The notes under the pieces were generated by a model. That model did no database searches. It worked only from the letters and a program-made list of their open reading frames with translations, and was not told where the DNA came from. A stretch of DNA of 64,000 nucleotides, taken from Myxococcota bacterium (GTDB lineage Bacteria; Myxococcota_A; Bradymonadia; UBA7976; UBA1532). Positions within the stretch are counted from its first letter, which is position 1. Each line of letters starts with the position of its first letter. The translations under genes and the position numbers were made by a program. The stretch is taken from contig JAYZEG010000011.1 of the NCBI GenBank assembly GCA_036337435.1, forward strand, positions 1-64,000. The letters run 5' to 3'. Positions 1-64,000 of the stretch are shown one piece after another.

Positions 1-552
1 AGCCAGGCCCGCCAAAGCTCTCGGGGCTGGAGAGGCACATTCGGCTCCTAGGGGTTGGAACCCTTCGATGACGATGGAGGGTTTGATTTCCATTTCCAGC
101 GGCATTCGAGCACTCTTGGTCACCATCCCGGATTCATCCTCTCGAATCACCTCAGCCGTGCCCTCAAAGCGTCCGATTCGGGCATCCCCCGTGAACGGAT
201 TGGCGAAAGGGCCGAAGCGGCGCCAGGTGAGAACTTGTTCGCTGGGATTCGCAACTGAGTGGCTGACCGATGGCCGCATCATCAAGTCCACATTGGTCTG
301 CGTCCCGTCCGTTGCATAAAACAATCCTTGGAAATGCAATCGGATGTGTCCAACATCCATGACCAGTCGGCCATTGCCGTCCCGCAAGATGATGTCATTG
401 CCAAAAAATTCAACGGTTTGTCCCACGACAACGGCGTTGGACGAAACCCCGGTCAGCTCTGGTCCGACGGCGTCACTGTCCAATGTATCGTCGCCACACC
501 CCATGACGAGCGTCATCGTGATGAATGCCAGCATATTGATTGGCCTTTGCAT
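1..552 (-). CDS. Putative lipoprotein, truncated by the window edge (absent from the ORF track)
   Basis: Manual translation from ATG at 552 (MQRPINMLAFITMTLVMGCGDDTLDSDAVGPELTGVSSNAVVVGQTVEFFGND...) stays open to base 1. Lipobox-like VMGC, GGAGG RBS 5 nt upstream, sigma54-like promoter upstream. Confidence 0.85.
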   Translation of the reverse strand, partial: MQRPINMLAFITMTLVMGCGDDTLDSDAVGPELTGVSSNAVVVGQTVEFFGNDIILRDGNGRLVMDVGHIRLHFQGLFYATDGTQTNVDLMMRPSVSHSVANPSEQVLTWRRFGPFANPFTGDARIGRFEGTAEVIREDESGMVTKSARMPLEMEIKPSIVIEGFQPLGAECASPAPRALAGLA

Positions 553-665
553 TCAATCCTCCAAATCGTAGTCAAAAGTCCTCAACAGCGGCGACACTCT
601 ACCCCGGTCAATCGACCCCACCGCGACCTCGTCCATGGTCAACCCGTCGTCGCGACATTATAAAA

Positions 666-682
666 AGCAAAGTGTATGCCAG
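666..682 (-). promoter_or_regulatory. Sigma54 (-24/-12) promoter
   Basis: Minus strand reads CTGGCATACACTTTGCT: GG-N10-GC with TTGC, matching YTGGCACG-N4-TTGCW. Lies about 115 nt upstream of the ATG at 552. Confidence 0.7.
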
Positions 683-873
683 CCGGGAATATGCCACAAA
701 AGTACAGATAAAGTCAATTGTATCAGGTCAATTCAGAGCGCGGATTCAAGGGCGTGATTCATCGCACTTGGCGGCGAGTTATTCCGACCCGTTTCTGAAA
801 CTGCATTCATCGATCCTATCGAATAGGCATCGTCAAAATGGAGGTCAGGCTTTGCTCTCGCTTGGCAATCCCC

Positions 874-3078
874 TTATCGGAGTCCATCGACCGTGAGCGT
901 GTATGAATCGAAGCATGCATGTGATTGGGCTACACCCTTGACTCTGATCACGAAAGTGCCATTGTCATCGACGAGTAAGTCTTCATCCCAGTGTATTTCC
1001 TCATCGCCATTGGATGGATTGACACTCTGATCCAGTGCATTTTCCAGTTGGCAGTCTTCGATTGAACGATACAGATAGACATTGTAGTTGTTGCCATTGG
1101 GGATGCCAGTGAGGCTGATTTCGAAGTCCTCCCGAAAGCCGGGTATACTCAAGCCGTCACTTGTCACGACACAGTAGTGATCGACATCACCGACGTGGTC
1201 AATGCTTGCGCGTATCGTTAAATTCTCGACATCCGGGATCACCTCTCCGTTGGCTTCAAACCCGTTTAAGAACGTACAGCTTGCACAGACATCATTGGCT
1301 CTCTCTACGTCGTAGCGGTCGGGGTTTCTCCGATCGTCGCCATCGCAATCCTCGTCGAGCGCGTTGCCACAAATTTCTTGTCGTGGGCCGATCTCATCGC
1401 GACAAGGACCAAACTCATTCCAGCGACATTGGGCATCACAGGTGCGAGTTTCAACACCAGGTGTACATTCACCGACGTTTTGCCCGCAGGCGCGTTCTTC
1501 GATATTGCCCGGCGCGCAGGCCCCACCATCGTTACACGCGCTCCAATCATCCCAAATACATTGGTCACCGCAGCGCCTTGATTGGCGCCCACAAAAACCA
1601 CACTCGCGTTCCTCAACAGCGCCGGGGGCGCATTGTCCGCCTGGACTACACTCCCCATACTCTTGCCATTGACATTGGTCGTTACAGGTTCGAATCCGAA
1701 CGGAACAGCTGGCGTCGCATGCGTCAGCTTCCTCAGCATTTGGACTGCAAACGCCTTCGCCTTCGCAGGCCGACCACTCAGACCAGCTGCAACAATCCGT
1801 ACACGTCCGTGTCCGGGTACCACAGTTGCCGCACGATTCAGTTTCAACGGTGCCCGGTGCAGGACAGGCGGTCGGACCAGCTTGGCTGCAATCCGTTATC
1901 CACTCACATTTGTTATTACACTGGGCTTGGAGCTCCAAGCATTCGCCTTGGTCTGATGGTCGGGTTGTTCCGGGCTCGCATTCGCCTTCGTCCGAGCAGG
2001 GCTGCCAATCTCCCCAGCGACATTCCGCTGCGCAGCGCCGCGTTTGTGTGCCGCATGCACCGCATGTGCCCCGCTCTTCTTCTCCCGGCATACACTGTGC
2101 TTCACCCTCGTCGCAGACACCCCACTCTGCCCACATTCCCCCACGGCATTCTCGTTGCCGAATGCCACAGCGCCCACAAACTTGACTGTCAACACCCTCA
2201 GCATCGGAACAGGCGCAGTTCTCGGGTGCCGTACAGTCCGCCCAGTTGCCCATGGTGCAGGTCTCGATTCCGCCCCCGCACGCATTGTTGCAACTTCGAA
2301 CCGTTTCTTCGTCACTGATACCGTCGCAGTCATTATCCTCGGCATCGCATAATTCGTCGCTGGGCGGTGTTGCCGTACAATTACCCCAATTGCGTCCGTT
2401 GCACGTTTCTATACCGGGACAAAACTCATTGCCGCACGGCCGGGTGTCGCCATCCTGGCAATCGGCGCAGGCTTCATCGATCTGCGCGTCACAATCATCA
2501 TCGATGCCATTGCCACAAACCTCGGGGTGGACCCGCGGTGCATCACAGAACCGCCACTGATTTCCAGCACAGATCTCTTGACCGACACCGCATTCAGTCA
2601 TGCAGTCCCGTTGAGTTCCGTCAACACAACCTTGACATTGTTCATCGATAGACTGGTCACAGTCATTATCCCGTCCATCACCACAGATCTCAGTAACGGC
2701 CTGTGGGCAGGGGCGCCAAACGCCGCCATCGCAGATTTGATTACCTCCACACCCGTTATCGCAGGGGCGCTCGTCGCCATCAGTGCATTGGTTAGCAAAA
2801 CATTCTCCGTCGACACAGCGCCCGTTGGGACAATCGGTGTTGGTCGAGCAGCGGTCCTCGATTGGCTGGCAGCGATTGTCGACAAAACGTTGGCCTGGTG
2901 GACAGGTCCCTCCATCGTTGAACACGATGACGCACGTGCCATCGATGCAACGATGATTACTCGTTGGGCAGTCGCTCGTAAATGTGCAGCGCGCACTGAC
3001 CGTCGAGTCTCCACTCGCGCAGCTTGTAAAGACGCCGAGTCCGCAAAGAATCAAAAATATATGTCGTGTATTGGCCAT
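874..3078 (-). CDS. Cys-rich repeat lipoprotein: MopE-like CDxxDNDCD repeats, TSR-like WxxWxxC repeats, C-terminal PPC-like beta-sandwich
   Basis: Start moved from 3249 to ATG 3078 (MANTRHIFLILCGLGVFTSC, lipobox FTSC). EICGDGRDNDCDQSIDE-type repeats; about 7 CxPG..CGxCG..RxC..CxWxxWxxC units; C-terminal GDVDHY...SYTLTV. Confidence 0.85.
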   Translation of the reverse strand: MANTRHIFLILCGLGVFTSCASGDSTVSARCTFTSDCPTSNHRCIDGTCVIVFNDGGTCPPGQRFVDNRCQPIEDRCSTNTDCPNGRCVDGECFANQCTDGDERPCDNGCGGNQICDGGVWRPCPQAVTEICGDGRDNDCDQSIDEQCQGCVDGTQRDCMTECGVGQEICAGNQWRFCDAPRVHPEVCGNGIDDDCDAQIDEACADCQDGDTRPCGNEFCPGIETCNGRNWGNCTATPPSDELCDAEDNDCDGISDEETVRSCNNACGGGIETCTMGNWADCTAPENCACSDAEGVDSQVCGRCGIRQRECRGGMWAEWGVCDEGEAQCMPGEEERGTCGACGTQTRRCAAECRWGDWQPCSDEGECEPGTTRPSDQGECLELQAQCNNKCEWITDCSQAGPTACPAPGTVETESCGNCGTRTRTCTDCCSWSEWSACEGEGVCSPNAEEADACDASCSVRIRTCNDQCQWQEYGECSPGGQCAPGAVEERECGFCGRQSRRCGDQCIWDDWSACNDGGACAPGNIEERACGQNVGECTPGVETRTCDAQCRWNEFGPCRDEIGPRQEICGNALDEDCDGDDRRNPDRYDVERANDVCASCTFLNGFEANGEVIPDVENLTIRASIDHVGDVDHYCVVTSDGLSIPGFREDFEISLTGIPNGNNYNVYLYRSIEDCQLENALDQSVNPSNGDEEIHWDEDLLVDDNGTFVIRVKGVAQSHACFDSYTLTVDGLR

Positions 3079-3290
3079 GGTACGATATAGATGCCTGAAG
3101 TGGGCGGATCGAAGCAAAGAATATTTGTCTCTCTGCTCTGGTCGAATTAAGTTCTTTCCGATTACATTGTTATTTAGACAACGCTCGAGACTATAGCCTG
3201 GATTGAATCGTTTCGCGATAATCTTCCGCCGAACTTGGTCTCCATGCATACTCCCCCTGGTTGAACCGAGGACGAGTCACGAAGGCACTC

Positions 3291-5381
3291 ATGGGACTAT
3301 CGCTACCAAAATTGCTGATTTGCCTCCTCATGATGCTTCTATCGTGGTCGCCGACATGTGTTGTTATGGCGCAAGCTTCAATGGACTCAGACCCGCAGTC
3401 TAACCAGGACAGTATGGCTCTTCCGACGGTGCACCTGTCCAGTGTGCCACCGACGCCCAGAGGCCTTGAGAATTTAACAACCGGGATTCGTTTCGGTGGT
3501 GCTCATCTGAGTTTAGCTCAATCGAAAAGCAATCCAAATATCCTTTATCTCGGGACTCAGCATGGCCGTGTCAACATCTCCCGAGATGGTGGGCGAACAT
3601 GGTCTGAATCGACCATTCTTACCAGTCGAGGTCGTTTTTTTGGGTCCATTCGGCCCAGTGGCTCAATGACGGGCATTTTGGATCGCTGGTTGTCCCCTAA
3701 ACCTGTCTCGCTGGGCCGCCTGTCCGGCGTCAGATTGCCGAGTCGCCTGACCAATCTCGATGCAAACAGCGGCGATACCCTCGGCGTGCGGACGGGAAGC
3801 GACTTAAACCCAGGCGACCCACTGGTCGGTGATTTAACAGGTCTTGAGTCTGCCAAAAATTCAAATGCCAGCGGCGCCCTACAAGAACTCCAGACGCAGC
3901 TTTTCCTACCCGTTGATGGCGGAGGGAGCGGTGGAGGGGCAGGGGGAGGCAACTCCCTTGCTGTCGGTTTGCGATCGGGTGCACCCTGGCTCGCGTACCA
4001 GGTTCGCCGCAAACGGAACTGGGCCGTGGGGATCAGCCTTAAGCAGAGTCTTGTACTCAAGGGCAGCTCTGGGACCAATATTCGGCACTTGGATATACAC
4101 CCATCGAACCCAGATCTCGTTCTGGCTGCCACCGATGATGGTCTTCGACTGTCGACCGATGGTGGGTTCTCATGGCCGCTGGTGTTGTCTGGCGTGTCCA
4201 GTAGAGAACGCCAAATGAATCATGTTCTTCGGTCCCGCTATGATTCAAATCTCATCTATGTTGGGTCTCGGCGCGGCTTACACGTTTCTCGCGATGGTGG
4301 TGAGAGCTTTGAACGCGCCACCCATCGATTCGTGGCTCGCAGTGACATCAGATGGATTGAGGAGCACTCGGCAAATCCCAACATCATCTACGTGGGTGCC
4401 GATTGGGGGCTACTCCGGACCGACAACGGTGGGCGAGACTACAAACTGGTTCATCGAAGCCCATGGCCGACATTGAGCCTGGTGCGGCAAGTCCGTGTCG
4501 AGCCTGCGTCTCCAGAGCGGGTTTGGCTCGCCACGGCTGATGGACTTTTAGTGAGTCGAGATAATGGCTTTAGCTTCGAGCGCAATGGGCGAGGCTTTTT
4601 TACGGGGAAGGACATTAAGCGAATCTCTTTCGGAATGGAGCCAGGTCACGTCATTGTGGCGACGATTCGCGACCTGTGGGAAACCCGCGACGCTGGTGAG
4701 ACATGGCAGGTTGCTTACTTTGGAGCGATACAGTGGGACGTTCGAACGATGATCGCTGATCGCAGTCGAGCCAACAGCGTGCTGATTGCAACGACCGCAG
4801 AGGTTTTGCGATTTGGCCCGAAAGCCAACAGGCCAATCGATGGAGATGACTTGATCGCATACCGTCGTCAGATCGCGTCCGAACCAGATGAGATCGAGGT
4901 TCTCCACAAGGCACTGAAGCGAGCTGGTTTGTTTCGACCTCAGCTGGTGAAATACCGGAAAAATTCGCGATTGATGGGCTTACTGCCGGATCTGGTCGGC
5001 GCATTGCGTTGGGCTCAGTACGATACGGATAGGGCTTTTTCAAACCAGCTCTATCAGCTCGAGCCAATCAATTTGCGCGGGGGGGCGAGCCAGCCGTTTA
5101 TGGGGGTGGTGTTCGCGTCTTGGAATCTTGCCAAATTAGTTTTCACGTCTCGTGAGAGCATCGGTCGACGAATCGGTCGTATGAATCGGTATGGCGAGGA
5201 AAAACTAACATACACTGTGATTACGCTCTTACAAGAGCGGCGCCGTTTGCAGTTCGACTCATTTGTATCGCCGGGGTCTCCGCGGGCTCAGCTGCTTCGC
5301 AACCTACGGCTTGAAGAATTAACCGCGCATATTAATGCGTTGGCTGGTAATGTCTATCCGCCTGTAGAGGCACTCAAATAA
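3291..5381 (+). CDS. Secreted Asp-box (BNR/VPS10-like) beta-propeller fused to a C-terminal single OEP/TolC-like repeat
   Basis: Signal-like N-terminus from ATG 3291 (ORF track starts at TTG 3261). Repeated SxDGGxxW/F motifs (SRDGGRTW, STDGGFSW, SRDGGESF, TDNGGRDY, SRDNGFSF, TRDAGETW). C-terminal ~165 aa is paralogous to the next gene. Confidence 0.8.
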   Translation: MGLSLPKLLICLLMMLLSWSPTCVVMAQASMDSDPQSNQDSMALPTVHLSSVPPTPRGLENLTTGIRFGGAHLSLAQSKSNPNILYLGTQHGRVNISRDGGRTWSESTILTSRGRFFGSIRPSGSMTGILDRWLSPKPVSLGRLSGVRLPSRLTNLDANSGDTLGVRTGSDLNPGDPLVGDLTGLESAKNSNASGALQELQTQLFLPVDGGGSGGGAGGGNSLAVGLRSGAPWLAYQVRRKRNWAVGISLKQSLVLKGSSGTNIRHLDIHPSNPDLVLAATDDGLRLSTDGGFSWPLVLSGVSSRERQMNHVLRSRYDSNLIYVGSRRGLHVSRDGGESFERATHRFVARSDIRWIEEHSANPNIIYVGADWGLLRTDNGGRDYKLVHRSPWPTLSLVRQVRVEPASPERVWLATADGLLVSRDNGFSFERNGRGFFTGKDIKRISFGMEPGHVIVATIRDLWETRDAGETWQVAYFGAIQWDVRTMIADRSRANSVLIATTAEVLRFGPKANRPIDGDDLIAYRRQIASEPDEIEVLHKALKRAGLFRPQLVKYRKNSRLMGLLPDLVGALRWAQYDTDRAFSNQLYQLEPINLRGGASQPFMGVVFASWNLAKLVFTSRESIGRRIGRMNRYGEEKLTYTVITLLQERRRLQFDSFVSPGSPRAQLLRNLRLEELTAHINALAGNVYPPVEALK

Positions 5382-5391
5382 TGGAGACCCA

Positions 5392-6078
5392 ATGAATACT
5401 GGTCGTTTGATAGCTATCATCCTCTGCCTGGGGTGCTCACTTCCATTGGCATTCGCCCAGCGCGGACTCAGTCCTGAAGTTCAATCGGAACTTCAGGCAT
5501 TGCGTAAGCGAGAACCGACGGTGCAAGAAGCGCAGCGCGCGGCACTGAGTTTTTTCAATATTGACGCCAGGTCTGTGCAAGCGATGCGGAGTCGGGCATC
5601 GGTTAAAGGCCTCATGCCGCAAGTGGAGGCTCGATATCGGCAGAATCGGTCCAACCTAGGCGTTGATACCCGCAATACAACCATTCAGGATGATCCTTTC
5701 TTATTTGATGCTGTCGACGGGACCGTTCATGAGTTCCAAGTTGGACTTCGCTTTAATCTGCCATCTCTGGTTTTTAACTCGGAAGTCCTCGATGTCGGCT
5801 CGCTCGCCATTTTACAAGAAGGTGTTTTGAAAGAGGTGACCCGGCTCTACTATACCCGGCGTCGCCTGCAAATCGACTTGCTCTTAAACCCGCCACGGGA
5901 TGCTGCGACACTGATGTCTAAGCAATTGAGAATTGATGAATTGACATCAACACTTGATGCCATGACCGGTGAATTATTTACGCGCGCTGCGCGACGATAC
6001 GAGCGTCGCAGTCCTCAAATCCGAGGCGATGAGCGCGATGACGGCGATGTTTTCCGTCCTTTGACTCCGCGCCGTTAA
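5392..6078 (+). CDS. Secreted protein with a single OEP/TolC-like repeat
   Basis: Signal peptide ending AFA-Q; GGAG RBS. Pattern helix-'GLMPQV'-strand-loop-strand 'LRFNL'-long helices 'VTRLYYTRRRLQ...IDELTSTLDAMTG'. The CDS is clear; the TolC-like fold is inference. Confidence 0.75.
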   Translation: MNTGRLIAIILCLGCSLPLAFAQRGLSPEVQSELQALRKREPTVQEAQRAALSFFNIDARSVQAMRSRASVKGLMPQVEARYRQNRSNLGVDTRNTTIQDDPFLFDAVDGTVHEFQVGLRFNLPSLVFNSEVLDVGSLAILQEGVLKEVTRLYYTRRRLQIDLLLNPPRDAATLMSKQLRIDELTSTLDAMTGELFTRAARRYERRSPQIRGDERDDGDVFRPLTPRR

Positions 6079-6557
6079 TGAGTGATCGCGAGTACATTAG
6101 CGAGCTGGGTTTTCAAAAACTCACCGGTGAGGTTGAGCATTTGCTAACCGTGGAACGACCGCGTGTTGTCAACCAAGTTGCGGCGGCCGCAGCTGAGGGC
6201 GATCGCAGTGAGAACGCCGAGTACATTTACGGCAAAAAACGGCTCCGCGAGATCGACAAACGTGTCGAGTTCTTGTCGAAGCGGCTCGATATACTGGAGG
6301 TTGTTCCTCAACCCAAGGGCGACGACAAAGCACGATTGTTGTCTTGGGTTCACGTCGAAGACGAGGATGGTGATGTAAAGGTCTTTAGAGTTGTGGGTGC
6401 CGATGAAACCGATGCAAAACAAAATTGGATTTCATGGAAATCTCCGGTTGGCCGGTCCCTGCTCGGCAAGTCCGTGGATGACGAAGTGAGCATCAAGACA
6501 CCTGGTGGTACCGTGGTCTACCTGGTGGTTGATATCACCAATAGCCCAGCCGACTAG
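6078..6557 (+). CDS. greB: Transcription elongation factor GreB
   Basis: AAAEGDRSENAEYIYGKKRLREIDKR signature; C-terminal ISWKSPVGRSLLGK. Confidence 0.95.
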   Translation: MSDREYISELGFQKLTGEVEHLLTVERPRVVNQVAAAAAEGDRSENAEYIYGKKRLREIDKRVEFLSKRLDILEVVPQPKGDDKARLLSWVHVEDEDGDVKVFRVVGADETDAKQNWISWKSPVGRSLLGKSVDDEVSIKTPGGTVVYLVVDITNSPAD

Positions 6558-6958
6558 TTGAATTCACTCAGTGCCTGCTTTACCGCACGAAGGCAACGGT
6601 CCATTCGCGTCTCGACGGCGTCGGTGCCAGGTTCAAATGCAAAGCCAACAACGCCGATAATTTCGTCAAGTCTATCGATGACAGGAACGGCAATTGCCGC
6701 GTCAGCTTCGACGGCTCTCGCCCCCGTTTGAATGGTTGTATTCGGATCTGTTCGCAGAGAGCATGTGGTTACACTACGCCCGGTTTCCCAAGCCATGCCA
6801 GCCATGCCCTTGCCCTTTGGTATTTTCGCGATAGCGGGTTTGATTGAGTCCGGCAGTCCAATGGACGCAGTCAAGATGAGATGCCCATCTCGGGGCTGAT
6901 GGATGGTGCCCGATGAGGCACCAACCTCGTCTAGAAGGTCTGCTAAAAGTTTGTTCAT
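6554..6958 (-). CDS. Stand-alone GAF domain protein
   Basis: IPKGKGMAGMAW...AIAVPV...IIGVVGF GAF pattern; ATGA overlap with dusB. Confidence 0.8.
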   Translation of the reverse strand: MNKLLADLLDEVGASSGTIHQPRDGHLILTASIGLPDSIKPAIAKIPKGKGMAGMAWETGRSVTTCSLRTDPNTTIQTGARAVEADAAIAVPVIDRLDEIIGVVGFAFEPGTDAVETRMDRCLRAVKQALSEFN

Positions 6959-8034
6959 TTGGATGTCCGTTCGACAAAAGTGCGCGAGTCTCCATCCGTA
7001 TTTGGCACAGACGGCTCACTGTAAATGCTCACGAAGCCATCTTTAATTTCTTCTGTCTTCAGACGGTCAAACCAGTTGCGCACTGCGTCGAAGATCGGCT
7101 CCACTTCATGGGAGTGGTAGATGGACTTTCGCAGCTCCCCTCCGTACGGAAGACCTCGAGTGAAATAGCCGGTGACCTTCTTCATGCGCCCCGTCGCGCC
7201 GCGAACTGTCTGACTCTCCGATGCGATGAGCTCGAAGTAGTTGAGTAGGTGAGCCTGCCTTTGGTCCAGAGTGGGTTCGTAGGGGTCGAGGCCGGCCAAA
7301 TGGTCCCCAATTCGTCTCAAGATCCATGGATCTCTTAGGGCTCCGCGACCCACCATAACACCGTCGGCATTTGATATTTTGAGCGCTGCCACCGCATCTT
7401 CGACGGTAAGAATATCGCCATTGACAATCACTGGGATCGAGCGGGCGTCAACCACGTCTCGAATGGCGGCCCAATCGGCGTTACCCCGATACATTTGCAT
7501 GCGAGTTCGGCCATGAATGGTCACCATCTCTGCCCCCGCTTCTTCAGCCAAACGAGTGATCTCGGGGGCGGCGAAATAATCACTGTCCCAGCCAAGCCGC
7601 ATTTTAACCGTCATCGGTATGGAAATGGCCGCTTTGACTGCACGAAAGATGTCGTCTGCTAAGCATGGCTCGCGCATGAGTGCGGAGCCGCTTAAACCGC
7701 CGGTGACCTTTTTACTCGGGCATCCCAGGTTTAAATCAACGAAATCAGCACCCAGGTCTTGGCAGATTTTGGCGGCTTCGGCCATTTTATGTGGATGTCG
7801 ACCGTAGATCTGAATACTCACCGGGTGCTCGTCTGGATCAAACTCGGCCATTTTCCAAGCCCGGCGAGTTTTCTTCGAAATCTGGTCGCTGCTGATGAAC
7901 TCAGTTACAGTCAGTCCGCAGCCTCCGAGACTCCGAATCATGCGTCGGAAAGGGCGGTCCGTGATGCCCTCCATCGGGGCCAGGATCGTTGGAGGATCGA
8001 TGCTGACGTGGCCAATTTTAAATGGTTTGATCAT
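6955..8034 (-). CDS. dusB: tRNA-dihydrouridine synthase DusB
   Basis: LAPMEGITDRPFR, DLNLGCP, TVKMRLGWD, TIHGRTR, NGDI, MVGRG motifs. Confidence 0.93.
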   Translation of the reverse strand: MIKPFKIGHVSIDPPTILAPMEGITDRPFRRMIRSLGGCGLTVTEFISSDQISKKTRRAWKMAEFDPDEHPVSIQIYGRHPHKMAEAAKICQDLGADFVDLNLGCPSKKVTGGLSGSALMREPCLADDIFRAVKAAISIPMTVKMRLGWDSDYFAAPEITRLAEEAGAEMVTIHGRTRMQMYRGNADWAAIRDVVDARSIPVIVNGDILTVEDAVAALKISNADGVMVGRGALRDPWILRRIGDHLAGLDPYEPTLDQRQAHLLNYFELIASESQTVRGATGRMKKVTGYFTRGLPYGGELRKSIYHSHEVEPIFDAVRNWFDRLKTEEIKDGFVSIYSEPSVPNTDGDSRTFVERTSK

Positions 8035-8102
8035 AAGCGCACCGTAACGGGCAGATGGTGGAGTTACAAATCAATCTAGCAGACACATGGCAGCCAAGTC
8101 GG

Positions 8103-8963
8103 TTACTCGGCACTGCCCAAACAATAGGTTTCACTCATTGGATCGGTGACATCGACGTCACGACAGGCCAAGTCACCGCAGTGGTCATCCACCATGCACG
8201 GAACGACGCAGAAGGAGTTTGTTCCACCGCCGGTGACAGACAACCTGAGACACGCGACGTCATCGCCAACACATCCGCGCCCATTGCGGCAATCCAATGT
8301 ACACGTGCCGCCGTAGCCCGCATTGACGCAAAGGCCTGTCGGGCAAGCGTCCGACTCGTTTACAGTCCCCAGTGTTCCCGTGGCCGTACACGGTTTCGTC
8401 AGGTCGCTGGCGACCGCGGTGCGGCATTGTCCCGAAATGCAGGTATCATGTCGGTTGAAGCAATCCGCGCGAACGACACAGGTCTCGCCGGTCTGAACGT
8501 TTCCGCGAGCGACCCCACCACAGAAGTTTGCGATAAAATCATGCCATTGATGAGCCCACTCACTGGGGTCTGAATCGATACAAGGTCGGCTACTGACTTG
8601 CTGCACGCAGGTGTTTATGGCCGATTCCGTGAAATCAAGGGTGCCGCGGCTTGCTCGGTCTTCGACATCGCGAAGGCATGTGGCTGCTGCTTGTTGGGCA
8701 CAGGTTTCAGCTGAACGGCCCGGTAGGGCGAAGTAGGACTGTATCGCCACACCATTGCTGACGCATTGAAATATGTATTCGCATTGAGCCTCAGCCACCC
8801 GTTGGCAATATTCCTGATAGGGACTTAATTGATTGCTCGCGTCAGTCTCGGCCATCCCAGCGTCGAGAGTCAACACAGCTGTGTTTTGGGTTTCGCCTCC
8901 GCAGCCATGGCAAAGGTAAGCTAAGATCAATCCGACCCGTATGAGTCTGTTCTGTATAGCCAT
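8103..8963 (-). CDS. Cys-rich putative lipoprotein
   Basis: Signal ending LCHGC; more than 25 Cys; AGGAG RBS upstream. Confidence 0.8.
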   Translation of the reverse strand: MAIQNRLIRVGLILAYLCHGCGGETQNTAVLTLDAGMAETDASNQLSPYQEYCQRVAEAQCEYIFQCVSNGVAIQSYFALPGRSAETCAQQAAATCLRDVEDRASRGTLDFTESAINTCVQQVSSRPCIDSDPSEWAHQWHDFIANFCGGVARGNVQTGETCVVRADCFNRHDTCISGQCRTAVASDLTKPCTATGTLGTVNESDACPTGLCVNAGYGGTCTLDCRNGRGCVGDDVACLRLSVTGGGTNSFCVVPCMVDDHCGDLACRDVDVTDPMSETYCLGSAE

Positions 8964-9199
8964 GGATGGTACTCCTGAGCCTGTTCATTACCGTTGGGAT
9001 CTACCAGACCCAAGATGACGTCGCAATCGGCTGTCTGACTTGGCCCCTCGATGGCCGGAGGCCGGTCCGAGATTAAACGTCCGTTTTTCAACGGATATCT
9101 TGTGTTGTTGACCCGTAGTGTGTTGAAACAAGGATGAACAGTAGCGGCCGTCAGACGTGTCGGGTTTTGACCAACGATGGCATTTGGGAGCATGAGACC

Positions 9200-10423
9200 A
9201 TGAACATCGAATTCTTTTATGACATCGTCTGTCCCTATGCCTACCTGGCTTCCACCCAGATTGAAGCACTTGCTGAACGTAATGGTGCCACCGTGAGTTG
9301 GAAACCCGTTTTGCTGGGTGGCATCTTTCGGTCTATCGGAGGCCAACAAGTGCCGATGGCGACCATGAGTCCGCCCCGGGCACGTCTCAATATACTCGAT
9401 CTGGAACGTTGGGCTGACTTGTGGAATGTCCCGTTTGAATTTGCCGATGGCCATCCTCGGCGTTCGGTGGAGGCGATGCGATTACTGACGGCTCTCTCGG
9501 GTCGAGAGCGTGTTGCCATGAGTCAACGTTTGTTTCGTGCATATTGGATTGAGGGCTTAGACATTTCAAACTGTGCTGTGCTCGACAAACTTGCTTCGGA
9601 GATGGGGTATTCGTCTGGACTTTTTGAGACCGGAGTTGCACGGGAGGGTCTGTTCGCATGTACGGCTCAAGCGGTTCAAAAAGGGGCTTTTGGTGTCCCT
9701 GCTTTTGTCGTGGATAACCGATTATGGTGGGGGCAAGATAGACTCCATTTTGTCGAGGAAGCCCTCGGAGGAATCCCCTCCCTGCCCACTGGGAAAAAAG
9801 CAAGCGGCGACCCCATCGTGCGTTTCTACCATGATTTTTCTAGCCCTTTTAGCTACCTGGCGGCGACGCAAATCGAGCGGGTGGTTGCCGCTCATGGGGC
9901 TCGGCTCCAATGGCGCCCAATTCTATTGGGTGCCCTGTTTCGTGACATTGGAACTCCAGATGTTCCCCTTTTCGAAATGTCTGAGCCAAAGCGTCGTTAC
10001 ATGTCGACAGATTTGTCGGACTGGGCAAAATTCTGGGGCGTGGACTTTACCTTCCCTTCGAGTTTTCCCATTCGGACTGTTCAACCTTTACGCGCAGCCC
10101 TGGTTGAGCCGAGTTTAACGGGTCCGATTTATCGCGCCGCCTGGGCTGACGGACGACCCATTGACGATCCTGCGGTGTTGGCAGATATTATCACCGAGGC
10201 AGGTTTCGATGCACAGTCAATCTTGGCTCAGACGGCGGACGCCACCATTAAGGCTTCATTGCGCAAGAATACTGAGGAAGCTCAAAAGATCGGTGCTTGT
10301 GGTGTACCTACATTTCATCTGATTCATCCAACGACTGACAAGGAACCACTTTTAATCTGGGGCCAGGACCGCATTCACATGCTGGAACACGCTCTCTTGG
10401 GCTGGCACCCACATTGCGGTTAG
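9200..10423 (+). CDS. Tandem double-domain 2-hydroxychromene-2-carboxylate isomerase / GST-kappa (DsbA superfamily) protein
   Basis: Start moved to ATG 9200. Two homologous domains: IEFFYDIVCPYAYLA...GAFGVPAF...WGQDRL and VRFYHDFSSPFSYLA...GACGVPTF...WGQDRI. Confidence 0.9.
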   Translation: MNIEFFYDIVCPYAYLASTQIEALAERNGATVSWKPVLLGGIFRSIGGQQVPMATMSPPRARLNILDLERWADLWNVPFEFADGHPRRSVEAMRLLTALSGRERVAMSQRLFRAYWIEGLDISNCAVLDKLASEMGYSSGLFETGVAREGLFACTAQAVQKGAFGVPAFVVDNRLWWGQDRLHFVEEALGGIPSLPTGKKASGDPIVRFYHDFSSPFSYLAATQIERVVAAHGARLQWRPILLGALFRDIGTPDVPLFEMSEPKRRYMSTDLSDWAKFWGVDFTFPSSFPIRTVQPLRAALVEPSLTGPIYRAAWADGRPIDDPAVLADIITEAGFDAQSILAQTADATIKASLRKNTEEAQKIGACGVPTFHLIHPTTDKEPLLIWGQDRIHMLEHALLGWHPHCG

Positions 10424-10438
10424 ACAGGATATACGGCT

Positions 10439-11557
10439 ATGAGAATCCCAATTTTAGACCTGAAAGCTCAAGTTCAAACCTATCGTACGGATGTACTTGC
10501 CGCCATCACCCGAGTGGTCGATCATCAGCAATTTATCATGGGCGATGAGGTCAAAGCTTTCGAATCAAAACTGGCTAAGTATGCGGATGTGTCCCGATGT
10601 TTGGGGGTTTCCTCCGGTACAGACGCCCTGCTCGCAGCACTCATGGGGCTTGATATCGGTGTGGGCGACAAAGTACTCACCACACCATTTAGTTTCTTTT
10701 CGACTGCCGGCGTCGTCGCCCGCTTAGGGGCTGTTCCAGTCTTTGTCGATATAGACCCGCAAACCTATAATTTGAACAGCGCGCTGATTGAGGCAGCGTT
10801 AACGGATGATATCAGGGCGATTATCCCCGTCCATCTTTACGGACAGATGGCTGATATTGCAGATTTTGCAAACAGGCCTGGGCGTCCGCCGATCGTCGAA
10901 GATGCAGCCCAGGCTCTTGGTGCGCGCCTGCATGGGAAAATGACAGGTCATTACGGGGATTGCGCTTGTGTCAGCTTCTTTCCATCCAAAAACCTCGGCG
11001 GTTTTGGTGACGGTGGTGGGCTCCTAGTTCAAAACCAAGAGTTTGCCGACAAACTGAGTATTCTGCGTCTCCACGGCGCGAAGCCAAAATATCACCATCA
11101 CATCGTCGGCGGCAATTTTCGCCTCGATGCGATACAAGCGGCGATTCTTGGCGTTAAATTACCCCATCTGGACTCCTGGGCCGATTCACGTCGACACAAT
11201 GCGCATTGGTACAATGAGGCGTTGTGCGAAGCCGGATTGGTGTCACGAGGCTTAGTGACAACACCGTTAGAGCTTCCTGATGCAACCCACGTCTACAACC
11301 AGTACGTCTTACGTGCCACTCGGCGCGACGAGTTAAGGGTCTTCTTAGGCGACCGGGGGATTGGCACAATGGTTTACTACCCGAAGCCATTACATGTACA
11401 GCCTTGCTTTAAACACTTGGGTTATGGTCCAGGAGATTTCCCCCACGCGGAGCGTGCGGCTGAGTCCGTGTTAGCCATTCCCGTCTACCCTGAGCTGACA
11501 CGTGAGCAGCAGCAATTTATCGTTGATTCAATCGCGGACTTTTACGGGGTCGGTTAA
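10439..11557 (+). CDS. DegT/DnrJ/EryC1/StrS family PLP-dependent aminotransferase
   Basis: SSGTDAL, IIPVHLYGQ, EDAAQA, SFFPSKNLGGFGDGG, NFRLDAIQAA. Confidence 0.95.
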   Translation: MRIPILDLKAQVQTYRTDVLAAITRVVDHQQFIMGDEVKAFESKLAKYADVSRCLGVSSGTDALLAALMGLDIGVGDKVLTTPFSFFSTAGVVARLGAVPVFVDIDPQTYNLNSALIEAALTDDIRAIIPVHLYGQMADIADFANRPGRPPIVEDAAQALGARLHGKMTGHYGDCACVSFFPSKNLGGFGDGGGLLVQNQEFADKLSILRLHGAKPKYHHHIVGGNFRLDAIQAAILGVKLPHLDSWADSRRHNAHWYNEALCEAGLVSRGLVTTPLELPDATHVYNQYVLRATRRDELRVFLGDRGIGTMVYYPKPLHVQPCFKHLGYGPGDFPHAERAAESVLAIPVYPELTREQQQFIVDSIADFYGVG

Positions 11558-11809
11558 CTCATTGAGTCGGTCACCACTCTCTATTTGGGCATAAATCAAA
11601 AAAGGCTCGCAATTAAGGTAGGTTTTTGAGATGATCCGACTCAGGAGCTCACAAATTGAGTCGGCCAAGAGGCCATCAATCGAGCAAGCTTTCCTCCGAA
11701 ATAGCGGTTGTCGTTGTGCTTCGAGTACCAGTGGATCGACGGATGGAAGGCTTCATATTAGCCCAAACATGGGCTGTCTTCAGACAAGAAAGGCCGTCGC
11801 AGAAATACA

Positions 11810-13600
11810 ATGCGGTTGTCAACCTACATTCAAAGAACGCGTGTGCTGGGTTCGCTCAAAGTCGATGAACACACCATCGAATCCATTGCAGAAAAAATGG
11901 AGGATCCGGCGACCACGTTTGATGATATCCTTGCACTTCGCTCCGAACGCGTGAGTCCACTTCTACTGCTCGGGATCTGGCGAGCGGCCAAACGCCATGG
12001 CCAACATCAGGCCTACTTGAGTTCGGTAGCCGAGCGGAGACGGGCTGAACGGCGGGACCCGATTGCGTGGGCGCTTCTCAAGGCCACGACGGCTCGCCAT
12101 GAAGTTGCAGCCGTTGAGCGTGCAGAAGCCTTAGCTCCGACTGGACGGTCTGCGGAACACAGGCGCAGGGATGCGGTCAAAGCGGCGATCACGTTGTGGA
12201 ATTCGTGCCTCGCGATCGCACGCAAGGAAGCCAAGTTACAGATTAGTTTAGATACAGACGATGCTGCACTTTCAGCCGACTACGCCGGTTTTGTCGATAC
12301 GGTTTTTGTCAATGATGTACCTGCCCATCGTTGGTTGGGGATTCGTCGGGGTGGTCGCTTAGGTATTTTAAGACTTAAGTTTCAACTGCCCGTGGAACGC
12401 TTGCAGGCACAAATCGAAGCTCGCCGCGGTAGCTTGTCGGCGGTTGCTGCTGGTCGAGACGACGAGACGCTCTTAGACGCGCTCGTCCTCACGGACTTGA
12501 TTCAATGGTTGTTGGCCTTAAAAGATGAAGAAGCCCACTTCCTTGCGATGCGAAGCGCCGGCGATACATACCTCAACATGCTGTCGGCCAAGCCACCGAA
12601 AAATAGAGTTTTTGCTGCCATCAATGTACCAACATCTGGCCCTGTTGGGCTGGCGATCCTCTTGCGCGACGGGCGTCTCGTTGGCCATGACACGATTCAT
12701 GTATCTGAGACTTTGGTCGCCGATTTAGAAAAGGCCATTGGGACCCACCCAGTCGAGGCGATTATCCTACCGAGCGATTCAAAACGACCAGAGGTTCTGC
12801 GTCAAATCTCGGATGGTTTTAGTGCATTGGAAGTGATCCGAACGTCCACTAAAGCAATGAAAGTCGCCATGTCGGCTGTCACCAACGACGTGCCAAAGGC
12901 CACAAAGGGTGCCATCGTCCTTGGGCGTCGGACTGTGTGCCCCAAGTCCCACTGGCTTGAGCTAGACCCCGTGAGCCTTAATCTGGCAGAATACCAGAGA
13001 GAACTGGATGAAGATGCGTTGCGTTCCTTTTTCGAGGAGATGCAGGCATTGGCCAGGGCAGGGATTCTTCCCAACGCGTTGAAGCTCGAAAGCTCAGCAT
13101 CCAAAGGTGCAAAACTACAAGCACGCCCAAGCCTAAAGAGCCTCAATCCGTTGGTGAAAAACACGGAAGATTTACGACCAGGCATGCAATTAGATGGCGT
13201 GGTGACCAATATCACCCAATTTGGTGCATTCGTGAACGTTGGCCTGCCGCATGAGGGATTGGTTCACGTATCCGAACTGGCCGACCATTTTGTATCGGAT
13301 CCAAACGAAGTCGTGACCATTGGGCAATCCGTCAAGGCCAACGTTTTAGGAATCGACATCGCGAGGCGACGGATCTCACTTTCCATGCGAACGAATAAGA
13401 AAGCCGCGCGACCTCAGGAACCGAGGCATGACCCAGAACGCATCGACGGGCCGCCTAAGCGACGAGGAGAGCCCCTCGACGACATACCCGGCCGGTCTAG
13501 ACCTCAAAATCGACCCAGTCTGAATCGGGGTCGACCCGCAGGGAACGTAAGCCGGTCCCAAGCTCTGGCCGACCTTGAGGCGCTGTTCAAAAAGAAATAA
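11810..13600 (+). CDS. Divergent Tex/YhgF-like protein with C-terminal S1 RNA-binding domain
   Basis: Intact S1 (DLRPGMQLDGVVTNITQFGAFVNVG...GLVHVSEL...RRISLSMR). Remnant Tex motifs PAHRWLGIRRG and GAIVLGRR...LDPVSLNLAEYQREL. Confidence 0.8.
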   Translation: MRLSTYIQRTRVLGSLKVDEHTIESIAEKMEDPATTFDDILALRSERVSPLLLLGIWRAAKRHGQHQAYLSSVAERRRAERRDPIAWALLKATTARHEVAAVERAEALAPTGRSAEHRRRDAVKAAITLWNSCLAIARKEAKLQISLDTDDAALSADYAGFVDTVFVNDVPAHRWLGIRRGGRLGILRLKFQLPVERLQAQIEARRGSLSAVAAGRDDETLLDALVLTDLIQWLLALKDEEAHFLAMRSAGDTYLNMLSAKPPKNRVFAAINVPTSGPVGLAILLRDGRLVGHDTIHVSETLVADLEKAIGTHPVEAIILPSDSKRPEVLRQISDGFSALEVIRTSTKAMKVAMSAVTNDVPKATKGAIVLGRRTVCPKSHWLELDPVSLNLAEYQRELDEDALRSFFEEMQALARAGILPNALKLESSASKGAKLQARPSLKSLNPLVKNTEDLRPGMQLDGVVTNITQFGAFVNVGLPHEGLVHVSELADHFVSDPNEVVTIGQSVKANVLGIDIARRRISLSMRTNKKAARPQEPRHDPERIDGPPKRRGEPLDDIPGRSRPQNRPSLNRGRPAGNVSRSQALADLEALFKKK

Positions 13601-13611
13601 TTGAGAGGCCG

Positions 13612-14199
13612 TCACTCGCGTCCGAAAAACCAAGCCGTTTCTACGCCGATAGACCAGACGACCATCGATGCTTTGGCATCGCCTGTTGCCGGCAGGAAAT
13701 AGCCCCTGGCGAAGGGCGAAGCTGTGAATTCGCTTCCAGATGCGCGTCTCCAGCGCACGTCATACTGAGTGCCGACCATGTGAATTCCACCCGCGACGGA
13801 GCCGTTAAACCCTTGTTGATTTGTTTCTTCCAGACGGCCTACACCAAGGCCTGTTCCGCCCTGTAATAAGAATGGAATCGTTTCATGGACCTGCCAACTG
13901 AAGTCCATGAGTAACCCACCGTGAAAACTGCTGTACAGCCCTTGATTGCCCTCGGCCGACCCGCCTGCAATGCTCAATCCGAGCGTGAATCGATCAAACA
14001 CTTCCTCTCCGAATCTGAGCTGAAAAGATTGACCGGTATTCGAGCCGGCAGAATTGCCGTCGTCGTCAAGAGCAGTGCCCAGCGATGCCCCAGCAGACAG
14101 TGCGATATAGCTGCCTCGAGGACCGCGATCCTCGGGGGCGGACCATGCGACTGATAAGCCGCTAGAGGTCAAAATTATAGAGAGTGTGATTCGCAGCAT
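13612..14199 (-). CDS. Small outer-membrane beta-barrel protein (OmpA/OmpW-like, probably 8-stranded)
   Basis: Signal peptide; Gly/aromatic alternating strands; terminal strand SIGVETAWFF; AGGAG RBS. Confidence 0.7.
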   Translation of the reverse strand: MLRITLSIILTSSGLSVAWSAPEDRGPRGSYIALSAGASLGTALDDDGNSAGSNTGQSFQLRFGEEVFDRFTLGLSIAGGSAEGNQGLYSSFHGGLLMDFSWQVHETIPFLLQGGTGLGVGRLEETNQQGFNGSVAGGIHMVGTQYDVRWRRASGSEFTASPFARGYFLPATGDAKASMVVWSIGVETAWFFGRE

Positions 14200-14362
14200 A
14201 CTCGATCTCCTGATACGTAAGGGATATCTACTGAATGTAGAGATGTAAAGGTAAGTCTGGGCAGCTATGGTGCCGACTCCCTTAGCATCAGTTTTCTACC
14301 GAGCGGCCGCTGGGACGACGGTGCACTTGTTGGACCCGCGCAACCGGACTATGGTTGCCGAC

Positions 14363-14755
14363 ATGATGTCAAAGTCTAAAATGATGTCCATCGCCGCGCT
14401 GCTTCACGATTTTGTCGTCGGCATCTGTCTTCTCTTTGCCAGTGGCTTTGTCCATGAACTCACGGTTGGTGCTTTGATCCGGACGACCTTTTATATTCCA
14501 CAGGCTTTAGGTCTTGTCGTCTGCCTTCGTGGGTTGGTTCTGTTAAAATTTTTGCTCCGACCTGACGTGCGTCAAGGGGCAGGTATGGCGGCACTCTGGG
14601 GAGCACAATGTGTGATTTGTGCCATGACCGCCCTCGCCCTGACAGGGCATCAGGGTCATGGTGTTTTTGTCTATGCGTTATGGAGCGTTGTGTCCGTGGG
14701 GTTCACCAGTTATTTCTGGATTCTGACGCGTCAGTCTCCTTACTCGGCGTCCTGA
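14363..14755 (+). CDS. Small integral membrane protein (about 4 TM), unknown function
   Basis: Four hydrophobic segments; start uncertain (14351, 14363 or 14381). Confidence 0.65.
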   Translation: MMSKSKMMSIAALLHDFVVGICLLFASGFVHELTVGALIRTTFYIPQALGLVVCLRGLVLLKFLLRPDVRQGAGMAALWGAQCVICAMTALALTGHQGHGVFVYALWSVVSVGFTSYFWILTRQSPYSAS

Positions 14756-15867
14756 GATTTCATATAAACATCGAGCTTGTTGTACGGAATTTCAATCCCA
14801 GCCTCGTTGAGCAGCTTGTAAATGGTTCTGTTTGTTTGATCCGTCGTCACCTCTCGAATATTGGGATCGCGCAGCCAGCAAATATAATGAAAAATCAGAC
14901 CCGAATCGCCAAGTTCTCTTAAAACGATCTTCTTTGGTCTGGTCGTATCAATGCCAGCGATATCGTCAGAGACAGTTTGCAAGGCCTTGTCTACCCTGTC
15001 TGTGGAGGTTCCGTAGGCAACAGCGAAGGGCAATCGGATACGATATTTGTCACCGGATAGGCCGGACGTCTCGTTCAGAATTCTCGAGTTTGCAATGATG
15101 CTATTGGGAATGATGACTTCGATTTTGTCCGAGGTCTCAATGCGGGTCGTTCGCACGCCGACATGAGTGACTTTTCCCCGTGTGCCATCTTCTATCGTGA
15201 TGAAATCTCCCTTTTTAAAGGGGGTATCCGCTAAGATCGAAACACCGGCGAATAGGTTGGCGAGAGTATCTCTTGCACCAAAACCCAAGGCGACACCGAG
15301 CACGCCAGCTGATGCGAGCCAACCACTGACGTCCGCACCCCACGCCTTCAGCAACAAATAAACGGCCAGCAGAGTAACCGCGATGCGTATAATGAAGTTA
15401 AAGACCGGAACCAAATTGGCCGATAAAATCCCTCGATTCTTCGCTTGATCCGCAATCAGAGTGAGCACTTGCGTCATGACCTTAGTGCCAATGCCAGCCC
15501 AGACGACGATCGCAATGGTTTGGGCCACTGGAACGATGTGGAACTTTTCAACGAAGTTCGACCCGGCAGCAAAGTCGATGATAAGCCAGGTTAAACCGAT
15601 GACCAGGACAGTGATGTAGAGGGGCGTGCCAAGCTGCTTTATAACTTCATCGTCGATTGGTGTCTGGGTTCTTTCAGCCACCTTCAACAGTAAATTAACC
15701 AGCCATTTTCTAACGACGATTGCTGTCACTATGGTGATGGCTAGGACCACCAGTGTTTGCTCCCAATTATGGTCTTCGGCCCAGGCAACAAACTTTGTCC
15801 ACATGGCATCGAAGCCTGACGATTTAGCGAGCAATGTGGTCGGAAAAAGCAGGATCTGATTCATCAT
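14740..15867 (-). CDS. Small-conductance mechanosensitive channel (MscS family)
   Basis: LASAGVLGVALGFGARDTLANLFAG, PFKKGDFI, GVRTT, IIPNS, VAYGT, GIEIPY. Confidence 0.93.
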   Translation of the reverse strand: MMNQILLFPTTLLAKSSGFDAMWTKFVAWAEDHNWEQTLVVLAITIVTAIVVRKWLVNLLLKVAERTQTPIDDEVIKQLGTPLYITVLVIGLTWLIIDFAAGSNFVEKFHIVPVAQTIAIVVWAGIGTKVMTQVLTLIADQAKNRGILSANLVPVFNFIIRIAVTLLAVYLLLKAWGADVSGWLASAGVLGVALGFGARDTLANLFAGVSILADTPFKKGDFITIEDGTRGKVTHVGVRTTRIETSDKIEVIIPNSIIANSRILNETSGLSGDKYRIRLPFAVAYGTSTDRVDKALQTVSDDIAGIDTTRPKKIVLRELGDSGLIFHYICWLRDPNIREVTTDQTNRTIYKLLNEAGIEIPYNKLDVYMKSQDAE

Positions 15868-16904
15868 TTTTTCTCCATTAACGACCCGGTACGAACATCT
15901 GCTTTAAAGTGAGTTTGGCGTAAATCGCAGATCCTGAATGCATCCGTCAAGTGATCAAGATCAGAGGTGTCAGGTAGACCGGTCATACGGGCCAGATGTC
16001 TGATCACCATGGCCGGTTCAATACCAACGTCTCGAATCTCTTCAATGGCCGTCGAGCCATCCCGTTTGGACAAACGTTCTCCGGTTGCTGACAGAACTAA
16101 ACCGACGTGTCCATATTGTGGCTCGGGTAGCTTCAACAAGCGGATCACCAGCAGTTGGCGGGCCGTCGACGGCAGGAGGTCATTGCCCCTCAATACTTGG
16201 GTGCACCCCATCGCGATATCGTCCCAGGCACATGCGATTTGATAGGCCGCGACGCCATCGACTCGACGAACGACAAAATCGCCTATCGAACCCTCTAAAT
16301 CGAATGATTGCGGACCCGCAACGGTGTCGTTAAAGGCCATGGTTGGCGTGTCGAGAAGCTCGATTGCCCGCCGTACGTCCAGCCTGAGTGCCGGGGTTCG
16401 TCCATTTTTCTTCGGGAGGTTGTCTAGATTTTTCAGAGGGCCGATGTGCGACGGTCTACAGGTCCCCGCATAAATGGGTCCCTCATCGCTTGCATGAGGT
16501 GCAATGGCCGCTTGTCGGACCTCTTTCCTGGAACACCAACAGGGGTATAGACATCCGAGGCGATTGAGTTTGTCTAAAATGACATCGTATTGCGAGAAGC
16601 GCTCCGATTGCCGGTAAGGCCCAACAGGACCACCGACTCTCGGACATTCATCATAGGTCAGTCCAAGCCAATCGAGATCATCATATATCCCCTCTAAGCA
16701 ACCTTTTGGAATGGCTTTCGGGTCTAGGTCTTCTATACGAAGAATGGTCCTCAGATTTTCCGACTGTGCACCCAGCCAAGCGAGAAACGCTGTCCGAGCA
16801 TTGCCCAAATGAAGACGTCCCGTCGGTGTTGGAGCAAATCGGCCAGCGCCGATTCTCGGCGTATTCAAAATGAGCGTTGATGACATAATCGAATCAAACG
16901 TCAA
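15864..16904 (-). CDS. gluQ: Glutamyl-Q tRNA(Asp) synthetase
   Basis: GRFAPTPTGRLHLGN, LRIEDLD, YPCWCSRK, GDFVVRR, RGNDLL, LSKR; no anticodon-binding domain (346 aa). Confidence 0.92.
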   Translation of the reverse strand: MTFDSIMSSTLILNTPRIGAGRFAPTPTGRLHLGNARTAFLAWLGAQSENLRTILRIEDLDPKAIPKGCLEGIYDDLDWLGLTYDECPRVGGPVGPYRQSERFSQYDVILDKLNRLGCLYPCWCSRKEVRQAAIAPHASDEGPIYAGTCRPSHIGPLKNLDNLPKKNGRTPALRLDVRRAIELLDTPTMAFNDTVAGPQSFDLEGSIGDFVVRRVDGVAAYQIACAWDDIAMGCTQVLRGNDLLPSTARQLLVIRLLKLPEPQYGHVGLVLSATGERLSKRDGSTAIEEIRDVGIEPAMVIRHLARMTGLPDTSDLDHLTDAFRICDLRQTHFKADVRTGSLMEKK

Positions 16905-17941
16905 GGTGCCTTGGATGGCTGTTGAGGCTGGGTTTTCGGTGGGTCTTTAGGCCACTGGTCTCTTGGTAGGGGCCAGCCTTGTGCCGGTGCGCCCTTTTCG
17001 ATTTTACTGCGATCGATCAGATCATCGGCTTTGGTCTTCAATACAGCTGACGCGTTAAACTTATGGATCAGCGCAACAAAATCTTTGCCCTCAGCCTTTA
17101 GGTACACATAACGATCTGTCTCAGCACCCACGGCATAGCTAACCGAGCCCGAGGGTCCCTTTAAGAAAACCGTTGCGCGGGCATTCTGTCCTAAGCCGTA
17201 CTCTGGTTTCAGTTCACGGCCAGCCGGTAGATTGAGTTTAATTGTCTGAGCGGCTCGGACTAGGGACCGGACTCGAGCAAGGTCGATGACCACATCGGGC
17301 GGCAACTGTGCCACAGACCATGTCCCGTCTTCATTTTGCTGTGCATCGATGGCCCCATGTTGGTTTAAAATCCTCATCTCGGTCGCACCCTCAAGGCGGA
17401 CATAATCGGTATCCGCGTAGTCATCGATTTGATGACTTAAGTTCCAAGCCTGGACGCCGCGCGCGAGATACACTTCGTCTTGTCCATCGTACCTCGCGTG
17501 CATCGACTGACCTTTCGCATTCCCTGCGTAAATCACCGTGTTTTGGCCAGCCTTGGTCTTCAATCTGATCTGCTTGTCATAGCTTTGCACGCCGACTTGC
17601 AAAGCGTTGTGGTTTTCGGGTTTGGTTGCGACCGGGCGTCTGATCTTGGCGAGGGTCAGACGGCCGAGCATGTCATTGACCTTCCCCGAGTCCAGTGGGA
17701 AATTCTCGGCCGCCGGAAGCACCCAACCCATGTCTCCACGGCGCATTGTGACGCTGGCACCATCATCGGTTTTCAACTCCCCGGGCATACGCGAGATGGT
17801 GATTTCGATCACGTCCTCAGGCGAAAAGTCGAGGAGGGTTCTTGTCTCGACTTCAATCACGCGTTTAGACGACCAGGTGTAACCAGCGACGCCCACTTGC
17901 AGCAGGAGCAAGACCAAGAGATTTCGGTTCACGGATTTCAT
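16901..17941 (-). CDS. DUF4340 domain protein (Gld-like ABC accessory)
   Basis: N-terminal TM; two internal repeats; typical position downstream of a GldG-like gene; ATGA coupling. Confidence 0.75.
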   Translation of the reverse strand: MKSVNRNLLVLLLLQVGVAGYTWSSKRVIEVETRTLLDFSPEDVIEITISRMPGELKTDDGASVTMRRGDMGWVLPAAENFPLDSGKVNDMLGRLTLAKIRRPVATKPENHNALQVGVQSYDKQIRLKTKAGQNTVIYAGNAKGQSMHARYDGQDEVYLARGVQAWNLSHQIDDYADTDYVRLEGATEMRILNQHGAIDAQQNEDGTWSVAQLPPDVVIDLARVRSLVRAAQTIKLNLPAGRELKPEYGLGQNARATVFLKGPSGSVSYAVGAETDRYVYLKAEGKDFVALIHKFNASAVLKTKADDLIDRSKIEKGAPAQGWPLPRDQWPKDPPKTQPQQPSKAP

Positions 17942-20862
17942 GATGCCTCCTCGGGATTTGCTTCCAACGGGATCGGCCGAATCATGTTTCGACGTGTCAT
18001 TGCTATCAAGAGGACGACAATCAACGCGAGGAGAACCACGATATAATTACCGAGTTCCCAGCGGGACTTCTCGTCGGGTTGCATCGACTTCAGTGTCCGG
18101 GCAAAGGCACCCGCTGATCGGATCGAGAGAAGGTCGGTATTTTGAAGTGCCCAGTCGATGGAGTTTCGGACGAACAGTGGGTTGCCCCTGAATGCGCCGC
18201 CTGTCATCTGTCGAGCTAACTCAGCCGCCAAATCCGATGCCATTTCCGATGACCCCAGAACGATCAACCTGGCGTCAGCAGGGGAGGTTTGAATGGTATG
18301 TCCTGGCTGGTCCAAAGCTCGGACGCCATTACTCCCTGAAGACAGTGGAGACGGCCGATTCTGAAAGTGGCTGTTGAAGGTGCCGACCAGACTGACAGAG
18401 ATGGGTTTGGGGCCAATCTCCGCATCTGGCGGTGGGCCAAACCCCTTTTCGGGAAACGCTCGAAAATCTGGATCTAAGCGCGTATCGATTCTCAGCCATG
18501 ATTCCGCTGAAGACCATGCAAGGTAATCCGCATCGATGCCTTCGACTTTTTCGATAATGGGCAAGCCCCGTTTATCCAGTTTGGGTTTCCCGTCTTTGTC
18601 GACGGGGGCTCTCAACGTGACGGGGGAAGACCAGAGCGCAGCCAAATTAGGTAGACCCTTCATAATGATGCTATCGGCGCTAAAACCGTCCTGTCTGATG
18701 GCCGGAAAAAACGGATAGGGCATGTATTCGATCGAGTTCATTTGGCTTCGACCGCGACGCTTCGGAACGGGAAGTGGAAAGGGTAGATTTCTCGGGTCCA
18801 TGACAAACCCATCGGTGATTTCTACGCCGTACGTCTTGAGAAGGTCGAAGACAGTGTCGTCGACTCGTTTTGTTTGCAGGCTCCCGTTCTCAAATCGAAT
18901 TTGATACATCCCGGTCATGAAGATGACTTTGCCACCACGCATAAGATATTGGTCAACGGCGTACTGATGTTTGGGTGTTAGAACCGGCGGTTTAGCCACG
19001 ATAAGAACATCGATATCAGCGGGTACGACTCCATCTTTAATATCCAAATGTCTGACCTCAAATTCACGGCTGAGTTCAGCTTGAAGCCCCTGGTAGTCGC
19101 GTTGATCTGGCTTTTTCGGTAGGCCTGGAATGCTCGGTGTGCGGTCGATTTGAACGTGGGTCACAATCCCAACGGTCTTCATAAATCCAGGCACCATCCG
19201 ACGGGCACCGGACTCAATTAAGTTCTGTACTTCGGCCTTACCCAATTCACCTTGCGGGATGATGGGAAAAGCTTTAGAGCCACTTTGGACCAAGAGTTGT
19301 AACCAAAACTTCTTCTTTGAAAAGGGATCGCTGGACATGGGTCTAAACCCGTATTCTTTCTCCAGGCGCTTGGCCAATGGAGCGTCTCGCGATGGATCGA
19401 CCATGCGGTAGGTCACTCGACCACCACTCCGAACACTCACATCCTTGGCTGCTTTGGCAATAAGGTCCGGAATCTTAATGAGCTCTCTCGGCAGGTTTGC
19501 CGGACTGATATAGCCTGTGATTTGAATGCGTGTATCCGTTGTCGCAAGAACGGACTCAAGGCTCATGAAACCCTGAGATACAGCTCGGATAGACCGAGTC
19601 ATGTCGTATTCGAGATTGCGCAGACGAACGCTCACTTCTGTGTCATCAGCATGAAATTCAATCAGGTCCGAGAAAGACAAAACCTTATATTCATCACCAT
19701 ACTGAACCAAGATGTGGAAGTAGGAATTGACGATAGATTGTTCATTTCGACCCTTAATCTTAAACGGAACACTCCGAATCCCAAATCGCTCATTGATCTC
19801 CGCCTGTAAGTCTTCATCGCTCGTCGGGTTGACGAAAGACAGTTGAACGATCCCTTCGCCCCTGACTTCATATTCTCTTAAAAAATCACGGATTCTTGGA
19901 ATCAGTGGTGCAAGCATCGGGTGGGTCTTTGAGAAATAACCAGTGATGGTCAGCGGTTCTTTCAAATCCCCTAAAATTTCAGTGGTTGTCTCACTGATGG
20001 TATATTCTTGCGCTTCTGTTAGATCGAGACGGGCACTCGTCACGGGTGCCAGCCACAGATTACCGGCGACCACGTTTAAACCGGTGAGGACAATTCCGAA
20101 TCGCAACGACGACCCGCGGCTTTCTTTATCCTTCGGTTGACCGTCCATCCGCTTCGATTCGAGGAAATAGGTATTGAGAACCAGAAAGAACACGGTGAGA
20201 CTGGCGTAGTAAAAGAAGTCTCGAAAATCGAGAACGCCTCGCTCGATACTCTCGAAGCGACTCCCTGTTCCGATCCCTCGCAAGATCTCCCCAACCTGGG
20301 TTCCGAAGAAATCTACAAACACACTGGCACCAACGAGGTACAGCGCTCCTCCGATCAAGAGGGTCACCATCAACGCAACAATTTGGTTGTCTGTTCGGGC
20401 ACTTACGCAGAGCCCGATAGCCATGTAGGTCGATGCAAGCAACAATGCTGCTACGTACCCACCTAGAACAGGACCCCAATCCAATGACCCAAGCTGCGCT
20501 ACGGTCAAAGGCAGGGGAAGGGTCAAGACCAAAGCCAAAGTGACCAGGAGCATCCCAGCGATAAACTTGCCGAGCACCAGGTCTCTGGTGCGCATCGGGA
20601 GCGTGAGTAGAATCTCCAGGGTGCCAAGCTTCTGCTCTTCACTCCACTGCTTCATCGTGATGGCGGATACCAAGAAAATCAGCAGGATGGGCAGCCAGCT
20701 AAAGAGCGGTCTCACATCGGCTAGGTTACGCGCGAAAAACTTTGCGAAGGTAAAGAAGATGCAGACCGTGGCACCCAAGAAAATACCCAGAAAAATGAGG
20801 GCCACTGGCGACAGGAAGTATGCGCTCAGCTCCTTACGTACAATGACTTTGACCGACTTCAT
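17938..20862 (-). CDS. Fused GldF-like ABC permease + GldG-like (ABC_transp_aux) protein
   Basis: KELSAYFLSP, EEQKLGTLEILLTLP, RLDLTEAQEYTISETT, DQYLMRGG, RNSIDWAL...LLSIRS. Confidence 0.9.
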   Translation of the reverse strand: MKSVKVIVRKELSAYFLSPVALIFLGIFLGATVCIFFTFAKFFARNLADVRPLFSWLPILLIFLVSAITMKQWSEEQKLGTLEILLTLPMRTRDLVLGKFIAGMLLVTLALVLTLPLPLTVAQLGSLDWGPVLGGYVAALLLASTYMAIGLCVSARTDNQIVALMVTLLIGGALYLVGASVFVDFFGTQVGEILRGIGTGSRFESIERGVLDFRDFFYYASLTVFFLVLNTYFLESKRMDGQPKDKESRGSSLRFGIVLTGLNVVAGNLWLAPVTSARLDLTEAQEYTISETTTEILGDLKEPLTITGYFSKTHPMLAPLIPRIRDFLREYEVRGEGIVQLSFVNPTSDEDLQAEINERFGIRSVPFKIKGRNEQSIVNSYFHILVQYGDEYKVLSFSDLIEFHADDTEVSVRLRNLEYDMTRSIRAVSQGFMSLESVLATTDTRIQITGYISPANLPRELIKIPDLIAKAAKDVSVRSGGRVTYRMVDPSRDAPLAKRLEKEYGFRPMSSDPFSKKKFWLQLLVQSGSKAFPIIPQGELGKAEVQNLIESGARRMVPGFMKTVGIVTHVQIDRTPSIPGLPKKPDQRDYQGLQAELSREFEVRHLDIKDGVVPADIDVLIVAKPPVLTPKHQYAVDQYLMRGGKVIFMTGMYQIRFENGSLQTKRVDDTVFDLLKTYGVEITDGFVMDPRNLPFPLPVPKRRGRSQMNSIEYMPYPFFPAIRQDGFSADSIIMKGLPNLAALWSSPVTLRAPVDKDGKPKLDKRGLPIIEKVEGIDADYLAWSSAESWLRIDTRLDPDFRAFPEKGFGPPPDAEIGPKPISVSLVGTFNSHFQNRPSPLSSGSNGVRALDQPGHTIQTSPADARLIVLGSSEMASDLAAELARQMTGGAFRGNPLFVRNSIDWALQNTDLLSIRSAGAFARTLKSMQPDEKSRWELGNYIVVLLALIVVLLIAMTRRNMIRPIPLEANPEEAS

Positions 20863-21809
20863 TGCGCATCCTCACCGCTGCTCTTCTCTTGAGCATGTTG
20901 AAACATCAAATCCCTGAAAACCTGCTCTAAGCTGGGTGTCTCAGACCTGAGTTCCAGGAGGGGCCAGCCCGCCTGGTTAATCGCTTGGGCAATACCTGGT
21001 ATGGCATGCTTGGGGTCGTCGCACTCGATCCGCCAGAAGGAGCCATCCGATCTCCGTTGGGCGTTATGGATACCACTCACACCATCGACCGATTCAAGTG
21101 CTGACCGGGGGTCTACATCATCGGCTAAGCCCAAGGTGACCACCGAATTTGTCAGCAAGCTCTCAAGTGAAGAGTCGGCGGCGAGATGACCATCGATGAG
21201 GATGACGACTCGATTACAGACCGCTTCTATTTCCGACAGAATGTGGGTGGATAAAATGACAGTGGTTGTCTCCGCTAATCGTCTGATCAAAGACCTGATT
21301 TCCAAGATTTGGACAGGGTCAAGTCCGTTCGTGGGCTCATCCAAGACCAAAACGTCCGGTTTATGAAGAATGGCTTGGGCGAGGCCCACTCTCTGCCTGT
21401 ATCCTTTCGATAGCGTGCCGATCGGCTGTAGTAGACGCTCCTGAAGGCCGGTTGCCTTGACGGCCTCGGCAACGGCTGAAACTTGTATTGCGGTGTCAAG
21501 TCCCCTGAATTGAGCCATCATTAGCAAATACTCTTGAACAAGCATTTCTCGATAGAGCGGGGCGCTTTCCGGCATATATCCAATTTGTCTCTGAACCCCG
21601 ATTCGGTCGTCCAAGACATCGATGCCACCCACAGAAATTGAGCCTGATGTCGGTTCCAGAAAACCGGTCATGATCTTCATAACCGTGGTTTTGCCCGCAC
21701 CGTTATGACCAAGAAGACCAACAATTTCCCCCCGTTTGACGTCGAATGAGACGTCGGCGACAGCTTTCAAGTCTCCATAATGTTTGACCAGATTTTTGAT
21801 TGAAATCAC
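20859..21809 (-). CDS. GldA-like ABC transporter ATP-binding protein
   Basis: GTG start at 21809 with GAGG RBS. Walker A GHNGAGKTT, LSKGYRQRV, LVLDEPTNGLDP, STH. Confidence 0.93.
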   Translation of the reverse strand: MISIKNLVKHYGDLKAVADVSFDVKRGEIVGLLGHNGAGKTTVMKIMTGFLEPTSGSISVGGIDVLDDRIGVQRQIGYMPESAPLYREMLVQEYLLMMAQFRGLDTAIQVSAVAEAVKATGLQERLLQPIGTLSKGYRQRVGLAQAILHKPDVLVLDEPTNGLDPVQILEIRSLIRRLAETTTVILSTHILSEIEAVCNRVVILIDGHLAADSSLESLLTNSVVTLGLADDVDPRSALESVDGVSGIHNAQRRSDGSFWRIECDDPKHAIPGIAQAINQAGWPLLELRSETPSLEQVFRDLMFQHAQEKSSGEDAQ

Positions 21810-21964
21810 GTTTGTGAACCTCTTTCTGCGCTGCTTGTGTTTGTTAAAAAGCAACCTGCGCACTCGTTAGAGTATGCCCACGGTGCGGTGGAGACACAAT
21901 TTTACAGCGACTTATGTTCTAAAACGGGACTGAAACTACTACATCGCTTTGAAAAAATGCACTC

Positions 21965-21987
21965 TTTGTGGTCACATGCACCACAAA
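21965..21987. promoter_or_regulatory. Inverted repeat, putative operator between divergent genes
   Basis: TTTGTGGT-N7-ACCACAAA, perfect 8-bp arms, 41 nt upstream of ATG 22029. Confidence 0.4.
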
Positions 21988-22028
21988 TGCGGATGTCTTG
22001 TTTGGGAAGTTTTGGGGAACACGCTGCT

Positions 22029-25000
22029 ATGAAAATAATGAATGGCTCCTTTTTGATGCTCAGTATCGCAGCGTGCTTTTTGTTCGCTTGTGGCTCAAAC
22101 AACGGCAATTCCGGTGGGGCTGATGGCAGCGTTGGGTCTCTGGTTCCCGAATGTCGTGACGGTGAAGATAATGATCGCGATGGTGTCATCGATCATCCGG
22201 CTGACCCTGGTTGCATGAGCCCGGATGACACAGACGAGACAGATGAGCGCGCGCCGCAGTGCACTGATGGCCTTGATAACGACGAAGATGGCGACATTGA
22301 TCTCAATGATCGCGGGTGCGACAGTCGGGATGACGATGATGAAAGCGATGAAGTGCCCCTCTCTCAATGCCGTAACGGCATAGACGATGATGAAGACGGG
22401 GACATTGACTTAGCTGACGACGGTTGTGCAAATTCAGCAGACGATGATGAATCGGATGAACCTCAACCAAGCCAATGTTCGGATGGCCTGGACAACGACA
22501 ACGACGGCTATATTGACTTTCCCGCCGATCCGGGTTGTGGCTCGGCATTCGATTCAGATGAAACTGACGACAACCGTGTCTTGCCCCAGTGCGCAGATGA
22601 ACGAGACAATGACGGAGATGGCCTGTTCGATCTAGCCGACCCTGGTTGCAGCAGCGTGGCCGATCCGAGAGAACAGAACACCGACGAACAGCCAGCGTGT
22701 AGCAATGGTCTGGATGACGATGGGGACGGTCTCGTTGATTTCCCATTGGAACCTGGTTGCAGTGCAGCAGGTGACGACGATGAACAAGACGGTGCCCGGC
22801 AGCCTGGATGCGGTAATGGTCTTGATGACGATAACGATGGTGAAATTGACTATCCACTCGACCCAGGATGCATGGGAATCGGAGACATGGACGAAACGGA
22901 CCCGACCACAGCGACGGCGTGCTCAGACAACTTAGATAATGACCGCGATGGCATGATCGATTACCCCGCGGATCCGGGTTGTATCAGTCGTGCAGATCGA
23001 AATGAACAAGCACAATGCACAGCACGGATAAACGCTGTTGAAGTGCGTGCAGGTCAAATATACCGCGGAGACTCAGGGGCAGGTCAATTCAACTTCGAAG
23101 GCTCTTGTGGTGGCCGCGGTGCAGCCGAACTGGTGTTCTATTATCGCTTAACGACTCAAGTTGAGGCTCTCGAAATAACAACTGAATTACCAGAGAACGA
23201 GCTCGAGACAGCACTCTACATCCGCCGTAACTGTGCGGATGAAGCCACTGAATTGGTCTGTCAGCGCGAAGTGCTAAACGACGGAGTGGCAGCCAATTCA
23301 TTGAGATTGGAGGAACCGATTCCAGGGGACTATTACATTTTTGTAGACGGTGCCACCGGGCAGAACGGTGCATTCGCAGTGCAAGTCAACGAGGTGCCCT
23401 TGGCTCAATGCCGGAATGGCATCGATGATGACGAGGATGGTCGGACGGATTATCCTGTCGATGCTGGCTGCCTTTCCTTATCAGACCGGGACGAGACAGA
23501 CCCCGATCAACGACCAGCCTGTTTCGATGGCGCGGACAACGACGCAGATGGCCTGACGGATTACCCCCTCGATATTGGATGTCGGGCAGCGAGTGATGAC
23601 GATGAGACGGATTCGTGCGGGCAGGGGGTCGCGTTCGAAGATTTCCCGTCTGATGAATTGTTTGTCGATGGCAATACCGATGGTGGGACGAATCAATTTC
23701 AGGGTGGCTGTGGTGGTAACAATCGGGTTGAGCGCGTTTTCCGATATGTAAATCGCTTCAACGCGAATCTCACCTTCAGCGTCAACAATGAAGAGACCAT
23801 TCCAAATACTCTGGTGTATGCACGCACGGCGTGTGCGTCGGCCCAGTCAGAACTGGCCTGCGATGCTGGTGATAGACAGAATCCTAAGGGGACCATCGAA
23901 TTAACGAATGTTGCCCCAGGCGAGGTGTTTATTTTTGTCGATACAGGCATTGGAATTGGCGGTGCCTTCAGATTGACCGTTGACATCGAGCGGTTGCCAC
24001 CGGGCTGCTCGGACAACCGAGACAACGATGGCGATGGGTCTATCGATCAAGACGATGTTGGATGCAGCGGTCCCGAGGACGAGGATGAAGCCGATGGTGA
24101 CGTTGCGCCCGCTTGCGCTGATGGTGTCGACAATGACGGTGATGGCCTCATCGACTTTCCACTTGAATTAGGGTGTTCGTATCGTGGTGGTGACTCAGAA
24201 GATGACCCCATGATTGTTCCTGCATGTGGCGATGGATTGGACAATGATGATGACGGTGTGACCGATTTTCCAGAAGAACCCGGTTGTGTTAGCCGCGGAG
24301 ATACCGACGAAGCCAATCAAGGCAGACCCCAGTGCAATAATCGAATCGATGATGATGAAGATGGCCTGACAGATTATCCACTTGACCCCGGTTGCGGCGG
24401 GGTCGGTGATTTGAGTGAAGGCGACCCGCCTACGCCACCTCAATGCGCAGACGAAGTCGACAATGACAGGAACGGGTTGGTTGATTTCCCATTCGATCCA
24501 GGTTGTCGGGCAGCCGGTGACTCAATCGAAGAACCTGCCGATATGCCAGCCGCATGCAGTGATGAGATAGACAATGATGACGACGGCATCATCGACTTTC
24601 CGCGGGAACCCGGTTGTGCTTCGGCGGGCGATACCGATGAGACTGACCCAGCCTTTCCAACCCAGTGTTCCGATGGTCGAGACAATGACAATAATGGGCG
24701 TATTGATTGGCCTGATGACCCAGGGTGTCGATTTGCAGCCGATACTCGAGAACAACTGCAGGGTAATCCACCTAAGCGTTGTGCTGACGGTGTCGACAAT
24801 GATGACGATGGATTGATCGACCTGGCGGATTCTGGTTGTCAGAATGCACGGGATAATGATGAGTCCGATGTCTTCGTCGACAATCACTGCAGTGATGGCG
24901 TTGACAATGATGGCGATGGTTTAGTCGATTGGCCCATCGATGATGGTTGTGAAGCGCAAGGCGCGCAGTGTGAGCAGCTCGGGCACGGCATCTGCGACGG

Positions 25001-25580
25001 TGAATGCCGCGACCTCATCAATGATGCCAACCACTGCGGCGCCTGCGGCCGCGTCTGCGAGGACGGTGTTGAATGTATCGACGGTTTTTGTGGTGGGCTT
25101 TACGTATTCGAAGGGATACAGCAAAACATCGCTGATGACATCTTGGGCGGATGGGAGACATGTCACAACGACCTCTACGGCGACCGCAATACCATGGTCC
25201 AGCAGATCTTAGACAACTGTAATGGTGCGTATGTGATGTTGGGTTGCAGACCGGTCGGTTCACCGACTTGGCAATTGATCGCGATGGGTGAACGAAATAG
25301 CGTGTTCACCAACACCGGCGACCGTGGGAATAATCTTAATAGCCACAATGGTGTGGACTGGTATTTTAGCACCGGCTACTCCATCGGATTTGTCGCGCCC
25401 AATTCAGGTGTATCCAGAAACTCCTGTGATACCGCGCGCAATGAATCAGAGTTCCGACTTTGCTGGCATACCAGCGGTGGACGGTTGAATGGCGGATACC
25501 GCTGTGGCGCGCGCACGGGATTGAATGGCTCTAGAGACTATGAGCGCAGGGTTTGGACCAGTGCAGCCGGGCAACCCTGA
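22029..25580 (+). CDS. Large Asp/Cys-rich repeat surface lipoprotein
   Basis: Start moved to ATG 22029 (lipobox LFAC). 19 CxDGxDNDxDGxxD(xP)xDPGC units in blocks of 8, 2 and 9, separated by two beta-sandwich domains. Then CDGECRDLINDANHCGACGRVC (MXAN_6577/Stig1-like) and a ~155-aa globular C-terminal domain. Confidence 0.88.
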   Translation: MKIMNGSFLMLSIAACFLFACGSNNGNSGGADGSVGSLVPECRDGEDNDRDGVIDHPADPGCMSPDDTDETDERAPQCTDGLDNDEDGDIDLNDRGCDSRDDDDESDEVPLSQCRNGIDDDEDGDIDLADDGCANSADDDESDEPQPSQCSDGLDNDNDGYIDFPADPGCGSAFDSDETDDNRVLPQCADERDNDGDGLFDLADPGCSSVADPREQNTDEQPACSNGLDDDGDGLVDFPLEPGCSAAGDDDEQDGARQPGCGNGLDDDNDGEIDYPLDPGCMGIGDMDETDPTTATACSDNLDNDRDGMIDYPADPGCISRADRNEQAQCTARINAVEVRAGQIYRGDSGAGQFNFEGSCGGRGAAELVFYYRLTTQVEALEITTELPENELETALYIRRNCADEATELVCQREVLNDGVAANSLRLEEPIPGDYYIFVDGATGQNGAFAVQVNEVPLAQCRNGIDDDEDGRTDYPVDAGCLSLSDRDETDPDQRPACFDGADNDADGLTDYPLDIGCRAASDDDETDSCGQGVAFEDFPSDELFVDGNTDGGTNQFQGGCGGNNRVERVFRYVNRFNANLTFSVNNEETIPNTLVYARTACASAQSELACDAGDRQNPKGTIELTNVAPGEVFIFVDTGIGIGGAFRLTVDIERLPPGCSDNRDNDGDGSIDQDDVGCSGPEDEDEADGDVAPACADGVDNDGDGLIDFPLELGCSYRGGDSEDDPMIVPACGDGLDNDDDGVTDFPEEPGCVSRGDTDEANQGRPQCNNRIDDDEDGLTDYPLDPGCGGVGDLSEGDPPTPPQCADEVDNDRNGLVDFPFDPGCRAAGDSIEEPADMPAACSDEIDNDDDGIIDFPREPGCASAGDTDETDPAFPTQCSDGRDNDNNGRIDWPDDPGCRFAADTREQLQGNPPKRCADGVDNDDDGLIDLADSGCQNARDNDESDVFVDNHCSDGVDNDGDGLVDWPIDDGCEAQGAQCEQLGHGICDGECRDLINDANHCGACGRVCEDGVECIDGFCGGLYVFEGIQQNIADDILGGWETCHNDLYGDRNTMVQQILDNCNGAYVMLGCRPVGSPTWQLIAMGERNSVFTNTGDRGNNLNSHNGVDWYFSTGYSIGFVAPNSGVSRNSCDTARNESEFRLCWHTSGGRLNGGYRCGARTGLNGSRDYERRVWTSAAGQP

Positions 25581-25635
25581 ACACGGACCTCAGCCGAGTT
25601 GCGGAGTTTTGCCCAGCTGGCTATTCTAATCGCAT

Positions 25636-27621
25636 ATGAAACCTTTTTTCGTCCTGGCTGCATTAACCCTCATTTTTGGGTGTGAAAGCGGTCCAATTGA
25701 GCCCACGCCTTTTGGCTTTGTTGAGCCGCCCGAACCCGTTCGTTCAACTGAAGCCAGGGACGAACCAACCATGGGAACACTCAATGAGAGTGCCCTCAGC
25801 GAGAGACAGATTCTTTTTGAGCAGGCTCCTGGGCAATTCCACAGCCCAGCCCAAACACGGGTGATGGGCAGCTTTCAAAGGGGCCTGGACCTCCAGGACC
25901 AAAGCCCATTTCTCGGGTCGGAGTACCGGCGAACAATTTTGACCGATGAAATTCTGGTGGGTCTTGACTGCGCTGAGACCGGGTGTATCGCAGCGTCTCG
26001 AAGCGGAGGTCTTTTTCGGACAGACACCTATGGTGATTGGCGCGCGATGCCGTCGAATTTGCCCGCACTGAAGCGCTTTTACATCGGTGTGGATGCATGG
26101 ATCGCCTGTCCTCTGTCCGGACGGAAGGCTCTGTTGAGTCAAGATAGAGGCCAGACTTGGTTACTGGCTGATTTTCACTGCTCCCGATACACGGCGAAAA
26201 CGGTGGTCAATACACCTGAAATCACAGCCGTTCTTGACGGCGACCGTTTGCGACTTGGCGGTTTTTTTGATGACTTGATTCGCTGGATACCTGCGCCTGT
26301 TGAACAGCCAGAATGTCTCTTTGTCGGGGCGGGTGCTTTGGTTGTTGTCGGCCGGTCGCATGTGGCAGTTTCAACTGACGGGGGACGCACTTATGAGACG
26401 TCCCCGAAGGCTTTTGAACTCGCACCTGTGCGCGACGGAGTGGTGACGGATAAAGGAGGAATCGTCGTCGTTGGTGATGCCCCCGCTGGTCAATCACCCG
26501 TCGCGATGAGCCATGATTTCGGAGCGTCGTGGGTCAGGCCACCATCTTGGCCCGGCCGCGATCCTCGCGCTGACTTTATTGCTCGGGCGAGAGACGGTCG
26601 TTTTGCAGTCAGCAAAGCCTTCGGGCGAGCGCACGTCTTCGTTGGCGACCCGCTCGGTGTCTACTGGAGTGAGATGGCCGCCCGTGAGTCGTCCCTCGGA
26701 CCCATCGCTCCATATCGCTCTGGATTCCTAGTCAGTACGACCCGCGGCATCGCGGTGAGTCCATCTCAGAGGGGCGTTTATCGCCTCGGTCTCGATCAAC
26801 CCATTCGAGACCTTGTGGCGATTTCGCAACATGAATACATTGGTGTTGGTGCTTATGGCGGGGTCTATCGGTCTCATGACCGTGGCTTGACTTGGTACCC
26901 AGCAGGGCCGGGTCATTCGTTGCCCTTCACTCACATTCTTCACTTAGAGGGACAGCGCTTGGTTGCTGCGGGTGCTGGGCTGATTGGTCAGAGCGACGAT
27001 GGGGGCGTGACCTGGTCTCTTCATTCGACAGAAAACGGCTGTTCGGCTGATTGGTTGGTTGGCGGGCCTGAGAGTCATTTTGTCGGCTGTGCCGATGGAA
27101 CCGTTCTGGGCCGGCGTACCCACCATGGAGGCTGGCGTCTTCTGAGCACGCCATGGGCTGTTAATTCGACGCAGGGTGTTTGGTTGCCCGATTCAGAAAG
27201 CCTAGTCTTGATGAACGTCGATACGGACCATTTGCTGAAGTCGACAGATCACGGTTACACATGGACCGAGGTCGAGTTGGATGCTGGAGAACCCATAAGA
27301 GCGCTCGATGCGGTGGGGGAAACGTTAAGTTTACGAACGGCCAGTGGGCGCCTTGCATGGACGGTAAACGGCACGCCACAATGGCAATGGCTCAGTTCGG
27401 AACGTGCTTTACTGGGGAATGCCCTGGCACATCGACGATTCAATGACGGTCGCTGGCTTGTCCTAGATGAGAGCACTCTCTGGCGTATTGAAGCCGGTCT
27501 GCAATTGGATGCCATAAGCGACTCTGCCAACGCCACCGGTCTCAAGCTTCTCAAATCGGGAGATATCGTTTTGTTGAGTCCCCAATCCACCACGTTATTG
27601 AGCCGGGTCAGCGGTCATTGA
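25636..27621 (+). CDS. Asp-box/BNR (Ycf48-like) beta-propeller lipoprotein
   Basis: Lipobox IFGC; SQDRGQTW, STDGGRTY, SHDFGASW, SHDRGLTW, SDDGGVTW, STDHGYTW. Confidence 0.85.
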   Translation: MKPFFVLAALTLIFGCESGPIEPTPFGFVEPPEPVRSTEARDEPTMGTLNESALSERQILFEQAPGQFHSPAQTRVMGSFQRGLDLQDQSPFLGSEYRRTILTDEILVGLDCAETGCIAASRSGGLFRTDTYGDWRAMPSNLPALKRFYIGVDAWIACPLSGRKALLSQDRGQTWLLADFHCSRYTAKTVVNTPEITAVLDGDRLRLGGFFDDLIRWIPAPVEQPECLFVGAGALVVVGRSHVAVSTDGGRTYETSPKAFELAPVRDGVVTDKGGIVVVGDAPAGQSPVAMSHDFGASWVRPPSWPGRDPRADFIARARDGRFAVSKAFGRAHVFVGDPLGVYWSEMAARESSLGPIAPYRSGFLVSTTRGIAVSPSQRGVYRLGLDQPIRDLVAISQHEYIGVGAYGGVYRSHDRGLTWYPAGPGHSLPFTHILHLEGQRLVAAGAGLIGQSDDGGVTWSLHSTENGCSADWLVGGPESHFVGCADGTVLGRRTHHGGWRLLSTPWAVNSTQGVWLPDSESLVLMNVDTDHLLKSTDHGYTWTEVELDAGEPIRALDAVGETLSLRTASGRLAWTVNGTPQWQWLSSERALLGNALAHRRFNDGRWLVLDESTLWRIEAGLQLDAISDSANATGLKLLKSGDIVLLSPQSTTLLSRVSGH

Positions 27622-27699
27622 GCACAAAAACGAGTGGTTGGCGTGACAAGCTGCGACTTGCAGCCTATGATGAACGTGTAAACAGATTTTGGTTGCTGC

Positions 27700-29229
27700 G
27701 TGAAGACAAAGGCCTATAAATTGGCCGCCGAACTGGGCTTGCAAGAGCAGCCGGTGCTCGATTGGCTGCGTTCTAATGGGTATCCCAATGTTCGGCGGGC
27801 GGATATGATTCGTTCGGACGTTGCGCAGGCGGCGCGCAAAGCCTTGCGAGACCGAGCTCGCTCGGGCCGATTGGATGCATCGCGCCACGTCTCTTCCCAT
27901 GCCAAGTCACACGCGTATTCGAAGAATGTCACGCGGCATGAAGGGGCGAGTGCCACGCCTGATGAGTCCCTAAGCGTGAGCATGGCAGAGCTACTCGATG
28001 AACACTTACCGCCGAACGATGCGTCATCCCGTAGCAATCAACCGAAACGCGAGTTTTCTCAGAACATGCACGCAACACTTGCTGAAGACCAGACGATTCA
28101 AATGCGTGCCCTCTTTCAATCGGATCTGCAGCCTCAGACGAGTAATACAAAATCGTCACGAGCCGTAGACGATGAGTTGGCCCGACTCGCGAGCGAGAAA
28201 TGGTTGCAGGACTTAAATGTTGAACGGGCGAAAGTTGCCGGCCTCGAACGGTTGCTTGAAAGTGCGCAAGCAGAGATCAAAAAAAGTGCTCAAGCGGTGT
28301 CCCAAAACGGGGCCTTAAAGGCGCAGTTGGAGGCATTGCTGTTAGAGAGAACACAACTGAAACAAAGCCTAGAACAGGTCGGTCAAGAGCGGCAAACGCT
28401 CGAAGAAACCTTTACGGAACTCCAAGCTGAGCTCGCTGACGCTCGGTCTATGATAGATGAACATGAATCCCTCTCTGCAGACCACGATAGCGTTCTTGAT
28501 GATTTGAACACGGCGCGAGAACGGGAGATCGCCTGGCGAACGCGGGCACTTAAACTCGAACGAGCGGCCCACGAGGGCGATGACCTGGCCGCAATTTTCC
28601 GGGGCAAAGGGCTTGACACCCTGGCCTTACAAACCCGGGCTTTGAAAGCCATGCTAGCGCAGGAAACTACGGCCTCGAGTTTCATAAAAGCAGTTCGCCA
28701 GGTCGAGCCATCTACGCTCAATGACCTCTTCGAAGAGAAGCTTGCAGCAACTTGTAGTCACCCAATCTGTCGCAAGGTTGCTAGCCTCAACTCAAAGTTT
28801 CCCATCGGTGTTGACGTGGATTCTGATTGTATTTGGTGTAGTGGTGAACACGACAAACGCTGGTTTGCTCAGCTTGCTGTAGAAGGCGAGCGCGCCGGCG
28901 TTCGTCGGTTCCTTGTGATCGGCGGGCGAGAGGAGACCCGTTCGCGGCTGCGTGCATTGGCCGAGGGCCAACCCATTGACCTTCGTCTCATTGGGGATGA
29001 TGAAGACCTTAACGTTGGACAGATGACCAGTCGTGTTGAAGGATGCGACTGCCTCGTACTTTGGAATCCGGCCATTAGCGACAAAGGGGTCAACGAGGCC
29101 TATGAAACAATCGCTCTAGAGCAAAATCGGCTCGTGGTACATGTTCTCGGTGAAGATGGAAACGTCGTCGGCTTTTGTCGTGCTGCTGCTTATCGGATCG
29201 CAAGGACACACTTGTTTCGCAGTGCTTAA
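27700..29229 (+). CDS. IF2_N-like + coiled coil + Cys4 motif + DUF2325-like protein
   Basis: GTG start; KAYKLAAELGL..VLDWLR (IF-2 N-terminal-like); long heptad region; CSHPIC...CIWC; FLVIGG...CDCLVLW..IS. Confidence 0.75.
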   Translation: MKTKAYKLAAELGLQEQPVLDWLRSNGYPNVRRADMIRSDVAQAARKALRDRARSGRLDASRHVSSHAKSHAYSKNVTRHEGASATPDESLSVSMAELLDEHLPPNDASSRSNQPKREFSQNMHATLAEDQTIQMRALFQSDLQPQTSNTKSSRAVDDELARLASEKWLQDLNVERAKVAGLERLLESAQAEIKKSAQAVSQNGALKAQLEALLLERTQLKQSLEQVGQERQTLEETFTELQAELADARSMIDEHESLSADHDSVLDDLNTAREREIAWRTRALKLERAAHEGDDLAAIFRGKGLDTLALQTRALKAMLAQETTASSFIKAVRQVEPSTLNDLFEEKLAATCSHPICRKVASLNSKFPIGVDVDSDCIWCSGEHDKRWFAQLAVEGERAGVRRFLVIGGREETRSRLRALAEGQPIDLRLIGDDEDLNVGQMTSRVEGCDCLVLWNPAISDKGVNEAYETIALEQNRLVVHVLGEDGNVVGFCRAAAYRIARTHLFRSA

Positions 29230-29262
29230 TACCATCTCATCGCGTGGACGAGCCTACATACC

Positions 29263-30198
29263 TCAAGTAATCAACTCACGGTACAGTGGGGTTGAGAGAT
29301 AGCGTTCAGCGGCCGATGCAACAATGGCTACGATGGTCTTCCCGGCAAAGTCCTTTCGACGGGCAAGTTTTAGTGCCGCACAACATGTCGCCCCGGATGA
29401 AATGCCGGCTGGAATGCCTTCTAGTTTTGCCATCTTTCGGGCGGTCTCATAGGCCTCTTCATCCGTGATCGCGATGACTTCATCTAGGACAGACTTGTCG
29501 AGATTGTCTGGTATGAAGCCGGCACCAATTCCCTGAATATTATGCGGGCCGGGTCTTCGACCGTTGATAACTTGGCTGGTGGATGGCTCCACTCCGACGA
29601 TATGAATCGAAGGGTTTCGAGTTTTGAGAGCACGACCGGTTCCGGTGATCGTTCCACCTGTTCCAACCCCAGACACAAACGCATCGAGCTGACCGTCGCA
29701 ATCATTCCAGATCTCCACGGCGGTGGAATTCTCGTGGGCCGCCGGGCCTGCTGCATTATTAAATTGCTGCAAAACGAGGGCCCCGGGAATTTTGTTTGCT
29801 AATTCGTATGCACGCGTGACCGCGCCCTGCATACCTGCAGCCGCGGGCGTTAATTCTATGTCTGCTCCGAGACCTTTCAACAAAGCGCGACGTTCTTCCG
29901 ACATACTCTCCGGCATCGTTAGAATCAATTTGTAGCCTTTGACCGCGCAGACAAAAGCCAGCGCAATGCCGGTATTTCCACTGGTTGGTTCGATCAGTAC
30001 AGAGCTGCCATTAAGCTGGCCGCTCGCTTCAGCTTGTTCGATCATAGCGAGCCCGATGCGATCCTTGATACTACTCAAAGGATTGAAAAATTCGCACTTA
30101 ACCAAAACGGTCGCATCGAGACTTTGAGTCAATCGATTTAGGCGGATCAACGGCGTCTGCCCGATAGTCTGGGTAATGTCGTCGTAGATTCTGCCCAT
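29263..30198 (-). CDS. cysK: Cysteine synthase A
   Basis: IGQTPLIRL, NPLSSIKDR (PLP Lys), EPTSGNTG, GVGTGGT, HNIQGIGAGF, ERYLST. Confidence 0.96.
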   Translation of the reverse strand: MGRIYDDITQTIGQTPLIRLNRLTQSLDATVLVKCEFFNPLSSIKDRIGLAMIEQAEASGQLNGSSVLIEPTSGNTGIALAFVCAVKGYKLILTMPESMSEERRALLKGLGADIELTPAAAGMQGAVTRAYELANKIPGALVLQQFNNAAGPAAHENSTAVEIWNDCDGQLDAFVSGVGTGGTITGTGRALKTRNPSIHIVGVEPSTSQVINGRRPGPHNIQGIGAGFIPDNLDKSVLDEVIAITDEEAYETARKMAKLEGIPAGISSGATCCAALKLARRKDFAGKTIVAIVASAAERYLSTPLYRELIT

Positions 30199-30288
30199 TG
30201 GCTTTATGAGTCCCTCTTTTCTACCAAAACCGCCTTTAACGGCTCCGTCAGCTCGTCGTTTCTGGTGCGGCGTAAACCGGAGCTGCCG

Positions 30289-31527
30289 TCAATGGTTACC
30301 ACACCCTGCACTTTGGCCATGGTGACCAATGTAATGGGCACCTTCCGTCAGGTCGCAATGAAAATGATTGTCATGAGCCGCATTAAATTCCGGTGTAAGT
30401 ACGATATTGAAGATACGCCGTCTCCACATTTCCTGGCCCAATTCGTATAGGAATTCACCTTCCCGTGTTCGAAAATTGCGAGTGACGCCGTGTTCCCAAT
30501 GGTCGTACACGTTAAATTCATCGCCAGACGAGTTGCGAAACCACAGAAGGTCTATGGCTCTCGACAACCCATGCTGACTCAATTGATTGATGGTGCCATT
30601 GTCGGATCGAATCCCCCGGCACGAATATGTCCCGATATGACCCACTTGGACAATGTCATATTCTGCCAGTAATTGGGTCAATGCATGAACCGCCAATGCC
30701 AGCTCGCAAGACATCATCAGAGATCCTGCTGCGCGGTCATCATAATGGAAGGTAATTCCATTCACTGGACTTTGAACGCGCACATTTTCATTAACAACAC
30801 ACATGAGATGTGGGGCACCATCGACAACGTCCGATATCGGCGCAAGCTGGTCGAAATTAACGCCCAATGCGGTTAATTGATCGAAGCATTCGCTCATGAT
30901 TGGTGTGGTTGGCATATCGTCTTCACCTGGTACGCATACGCCTCGCCCAACGGACGATTCGTTGTATCGTCTTCGGGTCTCGCACCGATATCCTGGGCGG
31001 CAGCCCGTTCGACCAAAAGCTTCGTAATCACATCGTTGTACGCAGGCACCTCCGCCCGCAACAACCTCTCCGACACAGAACGTGACCGGCATACCATCGC
31101 GGTCCGGGCAGATTCGTTCGCAATCAAGGCTACAATGGCCCCTTGGATATCCGTCTGCATCAGTCAGACAGAACGCCTCGGCGTAGGTGCAATCTTCATC
31201 CCGTTGGCAAGGGCCTCCGATCCAACCCGCATTTAACATCGGATCGGGCGGCAGGTCCGTGATCATCGCGTCGGGTTCTGGTCTCGGACCGGGGCCGGTC
31301 CGAGCATCGCCGCTCACACCTAAATCGAGAGTCTGGCTTGTCGCATCTCGAAAACCTTGAGTTCCATCGCGGTCAGTCAGGCCATGATCCATTTGATTAG
31401 GCGATTGAAATCCGTCAAAGCCAGGCGGCAAGTAGAGCACTGATTCTGCTTCTGGATCAGAACATCCGATGCTCAGGACAAGACCAGCGGCCAGCCAGAG
31501 TGTGCTGTTGAATTGAATCCGCACCAA
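30289..31527 (-). CDS. Lipoprotein with Cys-rich domain and C-terminal extensin-like/M15 (DD-peptidase fold) domain
   Basis: Lipobox SIGC; GWIGGPC...C-rich block; GTYSCR...LSQHGLSRAID...NAAHDNHFH. TTG or GTG start. Confidence 0.82.
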   Translation of the reverse strand: MVRIQFNSTLWLAAGLVLSIGCSDPEAESVLYLPPGFDGFQSPNQMDHGLTDRDGTQGFRDATSQTLDLGVSGDARTGPGPRPEPDAMITDLPPDPMLNAGWIGGPCQRDEDCTYAEAFCLTDADGYPRGHCSLDCERICPDRDGMPVTFCVGEVVAGGGACVQRCDYEAFGRTGCRPGYRCETRRRYNESSVGRGVCVPGEDDMPTTPIMSECFDQLTALGVNFDQLAPISDVVDGAPHLMCVVNENVRVQSPVNGITFHYDDRAAGSLMMSCELALAVHALTQLLAEYDIVQVGHIGTYSCRGIRSDNGTINQLSQHGLSRAIDLLWFRNSSGDEFNVYDHWEHGVTRNFRTREGEFLYELGQEMWRRRIFNIVLTPEFNAAHDNHFHCDLTEGAHYIGHHGQSAGCGNH

Positions 31528-31641
31528 CTACCCCTACAAACGGACCCGGATCTTAACACTGATTGGGCATTGTCCTCAATGGTTGCATTCAAGCTGCACC
31601 GTGCTTGGCCCTGGGCTGTGCACTGGGGAGACGTGAATCGC

Positions 31642-32148
31642 TTACTCGTCTGCAACCTCGGCTTGGTCCGCTAGACTTTCAGCGACGCGTTCGCGGACCT
31701 CAGCGGCCGCTTCCGCTATAGATTGAGCCTTGGCTTCGCTCGCCCTGATCTGGGCGGCTTTTGCATTGACCCGTGGTGCTGGTGCAAACAAGTCGTTCAG
31801 GCGACGCTTCAACTTTTCCCGTCCGTCGTTCGCCTTTGCTTTTGAGTCGTCATCGTCAGCGACCTGGCGGTTAGCGGTCTTCCGATTCAGTGAGACCAGG
31901 TCTCCTGTTTTCGGGTCACGCTTTGCCCGTCGCCCTTTTGCCAGAGCGGCAAAGTCCCGACGTTCAGAATTATCGTTGTCAGTCTTTGGCTCTCGCGCCA
32001 CTGCGACGCCAGTGACGCCGTCATTGGGTGCAGCCTGTAAGCCGGACGCCGATTGGGGATTGACCCCCCGTGCCTCAGTCCCGTTTTGCTCAATCGTGGG
32101 TGGTGCGGTCGCTGTCAGTGCGCCACCGAGTTGGTTTATTCCTGGCAT
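31642..32148 (-). CDS. Hypothetical protein, low-complexity and Ala/charge-rich
   Basis: ATG 32148 with GGAG RBS; 168 aa; no family recognised. Confidence 0.6.
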   Translation of the reverse strand: MPGINQLGGALTATAPPTIEQNGTEARGVNPQSASGLQAAPNDGVTGVAVAREPKTDNDNSERRDFAALAKGRRAKRDPKTGDLVSLNRKTANRQVADDDDSKAKANDGREKLKRRLNDLFAPAPRVNAKAAQIRASEAKAQSIAEAAAEVRERVAESLADQAEVADE

Positions 32149-32543
32149 CTGCTTGACTCCGTGTCTGTGCCGCGATCCACGTCTTATGTAGACCGTTATG
32201 TTGCCAGTATACCGATCAAAACCTTCAAGATCTCCAAGAATTAGCTCAAAGACGCCTGCCAAAAGCTGTTTTCGGTTTTTAAGTATCCGTAAATAGGACT
32301 CTTTATTCTTTTCTGACTGTTCGAATTAGTTTTCTTCTGCGCGGTCTTCTGGAGAAAAAATTGGCCCACGGAGGATCATTTATCCCCATCACGATGACTC
32401 AGGTCGCCCCTTTTTTGTCAGCCAATCAATGCCATTGAAGGCCTGTTTTCGCAGGAAATTCGGCTGGAAAAGGTTTTCATGATACCCTGACCCATTCGGT
32501 GGGTGAGCCCTCGTTTACGCCCATTTTTTTCAGGTCGAATCGG

Positions 32544-33638
32544 ATGTCTGATAGTCCAGAAATAGACGATAAAAAAGCTACATTGGCCGGTTTTAATCCG
32601 GGTACACAATTGGCGATTAGGCTCTCGAGTCGGCTCCTTGTGTTCGTCTTGATCGGAGTCATTTTAGTGACTCTGAAGACGGTCTTGATTCCCTTTGTGC
32701 TTGCGGTATTTTTGGCATTCTTACTGCGTCCAATCTCAGAAGAATTGACCAGACGCAAGGTACCGGCTGGCTTGGCCATCACCGTAGCTGAGTTGGTTGC
32801 GATGATGCCCGTTATGGCATTGATTACGATCTTTCTCTCAACAGCGGGCCCGTTGAGTGAGCAGTTACCAAAATACCAGGACCAGATTGTTCATCAATTA
32901 GGGCGGGCCATCGATGGTGCGTTGACGCGAGTCGGCTCGCCCAGTCGACGTGAAGCAATTCGCAAAGAGATTTCTCAGAATGTCGTGCCAGGGGTTTTGA
33001 ACAAGAGTGCTGAATACATTCAGCGAGGGATCCAGGCTGTAACCACAGCGCTCGGTACCTTTCTCCTCGCCCTGGTCTTCAGTGCATTTATGTTGCTAGA
33101 AATTGGACGGATTCGTGAAAAGTTTGTGTCGATTTTTGGTCGAAGTGAAAACCTCGCCGATGACTTAGAAGGTATCTCCAGTGATGTGAGGCGTTATGTG
33201 GTCGCGAAGACCTTCATCAGTGCAGTTACGGCAATCGCCGTTTGGATCTTTCTTGAATTAGTCGATGTCGATTTTGCCCCCTTCTGGGGATTGATTGCCT
33301 TTCCGCTGAACTTTATTCCGACGGTCGGTGCTTTCGTCGCATCGATTCCCCCGATTCTGCTGGCATCCATCGATCCCTCGCATTCTGGCTTCTCCGTTGT
33401 TGGCGTTGCCCTTGGACTCGTGATTTTAAATGGCTTTATCGGTGCCGTCCTCGACCCCCGCTATGTTGGAAACGCCGTCCGTGTGTCGCCTCTTGTCGTC
33501 TTCTTGTCCGTTCTGGTCTGGGGTGTTCTCTGGGGTCCAATCGGCATGATATTGGCGGTGCCCATCATGGTTTGTTTAAAAGTTGTTTGTGGCCGCGTAC
33601 CCGCGCTCAGTCCAGTCGCTCGTTTTCTCGAAGGATAA
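32544..33638 (+). CDS. AI-2E family transporter
   Basis: LIPFVLAVFLAFLLRP, LNFIPTVG, PRYVG..VRVSPLVVFLSVLVWGVLWGPIGMILAVP. Confidence 0.92.
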   Translation: MSDSPEIDDKKATLAGFNPGTQLAIRLSSRLLVFVLIGVILVTLKTVLIPFVLAVFLAFLLRPISEELTRRKVPAGLAITVAELVAMMPVMALITIFLSTAGPLSEQLPKYQDQIVHQLGRAIDGALTRVGSPSRREAIRKEISQNVVPGVLNKSAEYIQRGIQAVTTALGTFLLALVFSAFMLLEIGRIREKFVSIFGRSENLADDLEGISSDVRRYVVAKTFISAVTAIAVWIFLELVDVDFAPFWGLIAFPLNFIPTVGAFVASIPPILLASIDPSHSGFSVVGVALGLVILNGFIGAVLDPRYVGNAVRVSPLVVFLSVLVWGVLWGPIGMILAVPIMVCLKVVCGRVPALSPVARFLEG

Positions 33639-33648
33639 CGGTCGGGCC

Positions 33649-34716
33649 ATGTCAAATCGAGCATTCAAGACAGTTTTTTTGGGTGGCTTGAGTGGGGCTC
33701 TTGCAGCCCTCACCGTTCTGTGGTTTTCCAACACCTTTATGGCTGTCGAATTGGACCGGGACGACTTTCTGGTTCGAGTTTTTTCCGACGCCGCGCCGTC
33801 GGTCGTATCCGTGAAAGCGATTCAGGTCGAACGCGCCTATTTGAATCTGAACGTGAACGCGATTGAGCGTGGGTCTGGCACTGGTTTTTTTTGGGACAAG
33901 TCAGGTCATATCGTCACCAATTTACACGTCATCGTCGATGCCGATGCGATTCAGGTCACGACCAATGACCAGTCAACTTATGTCGCGCAGCTCGTTGGTG
34001 CAGCCCCATCCATGGACTTGGCAGTCTTGCGCATTAAGCCTGCGTCCGACAAAGCGCAGCCGATTCAGTTGGGACAGTCCCTGGGGCTTCAAGTCGGTCA
34101 GCAGGTTTTGGCCATCGGAAATCCATTTGGCCTGGACCAATCACTGACGACAGGTGTTGTCAGTGCTTTGGGTCGGTCTATCGAATCTCTTGTCGGAACC
34201 GAGATTGCTGATGTGATCCAGACAGATGCTGCCATTAATCCTGGAAATTCTGGCGGGCCACTCCTGGACATTCGCGGTCGACTCATCGGGATCAATACCG
34301 CGATTCGGAGCCCCAGTGGAGCGAGTGCCGGTGTGGGTTTTGCCGTTCCTGTCAATACAATCAAACGGGCGATCCCAGACTTGATCGCCTATGGCCGCAT
34401 TCGAAGACCGACCCTTGGTCTTCGGCTCGCGCCCCGTCATATTGCCAATCGTTTACGGCTAGAGGGTGTTCTCGTGTGGACTGTCAACCGCGGCGGCCCA
34501 GCGGACAAGGCGGGGATTCAGCCCACTGGGTATGATCGGCTCGGTCGATTGAAATTTGGTGATTTGATCGTTCAAGTGGATGACGTTCGAATTCGGACAG
34601 AGGAGGAATTGATCGCGACCCTTGAAAAATACAGGCCAGGCGATGTTCTTCAAATCCGCTTACTCAATGGATCGCGCACTCGCACCGTAGCCATCAAACT
34701 CTCCAGTTTGAAGTAA
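33649..34716 (+). CDS. HtrA/DegP family serine protease (trypsin + one PDZ)
   Basis: TNLHVI, DLAVL, IQTDAAINPGNSGGPL; C-terminal PDZ GGPADKAGI..GDLI; N-terminal TM. Confidence 0.95.
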   Translation: MSNRAFKTVFLGGLSGALAALTVLWFSNTFMAVELDRDDFLVRVFSDAAPSVVSVKAIQVERAYLNLNVNAIERGSGTGFFWDKSGHIVTNLHVIVDADAIQVTTNDQSTYVAQLVGAAPSMDLAVLRIKPASDKAQPIQLGQSLGLQVGQQVLAIGNPFGLDQSLTTGVVSALGRSIESLVGTEIADVIQTDAAINPGNSGGPLLDIRGRLIGINTAIRSPSGASAGVGFAVPVNTIKRAIPDLIAYGRIRRPTLGLRLAPRHIANRLRLEGVLVWTVNRGGPADKAGIQPTGYDRLGRLKFGDLIVQVDDVRIRTEEELIATLEKYRPGDVLQIRLLNGSRTRTVAIKLSSLK

Positions 34717-34717
34717 T

Positions 34718-35539
34718 TCACTTCGCAGGGCTTCTAAAAATGACCCTGAGTGAAAATTGGCAACCTTGGTCCAGTGGGCGAATTGCGGTCATGCGCTCCA
34801 TGATGCAGTTTCGTGGTCCACTGTGTCCGAACATGGATTCTTCCAGAACGATTCGCGGACTTGGTGGACTCGCATCAACGGCGAATAGAAGCCGCCCCGT
34901 ATGTCGATTTTGGAGTCCAAACTCTCGATGGCAACTTCGAAAGATTTTGGTTTTGTCAAGCCAACGCTTGAGGCGTTTTTGCCTGCATGTCTCACTGAAT
35001 TCAGAGGCACGCACGTTGGCGACAATTTGATTTTGGACGTGTCTAGCGACGGGGTCAGTGGGTCCGTCAGCTTTAGATGCCACTCGAATCCGCCGAGACG
35101 GTGGGCTGTTTCGAAGAATGGGTGTTGAAAACCGTTTTGGGATGTTGGACAGACGACTCCGGTCATGGGTCATGTCGACAATGGGTTTAAGTGTGGGCTC
35201 CCAGCCGGCGATCAGCCACCCAAGAGCCTGTTTTTCACACCAGATGGTCATGATGAACTGCCCATTACCAGAGACCATAAAGTCTCCGACCATACGATTG
35301 TCGACTCGTCTTAGACGGACCAAGGTCGGGTTACGCCATACACTTTCAGGTCCGATGGGGAAACTGGCTGAATCGAGCTCGGGTATGAACCACTTCGACC
35401 GCTTTTCTTTGGGGGTTTTTGCCGCGTTATAGACGACATCAGCCACGCGCTCAAAGATGTTTTCGGGTTGACTATGGTCACTGGGCGTTACGCAGCTGAA
35501 CAGCGCGAGAGCTGCAATGATGAGTGCTCGACGATTCAT
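34718..35539 (-). CDS. Lipoprotein with C-terminal AgmX/PglI-C (TonB-C-like) domain
   Basis: Start moved to ATG 35539 (MNRRALIIAALALFSC, ATGA overlap). C-terminus IFRSCH...TGRLLFAV...ESMFG..PRNCIM...FSLRVIF. Confidence 0.65.
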   Translation of the reverse strand: MNRRALIIAALALFSCVTPSDHSQPENIFERVADVVYNAAKTPKEKRSKWFIPELDSASFPIGPESVWRNPTLVRLRRVDNRMVGDFMVSGNGQFIMTIWCEKQALGWLIAGWEPTLKPIVDMTHDRSRLSNIPKRFSTPILRNSPPSRRIRVASKADGPTDPVARHVQNQIVANVRASEFSETCRQKRLKRWLDKTKIFRSCHREFGLQNRHTGRLLFAVDASPPSPRIVLEESMFGHSGPRNCIMERMTAIRPLDQGCQFSLRVIFRSPAK

Positions 35540-36597
35540 CGAGTCGACCCTGCAAGGCCGATGCGTAGATCGGGTCGCTGCCGATGAACAAGTGCCATCC
35601 AGTCCAGGAAGGCGCGATACTCGATCGTACTCTGACTTTCGATAATGACTCCCTTGCGCATCGCCCCACGGGATTGCCCTATTTTTAGCGCATTTAGAAG
35701 GGGTCTGACCTGCTTGAGCGACCCACCAATCTTCGCGCCTTTCGAATGAGTGCCATCCCGCAAATGAAGTGCTTCCGAAGAGAGTGATAGATGCCAATTG
35801 GAATGGTCTCCTTCAGCGAGCTCGATCACGGCCAACGGAAGCCAAATAGGCCCGTTCTTGGACCGCGCAAGCAGTTGTATGCTCTCAGCCCCAGCCTGAG
35901 TAGACCAGCTGACCAGTTTGTGCAGCAGGCTCATGGGCGCGTGGCTGGACAGGCCGAGGGCGGTGTGTGGTCTATACGTCGCGAAGGCTTTTGTAGACGC
36001 TCTTCTACGGGCTGTGATTTCTTTTTTTATGAGCTTGATCGCTTGGGCTTCAGTGTATGATCGAAATGGGCGGCCATCGATCGAGATCGAGTCGCCATCG
36101 GCACAGATCAACACCGCAGAATTCGGTCGGCCTTGGTCGTCGCGGCCCATGAGACCACCGGCCCAAGACTGACCTGAACTCAATCGAGGAAGACCGGAGT
36201 CACTGAGCAAACGCAAGCTATTCCGTAGGGCCTGTCGGTTGAGAAAATCTGTGATTGACCAGCCATGGGTTAATCGGCGAATTTGAACGTCTATTTCGAG
36301 CGGCCAATGGTCTAATTTGGCTGCATACGTTGCCCGTCGATGGGTGGCGTCTACGACAACAAAGTCTGAGATGTGGTCAACGACAAAACGGTCCATCGGG
36401 AGCGTTCGAAAAAACTGAAGGTCGTCAGACAGGGCGTCATCGTAAATGCGACTGTCGCCAACAACTTTCTGCTTTAATTCGTCGAGCCCAACTTCTGCGG
36501 CGAGCCAAGCATTGGTTATATTGATTTTTTTTTCGCATCCGAAAAGGAGACATGAACAAGCGATTAGGCTCATACCAAGGTCAATCCACCTACTCAC
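35536..36597 (-). CDS. Lipoprotein with two ExbD/TolR-like periplasmic domains
   Basis: Lipobox LFGC; VLICADGDSISIDG...APMSLLHKLV..STQAGAESIQL and VIIESQSTIEYRAFLDWM. Confidence 0.6.
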   Translation of the reverse strand: MSRWIDLGMSLIACSCLLFGCEKKINITNAWLAAEVGLDELKQKVVGDSRIYDDALSDDLQFFRTLPMDRFVVDHISDFVVVDATHRRATYAAKLDHWPLEIDVQIRRLTHGWSITDFLNRQALRNSLRLLSDSGLPRLSSGQSWAGGLMGRDDQGRPNSAVLICADGDSISIDGRPFRSYTEAQAIKLIKKEITARRRASTKAFATYRPHTALGLSSHAPMSLLHKLVSWSTQAGAESIQLLARSKNGPIWLPLAVIELAEGDHSNWHLSLSSEALHLRDGTHSKGAKIGGSLKQVRPLLNALKIGQSRGAMRKGVIIESQSTIEYRAFLDWMALVHRQRPDLRIGLAGSTR

Positions 36598-37781
36598 GGC
36601 TCGGTGTTGCCTTGTCCAGATATGCTGTTTGTCAGCGTTCCATCTTCAGCCAAGAATTCGCACCGGCTGTCCTTGCCAAGGCGCTCGCGTTGACCGATGG
36701 CTCGACTCTTAGAAAAGGCGATTAAATCGTATCGGTATATTTTTGAGAAAGCGCGATTTTCTGGCGTTCGGTCACGTTTCTGAAGCTCAAGGGTCTTGAG
36801 CCCAGTGGCGGTACATACTTTAGCGTGGACTCGCCCTTTTTCCTTGAATTGTTCGCTGATGACTCGAGCGGGTGTGAGTGGGCTGGTGAGTTGACTTTCC
36901 GTCTTTTTGAACAAAAACCAGGTTGCCTTGAGTGTCTCTCGTCGCGTGCCCACCTGCGCATCAACGAGTTCCATGAATTCAGGCCGTTCAAACCCCCAGG
37001 TATCGTGGCACCAGTCTGTATCATGCTGCAGCATGGGGCAACCCTCGTCGTGTGGACAAGGGGCAGCGATGTGCCAGCCTTGCTCTACGCATGCATCGCG
37101 AAATTGAATGATATGTCGACTTGGCACCTGGGCCGCCGGCTCGATGACCAGAATTTGCCCTTCCTTTGTGAGTAGACCCTTGAGTTCGCGAGACATGAGT
37201 CGAAGCCGGTCCTCATTCAACTCATTGAGTACGTTCATGCAGAGGACTAAGTCGAAGGGCGGCGGATCATCTAACTGACGCGCGATTCCTCGCGATAAAT
37301 CAACCAGTTTGTAGTCTACATGGTCCAGCTTCAGTGCATCTGACAGACGTCGAGCTGCGTCCAGTGCTTCAGGGACACGGTCGGTGGCGATATGTTCGAT
37401 TTCAACGCCCTGGGTCTCAGCCAGACATCCAAGGGAGGCAATACCCGTTCCTGGACCGCATCCAAGCTCGAGGACACGCAAGGGTCGATCGAGCTTTGGC
37501 AATGGCCCAAGACGCTCAACGATTGCATCCAGCTTTGGTGCTTGTGCACAAACCATATAGGTTGCATATGCAAGACACACGTCTCTGTCTTTTAAATACC
37601 GGGATTTGATAAAGCGCTTTCGGTCGCGAGTCAGTCCGCGATGAAGTTTTTCGAGCCCCCGGGATACTTGGGCCACATGGCGTGAGTCGCATAGCGGCCC
37701 GTAGAGAGCATCGAGTGCGCTTAAAATCTTTGTCGGTACGCTCCGATACGACTCTTTTGATTGGTAGATCCGCCGACTCAT
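36594..37781 (-). CDS. Rsm22/METTL17 family SAM-dependent methyltransferase-like protein
   Basis: VLELGCGPGTG, NVLNEL, ILVIEP, IAAPCPHDEGCPM..DWCH, KGRVHAKVC. Confidence 0.85.
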   Translation of the reverse strand: MSRRIYQSKESYRSVPTKILSALDALYGPLCDSRHVAQVSRGLEKLHRGLTRDRKRFIKSRYLKDRDVCLAYATYMVCAQAPKLDAIVERLGPLPKLDRPLRVLELGCGPGTGIASLGCLAETQGVEIEHIATDRVPEALDAARRLSDALKLDHVDYKLVDLSRGIARQLDDPPPFDLVLCMNVLNELNEDRLRLMSRELKGLLTKEGQILVIEPAAQVPSRHIIQFRDACVEQGWHIAAPCPHDEGCPMLQHDTDWCHDTWGFERPEFMELVDAQVGTRRETLKATWFLFKKTESQLTSPLTPARVISEQFKEKGRVHAKVCTATGLKTLELQKRDRTPENRAFSKIYRYDLIAFSKSRAIGQRERLGKDSRCEFLAEDGTLTNSISGQGNTEP

Positions 37782-39232
37782 CTTCGTCGCAATTCCTGAA
37801 TCAAACTGCGAAGCGCAGTCTTCAGTTTTCGGGCCTTCTTTGTTTTCAGTTCGCCCCGTTCAGTCAGGACATCATATTCGTTCGTTGCAACCTCTAAAGC
37901 GCGCTTTTTATCTGGGCGAGGCGTAGCCCGCAGGAGTCGGGCTAAACGGAGTCCAGAGCTGGCGACATCCAGTCGCAAAGACCAGGTCTTCGCTGATTCG
38001 TCCGACAGTGAATTTGCAAATAAGTATGCCTTTTCAGCGATCTTGCGTGCGTCAATTATTCGGTCCAAACGACCCAGAAGTTGGGCATAGTTTCCCATGG
38101 ATATCAGCTTGGCACGACGTCCCTTTTCCGTCAGAGACTCTGCGGCTTGATAAGCTGATTCATAAGCCGCCAAGGCGCGTTTGTTTTTTTTCGTTTCTGA
38201 ATAAAACGCGCCTTGATGATTGAGTGCGCGCACCCAGGATAGCCGTAATTTTTGCCGCTTCGGGTACTGGGTGACAGTGGCTGCCAGCGTCTTGACAGCG
38301 AGTTGATGAAGACGTTCAGCTTCATCCACATTACCTTTCTTTTGGAACAGGTCAGCCAATCGGGCTCGTCGCGCTGCCAGCATGCCCTGAATTGTAGCAC
38401 TTTTGTCGTCTAATCGAGCACTCACTGCCAGAGCGACCAGCGTTTCTTTTTCGAATTCAATTTGACGTTCTGTGTCATTTTTTTCGCGCGCGAGCTGACT
38501 GGCCGCTTCTGCAATTTGATAGGGCAGTGAATTCAGTCGCCGGTTTTGTTCATCGGCGGTGGTGCCGCTTCGTGACCACGTCAACCCTTTTCGGCTCGCT
38601 GCATAGGATGCATCAAAGTCGTCTTCCAAGCCCGCAGCTTTAGCCACCTGCGCCCAGCCGCGCGCAAGCATCTCTCTGACACTCGCTGATGGCGGAACTG
38701 TTTCCGTTGTCTTGGACACAGCTTCGATCGCTCCCTGTAAAATTGCTCTGGCATCTGGTTCGGCCAGTGCCCCGGCTTCGGCATAGGCCACCGCAGTAGA
38801 AATCCGATCCCGTCGTGCTCTTGTATCCGTCGGTTGTGATTCCAAAAGCATCGTTGCCAGTTTTACGGCCTCGTCAGACCATCGGTATGCTGCCTTAAAA
38901 TCTTTGCGGTGCTTTGTCCAGTGGCTCAACTGTTTCAAAATGACCAGTTTGCTTCGTTTGAGCTTGATGCTGTCCGGACGCTCAAGGATCGCTTCGTCTA
39001 TGGCTTCATACGCAGTCTTATATTCATCTTCCGCATGTCGAAACTGTTTGTTTATGGTGGCTCGCTGTGCTCTCTCCAAAGCTCTGTCGACTCGTGCTTT
39101 TGGACTTTGCTCCCTCTCTTTCATCGCTTCGATGCGTCTAAACTCGCTCCATTTATAGAAGCCGATAGATGCTGCGATAACCACGAAGATCGCCAGTAAC
39201 AGTTTTGCTTGGGTCGGGATTTTTTGTGACAT
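37778..39232 (-). CDS. Membrane-anchored TPR-like all-helical protein
   Basis: N-terminal TM; repeated Ala-rich helical pairs (LADLFQKKGNVDEAERLHQLA, ALAAYESAY, YAQLLGRLDRIIDA). Confidence 0.75.
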   Translation of the reverse strand: MSQKIPTQAKLLLAIFVVIAASIGFYKWSEFRRIEAMKEREQSPKARVDRALERAQRATINKQFRHAEDEYKTAYEAIDEAILERPDSIKLKRSKLVILKQLSHWTKHRKDFKAAYRWSDEAVKLATMLLESQPTDTRARRDRISTAVAYAEAGALAEPDARAILQGAIEAVSKTTETVPPSASVREMLARGWAQVAKAAGLEDDFDASYAASRKGLTWSRSGTTADEQNRRLNSLPYQIAEAASQLAREKNDTERQIEFEKETLVALAVSARLDDKSATIQGMLAARRARLADLFQKKGNVDEAERLHQLAVKTLAATVTQYPKRQKLRLSWVRALNHQGAFYSETKKNKRALAAYESAYQAAESLTEKGRRAKLISMGNYAQLLGRLDRIIDARKIAEKAYLFANSLSDESAKTWSLRLDVASSGLRLARLLRATPRPDKKRALEVATNEYDVLTERGELKTKKARKLKTALRSLIQELRRR

Positions 39233-39247
39233 ATTGAGCAGTCTAAC

Positions 39248-40762
39248 CTAGCCGCGGTCGTGCGGCCATCTCCAAACGAATGTCTTTTGATTTGAGGGCC
39301 CTGCGCAGGGGAAGTCAATGGCGGGCGGACAGACTCTCTCCAATTTCAGAGAGGAGGCCCCTTTTTGGACCAGCTTCGCAAATTGCAGGGGTTTGAGTCC
39401 GCGATGATTGGTCGATGTCCACAGGAGTCCATTTGGCGCGAGAAGCTGCGTTGCGAGCCGAACCAGTTCTGGGTAATCATTACGTGCAGACCATCGTTTC
39501 TTTTTTGAGCCAACACTTGTACTCGGTGGGTCGAGAATCACAAGGTCGAACCGAGCCCCGCGCTTTGCCAATTTCGGTAGCCATTGGAAAACATCGCCGT
39601 AAATCCAGTCGTGTCGGTCTGTATCGATCCCAAGATGAGCCATTTGCTTCGGGATGAATCCGGTCCAAAATTTTGACAGATCGATGCTCACGGTCTCGGC
39701 ACCGCCGATGGCTGCGGCAATGCTGAACGCGCCTGCGTGACCAAAGGTGTTCAACACCCGCATCCCTTTTGCATGCTCCGCTAACCAGGCCCGCTGAGGT
39801 CTCTGATCCAAAAACAAACCCGTCGACAGTTGTTGTCCTAAGGTGACACAGTACGGAACGCCATGCTCTAGTACTTGTATCGTTTGAGCTGCGGGCGTTC
39901 CATGGATCAAGGTGGGCTTACTCTGGCCGCCATGTGATCGATCTTTCTGTCCTTTGGTTAAGTAGACACCTTTTGATTGGCTCAACGGGAATTCTTTCGC
40001 ATCAGCGTCTTGCTGAACCCAAAGAAAATCGCCGAAGCGGTCTACATACCAACCAGGCTGTCCGTCGGCAGCACCATGTATTTCTCTAAAACATGTGGTC
40101 GTTTCATCGGTTCGTAAGTCATGCCTCAACGCCGCAGGGTCTGCTCGAAGACCTGTGGCGAAATCTGCTGGAGGCGGGCTTACCCACTTGGGTCCATCGG
40201 GAAGTTGCAACGAATGGCAGTGCAAAAGTGTTCTTGGAGCCCGTCTATCCAGTGGGTCACCGTATCGTCCGTCTCCTCGTATTGGATGACCATTGGCTGC
40301 TAGATGAATCCTGATTTGGTGTCGCCGACCCGTCACAGGTTCGCACTCAACTACAATCCCAGCGGGTGACTTTGAGACGACATGGAACCGAGTTAATGCT
40401 GTCTTATGTCCCGGTCCTGGCATAGGGCTGTCCATAGACCCGTTATTTGGTAAGTCCCAGGCATCAACAATGGCCAAATACCGTTTCTTTAACGTTCGCC
40501 GTTCCAGCGTCTCTTGTAGTTTTTTTGCGCCGGTTGAGCTGACAGAGAGAATCAACAACCCAGTGGTGTCGACATCGAGTCGCTGATGAACGCCGACTGG
40601 GATCGTGCACCACTCGGTGACACTGGGCCGTTGGCTCTGCCCGTCGGGGTGGGTCAGCCAGCCTGCTGGCTTTGAAACCACCCACAGGTCATCGTCGCGG
40701 TGCACGGTGACTGGCGTCTGGCCCGGGATTGGCAGCGAGTCAGGGTATTTGGGCTTCAACAT
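39248..40762 (-). CDS. Fusion of RluA-family pseudouridine synthase and RlmK/RlmI-like rRNA methyltransferase
   Basis: N-terminal KPAG, HQRLDVDTTG, TGRRHQIR, LHCHSL. C-terminal STGLFLDQR, VLNTFGHAGAFS, FDLVILDPPS. Confidence 0.9.
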   Translation of the reverse strand: MLKPKYPDSLPIPGQTPVTVHRDDDLWVVSKPAGWLTHPDGQSQRPSVTEWCTIPVGVHQRLDVDTTGLLILSVSSTGAKKLQETLERRTLKKRYLAIVDAWDLPNNGSMDSPMPGPGHKTALTRFHVVSKSPAGIVVECEPVTGRRHQIRIHLAANGHPIRGDGRYGDPLDRRAPRTLLHCHSLQLPDGPKWVSPPPADFATGLRADPAALRHDLRTDETTTCFREIHGAADGQPGWYVDRFGDFLWVQQDADAKEFPLSQSKGVYLTKGQKDRSHGGQSKPTLIHGTPAAQTIQVLEHGVPYCVTLGQQLSTGLFLDQRPQRAWLAEHAKGMRVLNTFGHAGAFSIAAAIGGAETVSIDLSKFWTGFIPKQMAHLGIDTDRHDWIYGDVFQWLPKLAKRGARFDLVILDPPSTSVGSKKKRWSARNDYPELVRLATQLLAPNGLLWTSTNHRGLKPLQFAKLVQKGASSLKLERVCPPAIDFPCAGPSNQKTFVWRWPHDRG

Positions 40763-40776
40763 GGGTCAGCTCAGCT

Positions 40777-41349
40777 TCAGCGTTCTACACACTCTCCATC
40801 CACGCAAGAGCGCAGAAGGCCACAGGTGTCCATCGTCTCATCGCAGGCGACATCTGTCTGGTTGGACACACAAATACCCGTGCTGGCACAGAAAGGTCTT
40901 GGCTGAACACATTCACCGTCGTCACGGCATTCCACACAGGTTCCAATTTGACTGTCGCCAAGAACCAGGCACTGCGCTCGATTTGGATCTTGGCAGTCGA
41001 GTGGGTCGCGACAAATATCCTGTGATTCAGTAGTGCACAGGCTATCTATGCCGCAGAATGGTCGTTCCATTGGGCAATAGGTATTGTCAAGACACTCGGC
41101 GCATACCCCACCGAGACCATCGTCGCCCACCAGGCAAATCAAGCTCGGGTCGCCGCAGTCATCATCGTTCATGCAGCCTGACATCATCACGGCATCTACA
41201 TCACCTCGGTCGGCTTCGATACCGGCATCCTCGACGGATAGATCCAGCTCGAATGTTGCGTCTGTACCACCCAGAAAGTCATCATCGGGCTCGCAACCCG
41301 TGCAGATCCAGATGCTCAGCAGCATAATGATTGGTCGTTGAAGATTCAT
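40777..41349 (-). CDS. Small lipoprotein with myxobacterial Cys-rich repeats
   Basis: ATG 41349 with AAGGAGG RBS; lipobox CTGC; CAECLDNTYC..RPFC and CVECRDDGEC..RPFC repeats. Confidence 0.82.
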   Translation of the reverse strand: MNLQRPIIMLLSIWICTGCEPDDDFLGGTDATFELDLSVEDAGIEADRGDVDAVMMSGCMNDDDCGDPSLICLVGDDGLGGVCAECLDNTYCPMERPFCGIDSLCTTESQDICRDPLDCQDPNRAQCLVLGDSQIGTCVECRDDGECVQPRPFCASTGICVSNQTDVACDETMDTCGLLRSCVDGECVER

Positions 41350-41394
41350 GGCACCTCCTTTAGTTTTGGTTCTTAGGTCAGAGTTCAATTGCAT

Positions 41395-42282
41395 TCAAGT
41401 ATTGATTATGTGATCGACCACGGCGTCGGCCGCCTCCAGTGGCAAAAAGTGACCTGCTGATTGAAGTCTGCTCACCGGATAGGCAACCGAATCGAATAAG
41501 GATTGATGAATGCATCGGTCATCTGTTCCTACCAAACAGCTGACGGCGTGCTGAGGTGCCTTATTCATCAGGCTCCACGTGGCTTTACCGTGGGGACCGA
41601 GGAATGGGACGTTGTGCCGGTAATAAGAAAGAGCCGCCTCCAATCGACCTCTTTCTCTCAAGGTCGATTTGACCTGTTCGATTCGGTCTCTCGGTGGGGT
41701 CCAGCTGGGACTCCATCTTGTCCAAAGGTCATCAATGAGGCGGAGGCCACGCTTACGAATAAACCAATCAGCCCAAGACCCAGCTTGAAAAAAAAGCATG
41801 TAACGGCTGCGAAAGAGTTGGGCTGAAACGGGCAGCGTTGATCTCAGGAAAATCGGTATCGGTGGTACGGATAAGGCAACAACTTGAGAGATCCGTTCGC
41901 AGCCAAGTGCGCTTACGGCGTATGCGATCACAGCACCCCAGTCGTGACCCACCAAGGTGCACTCTCTCGCATCGATCACCTCGAGTAGCTCAATCAGGTC
42001 AGCGGCCAGTACAGAGAGGTCATAGCGGCCGTCCCAAGCGAGTGCTGATGGCGCATATCCCCGCAAAAAAGGAGCCCAAACAGTGTGGCCCAGATGGGCA
42101 AGCCGGGTGGCCATGATCTGCATCGACCAGGCGTTGTCAGGAAATCCATGCAAGAGCACGATGTGTCGAGGCCCATCTCCCCAGCGGAGGACATGCAAGT
42201 GTTGCTTACGGCAATTGAAATCGAGTTCGACAGGCCGGTGCCCACGCGAGTTGATTATTGGATTTGAATCGGGGGGGGTCAC
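41395..42282 (-). CDS. Alpha/beta hydrolase, epoxide-hydrolase-like
   Basis: LLHGFPD oxyanion motif, GHDWGA (Asp nucleophile), YYR, AGHF. Confidence 0.9.
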   Translation of the reverse strand: MTPPDSNPIINSRGHRPVELDFNCRKQHLHVLRWGDGPRHIVLLHGFPDNAWSMQIMATRLAHLGHTVWAPFLRGYAPSALAWDGRYDLSVLAADLIELLEVIDARECTLVGHDWGAVIAYAVSALGCERISQVVALSVPPIPIFLRSTLPVSAQLFRSRYMLFFQAGSWADWFIRKRGLRLIDDLWTRWSPSWTPPRDRIEQVKSTLRERGRLEAALSYYRHNVPFLGPHGKATWSLMNKAPQHAVSCLVGTDDRCIHQSLFDSVAYPVSRLQSAGHFLPLEAADAVVDHIINT

Positions 42283-42359
42283 TCAAAATTCCTTTAACGA
42301 AAACGTTTCAATGTGTTCTGGTCAGCCGGGTCTATCCGTGGCTCAAAGCATTGTGGAGA

Positions 42360-43073
42360 CTAAGCCTTTGGACGTCCGTCAGCGAAACAGAGCTGTTCAA
42401 GTGCAATGCTGGCTGTCGTTCGCAAGGTCAGATCATACAGCGCAGATAAGGGCGTCACCTCCGGATTAATTTCTATACAGAGCGCACCCGCGTCTTTGGC
42501 GAGTAATGGCAGTTGTGCGGCTGGATAGACGACAGCTGACGTGCCAATACTGACGAATAGATCACAATCGGAAATCGCTGTGACTGCACTGGTGATCGTC
42601 GTTTCGTTGAGCATGTCTCCAAACCACACAATGTCGGGTCGCCAAAAAGACCCATCGGATTGCTTCGCGTCGAAAGGAGTGTCTCGGGTCATTTTTGATC
42701 GACCGGTTCGGTCGTCTCTTACTCGCCATAGACTTCCGTGGAGTTCTATGACCGATTTGGATCCCGCCAGTTGATGAAGTCCGTCGATGTTTTGCGTGAC
42801 AACCGTTACGGAGGGACATTTTTTTTCGCAAGCGGCGATTGCAAAATGACCCCGATTTGGTTCGCATTCGCTCACCAGCTTTCGACGGTAGTTGTGGAAG
42901 TCCCATACTGCGCCGGGATCTCTATCAAAAGCGTCCTGGCATGCGTAGCTCAAGTAGTCGTATTCTTTCCAAATGCCTCCAGCACCTCGATAGGTTGGAA
43001 CGCCACTTTCAGCGGACATCCCTGCTCCTGTAAAAAAGACGATTCGGTCGAAATCAGCGGTGTTGACGTCCAT
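42360..43073 (-). CDS. cobB: NAD-dependent protein deacylase (sirtuin, CobB-like) lacking Zn-ribbon cysteines
   Basis: TGAGMSAESGVPTYR, TQNIDGLHQ, ELHGS, RPDIVWFG, IGTSAVVYPAA, EINP. Confidence 0.9.
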   Translation of the reverse strand: MDVNTADFDRIVFFTGAGMSAESGVPTYRGAGGIWKEYDYLSYACQDAFDRDPGAVWDFHNYRRKLVSECEPNRGHFAIAACEKKCPSVTVVTQNIDGLHQLAGSKSVIELHGSLWRVRDDRTGRSKMTRDTPFDAKQSDGSFWRPDIVWFGDMLNETTITSAVTAISDCDLFVSIGTSAVVYPAAQLPLLAKDAGALCIEINPEVTPLSALYDLTLRTTASIALEQLCFADGRPKA

Positions 43074-43140
43074 CAATCAGCCACTCCCTAAGTTTTTATG
43101 CAGCAAAGGTCCACTTCAAGTCGAAGTGTTGCTATCATCC

Positions 43141-44736
43141 ATGGCAATGGAGAACCTATCAAGCCCCCAATCGAAAGGTGTCGTGTCCGCTGGTGATGCC
43201 CAGACGGCCGAAGCCGGTAAAATCATCTTGGAGCAAGGTGGGAACGCCTTCGATGCGGTTGTTGCATCTGGTTTTGCTGCATTCGTCTGTGAAGTTGCTC
43301 TATGCGGCCCACTTGGCGGTGGGGTTATGCTGGCAAAAACAGCTCAGGGGACAACCCAATCGGTCGAGTTTTTTGGACGAACGCCAGGCCTCGGGGGGCC
43401 TCAGCCGAGCCAGCTTGATTTTGGCGAAGAGACCATTGATTTTGGGGTGACAACCCAAAGTTTTAAAGTCGGCAAGGGGGCTGCAGCTCTGGGCCTTGCG
43501 CTACCTGGCTTGGTCGATATCCATAAGAAATGGGGACGGTTACCCTTACATCGGGTGGCTGAACCCGCCGTTCGTCTCGGCCGAGATGGATTTGTTGTCG
43601 GTGCGCCAATGGCCTATATCCTCGAGTTGATCTCGCCGATTTTTTCTTGGACACCAGAGTCGAAGGCCTTGGTCCATATCGATGGACGGCTCCCCACCGC
43701 GGGCGAGCGCATGTTTAACGCAGACCTTGCAACCGTGTTGGAGGATATCGCTGATAATCCATCTGAGCTTCAGGGGCTATACGCGGATTTTGCGCGTCAT
43801 TTCGGGCCATCGCAGGGTGGACTCATCACGGCCCGTGATTTAACGAGTTATGAAATTGAATACGCAGACCCGATCGCTGTGAGAATGCGAGATTGGAGCC
43901 TGGCTACGATGCCATCACCCTCAAGCGGTGGTTCATTGATCGCGTTGGGCCTACGTTTACTCGAAGGCCTCGGTGATGACACTCGGTTCCTATCGTTAGA
44001 TCACCTCGTTCAAGTCGCTTTGACACAGAGGATGCTGCTCGATGTTCGGACGCCAGAATTCGATGAACAACTGCGAGACCCCGCATTTATCAAGTCGTTG
44101 TTGTCGAGGTCGAATGTCAACCGCTTGCGGGAGTGCCTTGCTCGACCACCCATCGCGAGGCCCGACAATCATCTCGGTTCGACGACTCAGATTAGCGTGA
44201 TCGATAAAGAGGGCGGTGTGGCGGCGATGACCTTGACCAATGGTGAAGGCTGCGGCTGTGTCATTCCTGGCACAGGTATTGAAGTGAACAATCTACTTGG
44301 TGAAGCCGATATCAACCCACGGGGCTTTCATTGTGACCCGCCCGGAACTCGTATGTCGACAATGATGGCACCGACGGTTGGCCTCAATGGTCAGGGAGAC
44401 TTAATCGCCTTGGGCAGTGGTGGTTCAAATCGACTCCGCAATGCCATCATGATGACCCTTTGCAATCTCATCGAATACGGCTGTAGTCCGGCCGACGCGG
44501 TGTCAGCGCCCCGTTTGCACCTTGATGCGTCCGATGGTGACTTTGAACTAAACGTTGAAGTTGCAGAGCACCATGACGACATGTTGGATGGTCTGAGAGA
44601 AGTTTTTCCAAAGTTGGTCCGCTTTCCGGGACGAAACATGTTTTTTGGCGGCGTACACACAGCCCTATCACTCAATGGCCAACTCAGTGGCATAGGGGAC
44701 GCTCGTCGTGGAGGCTGTTCTGCCATTGCTCGCTGA
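43141..44736 (+). CDS. ggt: Gamma-glutamyltransferase family protein
   Basis: GGNAFDAVVA, LGGG, PSSGG, GSTTQISVID (Thr nucleophile), NNLLGE, GSGGS, APRLH, GDARRGG. Confidence 0.88.
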   Translation: MAMENLSSPQSKGVVSAGDAQTAEAGKIILEQGGNAFDAVVASGFAAFVCEVALCGPLGGGVMLAKTAQGTTQSVEFFGRTPGLGGPQPSQLDFGEETIDFGVTTQSFKVGKGAAALGLALPGLVDIHKKWGRLPLHRVAEPAVRLGRDGFVVGAPMAYILELISPIFSWTPESKALVHIDGRLPTAGERMFNADLATVLEDIADNPSELQGLYADFARHFGPSQGGLITARDLTSYEIEYADPIAVRMRDWSLATMPSPSSGGSLIALGLRLLEGLGDDTRFLSLDHLVQVALTQRMLLDVRTPEFDEQLRDPAFIKSLLSRSNVNRLRECLARPPIARPDNHLGSTTQISVIDKEGGVAAMTLTNGEGCGCVIPGTGIEVNNLLGEADINPRGFHCDPPGTRMSTMMAPTVGLNGQGDLIALGSGGSNRLRNAIMMTLCNLIEYGCSPADAVSAPRLHLDASDGDFELNVEVAEHHDDMLDGLREVFPKLVRFPGRNMFFGGVHTALSLNGQLSGIGDARRGGCSAIAR

Positions 44737-44939
44737 GTTTCTTGGCGAACCGTCGGCCGGATAGCCCACTCTCGTACCTTTAGAGGGCCTGTTCATCTCG
44801 AGTTGATAGGCGGTCTGAATCGAGTCCTATCCTCAGAGTAATCTCAAGTGGGTCATCTCCGTCACACCTTTCCATCAAGACGAGTCCTCCGAGTCTCGCT
44901 CCAAGGCTGTTTAACTCGGTATTCGAACTCAGCGGGTTT

Positions 44940-44956
44940 CTGGCATAGGCGTTGCA
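44940..44956 (+). promoter_or_regulatory. Sigma54 (-24/-12) promoter
   Basis: CTGGCATAGGCGTTGCA: GG-N10-GC with TTGCA, 40 nt upstream of ATG 44997. Confidence 0.72.
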
Positions 44957-44996
44957 ATCCTTGGATTCCATCCGCAGCTCATTCAGAAGGAACACC

Positions 44997-46148
44997 ATGA
45001 TGATGCGCCAACTCTGGTTCTCCCCTATGATTTTATTCATGTCGGTGGGTTGCTCTGACCCGTATCACGACTTCAACTCGCATCCAGACGGGCAGTTTGC
45101 CAACGGATCCCGATTCGTCGACAAGAGTCGCCTTGGGCAAGGGCATGCCTACATCGGCGATGCGTGCTCAATGGGCTGTGTCTGGTCTAAGTATGCCATC
45201 GATGTAGGTGCTCAAAGTCCCACGCACGATTGTTTTGGCGACCGATGTGCTTGTGTGGAATTCGGCAACGTCTATTCAGCGTGCGTCGCCGATGTCGATA
45301 CCGAAGGCCAGCCAAACCCCGACTCTGAGCCGGTCTCGTGGTTTGGAGATGATAACGGACACCAGCCGGGGGTCGGAGATACGTGTGCGATGGGTTGTCT
45401 TTGGTCTGCCTACGCAGTGTCTATGGGTGCTCAATCGCCAACTGAACAATGTGATATAGGGCCGTGTGCCTGTGTTCTCCAGGGTAATATTTGGTTTGAC
45501 TGTCAGTCGTCGGAATCCGGCGGTGCTTGGCGCCCAGACGACGCTGAACCGGCCCCTCCGGCAGCTTCGCCACAGGCAGACTCTCAAGCTGGGCCAGAGT
45601 CCTATTCGAGTCCATCATCTGGTCGGGCCCATGTGCCGTATTTTTGTCAATATCGTAATCAATTACAGGGGTGGGCCACCTGCCAAAATACATCCATTGC
45701 AATGATTTTAGCCAAGCATGGCTGGAGGGGCGTTCCTGATGATATCACTCGGATTTACGGCCGCTTCACCGCACAAAGCCCGAGCGGCCTGGCCAATGTT
45801 TTTAATTTGATGGCCTCGGATGCAGGGCTATCGGTGCGAGCTACACCCGTAACAAATGGACGTTTATCGGAGCTACGTGCAGAGTTATCCGCGGGTCGGC
45901 CAGTGATTATTCACGGCTATTTCACAGCTGGGCATGTGATCGTTGTTACAGGATTTGATTCAAATGGATACTATGTCAATGACCCAGCGGGTCGCTGGAA
46001 CGAGGTTTTTATGGGCGGATATCCGTCGTGGTGTTCTGCGACCGAGGGACAGGGTCTCTATTACTCGAAAGCCGCATTCGAAACCGCTGTGTCCAGAGCG
46101 GAAGATGGCCATACTCAACTCCCCCTGTGGTTTCATAAATTTCGTTAG
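44997..46148 (+). CDS. Lipoprotein with two Cys-rich repeats and a C-terminal C39-like cysteine peptidase
   Basis: Lipobox SVGC; VPYFCQY...TCQNTSIAMIL, GRPVIIHG, AGHVIVVTGFD, YVNDP (Q/C/H/D catalytic set). Confidence 0.85.
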   Translation: MMMRQLWFSPMILFMSVGCSDPYHDFNSHPDGQFANGSRFVDKSRLGQGHAYIGDACSMGCVWSKYAIDVGAQSPTHDCFGDRCACVEFGNVYSACVADVDTEGQPNPDSEPVSWFGDDNGHQPGVGDTCAMGCLWSAYAVSMGAQSPTEQCDIGPCACVLQGNIWFDCQSSESGGAWRPDDAEPAPPAASPQADSQAGPESYSSPSSGRAHVPYFCQYRNQLQGWATCQNTSIAMILAKHGWRGVPDDITRIYGRFTAQSPSGLANVFNLMASDAGLSVRATPVTNGRLSELRAELSAGRPVIIHGYFTAGHVIVVTGFDSNGYYVNDPAGRWNEVFMGGYPSWCSATEGQGLYYSKAAFETAVSRAEDGHTQLPLWFHKFR

Positions 46149-47305
46149 GTCGTCTTGACGTGTCGGTCTGGTGCATGAATGACGCAGCCCCCGATCATCT
46201 CTCCGTTCCATTTGGCCAACAGTGCCTCACGGAGATTTACCAGTGGGAAGCGATGGGATATGTATGGCCTAATCAGACCTTGTTCCGCCCAGCGACGCAA
46301 GTCACGTTGTCGTGTTCCACGTAACGATGGGTCATGTTTGGTAGAGATCACGGCTGGGCAACCAAGCACATCCAAGCTCTTCATCAGGATCAGATTTGTT
46401 GGAATCCGATTGGCATTCGGAGCGCCTCTGCGGCCACGCCCCCGTGCCACATCAGGGGTCGATGCCCAACCAACGATGAGGAATCGAGCACCAAAGCGAG
46501 TACACCGGATCGCTTCCAGTGAGGTGGGACCCCCCACGCCGTCATAGACGCAGTCAACACCTCGAGACCTTGTCAGTGATTTTACCTCGTTCCTAAATTG
46601 TGTAACCCCTGCGTCTGGACTCCCGTGAGTGCAGATGACGTGGTCAGCACCGAGTTCTTTGAGCTTTTCGACTTTAAGTGGGTTACGAGTCGTGGCTATC
46701 ACCTGTGCGCCCATGCATTTTGCAACTTGAATCGCGGCAATGCCGGTGGCGCCCGACGCACCGAGGATCAGCAGGTGTTCACCGGCTTTGAGCTGGCCGC
46801 GAGTGACCAGGCAATGGTAAGCGGTCTCGTAATTACCTGCAAAATTACAGGCTTCATCGTAGGTCCAGTTATGCGGGATTGGTCGGAGAACCGACGCTGG
46901 AACCACAGCATATGAGGCAAATCCACCGGCATGTTGATACGCGCCATCAGACCGTGGCCCCACGGAAAAACAATCGACGAACACCGGCCGATTCAGCCAT
47001 GTCGAGTTCGAGTCTGACCCGACTGCAATGACATCGCCAGCGAATTCCATGCCCGGTGTGTAGGGCAGCGTTGGCATGTGCTGGTACTGTCCGCTCGTCA
47101 TCAGCAGATCGACCCAACTAAGCCCCGCGCTGCGGATGGCGATCAGCACTTCGTTTTGGGCTAATTCATCTGGGTTGGGTGCAGCCTGCACCTCGATAGA
47201 AAGACTGTCTTTGATTCCTTGGAGAGGTGAGTCCGCTAGAGAAGAGACAAGGGCTTTCAATCCATTTTCTAAAGTCGACATCGGAAAAATCCTCAGATGT
47301 TTCAT
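46145..47305 (-). CDS. NADPH:quinone oxidoreductase family (Zn-independent MDR)
   Basis: GQYQ..P.LPYTPGMEFAG, GGFASY, YETAYHCL, GASGATG, YDGVGG; start moved to ATG 47305. Confidence 0.9.
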   Translation of the reverse strand: MKHLRIFPMSTLENGLKALVSSLADSPLQGIKDSLSIEVQAAPNPDELAQNEVLIAIRSAGLSWVDLLMTSGQYQHMPTLPYTPGMEFAGDVIAVGSDSNSTWLNRPVFVDCFSVGPRSDGAYQHAGGFASYAVVPASVLRPIPHNWTYDEACNFAGNYETAYHCLVTRGQLKAGEHLLILGASGATGIAAIQVAKCMGAQVIATTRNPLKVEKLKELGADHVICTHGSPDAGVTQFRNEVKSLTRSRGVDCVYDGVGGPTSLEAIRCTRFGARFLIVGWASTPDVARGRGRRGAPNANRIPTNLILMKSLDVLGCPAVISTKHDPSLRGTRQRDLRRWAEQGLIRPYISHRFPLVNLREALLAKWNGEMIGGCVIHAPDRHVKTT

Positions 47306-47341
47306 CGGTTTATTTGAGTCTGTCTTGAACGCTTGTGGCAG

Positions 47342-47353
47342 AACGGTACCGTT
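47342..47353. promoter_or_regulatory. Perfect 12-bp palindrome, putative operator
   Basis: AACGGTACCGTT, about 36 nt upstream of the oxidoreductase start. Confidence 0.35.
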
Positions 47354-47743
47354 GCTGAGGTGCTTTGTCATCGGTTCACCGGGCGGGCAGCCTGCCTCAG
47401 GTGCGTCACGTGTCAACGACCCGGGTGACCACACCCCCATTTGAGCCTGTTTCAGCCCGCGTGGGTTGCGTCTGGTCAGCAGGTGAACGCGAGTTTTCCC
47501 TGACCGACAACCATCATCTCATGTCCTTTGGGGCCTTATCTTGAGCCGATGTCGAGATTGGACCTTCAGACGGTTTTTTGATTTTTGATTTGGCGTTTTT
47601 GTCCGATGGGCATTTCGGATATATTGCAATCTGTTTGGGATTAAACTATCGTCCGGTAGTTTTATGCCGTATGGGCGTCGTAGAGACGTTAGGGGACTTG
47701 AACGATGACAAGACCCAAGACCAGTTGACCAGGAGTATGGACC

Positions 47744-50700
47744 GTGACCCGGGGATGCGCTCTTACCGCTTCGTTCGTAATTGTAATGGCTGGGATGCTG
47801 CATGGCTGCTTATCCGACGCAGGCAACGGGTTGGCCGAAGCACCACCCGCCGCAACCACAGTCAAAATGGACTTCGAAGCACGCCCTCTACCGGAGATCC
47901 CACTGCCCAATGATTTGGCGACCATCTACGATGAGAGTGCTGCGACGAAAAGGCGCATTAATGCTTCGATGCTCGCACCGACTGCACTTGAACGGCGCGT
48001 TCGAGAGAAAGTCGATCAATTGGATGGCTGGGGTATCAACCAGCCAATCACCATTCCATTCACTGGACCCATTGGCATTGAATCTGTTCTCGCAGGCCAC
48101 CGAGATGTTGATTATGACCTGACCAACGACGTGATTTATCTCATTGACGTTGATCCAACATCGCCCGAATTCGGCGAGAAAAAATACCTTGATGTCGGCA
48201 ATGGTAATTATCCTTTCGTGGTCGAGGACTTTGACATTTATGGACCCCATGACCCGCGGGGACAAACGCTGACACTTTTGTTTGAGGAAACCAATGAAGA
48301 TATCAACGGCAATGGTCAGCTCGATCCAGGCGAAGATACCGATATGGATGGTGTCTTAGACAAGCCAAACTATTTTCCAGGTTTAAATCCAGCAGCCGAT
48401 GACTTGAGTGGTCGAGCTGATGCGACCATGACCTTCTATGAGCGCGAGACCGACACGCTGATCGTGCGCCCGATGATGCCACTGCGTGAGCGGACCACGT
48501 ATGCTGTTGTGGTGACCCGCCGGCTTCTCGACCAAGACGGACAGCCCGTTGGATCACCGTTCAAGTTCGTAAATCATACCGGGCAAACGGAGGCTTTGAA
48601 GCGTCTGCCTGACGTTCTGGGACCCGAGTTAGACATCGCAGATGTTGCCTTTGCTTGGAGTTTTACGACGCAGACGGTCGAATCGGGCTGGGTCGCTGTG
48701 CGCGAAGGCTTATATGGACATGGCATTCAGGGGCATTTGGGACGAGATTTTCCGCCCAAGCTTGACTTGGCTGAGCTTAGAGATGTGGCCTATTTTGAGG
48801 GCAGCACGAACCCATTCGTTCTCTACACAGAAAACTGGCTGAATGTATTTAAAACATTCGGACCACAATTGTTTAGCTTCGACGAGTCAGATGACCTCTT
48901 TCAGCGCTTGGCAGAGTCACAGCAATACATTGATTATCATGTCATGGGGAGTTTTGATTCGCCTCAATTATTCGAGCGAGATTATACGTCTCACACACCA
49001 CCGGACTGCGCTGCCTTGTGTTCCCATTTAGCCGAGTGCGCAACACAACGTGAGCTCCCTGCTATCGCCGCCGACTGTGACGCACGTTGTGTCGATTGGA
49101 ATCCCGCTCAACGCGCCTGCCGGGCGGACCGCTGTCAAGCTTTCGAGGACTGCGAGGACGAGTTACCCAGGCTCCCTTATGATGCCCAATCATGGCCCGA
49201 GGACCTTCATTCCAAAGCGGCATCAGCACGACGGGAAAAAGTACACTTTTGGATGGCTGTCCCTCGTAAAGAAGTCTCTCCGCGAAAAGATGGCAAACCA
49301 GCCGGTGTTGTCATCGTGAGTCATGGCTACACCCTAAATCGCGTCGACACGATGATTCCCTTTGCTGGTGAACTGGCCCGTCGAGGCAATGCCGTGATCG
49401 CCATCGACTGTGTCTCCCATGGGCCAATTCCCCTTGAACCAGACGTCGAGACCTTGGCTTCGTCACTCCTGGAGGGCTTTGGCTTGGCCCCACTCATTGA
49501 CGTACTCCTGAACACAAGAGCGGCAGATTTGAATCGAGACGGATCCATCGATTCGGGCGCTGATTTTTGGACATCGTATCTGTTTCACACACGTGATGTT
49601 GTGCGCCAATGCAACCTAGACCATATGCAATTGGTCCGTATTTTAAGGTCTTTCGATGGACTCTTGAAAGATGTCGACTTGGATGGTGATGGCGAGCCTG
49701 AATTGGCCGGTGATTTCGATGGCGATGGTGTTGTGGATGTCGGCGGCCCTGACGTATCCATTGGCATGATCGGCACATCTCTCGGCGGCATCATGTCCGC
49801 CATGCTGGCGGGAACTGAACCTGGCTTGACCGCGTCGGTTCCAGTGGCGGGCGGCGGTATTTTGACCGACATTGGCGTTCGCTCGAATCAGGGCGGCGTC
49901 GTCGAAGCTGTTGTGCTTCGTTTGATGTCGTCCATCTTCATTGGGCAGAGAGACGAAGAAGCCGGCACGACCCGCATACAAACTCTGGTGCCCAATCTCA
50001 ATGATCGGTCATTGTTGGAGCTAGGCGATTGGGATGACCTCGCCCCCGGTCATATCGTACTTGCCGTCAATGTCGACAACGACGAGCGGGTGTGCGCACG
50101 TGTGGATGAGGGCGGAAATTTTCGACTTCAACTAGCTACTGATCTCGATGACCGGATTATTCTGTCTGCTTTTGAACAGGAAATTCCTTGTTTGTGCGAT
50201 ACAGACTGCGTCCCCGACGGAGAGACAGCACTGTCGATTTCGGTGTTTGATACATTGGGCACTGACGTGGTTTTCCAGGGCCAGTCTTTTACACAGGGTC
50301 AGCCGCTGCGGGCTTTTGCAGAAGGCTTGGGCCTTCGCAGAGCATCGCCTGCCCTGCGGCGATTTATGGGCCTTGGTCAGCTGGTCCTCGACCCAGCCGA
50401 CCCGGCGTCGGTTGCACCACACTTCACCGAGCGGCCCATGGTCTTTCCCAATGTGGGTGACCAGACGTCAACGCACACCATCGTTGTGACGACCATGGGC
50501 GATATGAACGTGCCTGCCAGTTCAGGTGTGAGTTTGTCCCGTGCAGCCGGTTACGTGAATTTCCTCGACCCCGACACCGACTATGAAGACACGGTCTTCG
50601 CGGGCAGTCCGCCTAACCAAATTCTGATCGATACTTACGTCGCCGAAGCTGTCCATACCCTGGCTCGTTTTGAAGATGTTGATGGAAATCCAGTGCATTA

Positions 50701-51130
50701 TGACGTTGAAAACTTCAGCCAAGGAGAAGACATCTATGCATCTCGCGAGATTCCACGATTGGATCCACCGCTGAGACTGAAGTTAGATGAAACGGACCCA
50801 ACGGGTGGGGTTTCCGGCGCCATGTTCCTTTTTGTTCATCCCTCTGGTTGGCATGGTTTTGCACTCCCAGGAACCGAACGCGCCCAGGCTCTCTCTGCCT
50901 GCCAAGCCACATGCGCGGATGACGATGATCCGTGCCAAGCGAATTGCCTGACCTATGCCGCCGAGGTCTTTGATGGTGGTGATTTTATGTCTGGTATGAT
51001 CGCCAACTACTTTGCCTCAGGTGGGACTAATTTTCGCACCGATGTGTGCTTGGGTAGAGATAATTGTGAAGGTGATAAACCACCAGTTCCACCCGAACGA
51101 GACATTCCCGAAATGTATGAGATGCCCTGA
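47744..51130 (+). CDS. Large lipoprotein alpha/beta Ser-hydrolase (Pla-1/Cef extracellular lipase-like), paralog A
   Basis: GTG start with AGGAG RBS; lipobox LHGC; PEIPLPND..LDGW, VSHGY, IDCVSHG, TRDVVRQ, GTSLGG, GDMNVP, GWHG; DxDxDG loops. Confidence 0.82.
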   Translation: MTRGCALTASFVIVMAGMLHGCLSDAGNGLAEAPPAATTVKMDFEARPLPEIPLPNDLATIYDESAATKRRINASMLAPTALERRVREKVDQLDGWGINQPITIPFTGPIGIESVLAGHRDVDYDLTNDVIYLIDVDPTSPEFGEKKYLDVGNGNYPFVVEDFDIYGPHDPRGQTLTLLFEETNEDINGNGQLDPGEDTDMDGVLDKPNYFPGLNPAADDLSGRADATMTFYERETDTLIVRPMMPLRERTTYAVVVTRRLLDQDGQPVGSPFKFVNHTGQTEALKRLPDVLGPELDIADVAFAWSFTTQTVESGWVAVREGLYGHGIQGHLGRDFPPKLDLAELRDVAYFEGSTNPFVLYTENWLNVFKTFGPQLFSFDESDDLFQRLAESQQYIDYHVMGSFDSPQLFERDYTSHTPPDCAALCSHLAECATQRELPAIAADCDARCVDWNPAQRACRADRCQAFEDCEDELPRLPYDAQSWPEDLHSKAASARREKVHFWMAVPRKEVSPRKDGKPAGVVIVSHGYTLNRVDTMIPFAGELARRGNAVIAIDCVSHGPIPLEPDVETLASSLLEGFGLAPLIDVLLNTRAADLNRDGSIDSGADFWTSYLFHTRDVVRQCNLDHMQLVRILRSFDGLLKDVDLDGDGEPELAGDFDGDGVVDVGGPDVSIGMIGTSLGGIMSAMLAGTEPGLTASVPVAGGGILTDIGVRSNQGGVVEAVVLRLMSSIFIGQRDEEAGTTRIQTLVPNLNDRSLLELGDWDDLAPGHIVLAVNVDNDERVCARVDEGGNFRLQLATDLDDRIILSAFEQEIPCLCDTDCVPDGETALSISVFDTLGTDVVFQGQSFTQGQPLRAFAEGLGLRRASPALRRFMGLGQLVLDPADPASVAPHFTERPMVFPNVGDQTSTHTIVVTTMGDMNVPASSGVSLSRAAGYVNFLDPDTDYEDTVFAGSPPNQILIDTYVAEAVHTLARFEDVDGNPVHYDVENFSQGEDIYASREIPRLDPPLRLKLDETDPTGGVSGAMFLFVHPSGWHGFALPGTERAQALSACQATCADDDDPCQANCLTYAAEVFDGGDFMSGMIANYFASGGTNFRTDVCLGRDNCEGDKPPVPPERDIPEMYEMP

Positions 51131-51186
51131 AAAAAACTTCAAAAAGACCGTTCAAAGGTGACCGTCAGTCGATACAGCGAGACGAT

Positions 51187-52695
51187 ATGAAACGAATACA
51201 CGCACTCTGCATAGCCCTCTTATTGGTTTGGCCACAGGTCTCTTTCGCCGAAGAACGTGATGCGAACGATCCCTGGCAGGGGCATCTTAGCCTCGAGAGC
51301 GTTCACCAAACGATGGGACCAATTGTTGCCGATGATACAGGGATCCAAGCTGAGTCTGATCGTTGGCTGAGTACGCGTATCATGCTCTCGACTCAGTATC
51401 GTCCCACAAGGAATATTACGCTCCTCGCGGAGGGAGAGCTGCGCGTGTATCGGGCCTTTGATCAAGGCATGGAATTCGGCCTCGACTACGGACACGACAC
51501 CTTTGAATTCGGTCGGCATCAAGATGCGCGAGCAGCCTATTGGATCCCTCGGCAGTTAAGCGTCGAATGGGTTACATCCATCGGACTGTTTCGTTGTGGA
51601 CACCAAAGTGCACACTGTGGAACAGGTTTGCTGGTTCACGATGGCAAGGCAACGCGAATATTTGGCGACGGCTGGACTGGAAATCGTGTTGAGCGATGTG
51701 TTTATGGCGCCAAGGTTGGTGACAATTTGACGTTCTTCGCAGGCGGCGATTATGTTTTTCGAGATGATAATGCTGAACATCTGGAAGGAGACAGAGCGTT
51801 TGGTTGGACACTCGGTTTACGCTACCTCATCACTCAGACCCCATCAAAAGCCAAGCAAAGTGTGGTCTCGCTCTTGTTTGCCCAGCGGTTCCAGGAAGAT
51901 CGGCTTGATCCCAGGCAGCCAGATGGCAAACGGACACAGCTGGATGTCAATTCAATCGATTTTTATCTGAAGTGGGTCTTTCCGTTGACGTCCGGTGCGT
52001 CGTTTCTTCTGGAGTCTGAAATGGCTCTCCTCTTTGGGGAGACGACGCGTCCCTACTTAGAGGAGACATTTGAAGACGGTGCGGAGGTGCTCGCCGCCGG
52101 TGGGGTCATGCGACTCGGCTATCAAGGATCGGGTATCAATGCCACATTAGAGGCCGGGTTCGCATCCGGTGACAATGACCCGCAGGATGCGACCATTCGG
52201 CAATTTACGTTTAATCGTTCGTACACCGTAGGCTTGATTCTGTTCGAGCATGTTCTGCCGGTGGTGACAGCGCGCTCCGTTGATCGCGTAACCGATCCGG
52301 GACTCCTGGACGTGCCACCATCCGGACTTCGGTATACGGTCAATCAGGGCGCAGTGCGCAATGCGCTGTTCCTGTACCCGACATTGTCTTGGAGGCCCGA
52401 TGACCGTTGGTCACTGCGATTTGCCTACCTATTTGCTCAGCGGGCGTCTGATGCGCTGGATGTATATCAATCGGCAATAAATGGCGGTTACAATACATCT
52501 TTGGGAGGTGAACAGCCCGGTGGTCGCATCTTGGGTCAAGAGGTCGACCTTGGCGTCGACTTTGAGCATCGACTCGGTTCACTTGCATACCGCTTGAGTG
52601 TCGATGGAGGCGTCTTCCTCGCAGGCGATGCCTTCTCCGGTCTCATCAATGACCCTGTGTACACGACACGCGTGTCAGTGGGCATCCAATGGTAA
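51187..52695 (+). CDS. Outer-membrane beta-barrel protein (alginate-export-like)
   Basis: Signal peptide ending SFA; amphipathic strands; GFASGD, LGQEVDL motifs; terminal strand TRVSVGIQW ending in aromatic W. Confidence 0.75.
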   Translation: MKRIHALCIALLLVWPQVSFAEERDANDPWQGHLSLESVHQTMGPIVADDTGIQAESDRWLSTRIMLSTQYRPTRNITLLAEGELRVYRAFDQGMEFGLDYGHDTFEFGRHQDARAAYWIPRQLSVEWVTSIGLFRCGHQSAHCGTGLLVHDGKATRIFGDGWTGNRVERCVYGAKVGDNLTFFAGGDYVFRDDNAEHLEGDRAFGWTLGLRYLITQTPSKAKQSVVSLLFAQRFQEDRLDPRQPDGKRTQLDVNSIDFYLKWVFPLTSGASFLLESEMALLFGETTRPYLEETFEDGAEVLAAGGVMRLGYQGSGINATLEAGFASGDNDPQDATIRQFTFNRSYTVGLILFEHVLPVVTARSVDRVTDPGLLDVPPSGLRYTVNQGAVRNALFLYPTLSWRPDDRWSLRFAYLFAQRASDALDVYQSAINGGYNTSLGGEQPGGRILGQEVDLGVDFEHRLGSLAYRLSVDGGVFLAGDAFSGLINDPVYTTRVSVGIQW

Positions 52696-52706
52696 TGGGA
52701 GCCATT

Positions 52707-55700
52707 ATGAAGTTGTTTTATCTGTTGGGACTACTCGTCCTGAGCTTTGGCTGTGGCGACGTGAGTTTTCTGAGCGGAGAAAGAAGCGTTGGTTTGAGCA
52801 AAACAACTCAGGCTGGCGGACCCGTGGTCATTTATGATGTTCTCGCGAAGCCGTTACCGGAAATCCCACTGCCGAATGACCAAGCGACCCGACTGGATCC
52901 AAACTCCATTACCGGACGCCGTCTCAACGTCAGTCAGGATGCACCGACCGCTTATGAACGGCGGGCCAGAGCTGAATTTAATAGCATGGATGGCTTCGGC
53001 ACATACAGCCCCATTACCGTCAGTTTCGATTCGAAGTTAGACATTGTCAAACTCCAGGAGAGACACCTGGACACAGACTTCACAAACGATGCTGTCTATG
53101 TCTTGAACGTCAGTCCTGAATGCCAACGCTTCGGCGAAGAAGTTGGGCTGGACATGGGGCGAGGACGCTTCCCGATTACTCTGTTTAAACGCGAGCGAAT
53201 GAAATTCGACCCCGATGCACCTCATGGCTTTATCATGCAGGGCGGAAACCTATTATTCGACTTTGACAATCAAGGCTTCCTCAACAATTTAATGTACGCG
53301 GAGCTCAATGAACCGGACACCAATGGTGATGGTGTTCTTCAGGTTGATGAGGACCTCGATCAAGACGGTGTAAGAGACAGAGCCAATTTCATTAATCCTG
53401 GCGCGTGTGATTCGAACACGCCCTTTGCGTGCGCTGAGACATGTTCTGACGACAGCTGTTTTCAGGCCTGTCTCTTGGAGCACGACCGCTGTGTAGCGGA
53501 TAATTTAATCAACTTCTATGAATACGAGACGAACACGCTTGTGCTGCGACCGATTTGGCCGCTCGAACAGAAATGCACCTATGCGGTTGTCTTGACCAAG
53601 CGGTTGACAGACGAAGATGACAGACCCGTTGAGTCCCCATTCCCAGGAGTCAACCCTCGGAACCAAACTCAGGCTCTCGAGCCCTTGGCAGGTCTCCTTC
53701 CCAAATACGGATTAGGCCTATCAGATATTGCCTTTGCTTGGACATTTACAACGGGGGACATGACAGGTGACATAGAGGCCATTCGCGCTGGACTCTATGG
53801 CAGCGGTCCATTCGCCCAGTTACAAGCCGATTTCCCAACGGAGACATCCATGACCCTCTGGCCCCTAAACGACTTAACCGAGCTGGAGTATTCTGGGACG
53901 ATGATGGATGGTGCATGCGGAGGTGGCGCGGTCAGTCTCTACTGGAATATCGGTATGGGAGAGTGGGAAGCAAACCTCTGTGCGTTAGAAGCCGACTTAA
54001 GTGGGATGTCCGGTATTTTTGGTGGGACATTTGATGCACCCTATCTCCTGAACGACAAAGATGGTCATGCCACTGAGACCTATCCCGCTGACAACGACGA
54101 AGTATGGCGGATAGACCCCCATAACGGCACCATTGAATACGGGCGCGCTGAGGTCTCATTCTGGTGTAGCCTGCCCATTGAAGCCGATGATTGCCAATCG
54201 GGAAATCCAGAAAATAAGCCGTTTTGTAAACCCTTCCCAACCATTCTTTATGCTCATGGTTATGGCGGAAGTCGTGCTGAAATTGCCAGCCACATGGGTC
54301 GGCACAATTCCATGGGCTACGCCATCTGCGCATTGGATGGACCCGGGCATGGCGGAAACGCGTTAATTCTGAATCCAGATGCCGCCGCCACCTTCGCTGC
54401 AGGCATTGGCTTTTTTGAACAATATTATTCGACGCCGCTCATCGGGATGCTGACTAGAGGACGGGACCGAGACCTCAATAACGATGGGATTCCAGACCCC
54501 GGTGGTGACATGTGGACATCCGACTTGTTCCACACCCGCGACATGGTTCGACAGGCTGCGGTAGAATATATCCAATTCATTCGCATTCTCAGGTCATTTG
54601 GCGAGGGCGGTAATTTGGGGGATTTTACCGGGGATGGAAAAACGGACATTGGTGGACGTGACGGGACCATAGGCATGTGGGGTATTTCTCTCGGTGGCGT
54701 CATTTCAGGTGTCATGGCCGGTGCTGAACCGGGTCTCGACAGCGTGTCTCCGAACGCCGGTGGGGCCGGCCTTTCGGACATCGCGTCTCGCGCCTCTCAG
54801 TCCGGCGTTCCGGAGGCTGTTCTTCTCCCGATTGTTGGGCCATTGATCGCGGGTTGTCTGCCGGTTGACGAACACCAACAACCCTTGGCAGCAGACGTTG
54901 CCACGGAGGCTGATTGTCTCGGCGTTGGTGCGTCAGCAGGTCAGGGCGGCACAATGACCTTCGGTTTTATGGCCAACGACGTTGCCCGGCTGCGCAAGGT
55001 GAAGATCGGTCAGGTTTCTGGTGTGAAACCAGGTGATCGAATCGTCATCAGGAATCTGGTTAATGACGAACATGTCGCGGGTTGGGTGAACGAGCGTGGA
55101 CGAGTCAGACTCGGCATTCCTGCTGATGCGATAGACGCGGTCTCGAGACGGTCCTTGTTGGGATTCGAGGACGGTTCCACCGAGCCACGTCGAGCTGACG
55201 ACCCGACCCAGCTTGGTGATGCGCTTACCATTACAGTTTACGAGGGCGATACGGAGACGGTTCGAGGTGTTGTTGACACCTGGCAGACCGATGTGACGTT
55301 TCAAGGCACCATATACACGGAAGGGACACCCTTGGTCGCTCTGTACGAAGGGTATGGTCTGCCGCGAAATTCGCCACGGTTTAGACGTTTTCTCGGTCTG
55401 GCTCAATCAGGGATTAGTAAAGCCGATCCAGCCATCTGGGGTGTTCACACATTCATGGAACCACTTCAGTTTCCTTATGATCCCAACGGCCGTACACGAG
55501 GCGGTGATACAAAAGTGCTGATGATGCCCACTGCAGGAGATAAGAATGTTCCGGCCAGTGCTGGCATTGCCATGGGGCGGGTCTCTGGTGTCCTCGGATC
55601 ATGGAAACATGATCCGTCCATTCCCAAGGAGCATGGCTGGCGTGAGATCTTCAAGCCTGACCCCCGGTATGGAAAGTCTCCCGATGAGCACTTGATCGAT

Positions 55701-56366
55701 GTATACGCCATCGAAGGAGACGGGAGACTACAGCGTTATTCCGATAATCCCAACAACCCGAATGTCATTTTTGATGTTGATAATGTCAGTGATGGGCGGG
55801 CCTTGTTCTCATGTGGAGACAGTGATTGGAGTGGCCGGAATGGAGAGAATAAATGTCCTGCAGCAGTCAAAGGGTCTGGTCCGGATTGCGCTGCGGATAC
55901 CGATTGCGAAGCCGATGGCGCACGCTGTATCAACGGGTTGTGTGAAGTGTTTTTTCCAATCCCGCGTCCAGAAAGTGGTGGACTTCGCCTGAATTGGGCT
56001 CATCCCGATGGTCGCTTCAATGCCTTTCGACTGCCTCTTCTGCGACCGGCGGGCCAGCATGGGATCTACAACGCCCAATCCTTTCGTGAATTTGATGCAG
56101 ATGCGTACATGGTTAATTTCACAATTCGCTTTCTAGGGACGCGCGGAGCGAAAGTCGATCATGTTGACGGCTGCGATTGCAGCGCGTCAGCACTCCCCAA
56201 TATTACTGTTGATGGACGAGCTGTAAATCCAGCCCTCTTTCTCAAACGCACTGACCAAGTTGATCAGTCGTGTCAAACCTCGGATTTGAAAGTGTGTTCG
56301 TCTGAATGTGCAGCGATTTGGGGGATTAAGACGCCGGTTGAGTCCGCTTGCATCATGCCCAATTAA
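52707..56366 (+). CDS. Large lipoprotein alpha/beta Ser-hydrolase, paralog B
   Basis: ATG 52707 with GGGAG RBS; lipobox SFGC; PEIPLPND..MDGF, YAHGY, LDGPGHG, TRDMVRQ, GISLGG, GDKNVP, GQHG. Confidence 0.82.
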   Translation: MKLFYLLGLLVLSFGCGDVSFLSGERSVGLSKTTQAGGPVVIYDVLAKPLPEIPLPNDQATRLDPNSITGRRLNVSQDAPTAYERRARAEFNSMDGFGTYSPITVSFDSKLDIVKLQERHLDTDFTNDAVYVLNVSPECQRFGEEVGLDMGRGRFPITLFKRERMKFDPDAPHGFIMQGGNLLFDFDNQGFLNNLMYAELNEPDTNGDGVLQVDEDLDQDGVRDRANFINPGACDSNTPFACAETCSDDSCFQACLLEHDRCVADNLINFYEYETNTLVLRPIWPLEQKCTYAVVLTKRLTDEDDRPVESPFPGVNPRNQTQALEPLAGLLPKYGLGLSDIAFAWTFTTGDMTGDIEAIRAGLYGSGPFAQLQADFPTETSMTLWPLNDLTELEYSGTMMDGACGGGAVSLYWNIGMGEWEANLCALEADLSGMSGIFGGTFDAPYLLNDKDGHATETYPADNDEVWRIDPHNGTIEYGRAEVSFWCSLPIEADDCQSGNPENKPFCKPFPTILYAHGYGGSRAEIASHMGRHNSMGYAICALDGPGHGGNALILNPDAAATFAAGIGFFEQYYSTPLIGMLTRGRDRDLNNDGIPDPGGDMWTSDLFHTRDMVRQAAVEYIQFIRILRSFGEGGNLGDFTGDGKTDIGGRDGTIGMWGISLGGVISGVMAGAEPGLDSVSPNAGGAGLSDIASRASQSGVPEAVLLPIVGPLIAGCLPVDEHQQPLAADVATEADCLGVGASAGQGGTMTFGFMANDVARLRKVKIGQVSGVKPGDRIVIRNLVNDEHVAGWVNERGRVRLGIPADAIDAVSRRSLLGFEDGSTEPRRADDPTQLGDALTITVYEGDTETVRGVVDTWQTDVTFQGTIYTEGTPLVALYEGYGLPRNSPRFRRFLGLAQSGISKADPAIWGVHTFMEPLQFPYDPNGRTRGGDTKVLMMPTAGDKNVPASAGIAMGRVSGVLGSWKHDPSIPKEHGWREIFKPDPRYGKSPDEHLIDVYAIEGDGRLQRYSDNPNNPNVIFDVDNVSDGRALFSCGDSDWSGRNGENKCPAAVKGSGPDCAADTDCEADGARCINGLCEVFFPIPRPESGGLRLNWAHPDGRFNAFRLPLLRPAGQHGIYNAQSFREFDADAYMVNFTIRFLGTRGAKVDHVDGCDCSASALPNITVDGRAVNPALFLKRTDQVDQSCQTSDLKVCSSECAAIWGIKTPVESACIMPN

Positions 56367-56480
56367 GACATCCTTTGACCGGCTGAACGTGTCCGTCTAA
56401 ACTCTGTTGAGGCGATCTGAGTTAACCGCTCAACTAAATGCGTGTAACGAGATGAGTCCGTTAGTCGAATAGGGGTCGTT

Positions 56481-57422
56481 TTGCGAGGTCAATTTATCGT
56501 TTGTATCATCTGTGCCTGGGCCTGTGCCTGTACTGGAAACACTCAGCCTGATTTGTCGAACCACCCCGTTGCTGAAGCGGTGCCATCGCCCTCGTCAGCT
56601 GCCGCTGTGACGAACAAATCAATCGCTGCAGAGGGTCTCCAAAACGAAGTACTTGCCGTCTTGGATCTGCGTACGCTCGAGGAAGCAGGCCGCTTTAGAG
56701 ACTTGGAAAGCCGGCGCGCAGCACCGGTGTCGGATCCTTTTTACAAGCGGGAAAAACCGACGTTCGAAGGCTATGGACTCGCTGATATCTTGGCTTTGTC
56801 CCCGACGTTTCAAACACTCGATCCAAGACGCCATAGCCTGCGTTTCGTTTGTCTTGATGGGTATAAAACGACCTTTTCTTTGGATAGTATACGCGGCGGA
56901 AGGGGCGTGATTGCGACAAAAATTCTGGGGGATGCCCATGTTCCTTGGCCGACTCAGACTCGTGGTAAACAGAAACAAACAGCCGGGCCCTACTACTTGG
57001 TTTGGGATGCTGAAAACTACGATGAAAAGCGTCCATGGCCTTATCAGTTGACTCAAATTGAGTTCATTTCTAATGACGTGGTTGATCGTCGTTTGGGTGG
57101 TCACCTCACGAATATCAATCGTGCGGGGGAGACCCTCTTTCGCACCTATTGCTTGGCGTGTCACTCGGTCAATCTTCAAGGTGGTCAATTAGGCCCTGAA
57201 TTGAATGTTCCAAAAAACATTACCGAGTATCGTTCCCAAGATTATCTCCTCGCATTCATCAAGAACCCGCAGGATTTTAGGGCCGGTAGTGTGATGCCTC
57301 CAAGTCCTTTGAAGACCGATGAGATCAAATCTGTTCTCGCGTATCTCGGTCAGTTAAAGCAATCGAAAGTCTGCGCCAGTGCGTCCCAGTGCAACGATTA
57401 CATGGACTCGTTGAAACAATAG
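56481..57422 (+). CDS. Lipoprotein with oxidoreductase molybdopterin-binding-like domain and monoheme cytochrome c
   Basis: TTG start; lipobox-like ACAC; FEGYGLADIL, FVCLDGY, GPYYLVW; CLACH, GPEL, SVMP (Met ligand). Confidence 0.8.
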   Translation: MRGQFIVCIICAWACACTGNTQPDLSNHPVAEAVPSPSSAAAVTNKSIAAEGLQNEVLAVLDLRTLEEAGRFRDLESRRAAPVSDPFYKREKPTFEGYGLADILALSPTFQTLDPRRHSLRFVCLDGYKTTFSLDSIRGGRGVIATKILGDAHVPWPTQTRGKQKQTAGPYYLVWDAENYDEKRPWPYQLTQIEFISNDVVDRRLGGHLTNINRAGETLFRTYCLACHSVNLQGGQLGPELNVPKNITEYRSQDYLLAFIKNPQDFRAGSVMPPSPLKTDEIKSVLAYLGQLKQSKVCASASQCNDYMDSLKQ

Positions 57423-57569
57423 CGGTGCGGCCTTACCCCTCACAATCGGCGGGTCCAAGTGCGCTGTAAATTCGGTGTGGTGCCAGGTTCGTTCGGACAA
57501 TGAACCGTAACCTGAAAAACCGCTGTAGCATCTAGGCACCGAGAGGGATGGAACAGGGAGGAGCGGACC

Positions 57570-60500
57570 ATGAGACGACTGTATGCGTGTATCTTAGTGC
57601 TGGGTTTGTGTGCGTGCACATCAGACAACCCGGACTTGTCTTTCGATGACCCGAGACAAACCGGGGTAGATGCGATTCTCATGTCGACGGATGGTGCCAT
57701 TCAAACCGATGGGATGAATTCTGCGGTCGGTGATGCTGCTGGACTCGACTTAGATGGCTCCGTCGGTCCGGGAAGCGATGGGTCACAAAGCGAACAGAAC
57801 GACGGCGGTATTCGGGCCGCTGACGGCCGCCCGGCGGACGGGTCCAGCGACAGCACTACACTGGATTCGCAGCTCGCGATTGACATGTCAACCGGCCCGG
57901 ACGGTTCACCGGCCGATGGTCGTGTTGCCCCAGACGGTGTGGTGCCAGTCCTCGACGCCGATGGTGACGGATTCGATGTTGAGAGCGATTGCAATGACGC
58001 GGACGCCACGGTAAATCCGGCCGCCGTGGAGAGCTGCGATGGAATTGATAATGACTGCGATACCATTGTTGATGAGGGGTGGCCTGAGCTTGGGAATGAC
58101 TGTAGCAAAGGCGTAGGGGCGTGCATCAGTGAGGGGCAATTCCAGTGTGCACAAGATGGTAATTCACTGATTTGTGATGCGGTGGTCATCGAACCCGCAG
58201 CCGATATCTGTGACGGAATCGATAACGATTGTGATGGCGTCGTCGACGAAAATGCAGCCAATTGTTGTGAGCCGGGACAGGCCCGTCCATGCGGACAAGA
58301 GGTTGGTCAGTGTCGGCTTGGACGTCAACGCTGTCTGCCTAATGGGCAGTTTGGTGCATGCGTTGGTGCGGAACAAGCTCAAGCCGAGAGCTGTAATGGA
58401 CTCGACGATGATTGTGATGGGGAGAGTGACGAAGGCGTTTTGAATGCGTGTGGAGGTTGTGGTCCTGTTCCCAAGGACATTTGCAACGGGCGTGACGATG
58501 ATTGTGATGGTTCCATCGACGAAGGCGTTCTCAATGCTTGCGGTGGCTGCGGACTTGATCCATCTGAAATATGCGACGACTTGGATAACGACTGTGATGG
58601 CGAGGTCGACGAGGGTGTCATTAACGCATGCGGGTCGTGTGGCGCGGTGCCCACTGAGGTATGCAATCGCCTGGACGATGATTGTGATGGTTCCATCGAC
58701 GAAGGGTTCGCAGTGGATTGTGATGAATGCGAACAGCGGCAACCGGAACGTTGCGATGGGTTAGATAATGATTGCGATGGTGCCATCGATGAAGGTGTTT
58801 TGAATGCGTGTGGAATTTGCGGCGATCTCGCTGACGAAGCATGCAACGGCAATGACGATGATTGCGACGGTGCCACAGATGAAGGTGTCCTCAACGCTTG
58901 TGGCCGATGTGGCCTTGTTCCTGTTGAAACTTGCAATAACCAAGACGACGACTGCGACGGTCAAGTGGATGAGGGTTTCGAGCCTGGCTGCGGTGATTGT
59001 GTTCGCAGCGAACCTGAGCGTTGTGACCGGGTAGACAACGATTGTGATGGCGATATCGACGAAGGTGTTCTGAATGCGTGCGGTGCATGCGGCGATGTGC
59101 CAGCGGAGGTCTGCGACGGTGCAGATAATGATTGCGATGACGATATCGACGAAGGCGTTTTGAATGCGTGCGGTGCGTGCGGCGATGTGCCAGCGGAGGT
59201 CTGCGACGGCGTCGATAATGATTGCGATGACGATATTGACGAAGGCGTTTTGAACGCCTGCGGTGCGTGCGGCGATGTGCCAGCCGAGGTCTGCGACGGT
59301 GCAGATAATGATTGCGACGGCACCATCGACGAAGGCGTTTTGAACGACTGCGGTGCGTGCGGCGATGTGCCAGCGGAGGTCTGCGACGGTGTAGACGATG
59401 ATTGCGACGGCACCATCGACGAAGGCGTTTTGAATGCGTGCGGTGCGTGCGGCGAGGTGCCTGCAGAAGAATGTAATGGGCTTGATGATGACTGTGATGG
59501 TCAGACCGATGAATCTCTCGACTTCTGTGTCGCTTATCTCGGCGTCATCGACGGGCCCGACGGAGGTCTAAGACTCGGTCGAGAACTTCAAGTTATCGGT
59601 GACTTAGATGACGATGGCAACGATGATGTAATCGCTCACGGTCAGCGCAACGGTCAAGGGGTTATCTCCGCTTTGAGTGGGGCATCGAGAGCAGCCATCT
59701 GGACGAGGCGAGGTGATGGACCACTCGGAAACAGTTTGGCTTTGACCGGACCTGACGTACAGGCAGCAGACTTGTTGGCCGGCGCGCCGACAGGGTTTAA
59801 TGGTGCCATTCGTCAATTCGATCGGGCCGGACAACCCGGTGAAATTTTCCGAGGCGACAATGGATTTCGTCTCGGTGATGTCATGACCTCAACACCCGGA
59901 TTATCGGGCCTCGTTTTGGCCGCGCCCGACGTTTCGGGCCGAACGGGGGGACTGCTACATATCCTAAATGATGTGAATACGTATATCGCCGGGGAAACCT
60001 TTGGCCAGCGTTTTGGTGAGAGGGTGTATCTCATACCCGATTTGGATGACGACGGTCGAGCCGACATCATCGCCACTGTCCGTTATCGTCTTAACTTCAG
60101 AAGCGAAAGAGCCACGGTTTACATCGGGAGTTCTAACTGGAATCAACGCAGCGAACAGCTCAGAGCTGGGGATACGGATGCCAGTTTTGGTGAGAGCATC
60201 GCTTGGGGGTCATTTGTACGGCCCAACGAGCTGGTATTTGTCTATGGTGCCCCAGATTATGATGCACCTGGCGTCTCGAATGCGGGTGCTCTATTTGTGG
60301 TCGACCGCCAAGGGCGCTTTTTGACCAGCGCGATTCGTGGTGCTGATGCCGATGGGCGTATCGGACGCAGGATGGCGACCTATCGCCGTCGCGGCGATGG
60401 TCGGGACCGCTTGATCGTTGGCGGCCAAAGCATGGGTCGTATTGAAATCATGCGTTTTGCTGATGTGGGTGGTGTACCCAGTGTTGTCGAGAGAACTCGA

Positions 60501-60641
60501 TTTGCACCCGATGGTGTTGGTCGCTCCTTTGGATTTTCGGTGGCGGTGACGCGCAAGGGACCAGATGGCCGAGCCTGGATGTATGTCGGAGAACCCGATC
60601 GTGGTGACAATGGGGCCGTGCACATCTATTCGATTCGATAG
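57570..60641 (+). CDS. Surface lipoprotein with 15 MopE-like Cys/Asp repeats and a C-terminal FG-GAP/integrin-alpha-like beta-propeller
   Basis: Lipobox LCAC; CDGxDNDCDxxxDEG x15; IGDLDDDGNDDVI, IPDLDDDGRADII, YGAP, FGFSVAV, VGEP..GAVHIY. Confidence 0.88.
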   Translation: MRRLYACILVLGLCACTSDNPDLSFDDPRQTGVDAILMSTDGAIQTDGMNSAVGDAAGLDLDGSVGPGSDGSQSEQNDGGIRAADGRPADGSSDSTTLDSQLAIDMSTGPDGSPADGRVAPDGVVPVLDADGDGFDVESDCNDADATVNPAAVESCDGIDNDCDTIVDEGWPELGNDCSKGVGACISEGQFQCAQDGNSLICDAVVIEPAADICDGIDNDCDGVVDENAANCCEPGQARPCGQEVGQCRLGRQRCLPNGQFGACVGAEQAQAESCNGLDDDCDGESDEGVLNACGGCGPVPKDICNGRDDDCDGSIDEGVLNACGGCGLDPSEICDDLDNDCDGEVDEGVINACGSCGAVPTEVCNRLDDDCDGSIDEGFAVDCDECEQRQPERCDGLDNDCDGAIDEGVLNACGICGDLADEACNGNDDDCDGATDEGVLNACGRCGLVPVETCNNQDDDCDGQVDEGFEPGCGDCVRSEPERCDRVDNDCDGDIDEGVLNACGACGDVPAEVCDGADNDCDDDIDEGVLNACGACGDVPAEVCDGVDNDCDDDIDEGVLNACGACGDVPAEVCDGADNDCDGTIDEGVLNDCGACGDVPAEVCDGVDDDCDGTIDEGVLNACGACGEVPAEECNGLDDDCDGQTDESLDFCVAYLGVIDGPDGGLRLGRELQVIGDLDDDGNDDVIAHGQRNGQGVISALSGASRAAIWTRRGDGPLGNSLALTGPDVQAADLLAGAPTGFNGAIRQFDRAGQPGEIFRGDNGFRLGDVMTSTPGLSGLVLAAPDVSGRTGGLLHILNDVNTYIAGETFGQRFGERVYLIPDLDDDGRADIIATVRYRLNFRSERATVYIGSSNWNQRSEQLRAGDTDASFGESIAWGSFVRPNELVFVYGAPDYDAPGVSNAGALFVVDRQGRFLTSAIRGADADGRIGRRMATYRRRGDGRDRLIVGGQSMGRIEIMRFADVGGVPSVVERTRFAPDGVGRSFGFSVAVTRKGPDGRAWMYVGEPDRGDNGAVHIYSIR
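59061..59460 (+). repeat. Near-identical 90-bp in-frame tandem repeat (about 4.4 copies)
   Basis: Units start at 59061, 59151, 59241, 59331 and 59421 (gaagg[c/t]gtt...), encoding EGVLNACGACGDVPAEVCDGxDNDCDxxID. Confidence 0.92.
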
Positions 60642-60643
60642 GT

Positions 60644-63196
60644 CTAGAATGTTCCGTGGGCACCAATGGTGGGTAAGATATATTTCACTGGACTCTCACC
60701 CGCTTCGATTTGCTCGCCTTGATAGGTTAGGTTGATGATGTCGACATAAAAATCAACCTGATATGTGTCTTCTACCCAAAGGAAGTCGAAACGGAGATCT
60801 GCCTGAAAATAGCCATCCAGGCGGGTGTTTGATGACAGATCGAATCGTCCGGAATTGTAGTGTAAGCGCGTCCCCAGTATATAATCCTGACCAAGACGAT
60901 ACGAGATCACCAGGTTTGCTATGTGAGTTTGGTCTAGGGGGTCGATGACCCATTGGTTCCCGACACGGCGCTCAATGCGTTGGAGCGTATAGGCTAACCA
61001 TCCAAACACGCGCGATGTACGCTGTTTGCGAAGCATGATTTCTGTTCCGAATGCCCGGCCCGCCTGTAAGGGAATGCGAAATGTTTCCGAGCTCTCGCCC
61101 AAGTCCATGGTGTCTTCACGTTCATCTCCATCGTCATCTTCAAATCGAGTTGAAATGAGATTCTTTCGATAGGCAAAGTAGCTGGTGATGTCCATCGAGT
61201 AGCCGCTTTCAAATCCCTGCTCGACGCCTATGGCCACCTGCCGAGATTGTTGGAGCGGACTCGAGAGTTCAAGATCCCCCAACCCGGGGACGGGTAAAAA
61301 AAATCGCTGCTGAGCGTGCGCGACGCCAACGTGTGCTTTAAGAGCCCGGTTTGGCGTCTGCTGAAATCGGAGGCCTACCCGTGGGTCGATGCCAGTTCTA
61401 TCGACGTTTCGATAGTAGTCGAAGCGTGCGCTCGGATTGAGTTGCCATCGATCTTGGGTGAAGGTTATGGAATGGTAGCCACCCACGATATATTTTGGTT
61501 CGTTGGGGCTGATAAAGTTGAATGCCTCAAAACCGTCATTCTGGTCAGCTGTGGTACTGGCTTGATTCACCGTCGGCCGAACTTCTAAATCTACACCCGT
61601 CTCGATGGACAGCGATTCGGACACATCCGATGACCAGCTGATTCGAGGTCGAATGCTATATTCTCTCAGGCCGTCAATCTGGGTGTCCCCCTCTTCATCT
61701 GCCTCAACATCGGCCTCGTCAGCAGGTGTAATCATCCGGTCTGCACCGAGGTCAAGCCCGAAGGAAACTCGATGACGACCGACCGGGATGGTGTATTGAA
61801 CATTAAACCGATGGAAGTCGACCATGAATCGATTCTTTGCATCGCGTCCATCACCAATTTCATCTTGGGCACCAAAGACGGTCAGTTTGAGTTGATGTCG
61901 GTTCTTGAAGCGATGGTCGATTCGCGCCAGATAGTCCCAGAAGTTTAGGTAGGCATCCGATGAAACGAGCGTCAATAAAAGGCCAGTATAGCTATACCGA
62001 CCACCAAGAGTAATCCGCGTAGACCCGTCATTGACTGGAATCGATAAGAGTGCACCTGTTTGGAATAGATTGATATCCAGGTCTCCAACCCAATAATCCT
62101 TTTCGGCGACACGGGTTTTCGCTTCCACAATTCCGCCCAGAAAACGTCCGTTGCGCACTGGGGCAACACCTGGATAAAAGTCGACTTGGTCGACGAGTTG
62201 CGGGTGGATCACGCTGGTTCCGATCCCAAGATGGAACAAAAGTGGAATCGACGTCCCATCCACAAAGTAGCCCGTATCTCCAGGGGGGGCACCGCGTACG
62301 ATGGGAAATGGAAGAAAATTTGTAAAACTGCCCACGCCGGGGAGTGACTGAATGACCCGGAGTGGATCCCCCATCGTGCCTGCAACATGGGTTAATTCGA
62401 ATCGATCGAGACTCACACGTTGAGTTTCCCGTTGTTGTCTGCCAAACACGACCATTGAAGAGGCATCCAGGTTCTCTGGTGTAATCAGCCAATCAGGTAG
62501 ACTTAAAGGCTCATCACTTACTTCAATGGCTCGAGTGACGTTTAAGTATGCGTCGTCCTCGATAAACGCTTTATAGGCACCGGGTGGTAAGCTGACCGTG
62601 AAACGCCCGTCGAGACCTGAAAAGGCTTCAAAGTTGCCTGGCTCAAACCGAATCACTATGCCGGCCAAGACCCTTCGAATTCCGCGACTCATGATGCGTC
62701 CATCAACTTGGCTTAAGCGGACTTTGTTCTCGGTATTTTTCTTTGCTGGCTCGTCTTGGACGACTGGAGCATTAAAAATCCAAGTCACCTTCATTTTGGT
62801 GGTGATCGCTTTACCGGACTGCGTTGCAGGTTCAAATCGCCAGAATGGTAAAGTTTCTCGAAAGGCTGTGAAAAACTCAACGGGATCGGAGCCAACATGT
62901 TCCGCGTTTGACACATGGCCACTCTCATCGATGGTCAGCATCACAATTGTACGGCCCTTGACGATGCCTGAAGCCTGTAAAGTCGATGGGAACGCAGGTT
63001 CCCTATGCTCAATCAATTTCGGAGGTTCGATACTTTGACTGAGTGGTTTATCTGACGCCAGCGGCTTGACTTTTGATGAGTCATTTTCGTGTTTGCTAGG
63101 TTTTGTGGGCTGCTGACTGGGCTTGCCATGCGCGACGGACAGAAGAACCATCCCGGCCATCACGAGTCGTGCGTTGAATTCCGATCTTAGCAACAT
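60644..63196 (-). CDS. TonB-dependent receptor with fused N-terminal TonB-C domain and carboxypeptidase-regulatory-like domain
   Basis: PPKLI...LTIDESGHV...WRFEPA (TonB-C); GDPLRVIQSLPGV, GAPPGDTGYFVDG..IPLLFH (plug); IDPRVGLR, AFGTE, GWLAYT; C-terminal F. Start probably 63196. Confidence 0.9.
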   Translation of the reverse strand: MLLRSEFNARLVMAGMVLLSVAHGKPSQQPTKPSKHENDSSKVKPLASDKPLSQSIEPPKLIEHREPAFPSTLQASGIVKGRTIVMLTIDESGHVSNAEHVGSDPVEFFTAFRETLPFWRFEPATQSGKAITTKMKVTWIFNAPVVQDEPAKKNTENKVRLSQVDGRIMSRGIRRVLAGIVIRFEPGNFEAFSGLDGRFTVSLPPGAYKAFIEDDAYLNVTRAIEVSDEPLSLPDWLITPENLDASSMVVFGRQQRETQRVSLDRFELTHVAGTMGDPLRVIQSLPGVGSFTNFLPFPIVRGAPPGDTGYFVDGTSIPLLFHLGIGTSVIHPQLVDQVDFYPGVAPVRNGRFLGGIVEAKTRVAEKDYWVGDLDINLFQTGALLSIPVNDGSTRITLGGRYSYTGLLLTLVSSDAYLNFWDYLARIDHRFKNRHQLKLTVFGAQDEIGDGRDAKNRFMVDFHRFNVQYTIPVGRHRVSFGLDLGADRMITPADEADVEADEEGDTQIDGLREYSIRPRISWSSDVSESLSIETGVDLEVRPTVNQASTTADQNDGFEAFNFISPNEPKYIVGGYHSITFTQDRWQLNPSARFDYYRNVDRTGIDPRVGLRFQQTPNRALKAHVGVAHAQQRFFLPVPGLGDLELSSPLQQSRQVAIGVEQGFESGYSMDITSYFAYRKNLISTRFEDDDGDEREDTMDLGESSETFRIPLQAGRAFGTEIMLRKQRTSRVFGWLAYTLQRIERRVGNQWVIDPLDQTHIANLVISYRLGQDYILGTRLHYNSGRFDLSSNTRLDGYFQADLRFDFLWVEDTYQVDFYVDIINLTYQGEQIEAGESPVKYILPTIGAHGTF

Positions 63197-63429
63197 GAAT
63201 GGTGGCGTCCAGTCGACAAATAACAGAGATGAAGTACATTGTGTTTCGATGAGGAGACAACTCAAAACGTCTCTGGAAGACCGATTACAAGGCCACGGAC
63301 GCGTCACTTCGCATTGTCATACCCTTGCTCATTAAAGCAAACGTCTATATTCCGTGTCTGAGATCGTATAGACCAAGACAGGCGTTATGCCCTAGGTTGA
63401 CAGACACCCCCATTGGTGGAGACGACGGG

Positions 63430-63999
63430 ATGAAAAGGCTTTTCAATCCAGACCGCAGCATGATGACCCTCGTCAGGTATGGCTGCATTCTCGTCATCAG
63501 TATCATGGTCGTCTCGGCTTGTCAGACGGCAACGATTAAGGCGTACCATATCCTGCCTCGCTATCAAGGTGAGGAGTTGGGTCCTCGAGCGACGATCCGT
63601 TATATTACCGACGAAAATGAACGTGCTGCAATGAAGCTGTACGTACACAATGGCTTACTGACAGACCAGCAGGGACGTTTGCTTGACCCGGCTACGGATC
63701 AATTTCCGAGGCGTGATGGTCTTGCCATCTATGTGATGGATTTACAAAAGCAGATTTTCATCTCATTTGACCACGAGCAGAATCGATTTCACCATTCGTC
63801 AATCCTTGCGGGTCAACCGGTACTCGCCGCAGGCGATATGACCATTGTCCAGGGCAGATTACTGGAACTGAGCAATTCCAGCGGTCATTATCGGCCAGCA
63901 CCGCAAAGCCTTGATTTGGTCATCCATCAGTTGCGATCGCTGGGGGTCGCCATGGAAAGCGTTAAGATCGTTGCCATTGACGGCAGCGACAAACATTAG
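63430..63999 (+). CDS. Putative lipoprotein with IQM-like HHSS...AAG...NxSGHYxP domain
   Basis: Hydrophobic stretch ending VSAC; IYVMD...FHHSSILAGQPVLAAGDM...G.L..LSNSSGHYRP; stop TAG at 63997-63999; start 63430 or 63460. Confidence 0.78.
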   Translation: MKRLFNPDRSMMTLVRYGCILVISIMVVSACQTATIKAYHILPRYQGEELGPRATIRYITDENERAAMKLYVHNGLLTDQQGRLLDPATDQFPRRDGLAIYVMDLQKQIFISFDHEQNRFHHSSILAGQPVLAAGDMTIVQGRLLELSNSSGHYRPAPQSLDLVIHQLRSLGVAMESVKIVAIDGSDKH

Positions 64000-64000
64000 A

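Follow-up and report, generated by a model that had tools for sequence, protein, structure and literature searches.

Introduction

Two adjacent genes of a Myxococcota bacterium raise the question of whether a barrel of the TolC type can be built from chains that carry one structural repeat instead of two. In the window, by which we mean the whole 64,000-nucleotide stretch of DNA that was analysed, the neighbouring genes A and B of a myxobacterium-like genome encode secreted proteins with a common tail module. The predicted shape of this module resembles half of a TolC subunit, a link that is partly supported and stays below proof.

According to a figure legend (PMC8277102, Figure 28), the TolC-family protomer consists of two structural repeats that arose by gene duplication. 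In a full-text search of the literature outside subscription journals, we found no half-size or single-repeat TolC-like protein described, nor a protein combining a TolC-like part with a propeller in myxobacteria. To our knowledge, every TolC-family channel described so far is a trimer whose chains are internally duplicated.

Genes A and B encode exported proteins with paralogous modules

The features of the pair are as follows.

3291..5381, + strand: gene A (open reading frame, start context, Pfam, AlphaFold2 model, orthologues)
3291..3371, + strand: putative Sec signal peptide of A (MGLSLPKLLICLL...CVVMA), read from the translation
3450..4820, + strand: predicted Asp-box beta-propeller of A, residues ~64-520 (strands, pLDDT profile, Foldseek)
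4842..5378, + strand: C-terminal alpha/beta module of A, residues 528-706 (AlphaFold2, paralogy to B, family HMM)
5392..6078, + strand: gene B (open reading frame, homologues, AlphaFold2)
5620..5751, + strand: predicted beta-hairpin of B, residues 77-120 (AlphaFold2, family alignment)
5767..5979, + strand: predicted helical hairpin of B, helix 130-165 and helix 171-192 (AlphaFold2, alignment)

The longest open reading frame of gene A (3261-5381) starts at a TTG and gives 706 amino acids, and the ATG at 3291 gives 696. Sequence inspection shows a GAAGG motif ahead of this ATG, and in the closest relative (L001) the A orthologue is 696 residues long from the equivalent start; residue numbers quoted here for A follow the 706-residue numbering from TTG 3261. 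The product begins with a putative signal peptide, continues with a Ycf48/BNR-type propeller and ends in the alpha/beta module, and its orthologues occur at 21 loci, with a contig-edge fragment in L011. The stop codon of A (TAA, 5379-5381) is followed by 10 nucleotides that include GGAG and then by the ATG of gene B, which is the spacing given in the original prediction. Gene B encodes an exported protein of 228 residues that carries the module without any other domain, and none of its 250 homologues is named.

Both proteins had also been credited with a signal peptide. By reading, each N-terminus fits this claim, opening with a basic residue that is followed by a hydrophobic stretch and a site of the A-x-A type; cleavage would fall between ...CVVMA and QA in A and between ...LAFA and Q in B. 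The pattern is kept across the alignment of the B family.

The last ~180 residues of A and the B protein are paralogous, well beyond chance. BLASTP aligns residues 516-699 of A (706-residue numbering) with residues 19-196 of B at 36.6 bits and E = 6e-7, with 49 of 187 positions identical (26%). When the B family (A1, 53 sequences) is compared with the family of A C-termini (22 sequences), hhalign returns a probability of 99.9% and E = 8.4e-31 over 174 columns, and the A module scores E = 2.5e-35 with the family HMM. The motif pairs that were originally matched by eye between the A C-terminus and mature B lie inside these alignments. Each locus has two module-bearing open reading frames, on separate genes; neither the window nor the 8 kb around the pair at any locus yielded a third copy.

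The rest of A had been described as an Asp-box propeller, and the matches agree with that description. Against Pfam, A scores with Sortilin-Vps10 (E = 2.9e-8; 33.4 bits, cut-off 33) and BNR (E = 1.2e-5), and in Foldseek its AlphaFold2 model matches GH74 half-propellers (E = 4e-13) and Ycf48 (target-normalised TM 0.72-0.74). These profile and fold matches place residues ~64-520 in the predicted seven-bladed Asp-box propeller fold. This is the fold common to Ycf48/HCF136 and to the single BNR/Asp-box seven-bladed propellers (GH74 half-domains, Reut_B4987, DAIP). In contrast to the Ycf48/BNR propellers, A adds the C-terminal module and a disordered, Gly-rich insert of ~150 residues, which is modelled with low confidence and breaks the propeller after its first blade (residues 121-270, nt 3621-4070); whereas GH74 enzymes have two propellers, A has one. 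The protein falls outside the Ycf48 equivalog, the photosystem II assembly factor (NF010237, 17.6 bits against a cut-off of 326), and below the PSII_BNR cut-off (20.3 bits against 27). A second BNR protein in the window (25636-27621) was considered as a paralogue of A and rejected, with a best E of 0.049 and no module.

The pair is conserved and diverges together

A survey of gene neighbourhoods at 23 sampled loci, all from MAGs and one of which (L017) begins at a contig edge, found the pair conserved: A immediately precedes B, in the same orientation, in 22 of the 22 loci with upstream DNA. In a tree of the modules, all 23 A modules fall on one side of a branch with an SH-aLRT of 98, and the same groupings recur in the A and B subtrees (the window with L001, L002 and L003; L004 with L005; L018, L019 and L020; L012 with L016; L007 with L010). 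A and B are the two copies of an ancient duplication, both kept, and they co-diverge as a pair. Omnitrophota modules fused to propellers group with B, not A, so the A:B pairing is established for the Myxococcota lineage only.

The original prediction had remarked that no membrane-fusion protein or RND/ABC exporter is adjacent, and this holds on a wider scale. Among the 38 open reading frames of the window there are no HlyD, RND or OEP genes, and its sole ABC system (16901-21863, minus strand) lies 11 kb from the pair and is not conserved near it. Nor did we find HlyD, RND or ABC genes among the 60 flanking open reading frames of 11 distant loci.

Predicted fold of the module

In AlphaFold2 models (pLDDT 69.5 for A and 81 for B), the two modules are predicted to have the same succession of elements: helices, a strand, a loop of ~20-28 residues, a second strand, a helix of 36-40 residues and a helix of 22 residues. 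In A these are helices at 528-574, a strand at 577-584, the variable loop, a strand at 613-620 and helices at 630-669 and 674-695. Both monomer models contain loops modelled with low confidence (pLDDT 38-61).

The family alignment adds detail to the predicted hairpin of B. Pro76, just before it, is invariant in 213 of 213 sequences, and Trp121, at the end of strand 2, is present in 205 of the 213. Strand 2 is amphipathic, with hydrophobic and polar residues alternating through positions 115, 117, 119, 121 and 123, and the loop (84-112) is polar and variable, with many indels. Strand 1 has just about three alternating hydrophobic positions (78, 80 and 82) before it turns polar, and to judge from its sequence it would be thin for a membrane strand.

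The helical hairpin of B is the best-conserved and most charged part of the family, with F128, N129, E131, D134, Q142, E143, K147, R151, Y153, R156, R158 and Q160 invariant in 53 sequences. In TolC, short helices are stacked so as to match a long helix. The model of B mirrors this stacking, because helix 59-74 (16 residues) and helix 171-192 (22 residues) together approximate the length of helix 130-165 (36 residues).

Comparison with TolC-family channels

The central claim of the original prediction was that the module is one TolC repeat. The order of the predicted elements fits this claim: as in the outer-membrane factors, an ascending helix leads through a conserved proline to a strand, a surface loop, a second strand, a long descending helix and a shorter ascending helix. 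The ranking of structural matches points the same way, since 8 of the best 10 Foldseek PDB matches for B are named outer-membrane-factor chains (TOprJ1, five chains of OprM, OprN and TolC); the other two (5azs and 5azp) are described merely as a P. aeruginosa membrane protein. What the comparison of the 228-residue protein with TolC and OprM does not provide is significance. No Foldseek match reaches E ≤ 0.001, and the best TolC-family match has E = 0.13, a probability of 0.33, a TM of 0.20 and an rmsd of 16 Å, with V-ATPase D subunits next at E = 0.7.

Profile comparisons give the same picture of a consistent register at marginal scores. Because our homologue search listed solely TolC at ≥88% identity, the TolC-family profile was built from E. 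coli tolC and 12 plasmid-borne TolC-family genes. As a positive control, the N-terminal half of this profile finds its C-terminal half at E = 5e-23 in hhalign. Against TolC the module overall gives probabilities of 12-40% and P values of 3e-4 to 2.5e-3. The 213-sequence module profile matches the merged TolC repeats over 124 columns at P = 1e-3, and at P = 3e-4 (score 30.6) when its columns are restricted to those of the first sequence; a 62-sequence profile aligns with the repeats in order, with repeat 1 at P = 0.0015 and repeat 2, as a second alignment, at P = 0.01. Pro76 falls on the conserved proline ahead of TolC strand 1. None of 100 block shuffles reaches the observed score in either of two tests (maxima 28.7 and 24.4), although the best shuffle, at 28.7, comes near the observed 30.6; in an earlier run, neither 30 shuffles nor the reversed profile reached it. 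The marginal signal came solely from the broader profiles and is weaker with narrow ones (P = 0.02-0.14 for the B family alone and 0.005-0.008 for the A module).

Sequence searches do not reach the TolC family. With HMMER, Pfam OEP (PF02321) matches neither A nor B at E ≤ 1 and none of 53 B-family members at E ≤ 10, and phmmer and hmmsearch of PDB sequences return no TolC-family match. The NCBIfam TolC model picks up one member of 62 (P0244), at E = 0.055 and on a par with 23 unrelated families; we dropped this match as a link to OEP because it is one of 62 and stands among 23 other chance families. An ESM Atlas search with B retrieves unnamed Myxococcota clusters only, and at a score of 0.90 and below clusters with HHH_3. 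Every link between the module and TolC is thus below the usual thresholds, and the repeat claim is partly supported, by element order, structural rank and ordered register but not by significance.

Several differences separate the pair from TolC, OprM and CusC. Outer-membrane factors have two tandem repeats per protomer encoded in a single gene, whereas here two paralogous genes each encode one module, and the A partner bears a 450-residue propeller. TolC has long helices of ~67 residues and a periplasmic helical barrel of ~100 Å. The long helix predicted for the module, residues 130-165 in B and 630-669 in A, has 36 and 40 residues respectively, about half the TolC length, so a stalk made from such helices could not span the periplasm. 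Adaptor and inner-membrane transporter partners, typical of outer-membrane factors, have no genes near A and B in the window or at the 11 distant loci.

We also co-folded three copies each of A (538-706) and B (40-200). This A3B3 assembly scored 0.34 (runs of 0.33, 0.53 and 0.34, sharing at least 83% of contacts, with partner pLDDT ≥62), and the best of three controls scored 0.00; the output consists of the score. In calibration, 116 of 157 solved complexes reached the mark, as did 2 of 215 mismatches; at scores of 0.60 or under, the passes comprised only 18 of these solved complexes, together with both of the passing mismatches. Six chains with custom alignments lie outside this calibration. 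The A3B3 pass belongs to a weak class that is more often wrong than right in the absence of a strong prior, and it lends the assembly weak support.

A large family of single modules

The module belongs to an unnamed family of 2042 clusters at 50% identity, for which Pfam and NCBIfam have no model. That each protein carries one repeat, as first proposed for A and B, extends to the family: the module is single in all 259 members examined, with no tandem copies, and in 207 of them it ends within 10 residues of the C-terminus. Its N-terminal partners include propellers, ComEA-like HHH_3 domains, and a combination of lamin-tail, PEP-CTERM and propeller. Long propeller fusions make up 166 of the 259 sampled members, and fusions to Ycf48-like propellers occur in Myxococcota and in Omnitrophota, where the relatives carry the NCBI name 'YCF48-related'. 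Among nine short or intermediate representatives scanned, three have an N-terminal HHH_3 domain (ComEA E = 1.6e-16) before the module, as in periplasmic HHH proteins of the ComEA type; the window pair has no HHH domain, and we know of no ComEA with such a C-terminal module.

A proposed stalk model and its alternatives

We tentatively favour a model with A and B as an obligate pair of envelope proteins, exported by Sec, that forms an anchoring and oligomerising stalk in the outer membrane, TolC-repeat-like and distinct from a classical efflux duct. The A and B modules would co-assemble into one oligomer, most simply an alternating A3B3, to give a half-height alpha/beta stalk resembling TolC repeats. 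In the outer membrane, the hairpins of all six chains would make up a barrel of 12 strands, and their helical hairpins would make up a short barrel of helices in the periplasm, in which each descending helix of ~36-40 residues would pair with two stacked shorter helices. Beneath the membrane, the stalk would carry three Ycf48-type propellers, which may serve as platforms for binding ligands or proteins.

The module would then be a general device for anchoring and oligomerisation and not the exit duct of an efflux pump. We propose the anchoring role because the module is always single and mostly C-terminal behind varied N-terminal domains, and we disfavour a pump duct because HlyD, RND and ABC genes are absent beside the pair, both in the window and in the flanks of the distant loci. 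With rather more reserve, we suggest that the module represents the unduplicated TolC fold, with six chains (combined as A3B3 in Myxococcota and as homo-hexamers or other combinations elsewhere) forming a half-height barrel of 12 strands and 12 helices that anchors propellers or DNA-binding ComEA-like domains in at least two phyla.

The alternative that survives best, although we consider it somewhat unlikely, is a soluble or peripheral periplasmic hetero-oligomer that brings propellers together without crossing the outer membrane. Here the hairpins would come together as a small beta-barrel or sheet in solution, and the helices as a coiled-coil bundle, in the manner of prefoldin and Skp, 'jellyfish' oligomers with a beta-hairpin body and long helical hairpins that oligomerise. 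The weak hydrophobicity of strand 1, the polar loop and the placing of conservation and charge in the helices all suit such an assembly, as does the failure of every sequence method to reach OEP; V-ATPase subunit D, itself a coiled coil plus hairpin, ranks near the TolC-family values. However, the 44 Foldseek matches listed, to rank 50, include neither a prefoldin nor a Skp chain, and the likeness to these oligomers is one of analogy, at odds with the order of the elements and with the long, variable loop. That order, with its invariant proline, amphipathic strand 2 and near-invariant tryptophan at the strand end, fits a TolC repeat, and the loop resembles a surface loop.

We regard it as improbable that the resemblance to TolC arose by artefact or convergence and that the module is a simple dimerisation or regulatory tail, with A and B acting as a 1:1 pair or as separate homo-oligomers. 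The sub-threshold TolC links and the weak class of the co-fold pass would be expected on this account, as would the predominance of long propeller fusions among sampled members, where pairing is established only for the Myxococcota lineage. On the other hand, the adjacency of A and B in 22 of 22 loci and their mirrored phylogenies argue for joint function, three independent methods agree on family and register, and the co-fold controls scored 0.00.

Least probable by our estimate is a true transport duct, a short TolC-like channel working for an efflux, uptake or type 1 secretion system whose genes lie in another part of the genome. This reading shares the structural evidence for the stalk, and E. 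coli tolC likewise stands apart from pump genes, flanked by nudF and ygiB in the K-12 record; unlinked partners are conceivable. Against it, a predicted helical barrel of about half the TolC length could not dock periplasmic adaptors in the usual manner across the periplasm, the periplasmic entrance would be crowded by three bulky propellers, and no pump gene lies near the pair in the window or at the 11 distant loci.

If the module is indeed the unduplicated TolC fold, a single-repeat, two-gene TolC-like barrel would constitute a new outer-membrane protein class and offer a living model of TolC origin, revealing the fold as it was before duplication, and its separable halves would make the rules of barrel assembly testable. 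Since the module family is large and unnamed, a solved structure of A and B would annotate thousands of envelope proteins. If the module is instead a soluble oligomerising tail, the finding reduces to a new domain of unknown function.

Other neighbours of the pair

Two further genes flank A and B.

6078..6557, + strand: greA (Pfam GreA_GreB N- and C-terminal domains)
874..3249, - strand: divergent Cys-rich secreted protein or lipoprotein with MopE-type motifs (Pfam Cu-binding_MopE, E = 5.6e-8)

The ATG of greA overlaps the stop codon of B (TAATG), and greA follows B at 13 of 23 loci, which probably reflects synteny and not membership of the system. Conservation falls off with distance from the pair, with the Cys-rich MopE-type protein nearby in 9 of 23 loci and all remaining neighbours in at most 7 of 23. 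The Cys-rich protein is a possible candidate associate of the pair.

A conserved pair of putatively exported proteins sharing a C-terminal module

Two adjacent genes encode A, a putatively exported propeller protein that ends in an alpha/beta module, and B, a putatively exported protein of 228 aa that consists of the module alone. Both N-termini are signal-peptide-like, as judged by reading the sequence.

Genes A and B, their surroundings and an ABC-2 cluster in the window
874-3249, minus strand: Cys-rich protein with MopE-type motifs (Pfam), upstream of A and divergent
3261/3291-5381, plus strand: ORF, gene A
5392-6078, plus strand: ORF, gene B
6078-6557, plus strand: greA (Pfam GreA domains)
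16901-21863, minus strand: ABC-2 transporter cluster (ATPase, fused permease with an ABC_transp_aux (GldG-like) domain, DUF4340 protein)

The A stop and the B ATG are 10 nt apart, just as had been read, with GGAG in the gap, and the greA ATG shares nucleotides with the B stop (TAATG, 6075-6080). It is odd to see greA, an elongation-factor gene, translationally coupled to two envelope genes, but the arrangement may be no more than inherited gene order.

The Asp-box beta-propeller ascribed to A is borne out for its N-terminal part by matches to Pfam Sortilin-Vps10 (E = 2.9e-8) and BNR, and by Foldseek comparison of the AlphaFold2 model (pLDDT 69.5) with the PDB, which returned GH74 half-propellers (E = 4e-13) and Ycf48 (target-normalised TM 0.72-0.74). 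The match to an NCBIfam BNR-type glycosylhydrolase model is below that model's cut-off. In the AlphaFold2 model, the first blade is followed by a Gly-rich, low-confidence insert of ~150 residues (A 121-270, window 3621-4070), which retains a conserved basic stretch (A-family consensus GVGLRxGAPxLAxxVRxKRxWxxGIxLKQxLxLK).

Residues 516-699 of A align with residues 19-196 of B at 26% identity (BLASTP, E = 6e-7). When the 53-sequence B alignment (A1) was compared with the C-terminal columns of the 22-sequence A alignment (A2), hhalign gave a probability of 99.9% (E = 8.4e-31). At the level of families, the relationship between the A module and the B family is beyond doubt. BLASTP, hhalign and the propeller matches thus confirm the core of the original prediction, two paralogous module proteins of which one is fused to a propeller.

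The B profile picked out 23 loci (L001-L023) in a genome scan, all of them in MAGs whose labels are Myxococcota, Bradymonadia, Nannocystaceae or 'Deltaproteobacteria'. In 21 loci, an A-type ORF with both propeller and module sits immediately 5' of B in the same orientation, and L011 holds a C-terminal fragment of such an ORF at its contig edge; L017, with no upstream DNA, was left out of the count. The neighbourhood survey that the original prediction called for therefore places A directly upstream of B in 22/22 testable loci. The family HMM detects exactly two module-bearing ORFs per locus, and none besides in the 64-kb window. These results show a conserved hetero-pair of single-repeat modules. 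Conservation of the remaining neighbours drops with distance, from greA (after B in 13/23) to the Cys-rich protein (9/23, two of these downstream) and the rest (at most 7/23). The Cys-rich protein has a lipoprotein-like N-terminus from Met58, and its MopE-type motifs are metal-binding; the protein is a candidate ligand or cargo for the A propeller.

In a tree of 72 modules (quick IQ-TREE search), a branch with SH-aLRT 98 has all 23 A modules on the same side, and genome groupings match between the A and B subtrees; the duplication therefore predates these lineages, and both copies were retained together. The branches of A modules are markedly longer than those of B modules, and the A modules of L022 and L023 are long branches. 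Modules of propeller fusions from Omnitrophota cluster with the B type and apart from the A modules of Myxococcota; there were either two origins of the propeller fusion or rapid divergence of the A module.

Possible likeness of the module to a TolC repeat

The module had been proposed to be a single OEP repeat. The AlphaFold2 model of B (pLDDT 81) has helices at 28-74, a strand at 77-88, a loop, a strand at 109-120 and helices at 130-165 and 171-192, and the A module has the same element order. When the B model was searched against 350,542 PDB chains with Foldseek, TolC-family channels topped the list: of the ten best matches, eight are named TOprJ1, OprM, OprN or TolC and two carry only the description P. 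aeruginosa membrane protein, and CmeC, ST50, CusC, MtrE and VceC are lower. However, no match has E <= 0.001; the best has E = 0.13, TM 0.20 and an rmsd of 16 Å, and V-ATPase D subunits follow close behind the channels.

We compared module profiles by hhalign with a TolC-family profile made from E. coli tolC, 12 plasmid genes (9 annotated 'TolC family', 3 without annotation under the match) and two enterobacterial TolC sequences. The profile of 62 stand-alone representatives (A3) aligned in order with TolC repeat 1 (P = 0.0015) and, in a second alignment, with the corresponding stretch of repeat 2 (P = 0.01). A 213-sequence module profile aligned with the merged TolC repeats over 124 columns (P = 1e-3), or with P = 3e-4 and a score of 30.6 when columns were limited to the first sequence. 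In these alignments, invariant Pro76 coincides with the conserved Pro preceding strand 1, while strand 2 together with 'LVFN' falls on the exit of strand 2. None of 100 block shuffles reached the observed score in either of two tests (maxima 28.7 and 24.4 versus 30.6 and 29.1), and in a separate control run neither 30 shuffles nor the reversed profile did. By column statistics, Pro76 is present in 213/213 sequences and Trp121 in 205/213, strand 2 has an alternating hydrophobic pattern, and the loop is polar and indel-rich; strand 1 has just about three alternating hydrophobic positions.

Against these results, hhalign probabilities for the module and TolC are only 12-40%, and P is 0.02-0.14 with the narrow B profile; the same TolC-family profile recognises its own C-terminal half (E = 5e-23). 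With HMMER, Pfam OEP matches 0/53 B-family members at E <= 10, the NCBIfam TolC model matches 1/62 members at noise level, and PDB sequence searches gave no OEP/TolC-family link for the module. The long helix of the module has 36-40 residues, about half the length of the long helix of TolC.

By every accepted threshold the module is outside the OEP family. We read it as TolC-repeat-like in architecture and maybe a very distant relative; the likeness is suggestive but unproven. The proposal is partly supported, its hexameric channel being hypothetical. In its favour are the conserved pair, the predicted element order and the in-order profile alignment; a match to the OEP HMM and a significant one in Foldseek were looked for and not found.

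Co-folding of three A and three B modules gave weak support for binding between A and B (score 0.34; runs 0.33, 0.53 and 0.34; best of three controls 0.00), and the runs share at least 83% of contacts with partner pLDDT of at least 62. The co-fold mark is reached by 116/157 solved complexes and 2/215 mismatches, and passes with scores of 0.60 or below come from only 18/157 solved complexes plus both passing mismatches; the A/B co-fold, with six chains and custom alignments, is outside this calibration and yielded a score but no interface.

The wider module family and a possible role

In an exhaustive search, 2042 clusters (50% identity) matched the module profile at E <= 1e-3, 1313 of them at E <= 1e-10. 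We sampled 259 members, the best 150 of the 2042-cluster search plus Omnitrophota-type matches. The module is single in all 259 (one case with two matched stretches is a single copy that was split), and in 207 its end is no more than 10 residues from the C-terminus. Grouped by the length of sequence that precedes it, 80 members stand alone or start with a short N-terminus, at least 250 aa come before the module in 166, and 13 are intermediate. Sortilin/BNR propellers were matched in 15/16 long representatives scanned, and ComEA-like HHH_3 in 3/9 shorter ones; the helix-hairpin-helix fusions are ~290 aa. One long protein (740 aa) has a lamin-tail domain, a PEP-CTERM motif and a propeller before the module (ComEA-like and lamin-tail representatives: P0270, P0277, P0293, P0381). 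Among the best 120 of 1178 matches, propeller fusions of ~500-560 aa mostly carry the label Candidatus Omnitrophota, some named 'YCF48-related protein'. Neither Pfam nor NCBIfam has a model that covers the module. PF25852 (DUF6242_C) appears in source annotations of many family proteins, and a neighbouring DUF6242 match in representative P0310 (residues 26-79) suggests that it lies in the propeller.

The short helices, varied N-terminal domains and C-terminal position of the module fit a stalk, not an efflux duct. The module would anchor and oligomerise, presenting periplasmic domains. In agreement with the original prediction, no adaptor, RND or ABC gene adjoins the pair in the window or occurs among 60 flanking ORFs from 11 distant loci; the ABC-2 cluster is 11 kb away and is not conserved with the pair. 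In two of these distant loci, L012 (4941-5780) and L016 (4501-5373), A is immediately preceded by a co-oriented OmpA-family (peptidoglycan-binding) gene. Searches of the accessible full-text literature yielded no prior description of single-repeat or half-size TolC-like proteins, or of propeller-bearing TolC-like ones in myxobacteria.

Other features of the window and loci

A second trio on the plus strand (21837-29229) resembles the first in outline, with a 1247-aa Cys-rich, a 661-aa BNR-repeat and a 509-aa familyless protein. The latter two lack the module, and the BNR protein was rejected as a close A paralogue (best E = 0.049). At 47744-56366 (plus strand), two proteins of >1100 aa with no Pfam match surround a 502-aa protein with a weak alginate-export-type barrel match; these genes may be another envelope system. 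In L008 (9787-13178), phage-baseplate-like genes (gp25, Baseplate_J) lie just 3' of greA; they may come from a prophage or encode a contractile injection system.

Follow-up and report, generated by a model that had tools for sequence, protein, structure and literature searches.

The window, a 64,000-nucleotide stretch of a marine myxobacterium-like genome, carries three co-directional genes that encode hydrolase A (1128 aa), an outer-membrane barrel (502 aa), and hydrolase B (1219 aa), separated by gaps of 56 and 11 nt; the layout given in the preliminary description is borne out. The reading frame of B spans 52689-56366, and the ATG at 52707 is its likely start, giving 1219 aa. A public gene call for A begins at residue 15, which would remove part of the signal peptide. 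Features of the region, with the evidence for each, are as follows.

47744-56366, plus strand: three-gene region (open reading frames)
47731..47735, plus strand: ribosome-binding site AGGAG, 8 nt 5' of the GTG start of A (sequence read)
47744..51130, plus strand: hydrolase A, 1128 aa, orphan lineage-III giant lipoprotein α/β-hydrolase (ORF, AlphaFold model, VIA-align, tree)
47807..47809, plus strand: A Cys22, lipobox cysteine (LHGC), at least 90% conserved in 49 homologs
48998..49159, plus strand: A Cys-rich helical insertion, residues about 419-472, absent from B (BLASTP; model helices 422-471)
49322..49327, plus strand: A His527-Gly528, putative oxyanion-hole HG right after strand 520-526 (invariant; aligned to the HG of 9bd4; DSSP)
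49778..49780, plus strand: A Ser679, putative nucleophile (GTSLGG), flanked by strand 673-678 and helix 680-691 (invariant; aligned to the GxSxG of 9bd4 and 7e04; DSSP)
50501..50503, plus strand: A Asp920 (GDMNVP), after strand 911-916 (invariant; DSSP)
50852..50854, plus strand: A His1037 (GWHG), after strand 1025-1028 (invariant; DSSP)
51187..52695, plus strand: outer-membrane barrel, 502 aa, 18 predicted strands, AlgE-like, lineage I (Pfam, AlphaFold, Foldseek)
52165..52362, plus strand: barrel residues about 327-392, long loop that joins strands 13 and 14 and contains helix 352-369 (column conservation, DSSP, partial TIGR04551 match)
52697..52701, plus strand: ribosome-binding site GGGAG, 5 nt 5' of the B ATG at 52707 (sequence read)
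52707..56366, plus strand: hydrolase B, 1219 aa, lineage-I giant lipoprotein α/β-hydrolase, cognate to the barrel (ORF, 50-sequence alignment, tree)
52752..52754, plus strand: B Cys16, lipobox cysteine (SFGC), invariant in 50 homologs
54255..54260, plus strand: B His517-Gly518, putative oxyanion HG, invariant in 50 homologs
54687..54689, plus strand: B Ser661, putative nucleophile (GISLGG), invariant in 50 homologs
55539..55541, plus strand: B Asp945 (GDKNVP), invariant in 50 homologs
56058..56060, plus strand: B His1118 (GQHG), invariant in 50 homologs

Neighboring genes in the window encode GGT, a C39-like peptidase, a zinc-ADH-like oxidoreductase, a cytochrome c lipoprotein, and a MopE-repeat protein. 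Promoter and terminator scans give no more sites than shuffled sequence, and an Rfam search of the window gives no match. An RNA library contains four contigs at least 99% identical to the region, which lie inside A, the barrel, and B and occupy 6 of 30 bins, none spanning a gene junction; since DNA carry-over is possible, these contigs are weak evidence of in situ expression.

Conserved features and fold of the hydrolases

A and B are collinear paralogs, as first proposed, with 33% identity over 1087 columns (BLASTP, E 7e-141). Read from the DNA, the motifs of A are HGC/LS, SHGY, GTSLGG, GDMNVP, and GWHG, and those of B are FGC/GD, AHGY, GISLGG, GDKNVP, and GQHG. The set common to both (HG, GxSxGG, GDxNVP, and GxHG), which contains the putative triad and HG motifs recognized earlier, is invariant among 49 aligned A-type and 50 aligned B-type homologs. 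A lipobox-like motif is present within the first 45 residues in 163 of the 231 hydrolase homologs that start with M. The Cys-rich insertions do lie at different sites in the two proteins, each without a counterpart in the other in the BLASTP alignment; that of B comprises residues about 240-270 (numbered from the ATG at 52689). DxDxDG-like loops are likewise seen in the translations of both.

The sequences, together with a structural model of A, identify both large proteins as lipoprotein-type α/β-hydrolases with a conserved Ser-Asp-His set. The AlphaFold model of A (pLDDT 88.8, pTM 0.91) predicts an α/β-hydrolase core with about 450 residues of insertions. Small α/β-hydrolases, among them whole esterases and lipases, superpose near-completely on residues 397..1095 of the model in VIA-align (Z 17-19); 4ao8, for example, matches over 225 of its 234 residues (rmsd 2.7, Z 17.4). 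In the model the HG follows strand 3 and the Asp and His follow the last two core strands, which places the predicted catalytic residues at the canonical sites of the fold in the order Ser-Asp-His, as judged from secondary-structure positions (DSSP) rather than atom distances.

The A-type profile aligns its HG and GxSxG with those of solved serine esterases (both motifs in 9bd4, the GxSxG in 7e04), and against solved structures it finds weak α/β-hydrolase matches only (best 5.7e-5); the sequence of A alone finds nothing below E 0.5. A Foldseek search with the whole model of A yields nothing beyond local matches, which span about 210 columns with E values of 1e-4 or higher. Its structural neighbors at nearly equal Z include acetyl-xylan and feruloyl esterases, monoglyceride lipases, S9 peptidases, and PETases, and because they are so mixed the fold alone does not indicate a lipase.

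The resemblance to Pla-1-type lipases that was suggested at the outset stands at a sub-threshold level. The VolA/Pla-1 model TIGR03502 is the best curated relative of both proteins, with scores of 62.6 bits for A (E 2e-17) and 47.1 bits for B (E 1e-12) that lie outside family membership at the cut-off of 383.9. It is the only sizeable NCBIfam match of the hydrolases, covers model positions 7-106 and 441-565, and leaves their Asp/His half uncovered; hydrolase relatives of lineages II and III score 39-62 bits. Lipase_bact_N (PF12262) matches A marginally (23.2 bits, cut-off 22.3) and does not match B. Neighboring clusters in an atlas bear Lipase_bact_N, Big_5, and PAF-AH_p_II, which is a lead only. 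By profile comparison, the hydrolases are distant, sub-threshold relatives of the VolA/Pla-1 phospholipases.

The barrel and its pairing with hydrolases

The middle gene had been read as an outer-membrane barrel tied to the hydrolases, and a Pfam match, an 18-stranded model, and adjacency in many genomes agree with that reading. The protein has a Sec signal at residues 1-21 and ends in GIQW. Its match to Alginate_exp (PF13372) is marginal (27.8 bits, cut-off 25.2) and limited to residues 391-483, and it has no other Pfam match; searches against solved-structure sequences, with the single sequence or a profile, find none. The AlphaFold model (pLDDT 90.7) predicts 18 strands, and the best Foldseek matches are to the 18-stranded AlgE (E 2e-16, TM 0.55-0.66). 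The likeness to AlgE is in fold and in the marginal Alginate_exp score; in contrast, identity is 12-14%, alginate or other polysaccharide genes are absent nearby in the window and immediately 5' of 16 other pairs, and the partner is a hydrolase lipoprotein instead of AlgK, the TPR lipoprotein partner of AlgE. A second tier of structural matches, weaker than AlgE and without a sequence-family match, comprises chitoporin and Occ/OprD uptake channels (E 1e-11 to 1e-9), which are single-gene channels of 16-18 strands. A lumen of the modeled AlgE/Occ type would be better suited to polar than to hydrophobic solutes.

Many conserved columns of the barrel gather in the region of the strand 13-14 loop, with invariant or near-invariant positions between G324 and R382, and this loop lies on the predicted extracellular side. 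Residues 324-361 also show partial likeness to TIGR04551, a barrel family of unknown function, at a score (43.1 bits, cut-off 300) that leaves the window barrel outside the family. Six of seven barrels of different clades match this model weakly (38-80 bits against the same cut-off), and a lineage-III barrel (L053) has no NCBIfam match.

Identification of the barrel as FadL was rejected. FadL is a 14-stranded barrel with an N-terminal hatch; the window barrel has an 18-stranded, AlgE-like model and no match to Toluene_X/FadL (PF03349) at E up to 0.1, and true FadL genes are located at other sites of this genome (9 match rows). FadL-family genes occur in 41/41 related genomes, so the barrel is not a substitute for a missing fatty-acid channel.

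The hydrolase-barrel-hydrolase triple was initially taken as the unit, but it is found in only 3 of 41 genomes, and what is conserved is the pair of a barrel gene followed by a hydrolase gene. In 41 related genomes, 41 of the 71 barrel ORFs have a hydrolase 3-297 nt downstream; among the rest, 4 lie at the edge of a contig and 26 have a different partner. Conversely, a barrel is directly upstream in 53 of the 62 A-type hydrolase loci of public genomes. The refuting case named at the outset, barrel homologs that usually occur without hydrolases, does not apply in the clade of the window barrel, in which 7 of 8 are paired and 1 is at a contig edge, and holds in part in the wider family (26/71). 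In this genome there are three barrels, and every one is paired with a hydrolase of its own.

Barrel and hydrolase trees mirror one another across four old lineages. The partner label changes 8 times on the barrel tree (23.1 when shuffled). The four labels for barrel lineage, mapped on the hydrolase tree with three rows assigned by BLAST, reach the minimum of 4 changes (19 when shuffled). Mirrored trees are expected from operon duplication as such and therefore are no proof of a joint mechanism.

The hydrolase profile gathers 494 clusters at 50% identity (E up to 1e-30) and 677 confirmed stretches in species-level genomes; the listed source names that go further than bare MAG labels are "hypothetical" or generic hydrolase/carboxylesterase, and no curated model reaches its cut-off for the hydrolase. 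The pair is a widely conserved, uncharacterized gene pair of Myxococcota and their neighbors. The idea that a third conserved gene precedes the pair was rejected, since the 16 ORFs located there either belong to unrelated Pfam families or match none. One barrel-less hydrolase has a Lipase_chap gene directly upstream; Lipase_chap occurs in 2 of the 41 genomes and is adjacent in 1. Lif-type chaperones as general companions of barrel-less members were set aside as anecdotal, the upstream ORFs of two others being without similarity.

Proposed function and alternatives

The preliminary description knew of no account of the three-gene unit, but a described analogue exists in fadL-volA (vca0862-vca0863) of Vibrio cholerae, in which the barrel gene is upstream, the gap is 16-23 bp, and the genes are co-transcribed; VolA is a surface-exposed lipoprotein lysophospholipase (PMC3656444). 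This is the closest described system. In both systems the gene for an outer-membrane barrel immediately precedes that for a lipoprotein α/β-hydrolase, with a very short gap (11 nt here). Like VolA, the hydrolases bear a lipobox and align to the family model along an HG...GxSxG core; their N-terminal region resembles Lipase_bact_N marginally, in A. The differences are in the low TIGR03502 scores, in size (about 1050-1230 aa with Cys-rich and Ca-loop-like insertions, compared with about 800 aa and a model length of 790 for VolA/Pla-1), in the upstream gene, which is an 18-stranded AlgE-like barrel and not of the FadL family, and in the hosts, which are Myxococcota and neighbors rather than Vibrio, with the present system known from sequence and models. 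Searches of the open-access literature on VolA/Pla-1 lipases, Lipase_bact_N, Alginate_exp barrels, TIGR04551, and predation, lipases, and the outer membrane in Bradymonadales (including passages of PMC8436480 and PMC11145796) gave no description of the pair itself.

The reading that we put at about an even chance is that the region is a copy of a two-gene cassette, a VolA-like module for ester acquisition, to which hydrolase A is an extra. The AlgE-like channel (51187-52695) and its cognate disulfide-rich lipoprotein serine hydrolase B (52707-56366) would act as a pair. Distant kinship to VolA/Pla-1 suggests that the hydrolases are esterases of the lipase/phospholipase kind, anchored in the outer membrane, and the logic of fadL-volA suggests that each hydrolase works with its own channel in nutrient acquisition. 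At the outer membrane the enzyme would split an exogenous ester, most likely a (lyso)phospholipid or other acyl ester, and either a product or the substrate itself would cross the membrane through the adjacent channel. Were this VolA-like reading true, it would indicate how many marine and soil Myxococcota, a predator-rich group, harvest lipids or other esters at the outer membrane, through a type of channel that has been known to date chiefly from polymer export. Several natural barrel-enzyme pairs per genome offer test material for cooperation between large lipoproteins and outer-membrane channels.

A different role for the barrel, unlikely but the first to be weighed, is that of a dedicated docking or surface-exposure partner that carries or holds the lipoprotein hydrolase, with a logic like that of Slam, LptD-LptE, or AlgE-AlgK. 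The strict one-to-one pairing of barrel and hydrolase lineages, with several pairs per genome, is consistent with such a role, as is the concentration of conserved barrel columns in one long, predicted extracellular loop. In a distant barrel clade, moreover, the next gene encodes a lipoprotein of 345-401 aa in 7/7 cases; a barrel-binding N-terminal module common to these small lipoproteins and the hydrolases was rejected at the sensitivity of the comparison (hhalign probability 1.4%). Barrels are absent within 13 kb of barrel-less hydrolases at 10/10 loci checked, and in hydrolase family f6 a barrel search gives five matches, of which the three best are PMT_2-linked barrels and one belongs to a distant clade, with none confirmed as hydrolase-type; these loci indicate that the hydrolase does not strictly need a barrel. 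Barrel-hydrolase fusions are absent among 440 proteins, and Alginate_exp, the one Pfam family that the barrel matches, also speaks against docking. The route of VolA to the cell surface is stated to be unknown in the VolA paper (PMC3656444), which leaves room for a partner of this kind. In a more specific and somewhat more doubtful form, the AlgE-like barrels would be lineage-specific docking or translocation partners that display their own giant lipoprotein enzymes, unrelated to Slam or to the Bacteroidota export signal, with several parallel pairs per cell and orphan A as a second client of the barrel of B.

It is rather improbable that the pair is a polymer export module, in which the barrel would secrete a polysaccharide that a periplasmic lipoprotein esterase or deacylase trims beforehand, as PgaB trims polymer before export by PgaA. 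The best structural match of the barrel is an exopolysaccharide exporter, CE7 acetyl-xylan esterases rank high among the structural neighbors of A, and the partners of sister barrel clades (giant TPR proteins in 5 of 8 examined and PMT_2 glycosyltransferase-like proteins in 3 of 8) point to polymer export in those clades. At the cassette in the window, however, no synthase, glycosyltransferase, or other polysaccharide gene adjoins, the genes 5' of 16 other pairs are unrelated to one another and to polysaccharide synthesis, and the only curated sequence relatives of the hydrolases are lipases.

That the hydrolases are S9/S15/S33-like peptidases freeing peptides for uptake through the channel is very improbable: S9 acylaminoacyl and prolyl peptidases are among the structural neighbors of A (Z about 16-17) and Peptidase_S15 gives weak, sub-cut-off matches at the nucleophile (E 0.05 and 0.01), but these Pfam matches span the nucleophile elbow only, it is lipase families that match the N-terminal domain and the segment from HG to Ser, and no S9-typical β-propeller domain is reported.

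Position and possible origin of hydrolase A

Within the ester-acquisition reading, hydrolase A stands apart from the barrel-B pair. In the tree it is sister to all lineage-III hydrolases, and in the window it sits in front of a barrel and a hydrolase of lineage I. A may have lost its own barrel and been placed before the barrel-B pair, and it probably uses the barrel of B or none. The A-barrel-B order is seen only in 3 of the 4 genomes of the genus to which the window belongs.

Gene layout and catalytic residues of the hydrolases

The region 47744-56366 is filled by three co-directional ORFs, which encode two giant lipoprotein hydrolases, A and B, and an outer-membrane barrel between them:

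47744-51130, plus strand: hydrolase A, 1128 aa; GTG start 8 nt after AGGAG
51187-52695, plus strand: barrel, 502 aa; Sec signal, C-terminal end ...GIQW
52707-56366, plus strand: hydrolase B, 1219 aa

The start of B is most likely the ATG at 52707, which has GGGAG 5 nt ahead of it and lies 11 nt past the barrel stop codon. In both hydrolases a lipobox cysteine closes the signal peptide (LHGC in A, SFGC in B); the two can be aligned over their full length (33% identity, E 7e-141), and each has Cys-rich insertions missing from the other. In these respects (ORFs, A-B alignment, insertions, lipoboxes), as in every detail that could be checked, the preliminary description was right. The GTG at 47744 with its AGGAG gives A a normal lipoprotein signal; a public protein record begins A at residue 15 (ATG; 47744-47788), which would lose most of the signal peptide. 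At 51130, one base is missing from the adenine run after the stop codon of A (tgaaaaaaaa) in contigs of three DNA runs, the stop codon itself being intact despite this.

In the HMM check proposed for a kinship with Pla-1-type lipases, A and B are barely recognised by curated libraries. Pfam marginally places Lipase_bact_N in A (23.2 bits; cut-off 22.3) and finds nothing significant in B. The sole NCBIfam match is the VolA/Pla-1 phospholipase family TIGR03502, below its cut-off of 383.9 bits in both (62.6 for A, 47.1 for B) and confined to model positions 7-106 (N-terminus) and 441-565 (HG to GxSxG). Three further TIGR03502 matches in the window's genome (contigs C16:19080-21470, C24:53691-54092 and C26:41225-43216) lie in smaller proteins (open frames 664-813 aa), two of which exceed A and B on single-stretch scores, still far below cut-off; all three are possibly nearer to typical VolA-like lipases.

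In alignments of A-type (49) and B-type (50) homologs, four elements never vary: an oxyanion HG at His527-Gly528 of A and His517-Gly518 of B, the serine of GxSxGG (679 in A, 661 in B), the aspartate of GDxNVP (920 and 945) and the histidine of GxHG (1037 and 1118). Among A-type sequences the lipobox cysteine is kept in 90% or more, among B-type in 50/50. In a confident AlphaFold model of A (pLDDT 88.8, pTM 0.91) the catalytic set occupies canonical alpha/beta-hydrolase positions: HG follows strand 520-526, Ser679 sits where strand 673-678 gives way to helix 680-691, and Asp920 and His1037 come after strands 911-916 and 1025-1028, respectively. Invariance in both sets and, for A, the predicted fold positions agree with the putative triad and HG motif previously proposed.

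Nearly whole small esterases and lipases superpose on residues 397..1095 of the A model by VIA-align (Z 17-19; for 4ao8, 225/234 residues, rmsd 2.7), and their spread over this range indicates a core containing roughly 450 residues of insertions. Neighbours of near-equal Z include CE7 acetyl-xylan esterases, feruloyl esterases, monoglyceride lipases, S9 peptidases and PETases; the substrate of A cannot be named from the modelled fold alone. The lipase reading derives from the kinship with VolA/Pla-1 and Lipase_bact_N, from Atlas neighbour clusters that bear Lipase_bact_N, Big_5 and PAF-AH_p_II (a lead only), and from a single case in which a gene with a Lipase_chap domain, a Lif-type lipase foldase (fetched locus L157:3479-5350, G018:C37), immediately precedes a family member that lacks a barrel; this domain is present in just 2/41 related genomes.

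Conservation and inheritance of the barrel-hydrolase pair

The barrel-hydrolase cassette is real, widespread and unannotated. At least three barrels are encoded in the window's genome, on C11 (the window's contig), C31 and C71, and a hydrolase follows each; C65:2-2632 is wholly an internal fragment of a further family hydrolase (877 aa, open at both ends), which raises the total to at least five family hydrolase genes. Among the 41 related genomes searched, the barrel query has matches in 36 and the hydrolase query in 33. Fetching 68 of 76 barrel places and adding the three of the window's genome gave 71 barrel ORFs; five places were left out (four matches cut by contig starts, and G015:C237). 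Downstream partners were called with HMMs built from the alignments made here. A hydrolase starts 3-297 nt past the barrel stop in 41/71, while 4/71 lie at contig edges and 26/71 have another downstream gene; the concern that barrel homologs might usually occur without the hydrolases is not borne out in the window barrel's own clade (7/8 with a hydrolase, one at a contig edge) and is borne out in part for the wider barrel family, given these 26 other partners. In an independent sample, the best 62 A-type loci of species-level public genomes, a barrel lies directly upstream in 53; two loci are at contig edges and seven lack an upstream barrel, two of these belonging to the window's own genus and having the barrel downstream instead. 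The genes upstream of 16 pairs are mutually unrelated, and no third constant component was seen there.

Eight of the other barrel partners, from further clades of the barrel family, were examined: five are giant TPR proteins (loci L012-L014, L017 and L018; open frames 1082-2161 aa) and three are PMT_2 glycosyltransferase-like membrane proteins (L011, L015 and L016). Both kinds look like polymer-export pairs of the AlgK/AlgE type. In a distant barrel clade the next gene encodes a Cys-rich lipoprotein of 345-401 aa in 7/7 cases (L078-L083 and L085, from G007, G011, G030, G031, G032, G034 and G038), with a conserved C-x-Y-x-P-P motif directly after the lipobox; the one member tested has no NCBIfam match, and the group has no profile similarity to the hydrolases.

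A barrel tree (IQ-TREE quick, LG+G4; 66 rows, 5/71 dropped for fewer than 380 profile positions) places the hydrolase-linked barrels in four well-supported lineages, I to IV, with the window barrel in lineage I (seven with hydrolase plus one at a contig edge, SH-aLRT 100). Partner labels change 8 times on this tree versus 23.1 when shuffled. On a hydrolase tree built likewise (37 rows, 8/45 dropped for short coverage), the lineage of the adjacent barrel, taken from BLAST for three rows, changes 4 times, the minimum possible, versus 19 when shuffled. The matching trees indicate several rounds in which the pair was duplicated and passed on together. They show a long-kept linkage, from which alone physical contact does not follow.

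What recurs of the hydrolase-barrel-hydrolase unit originally described is the pair; the triple order is found in only 3/41 genomes, all of the window's genus. In a fourth genome of the genus, the 1.7 kb of contig that precede the barrel contain no A-type match. A is sister to all hydrolases next to lineage-III barrels (support 100) and has no barrel upstream, the preceding gene encoding a divergent zinc-ADH-like oxidoreductase; an ordinary lineage-III pair is also present in the window's genome, on C71. The sister position without a barrel, the genus-limited triple and the retained C71 pair point to A as an orphan copy that recently joined a lineage-I operon.

Among 1.84 billion searched, cluster representatives matched by the A-type profile number 494 at E up to 1e-30, rising to 1509 at 1e-10 and 3346 at 1e-3. 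Named records are MAGs labelled Myxococcota, Bradymonadia, Polyangiaceae, Myxococcales, Haliangium and Candidatus Binatia, alongside a few whose labels are doubtful; where a source name says more than MAG, it reads 'hypothetical', 'dienelactone hydrolase' or 'pimeloyl-ACP methyl ester carboxylesterase'. Marine and seawater metagenomes from 12 studies contain the stretch itself, and four contigs from one metatranscriptome match at 99% or more within A, barrel and B, none bridging a junction.

Barrel fold and possible function

The barrel model (pLDDT 90.7, pTM 0.89) has 18 strands, joined by short turns on one side and by long loops on the opposite side; the longest loop (~327-392, with helix 352-369) contains a cluster of conserved columns. 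Foldseek ranks AlgE first (E 2e-16, TM 0.55-0.66), then Campylobacter MOMP, chitoporins and Occ/OprD channels. TIGR04551, an NCBIfam barrel family of unknown function, matches at 43 bits, short of its cut-off of 300; six of seven other barrels from different clades score 38-80 bits, and the seventh (lineage III, L053) has no NCBIfam match. The window barrel is not FadL-like. All 41 related genomes that were searched carry FadL-family genes elsewhere, and the window's genome gives 9 match rows. In G016 and G023, one such gene each (G016:C5:46853-47983 and G023:C13:34642-35763) lies directly upstream of a lineage-IV barrel that has no hydrolase partner (L050 and L047).

The literature search found no paper on the barrel-hydrolase pair, and its nearest described counterpart is fadL-volA of Vibrio cholerae, in which 16-23 bp separate a barrel gene from the co-transcribed gene downstream, which encodes a lipoprotein lysophospholipase; VolA is reported to be surface exposed and to supply fatty acids to FadL (PMC3656444). 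The cassette shares this gene order and kind of enzyme architecture, with a distant sequence relationship, but differs in barrel family, enzyme size and insertions, and host group. Its most likely reading, to which we would give an even chance, is a VolA-like outer-membrane module for acquiring esters or lipids.

A docking or display role of the barrel for the hydrolase, one of the two main rivals, appears unlikely. For ten hydrolase genes lacking a nearby barrel hit, the sequence taken with ~5 kb on either side contains no barrel-family ORF (E up to 0.01) in any case. The enzyme can therefore exist without the barrel, which weighs against an obligatory translocon. A barrel search in one family (f6, P0002) returned five matches, the three best being PMT_2-linked barrels, one belonging to the distant clade and one not fetched. 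The other main rival, polymer export with a trimming esterase, is a quite improbable role for the cassette.

Neighbouring genes

Upstream of A, 44952-46148 (plus strand) encodes a secreted Cys-rich protein with a C39-like/C70 papain-like peptidase domain. Downstream, 114 nt past B, 56481-57422 (plus strand) encodes a protein of 313 aa that starts like a lipoprotein and ends in a cytochrome c domain. It is followed at 57570-60641 (plus strand), where GC skew is strongly positive, by a predicted lipoprotein of 1023 aa, in which MopE-type Cys-rich repeats (PF11617, 194 bits) form a long array and the C-terminal region is FG-GAP-repeat-like by eye. The 887-aa predicted product of 60644-63307 (minus strand) joins a TonB C-terminal domain (residues 103-179) to a part with a weak Plug match and an extended C-terminus, a fusion of TonB_C with a protein resembling TonB-dependent receptors.
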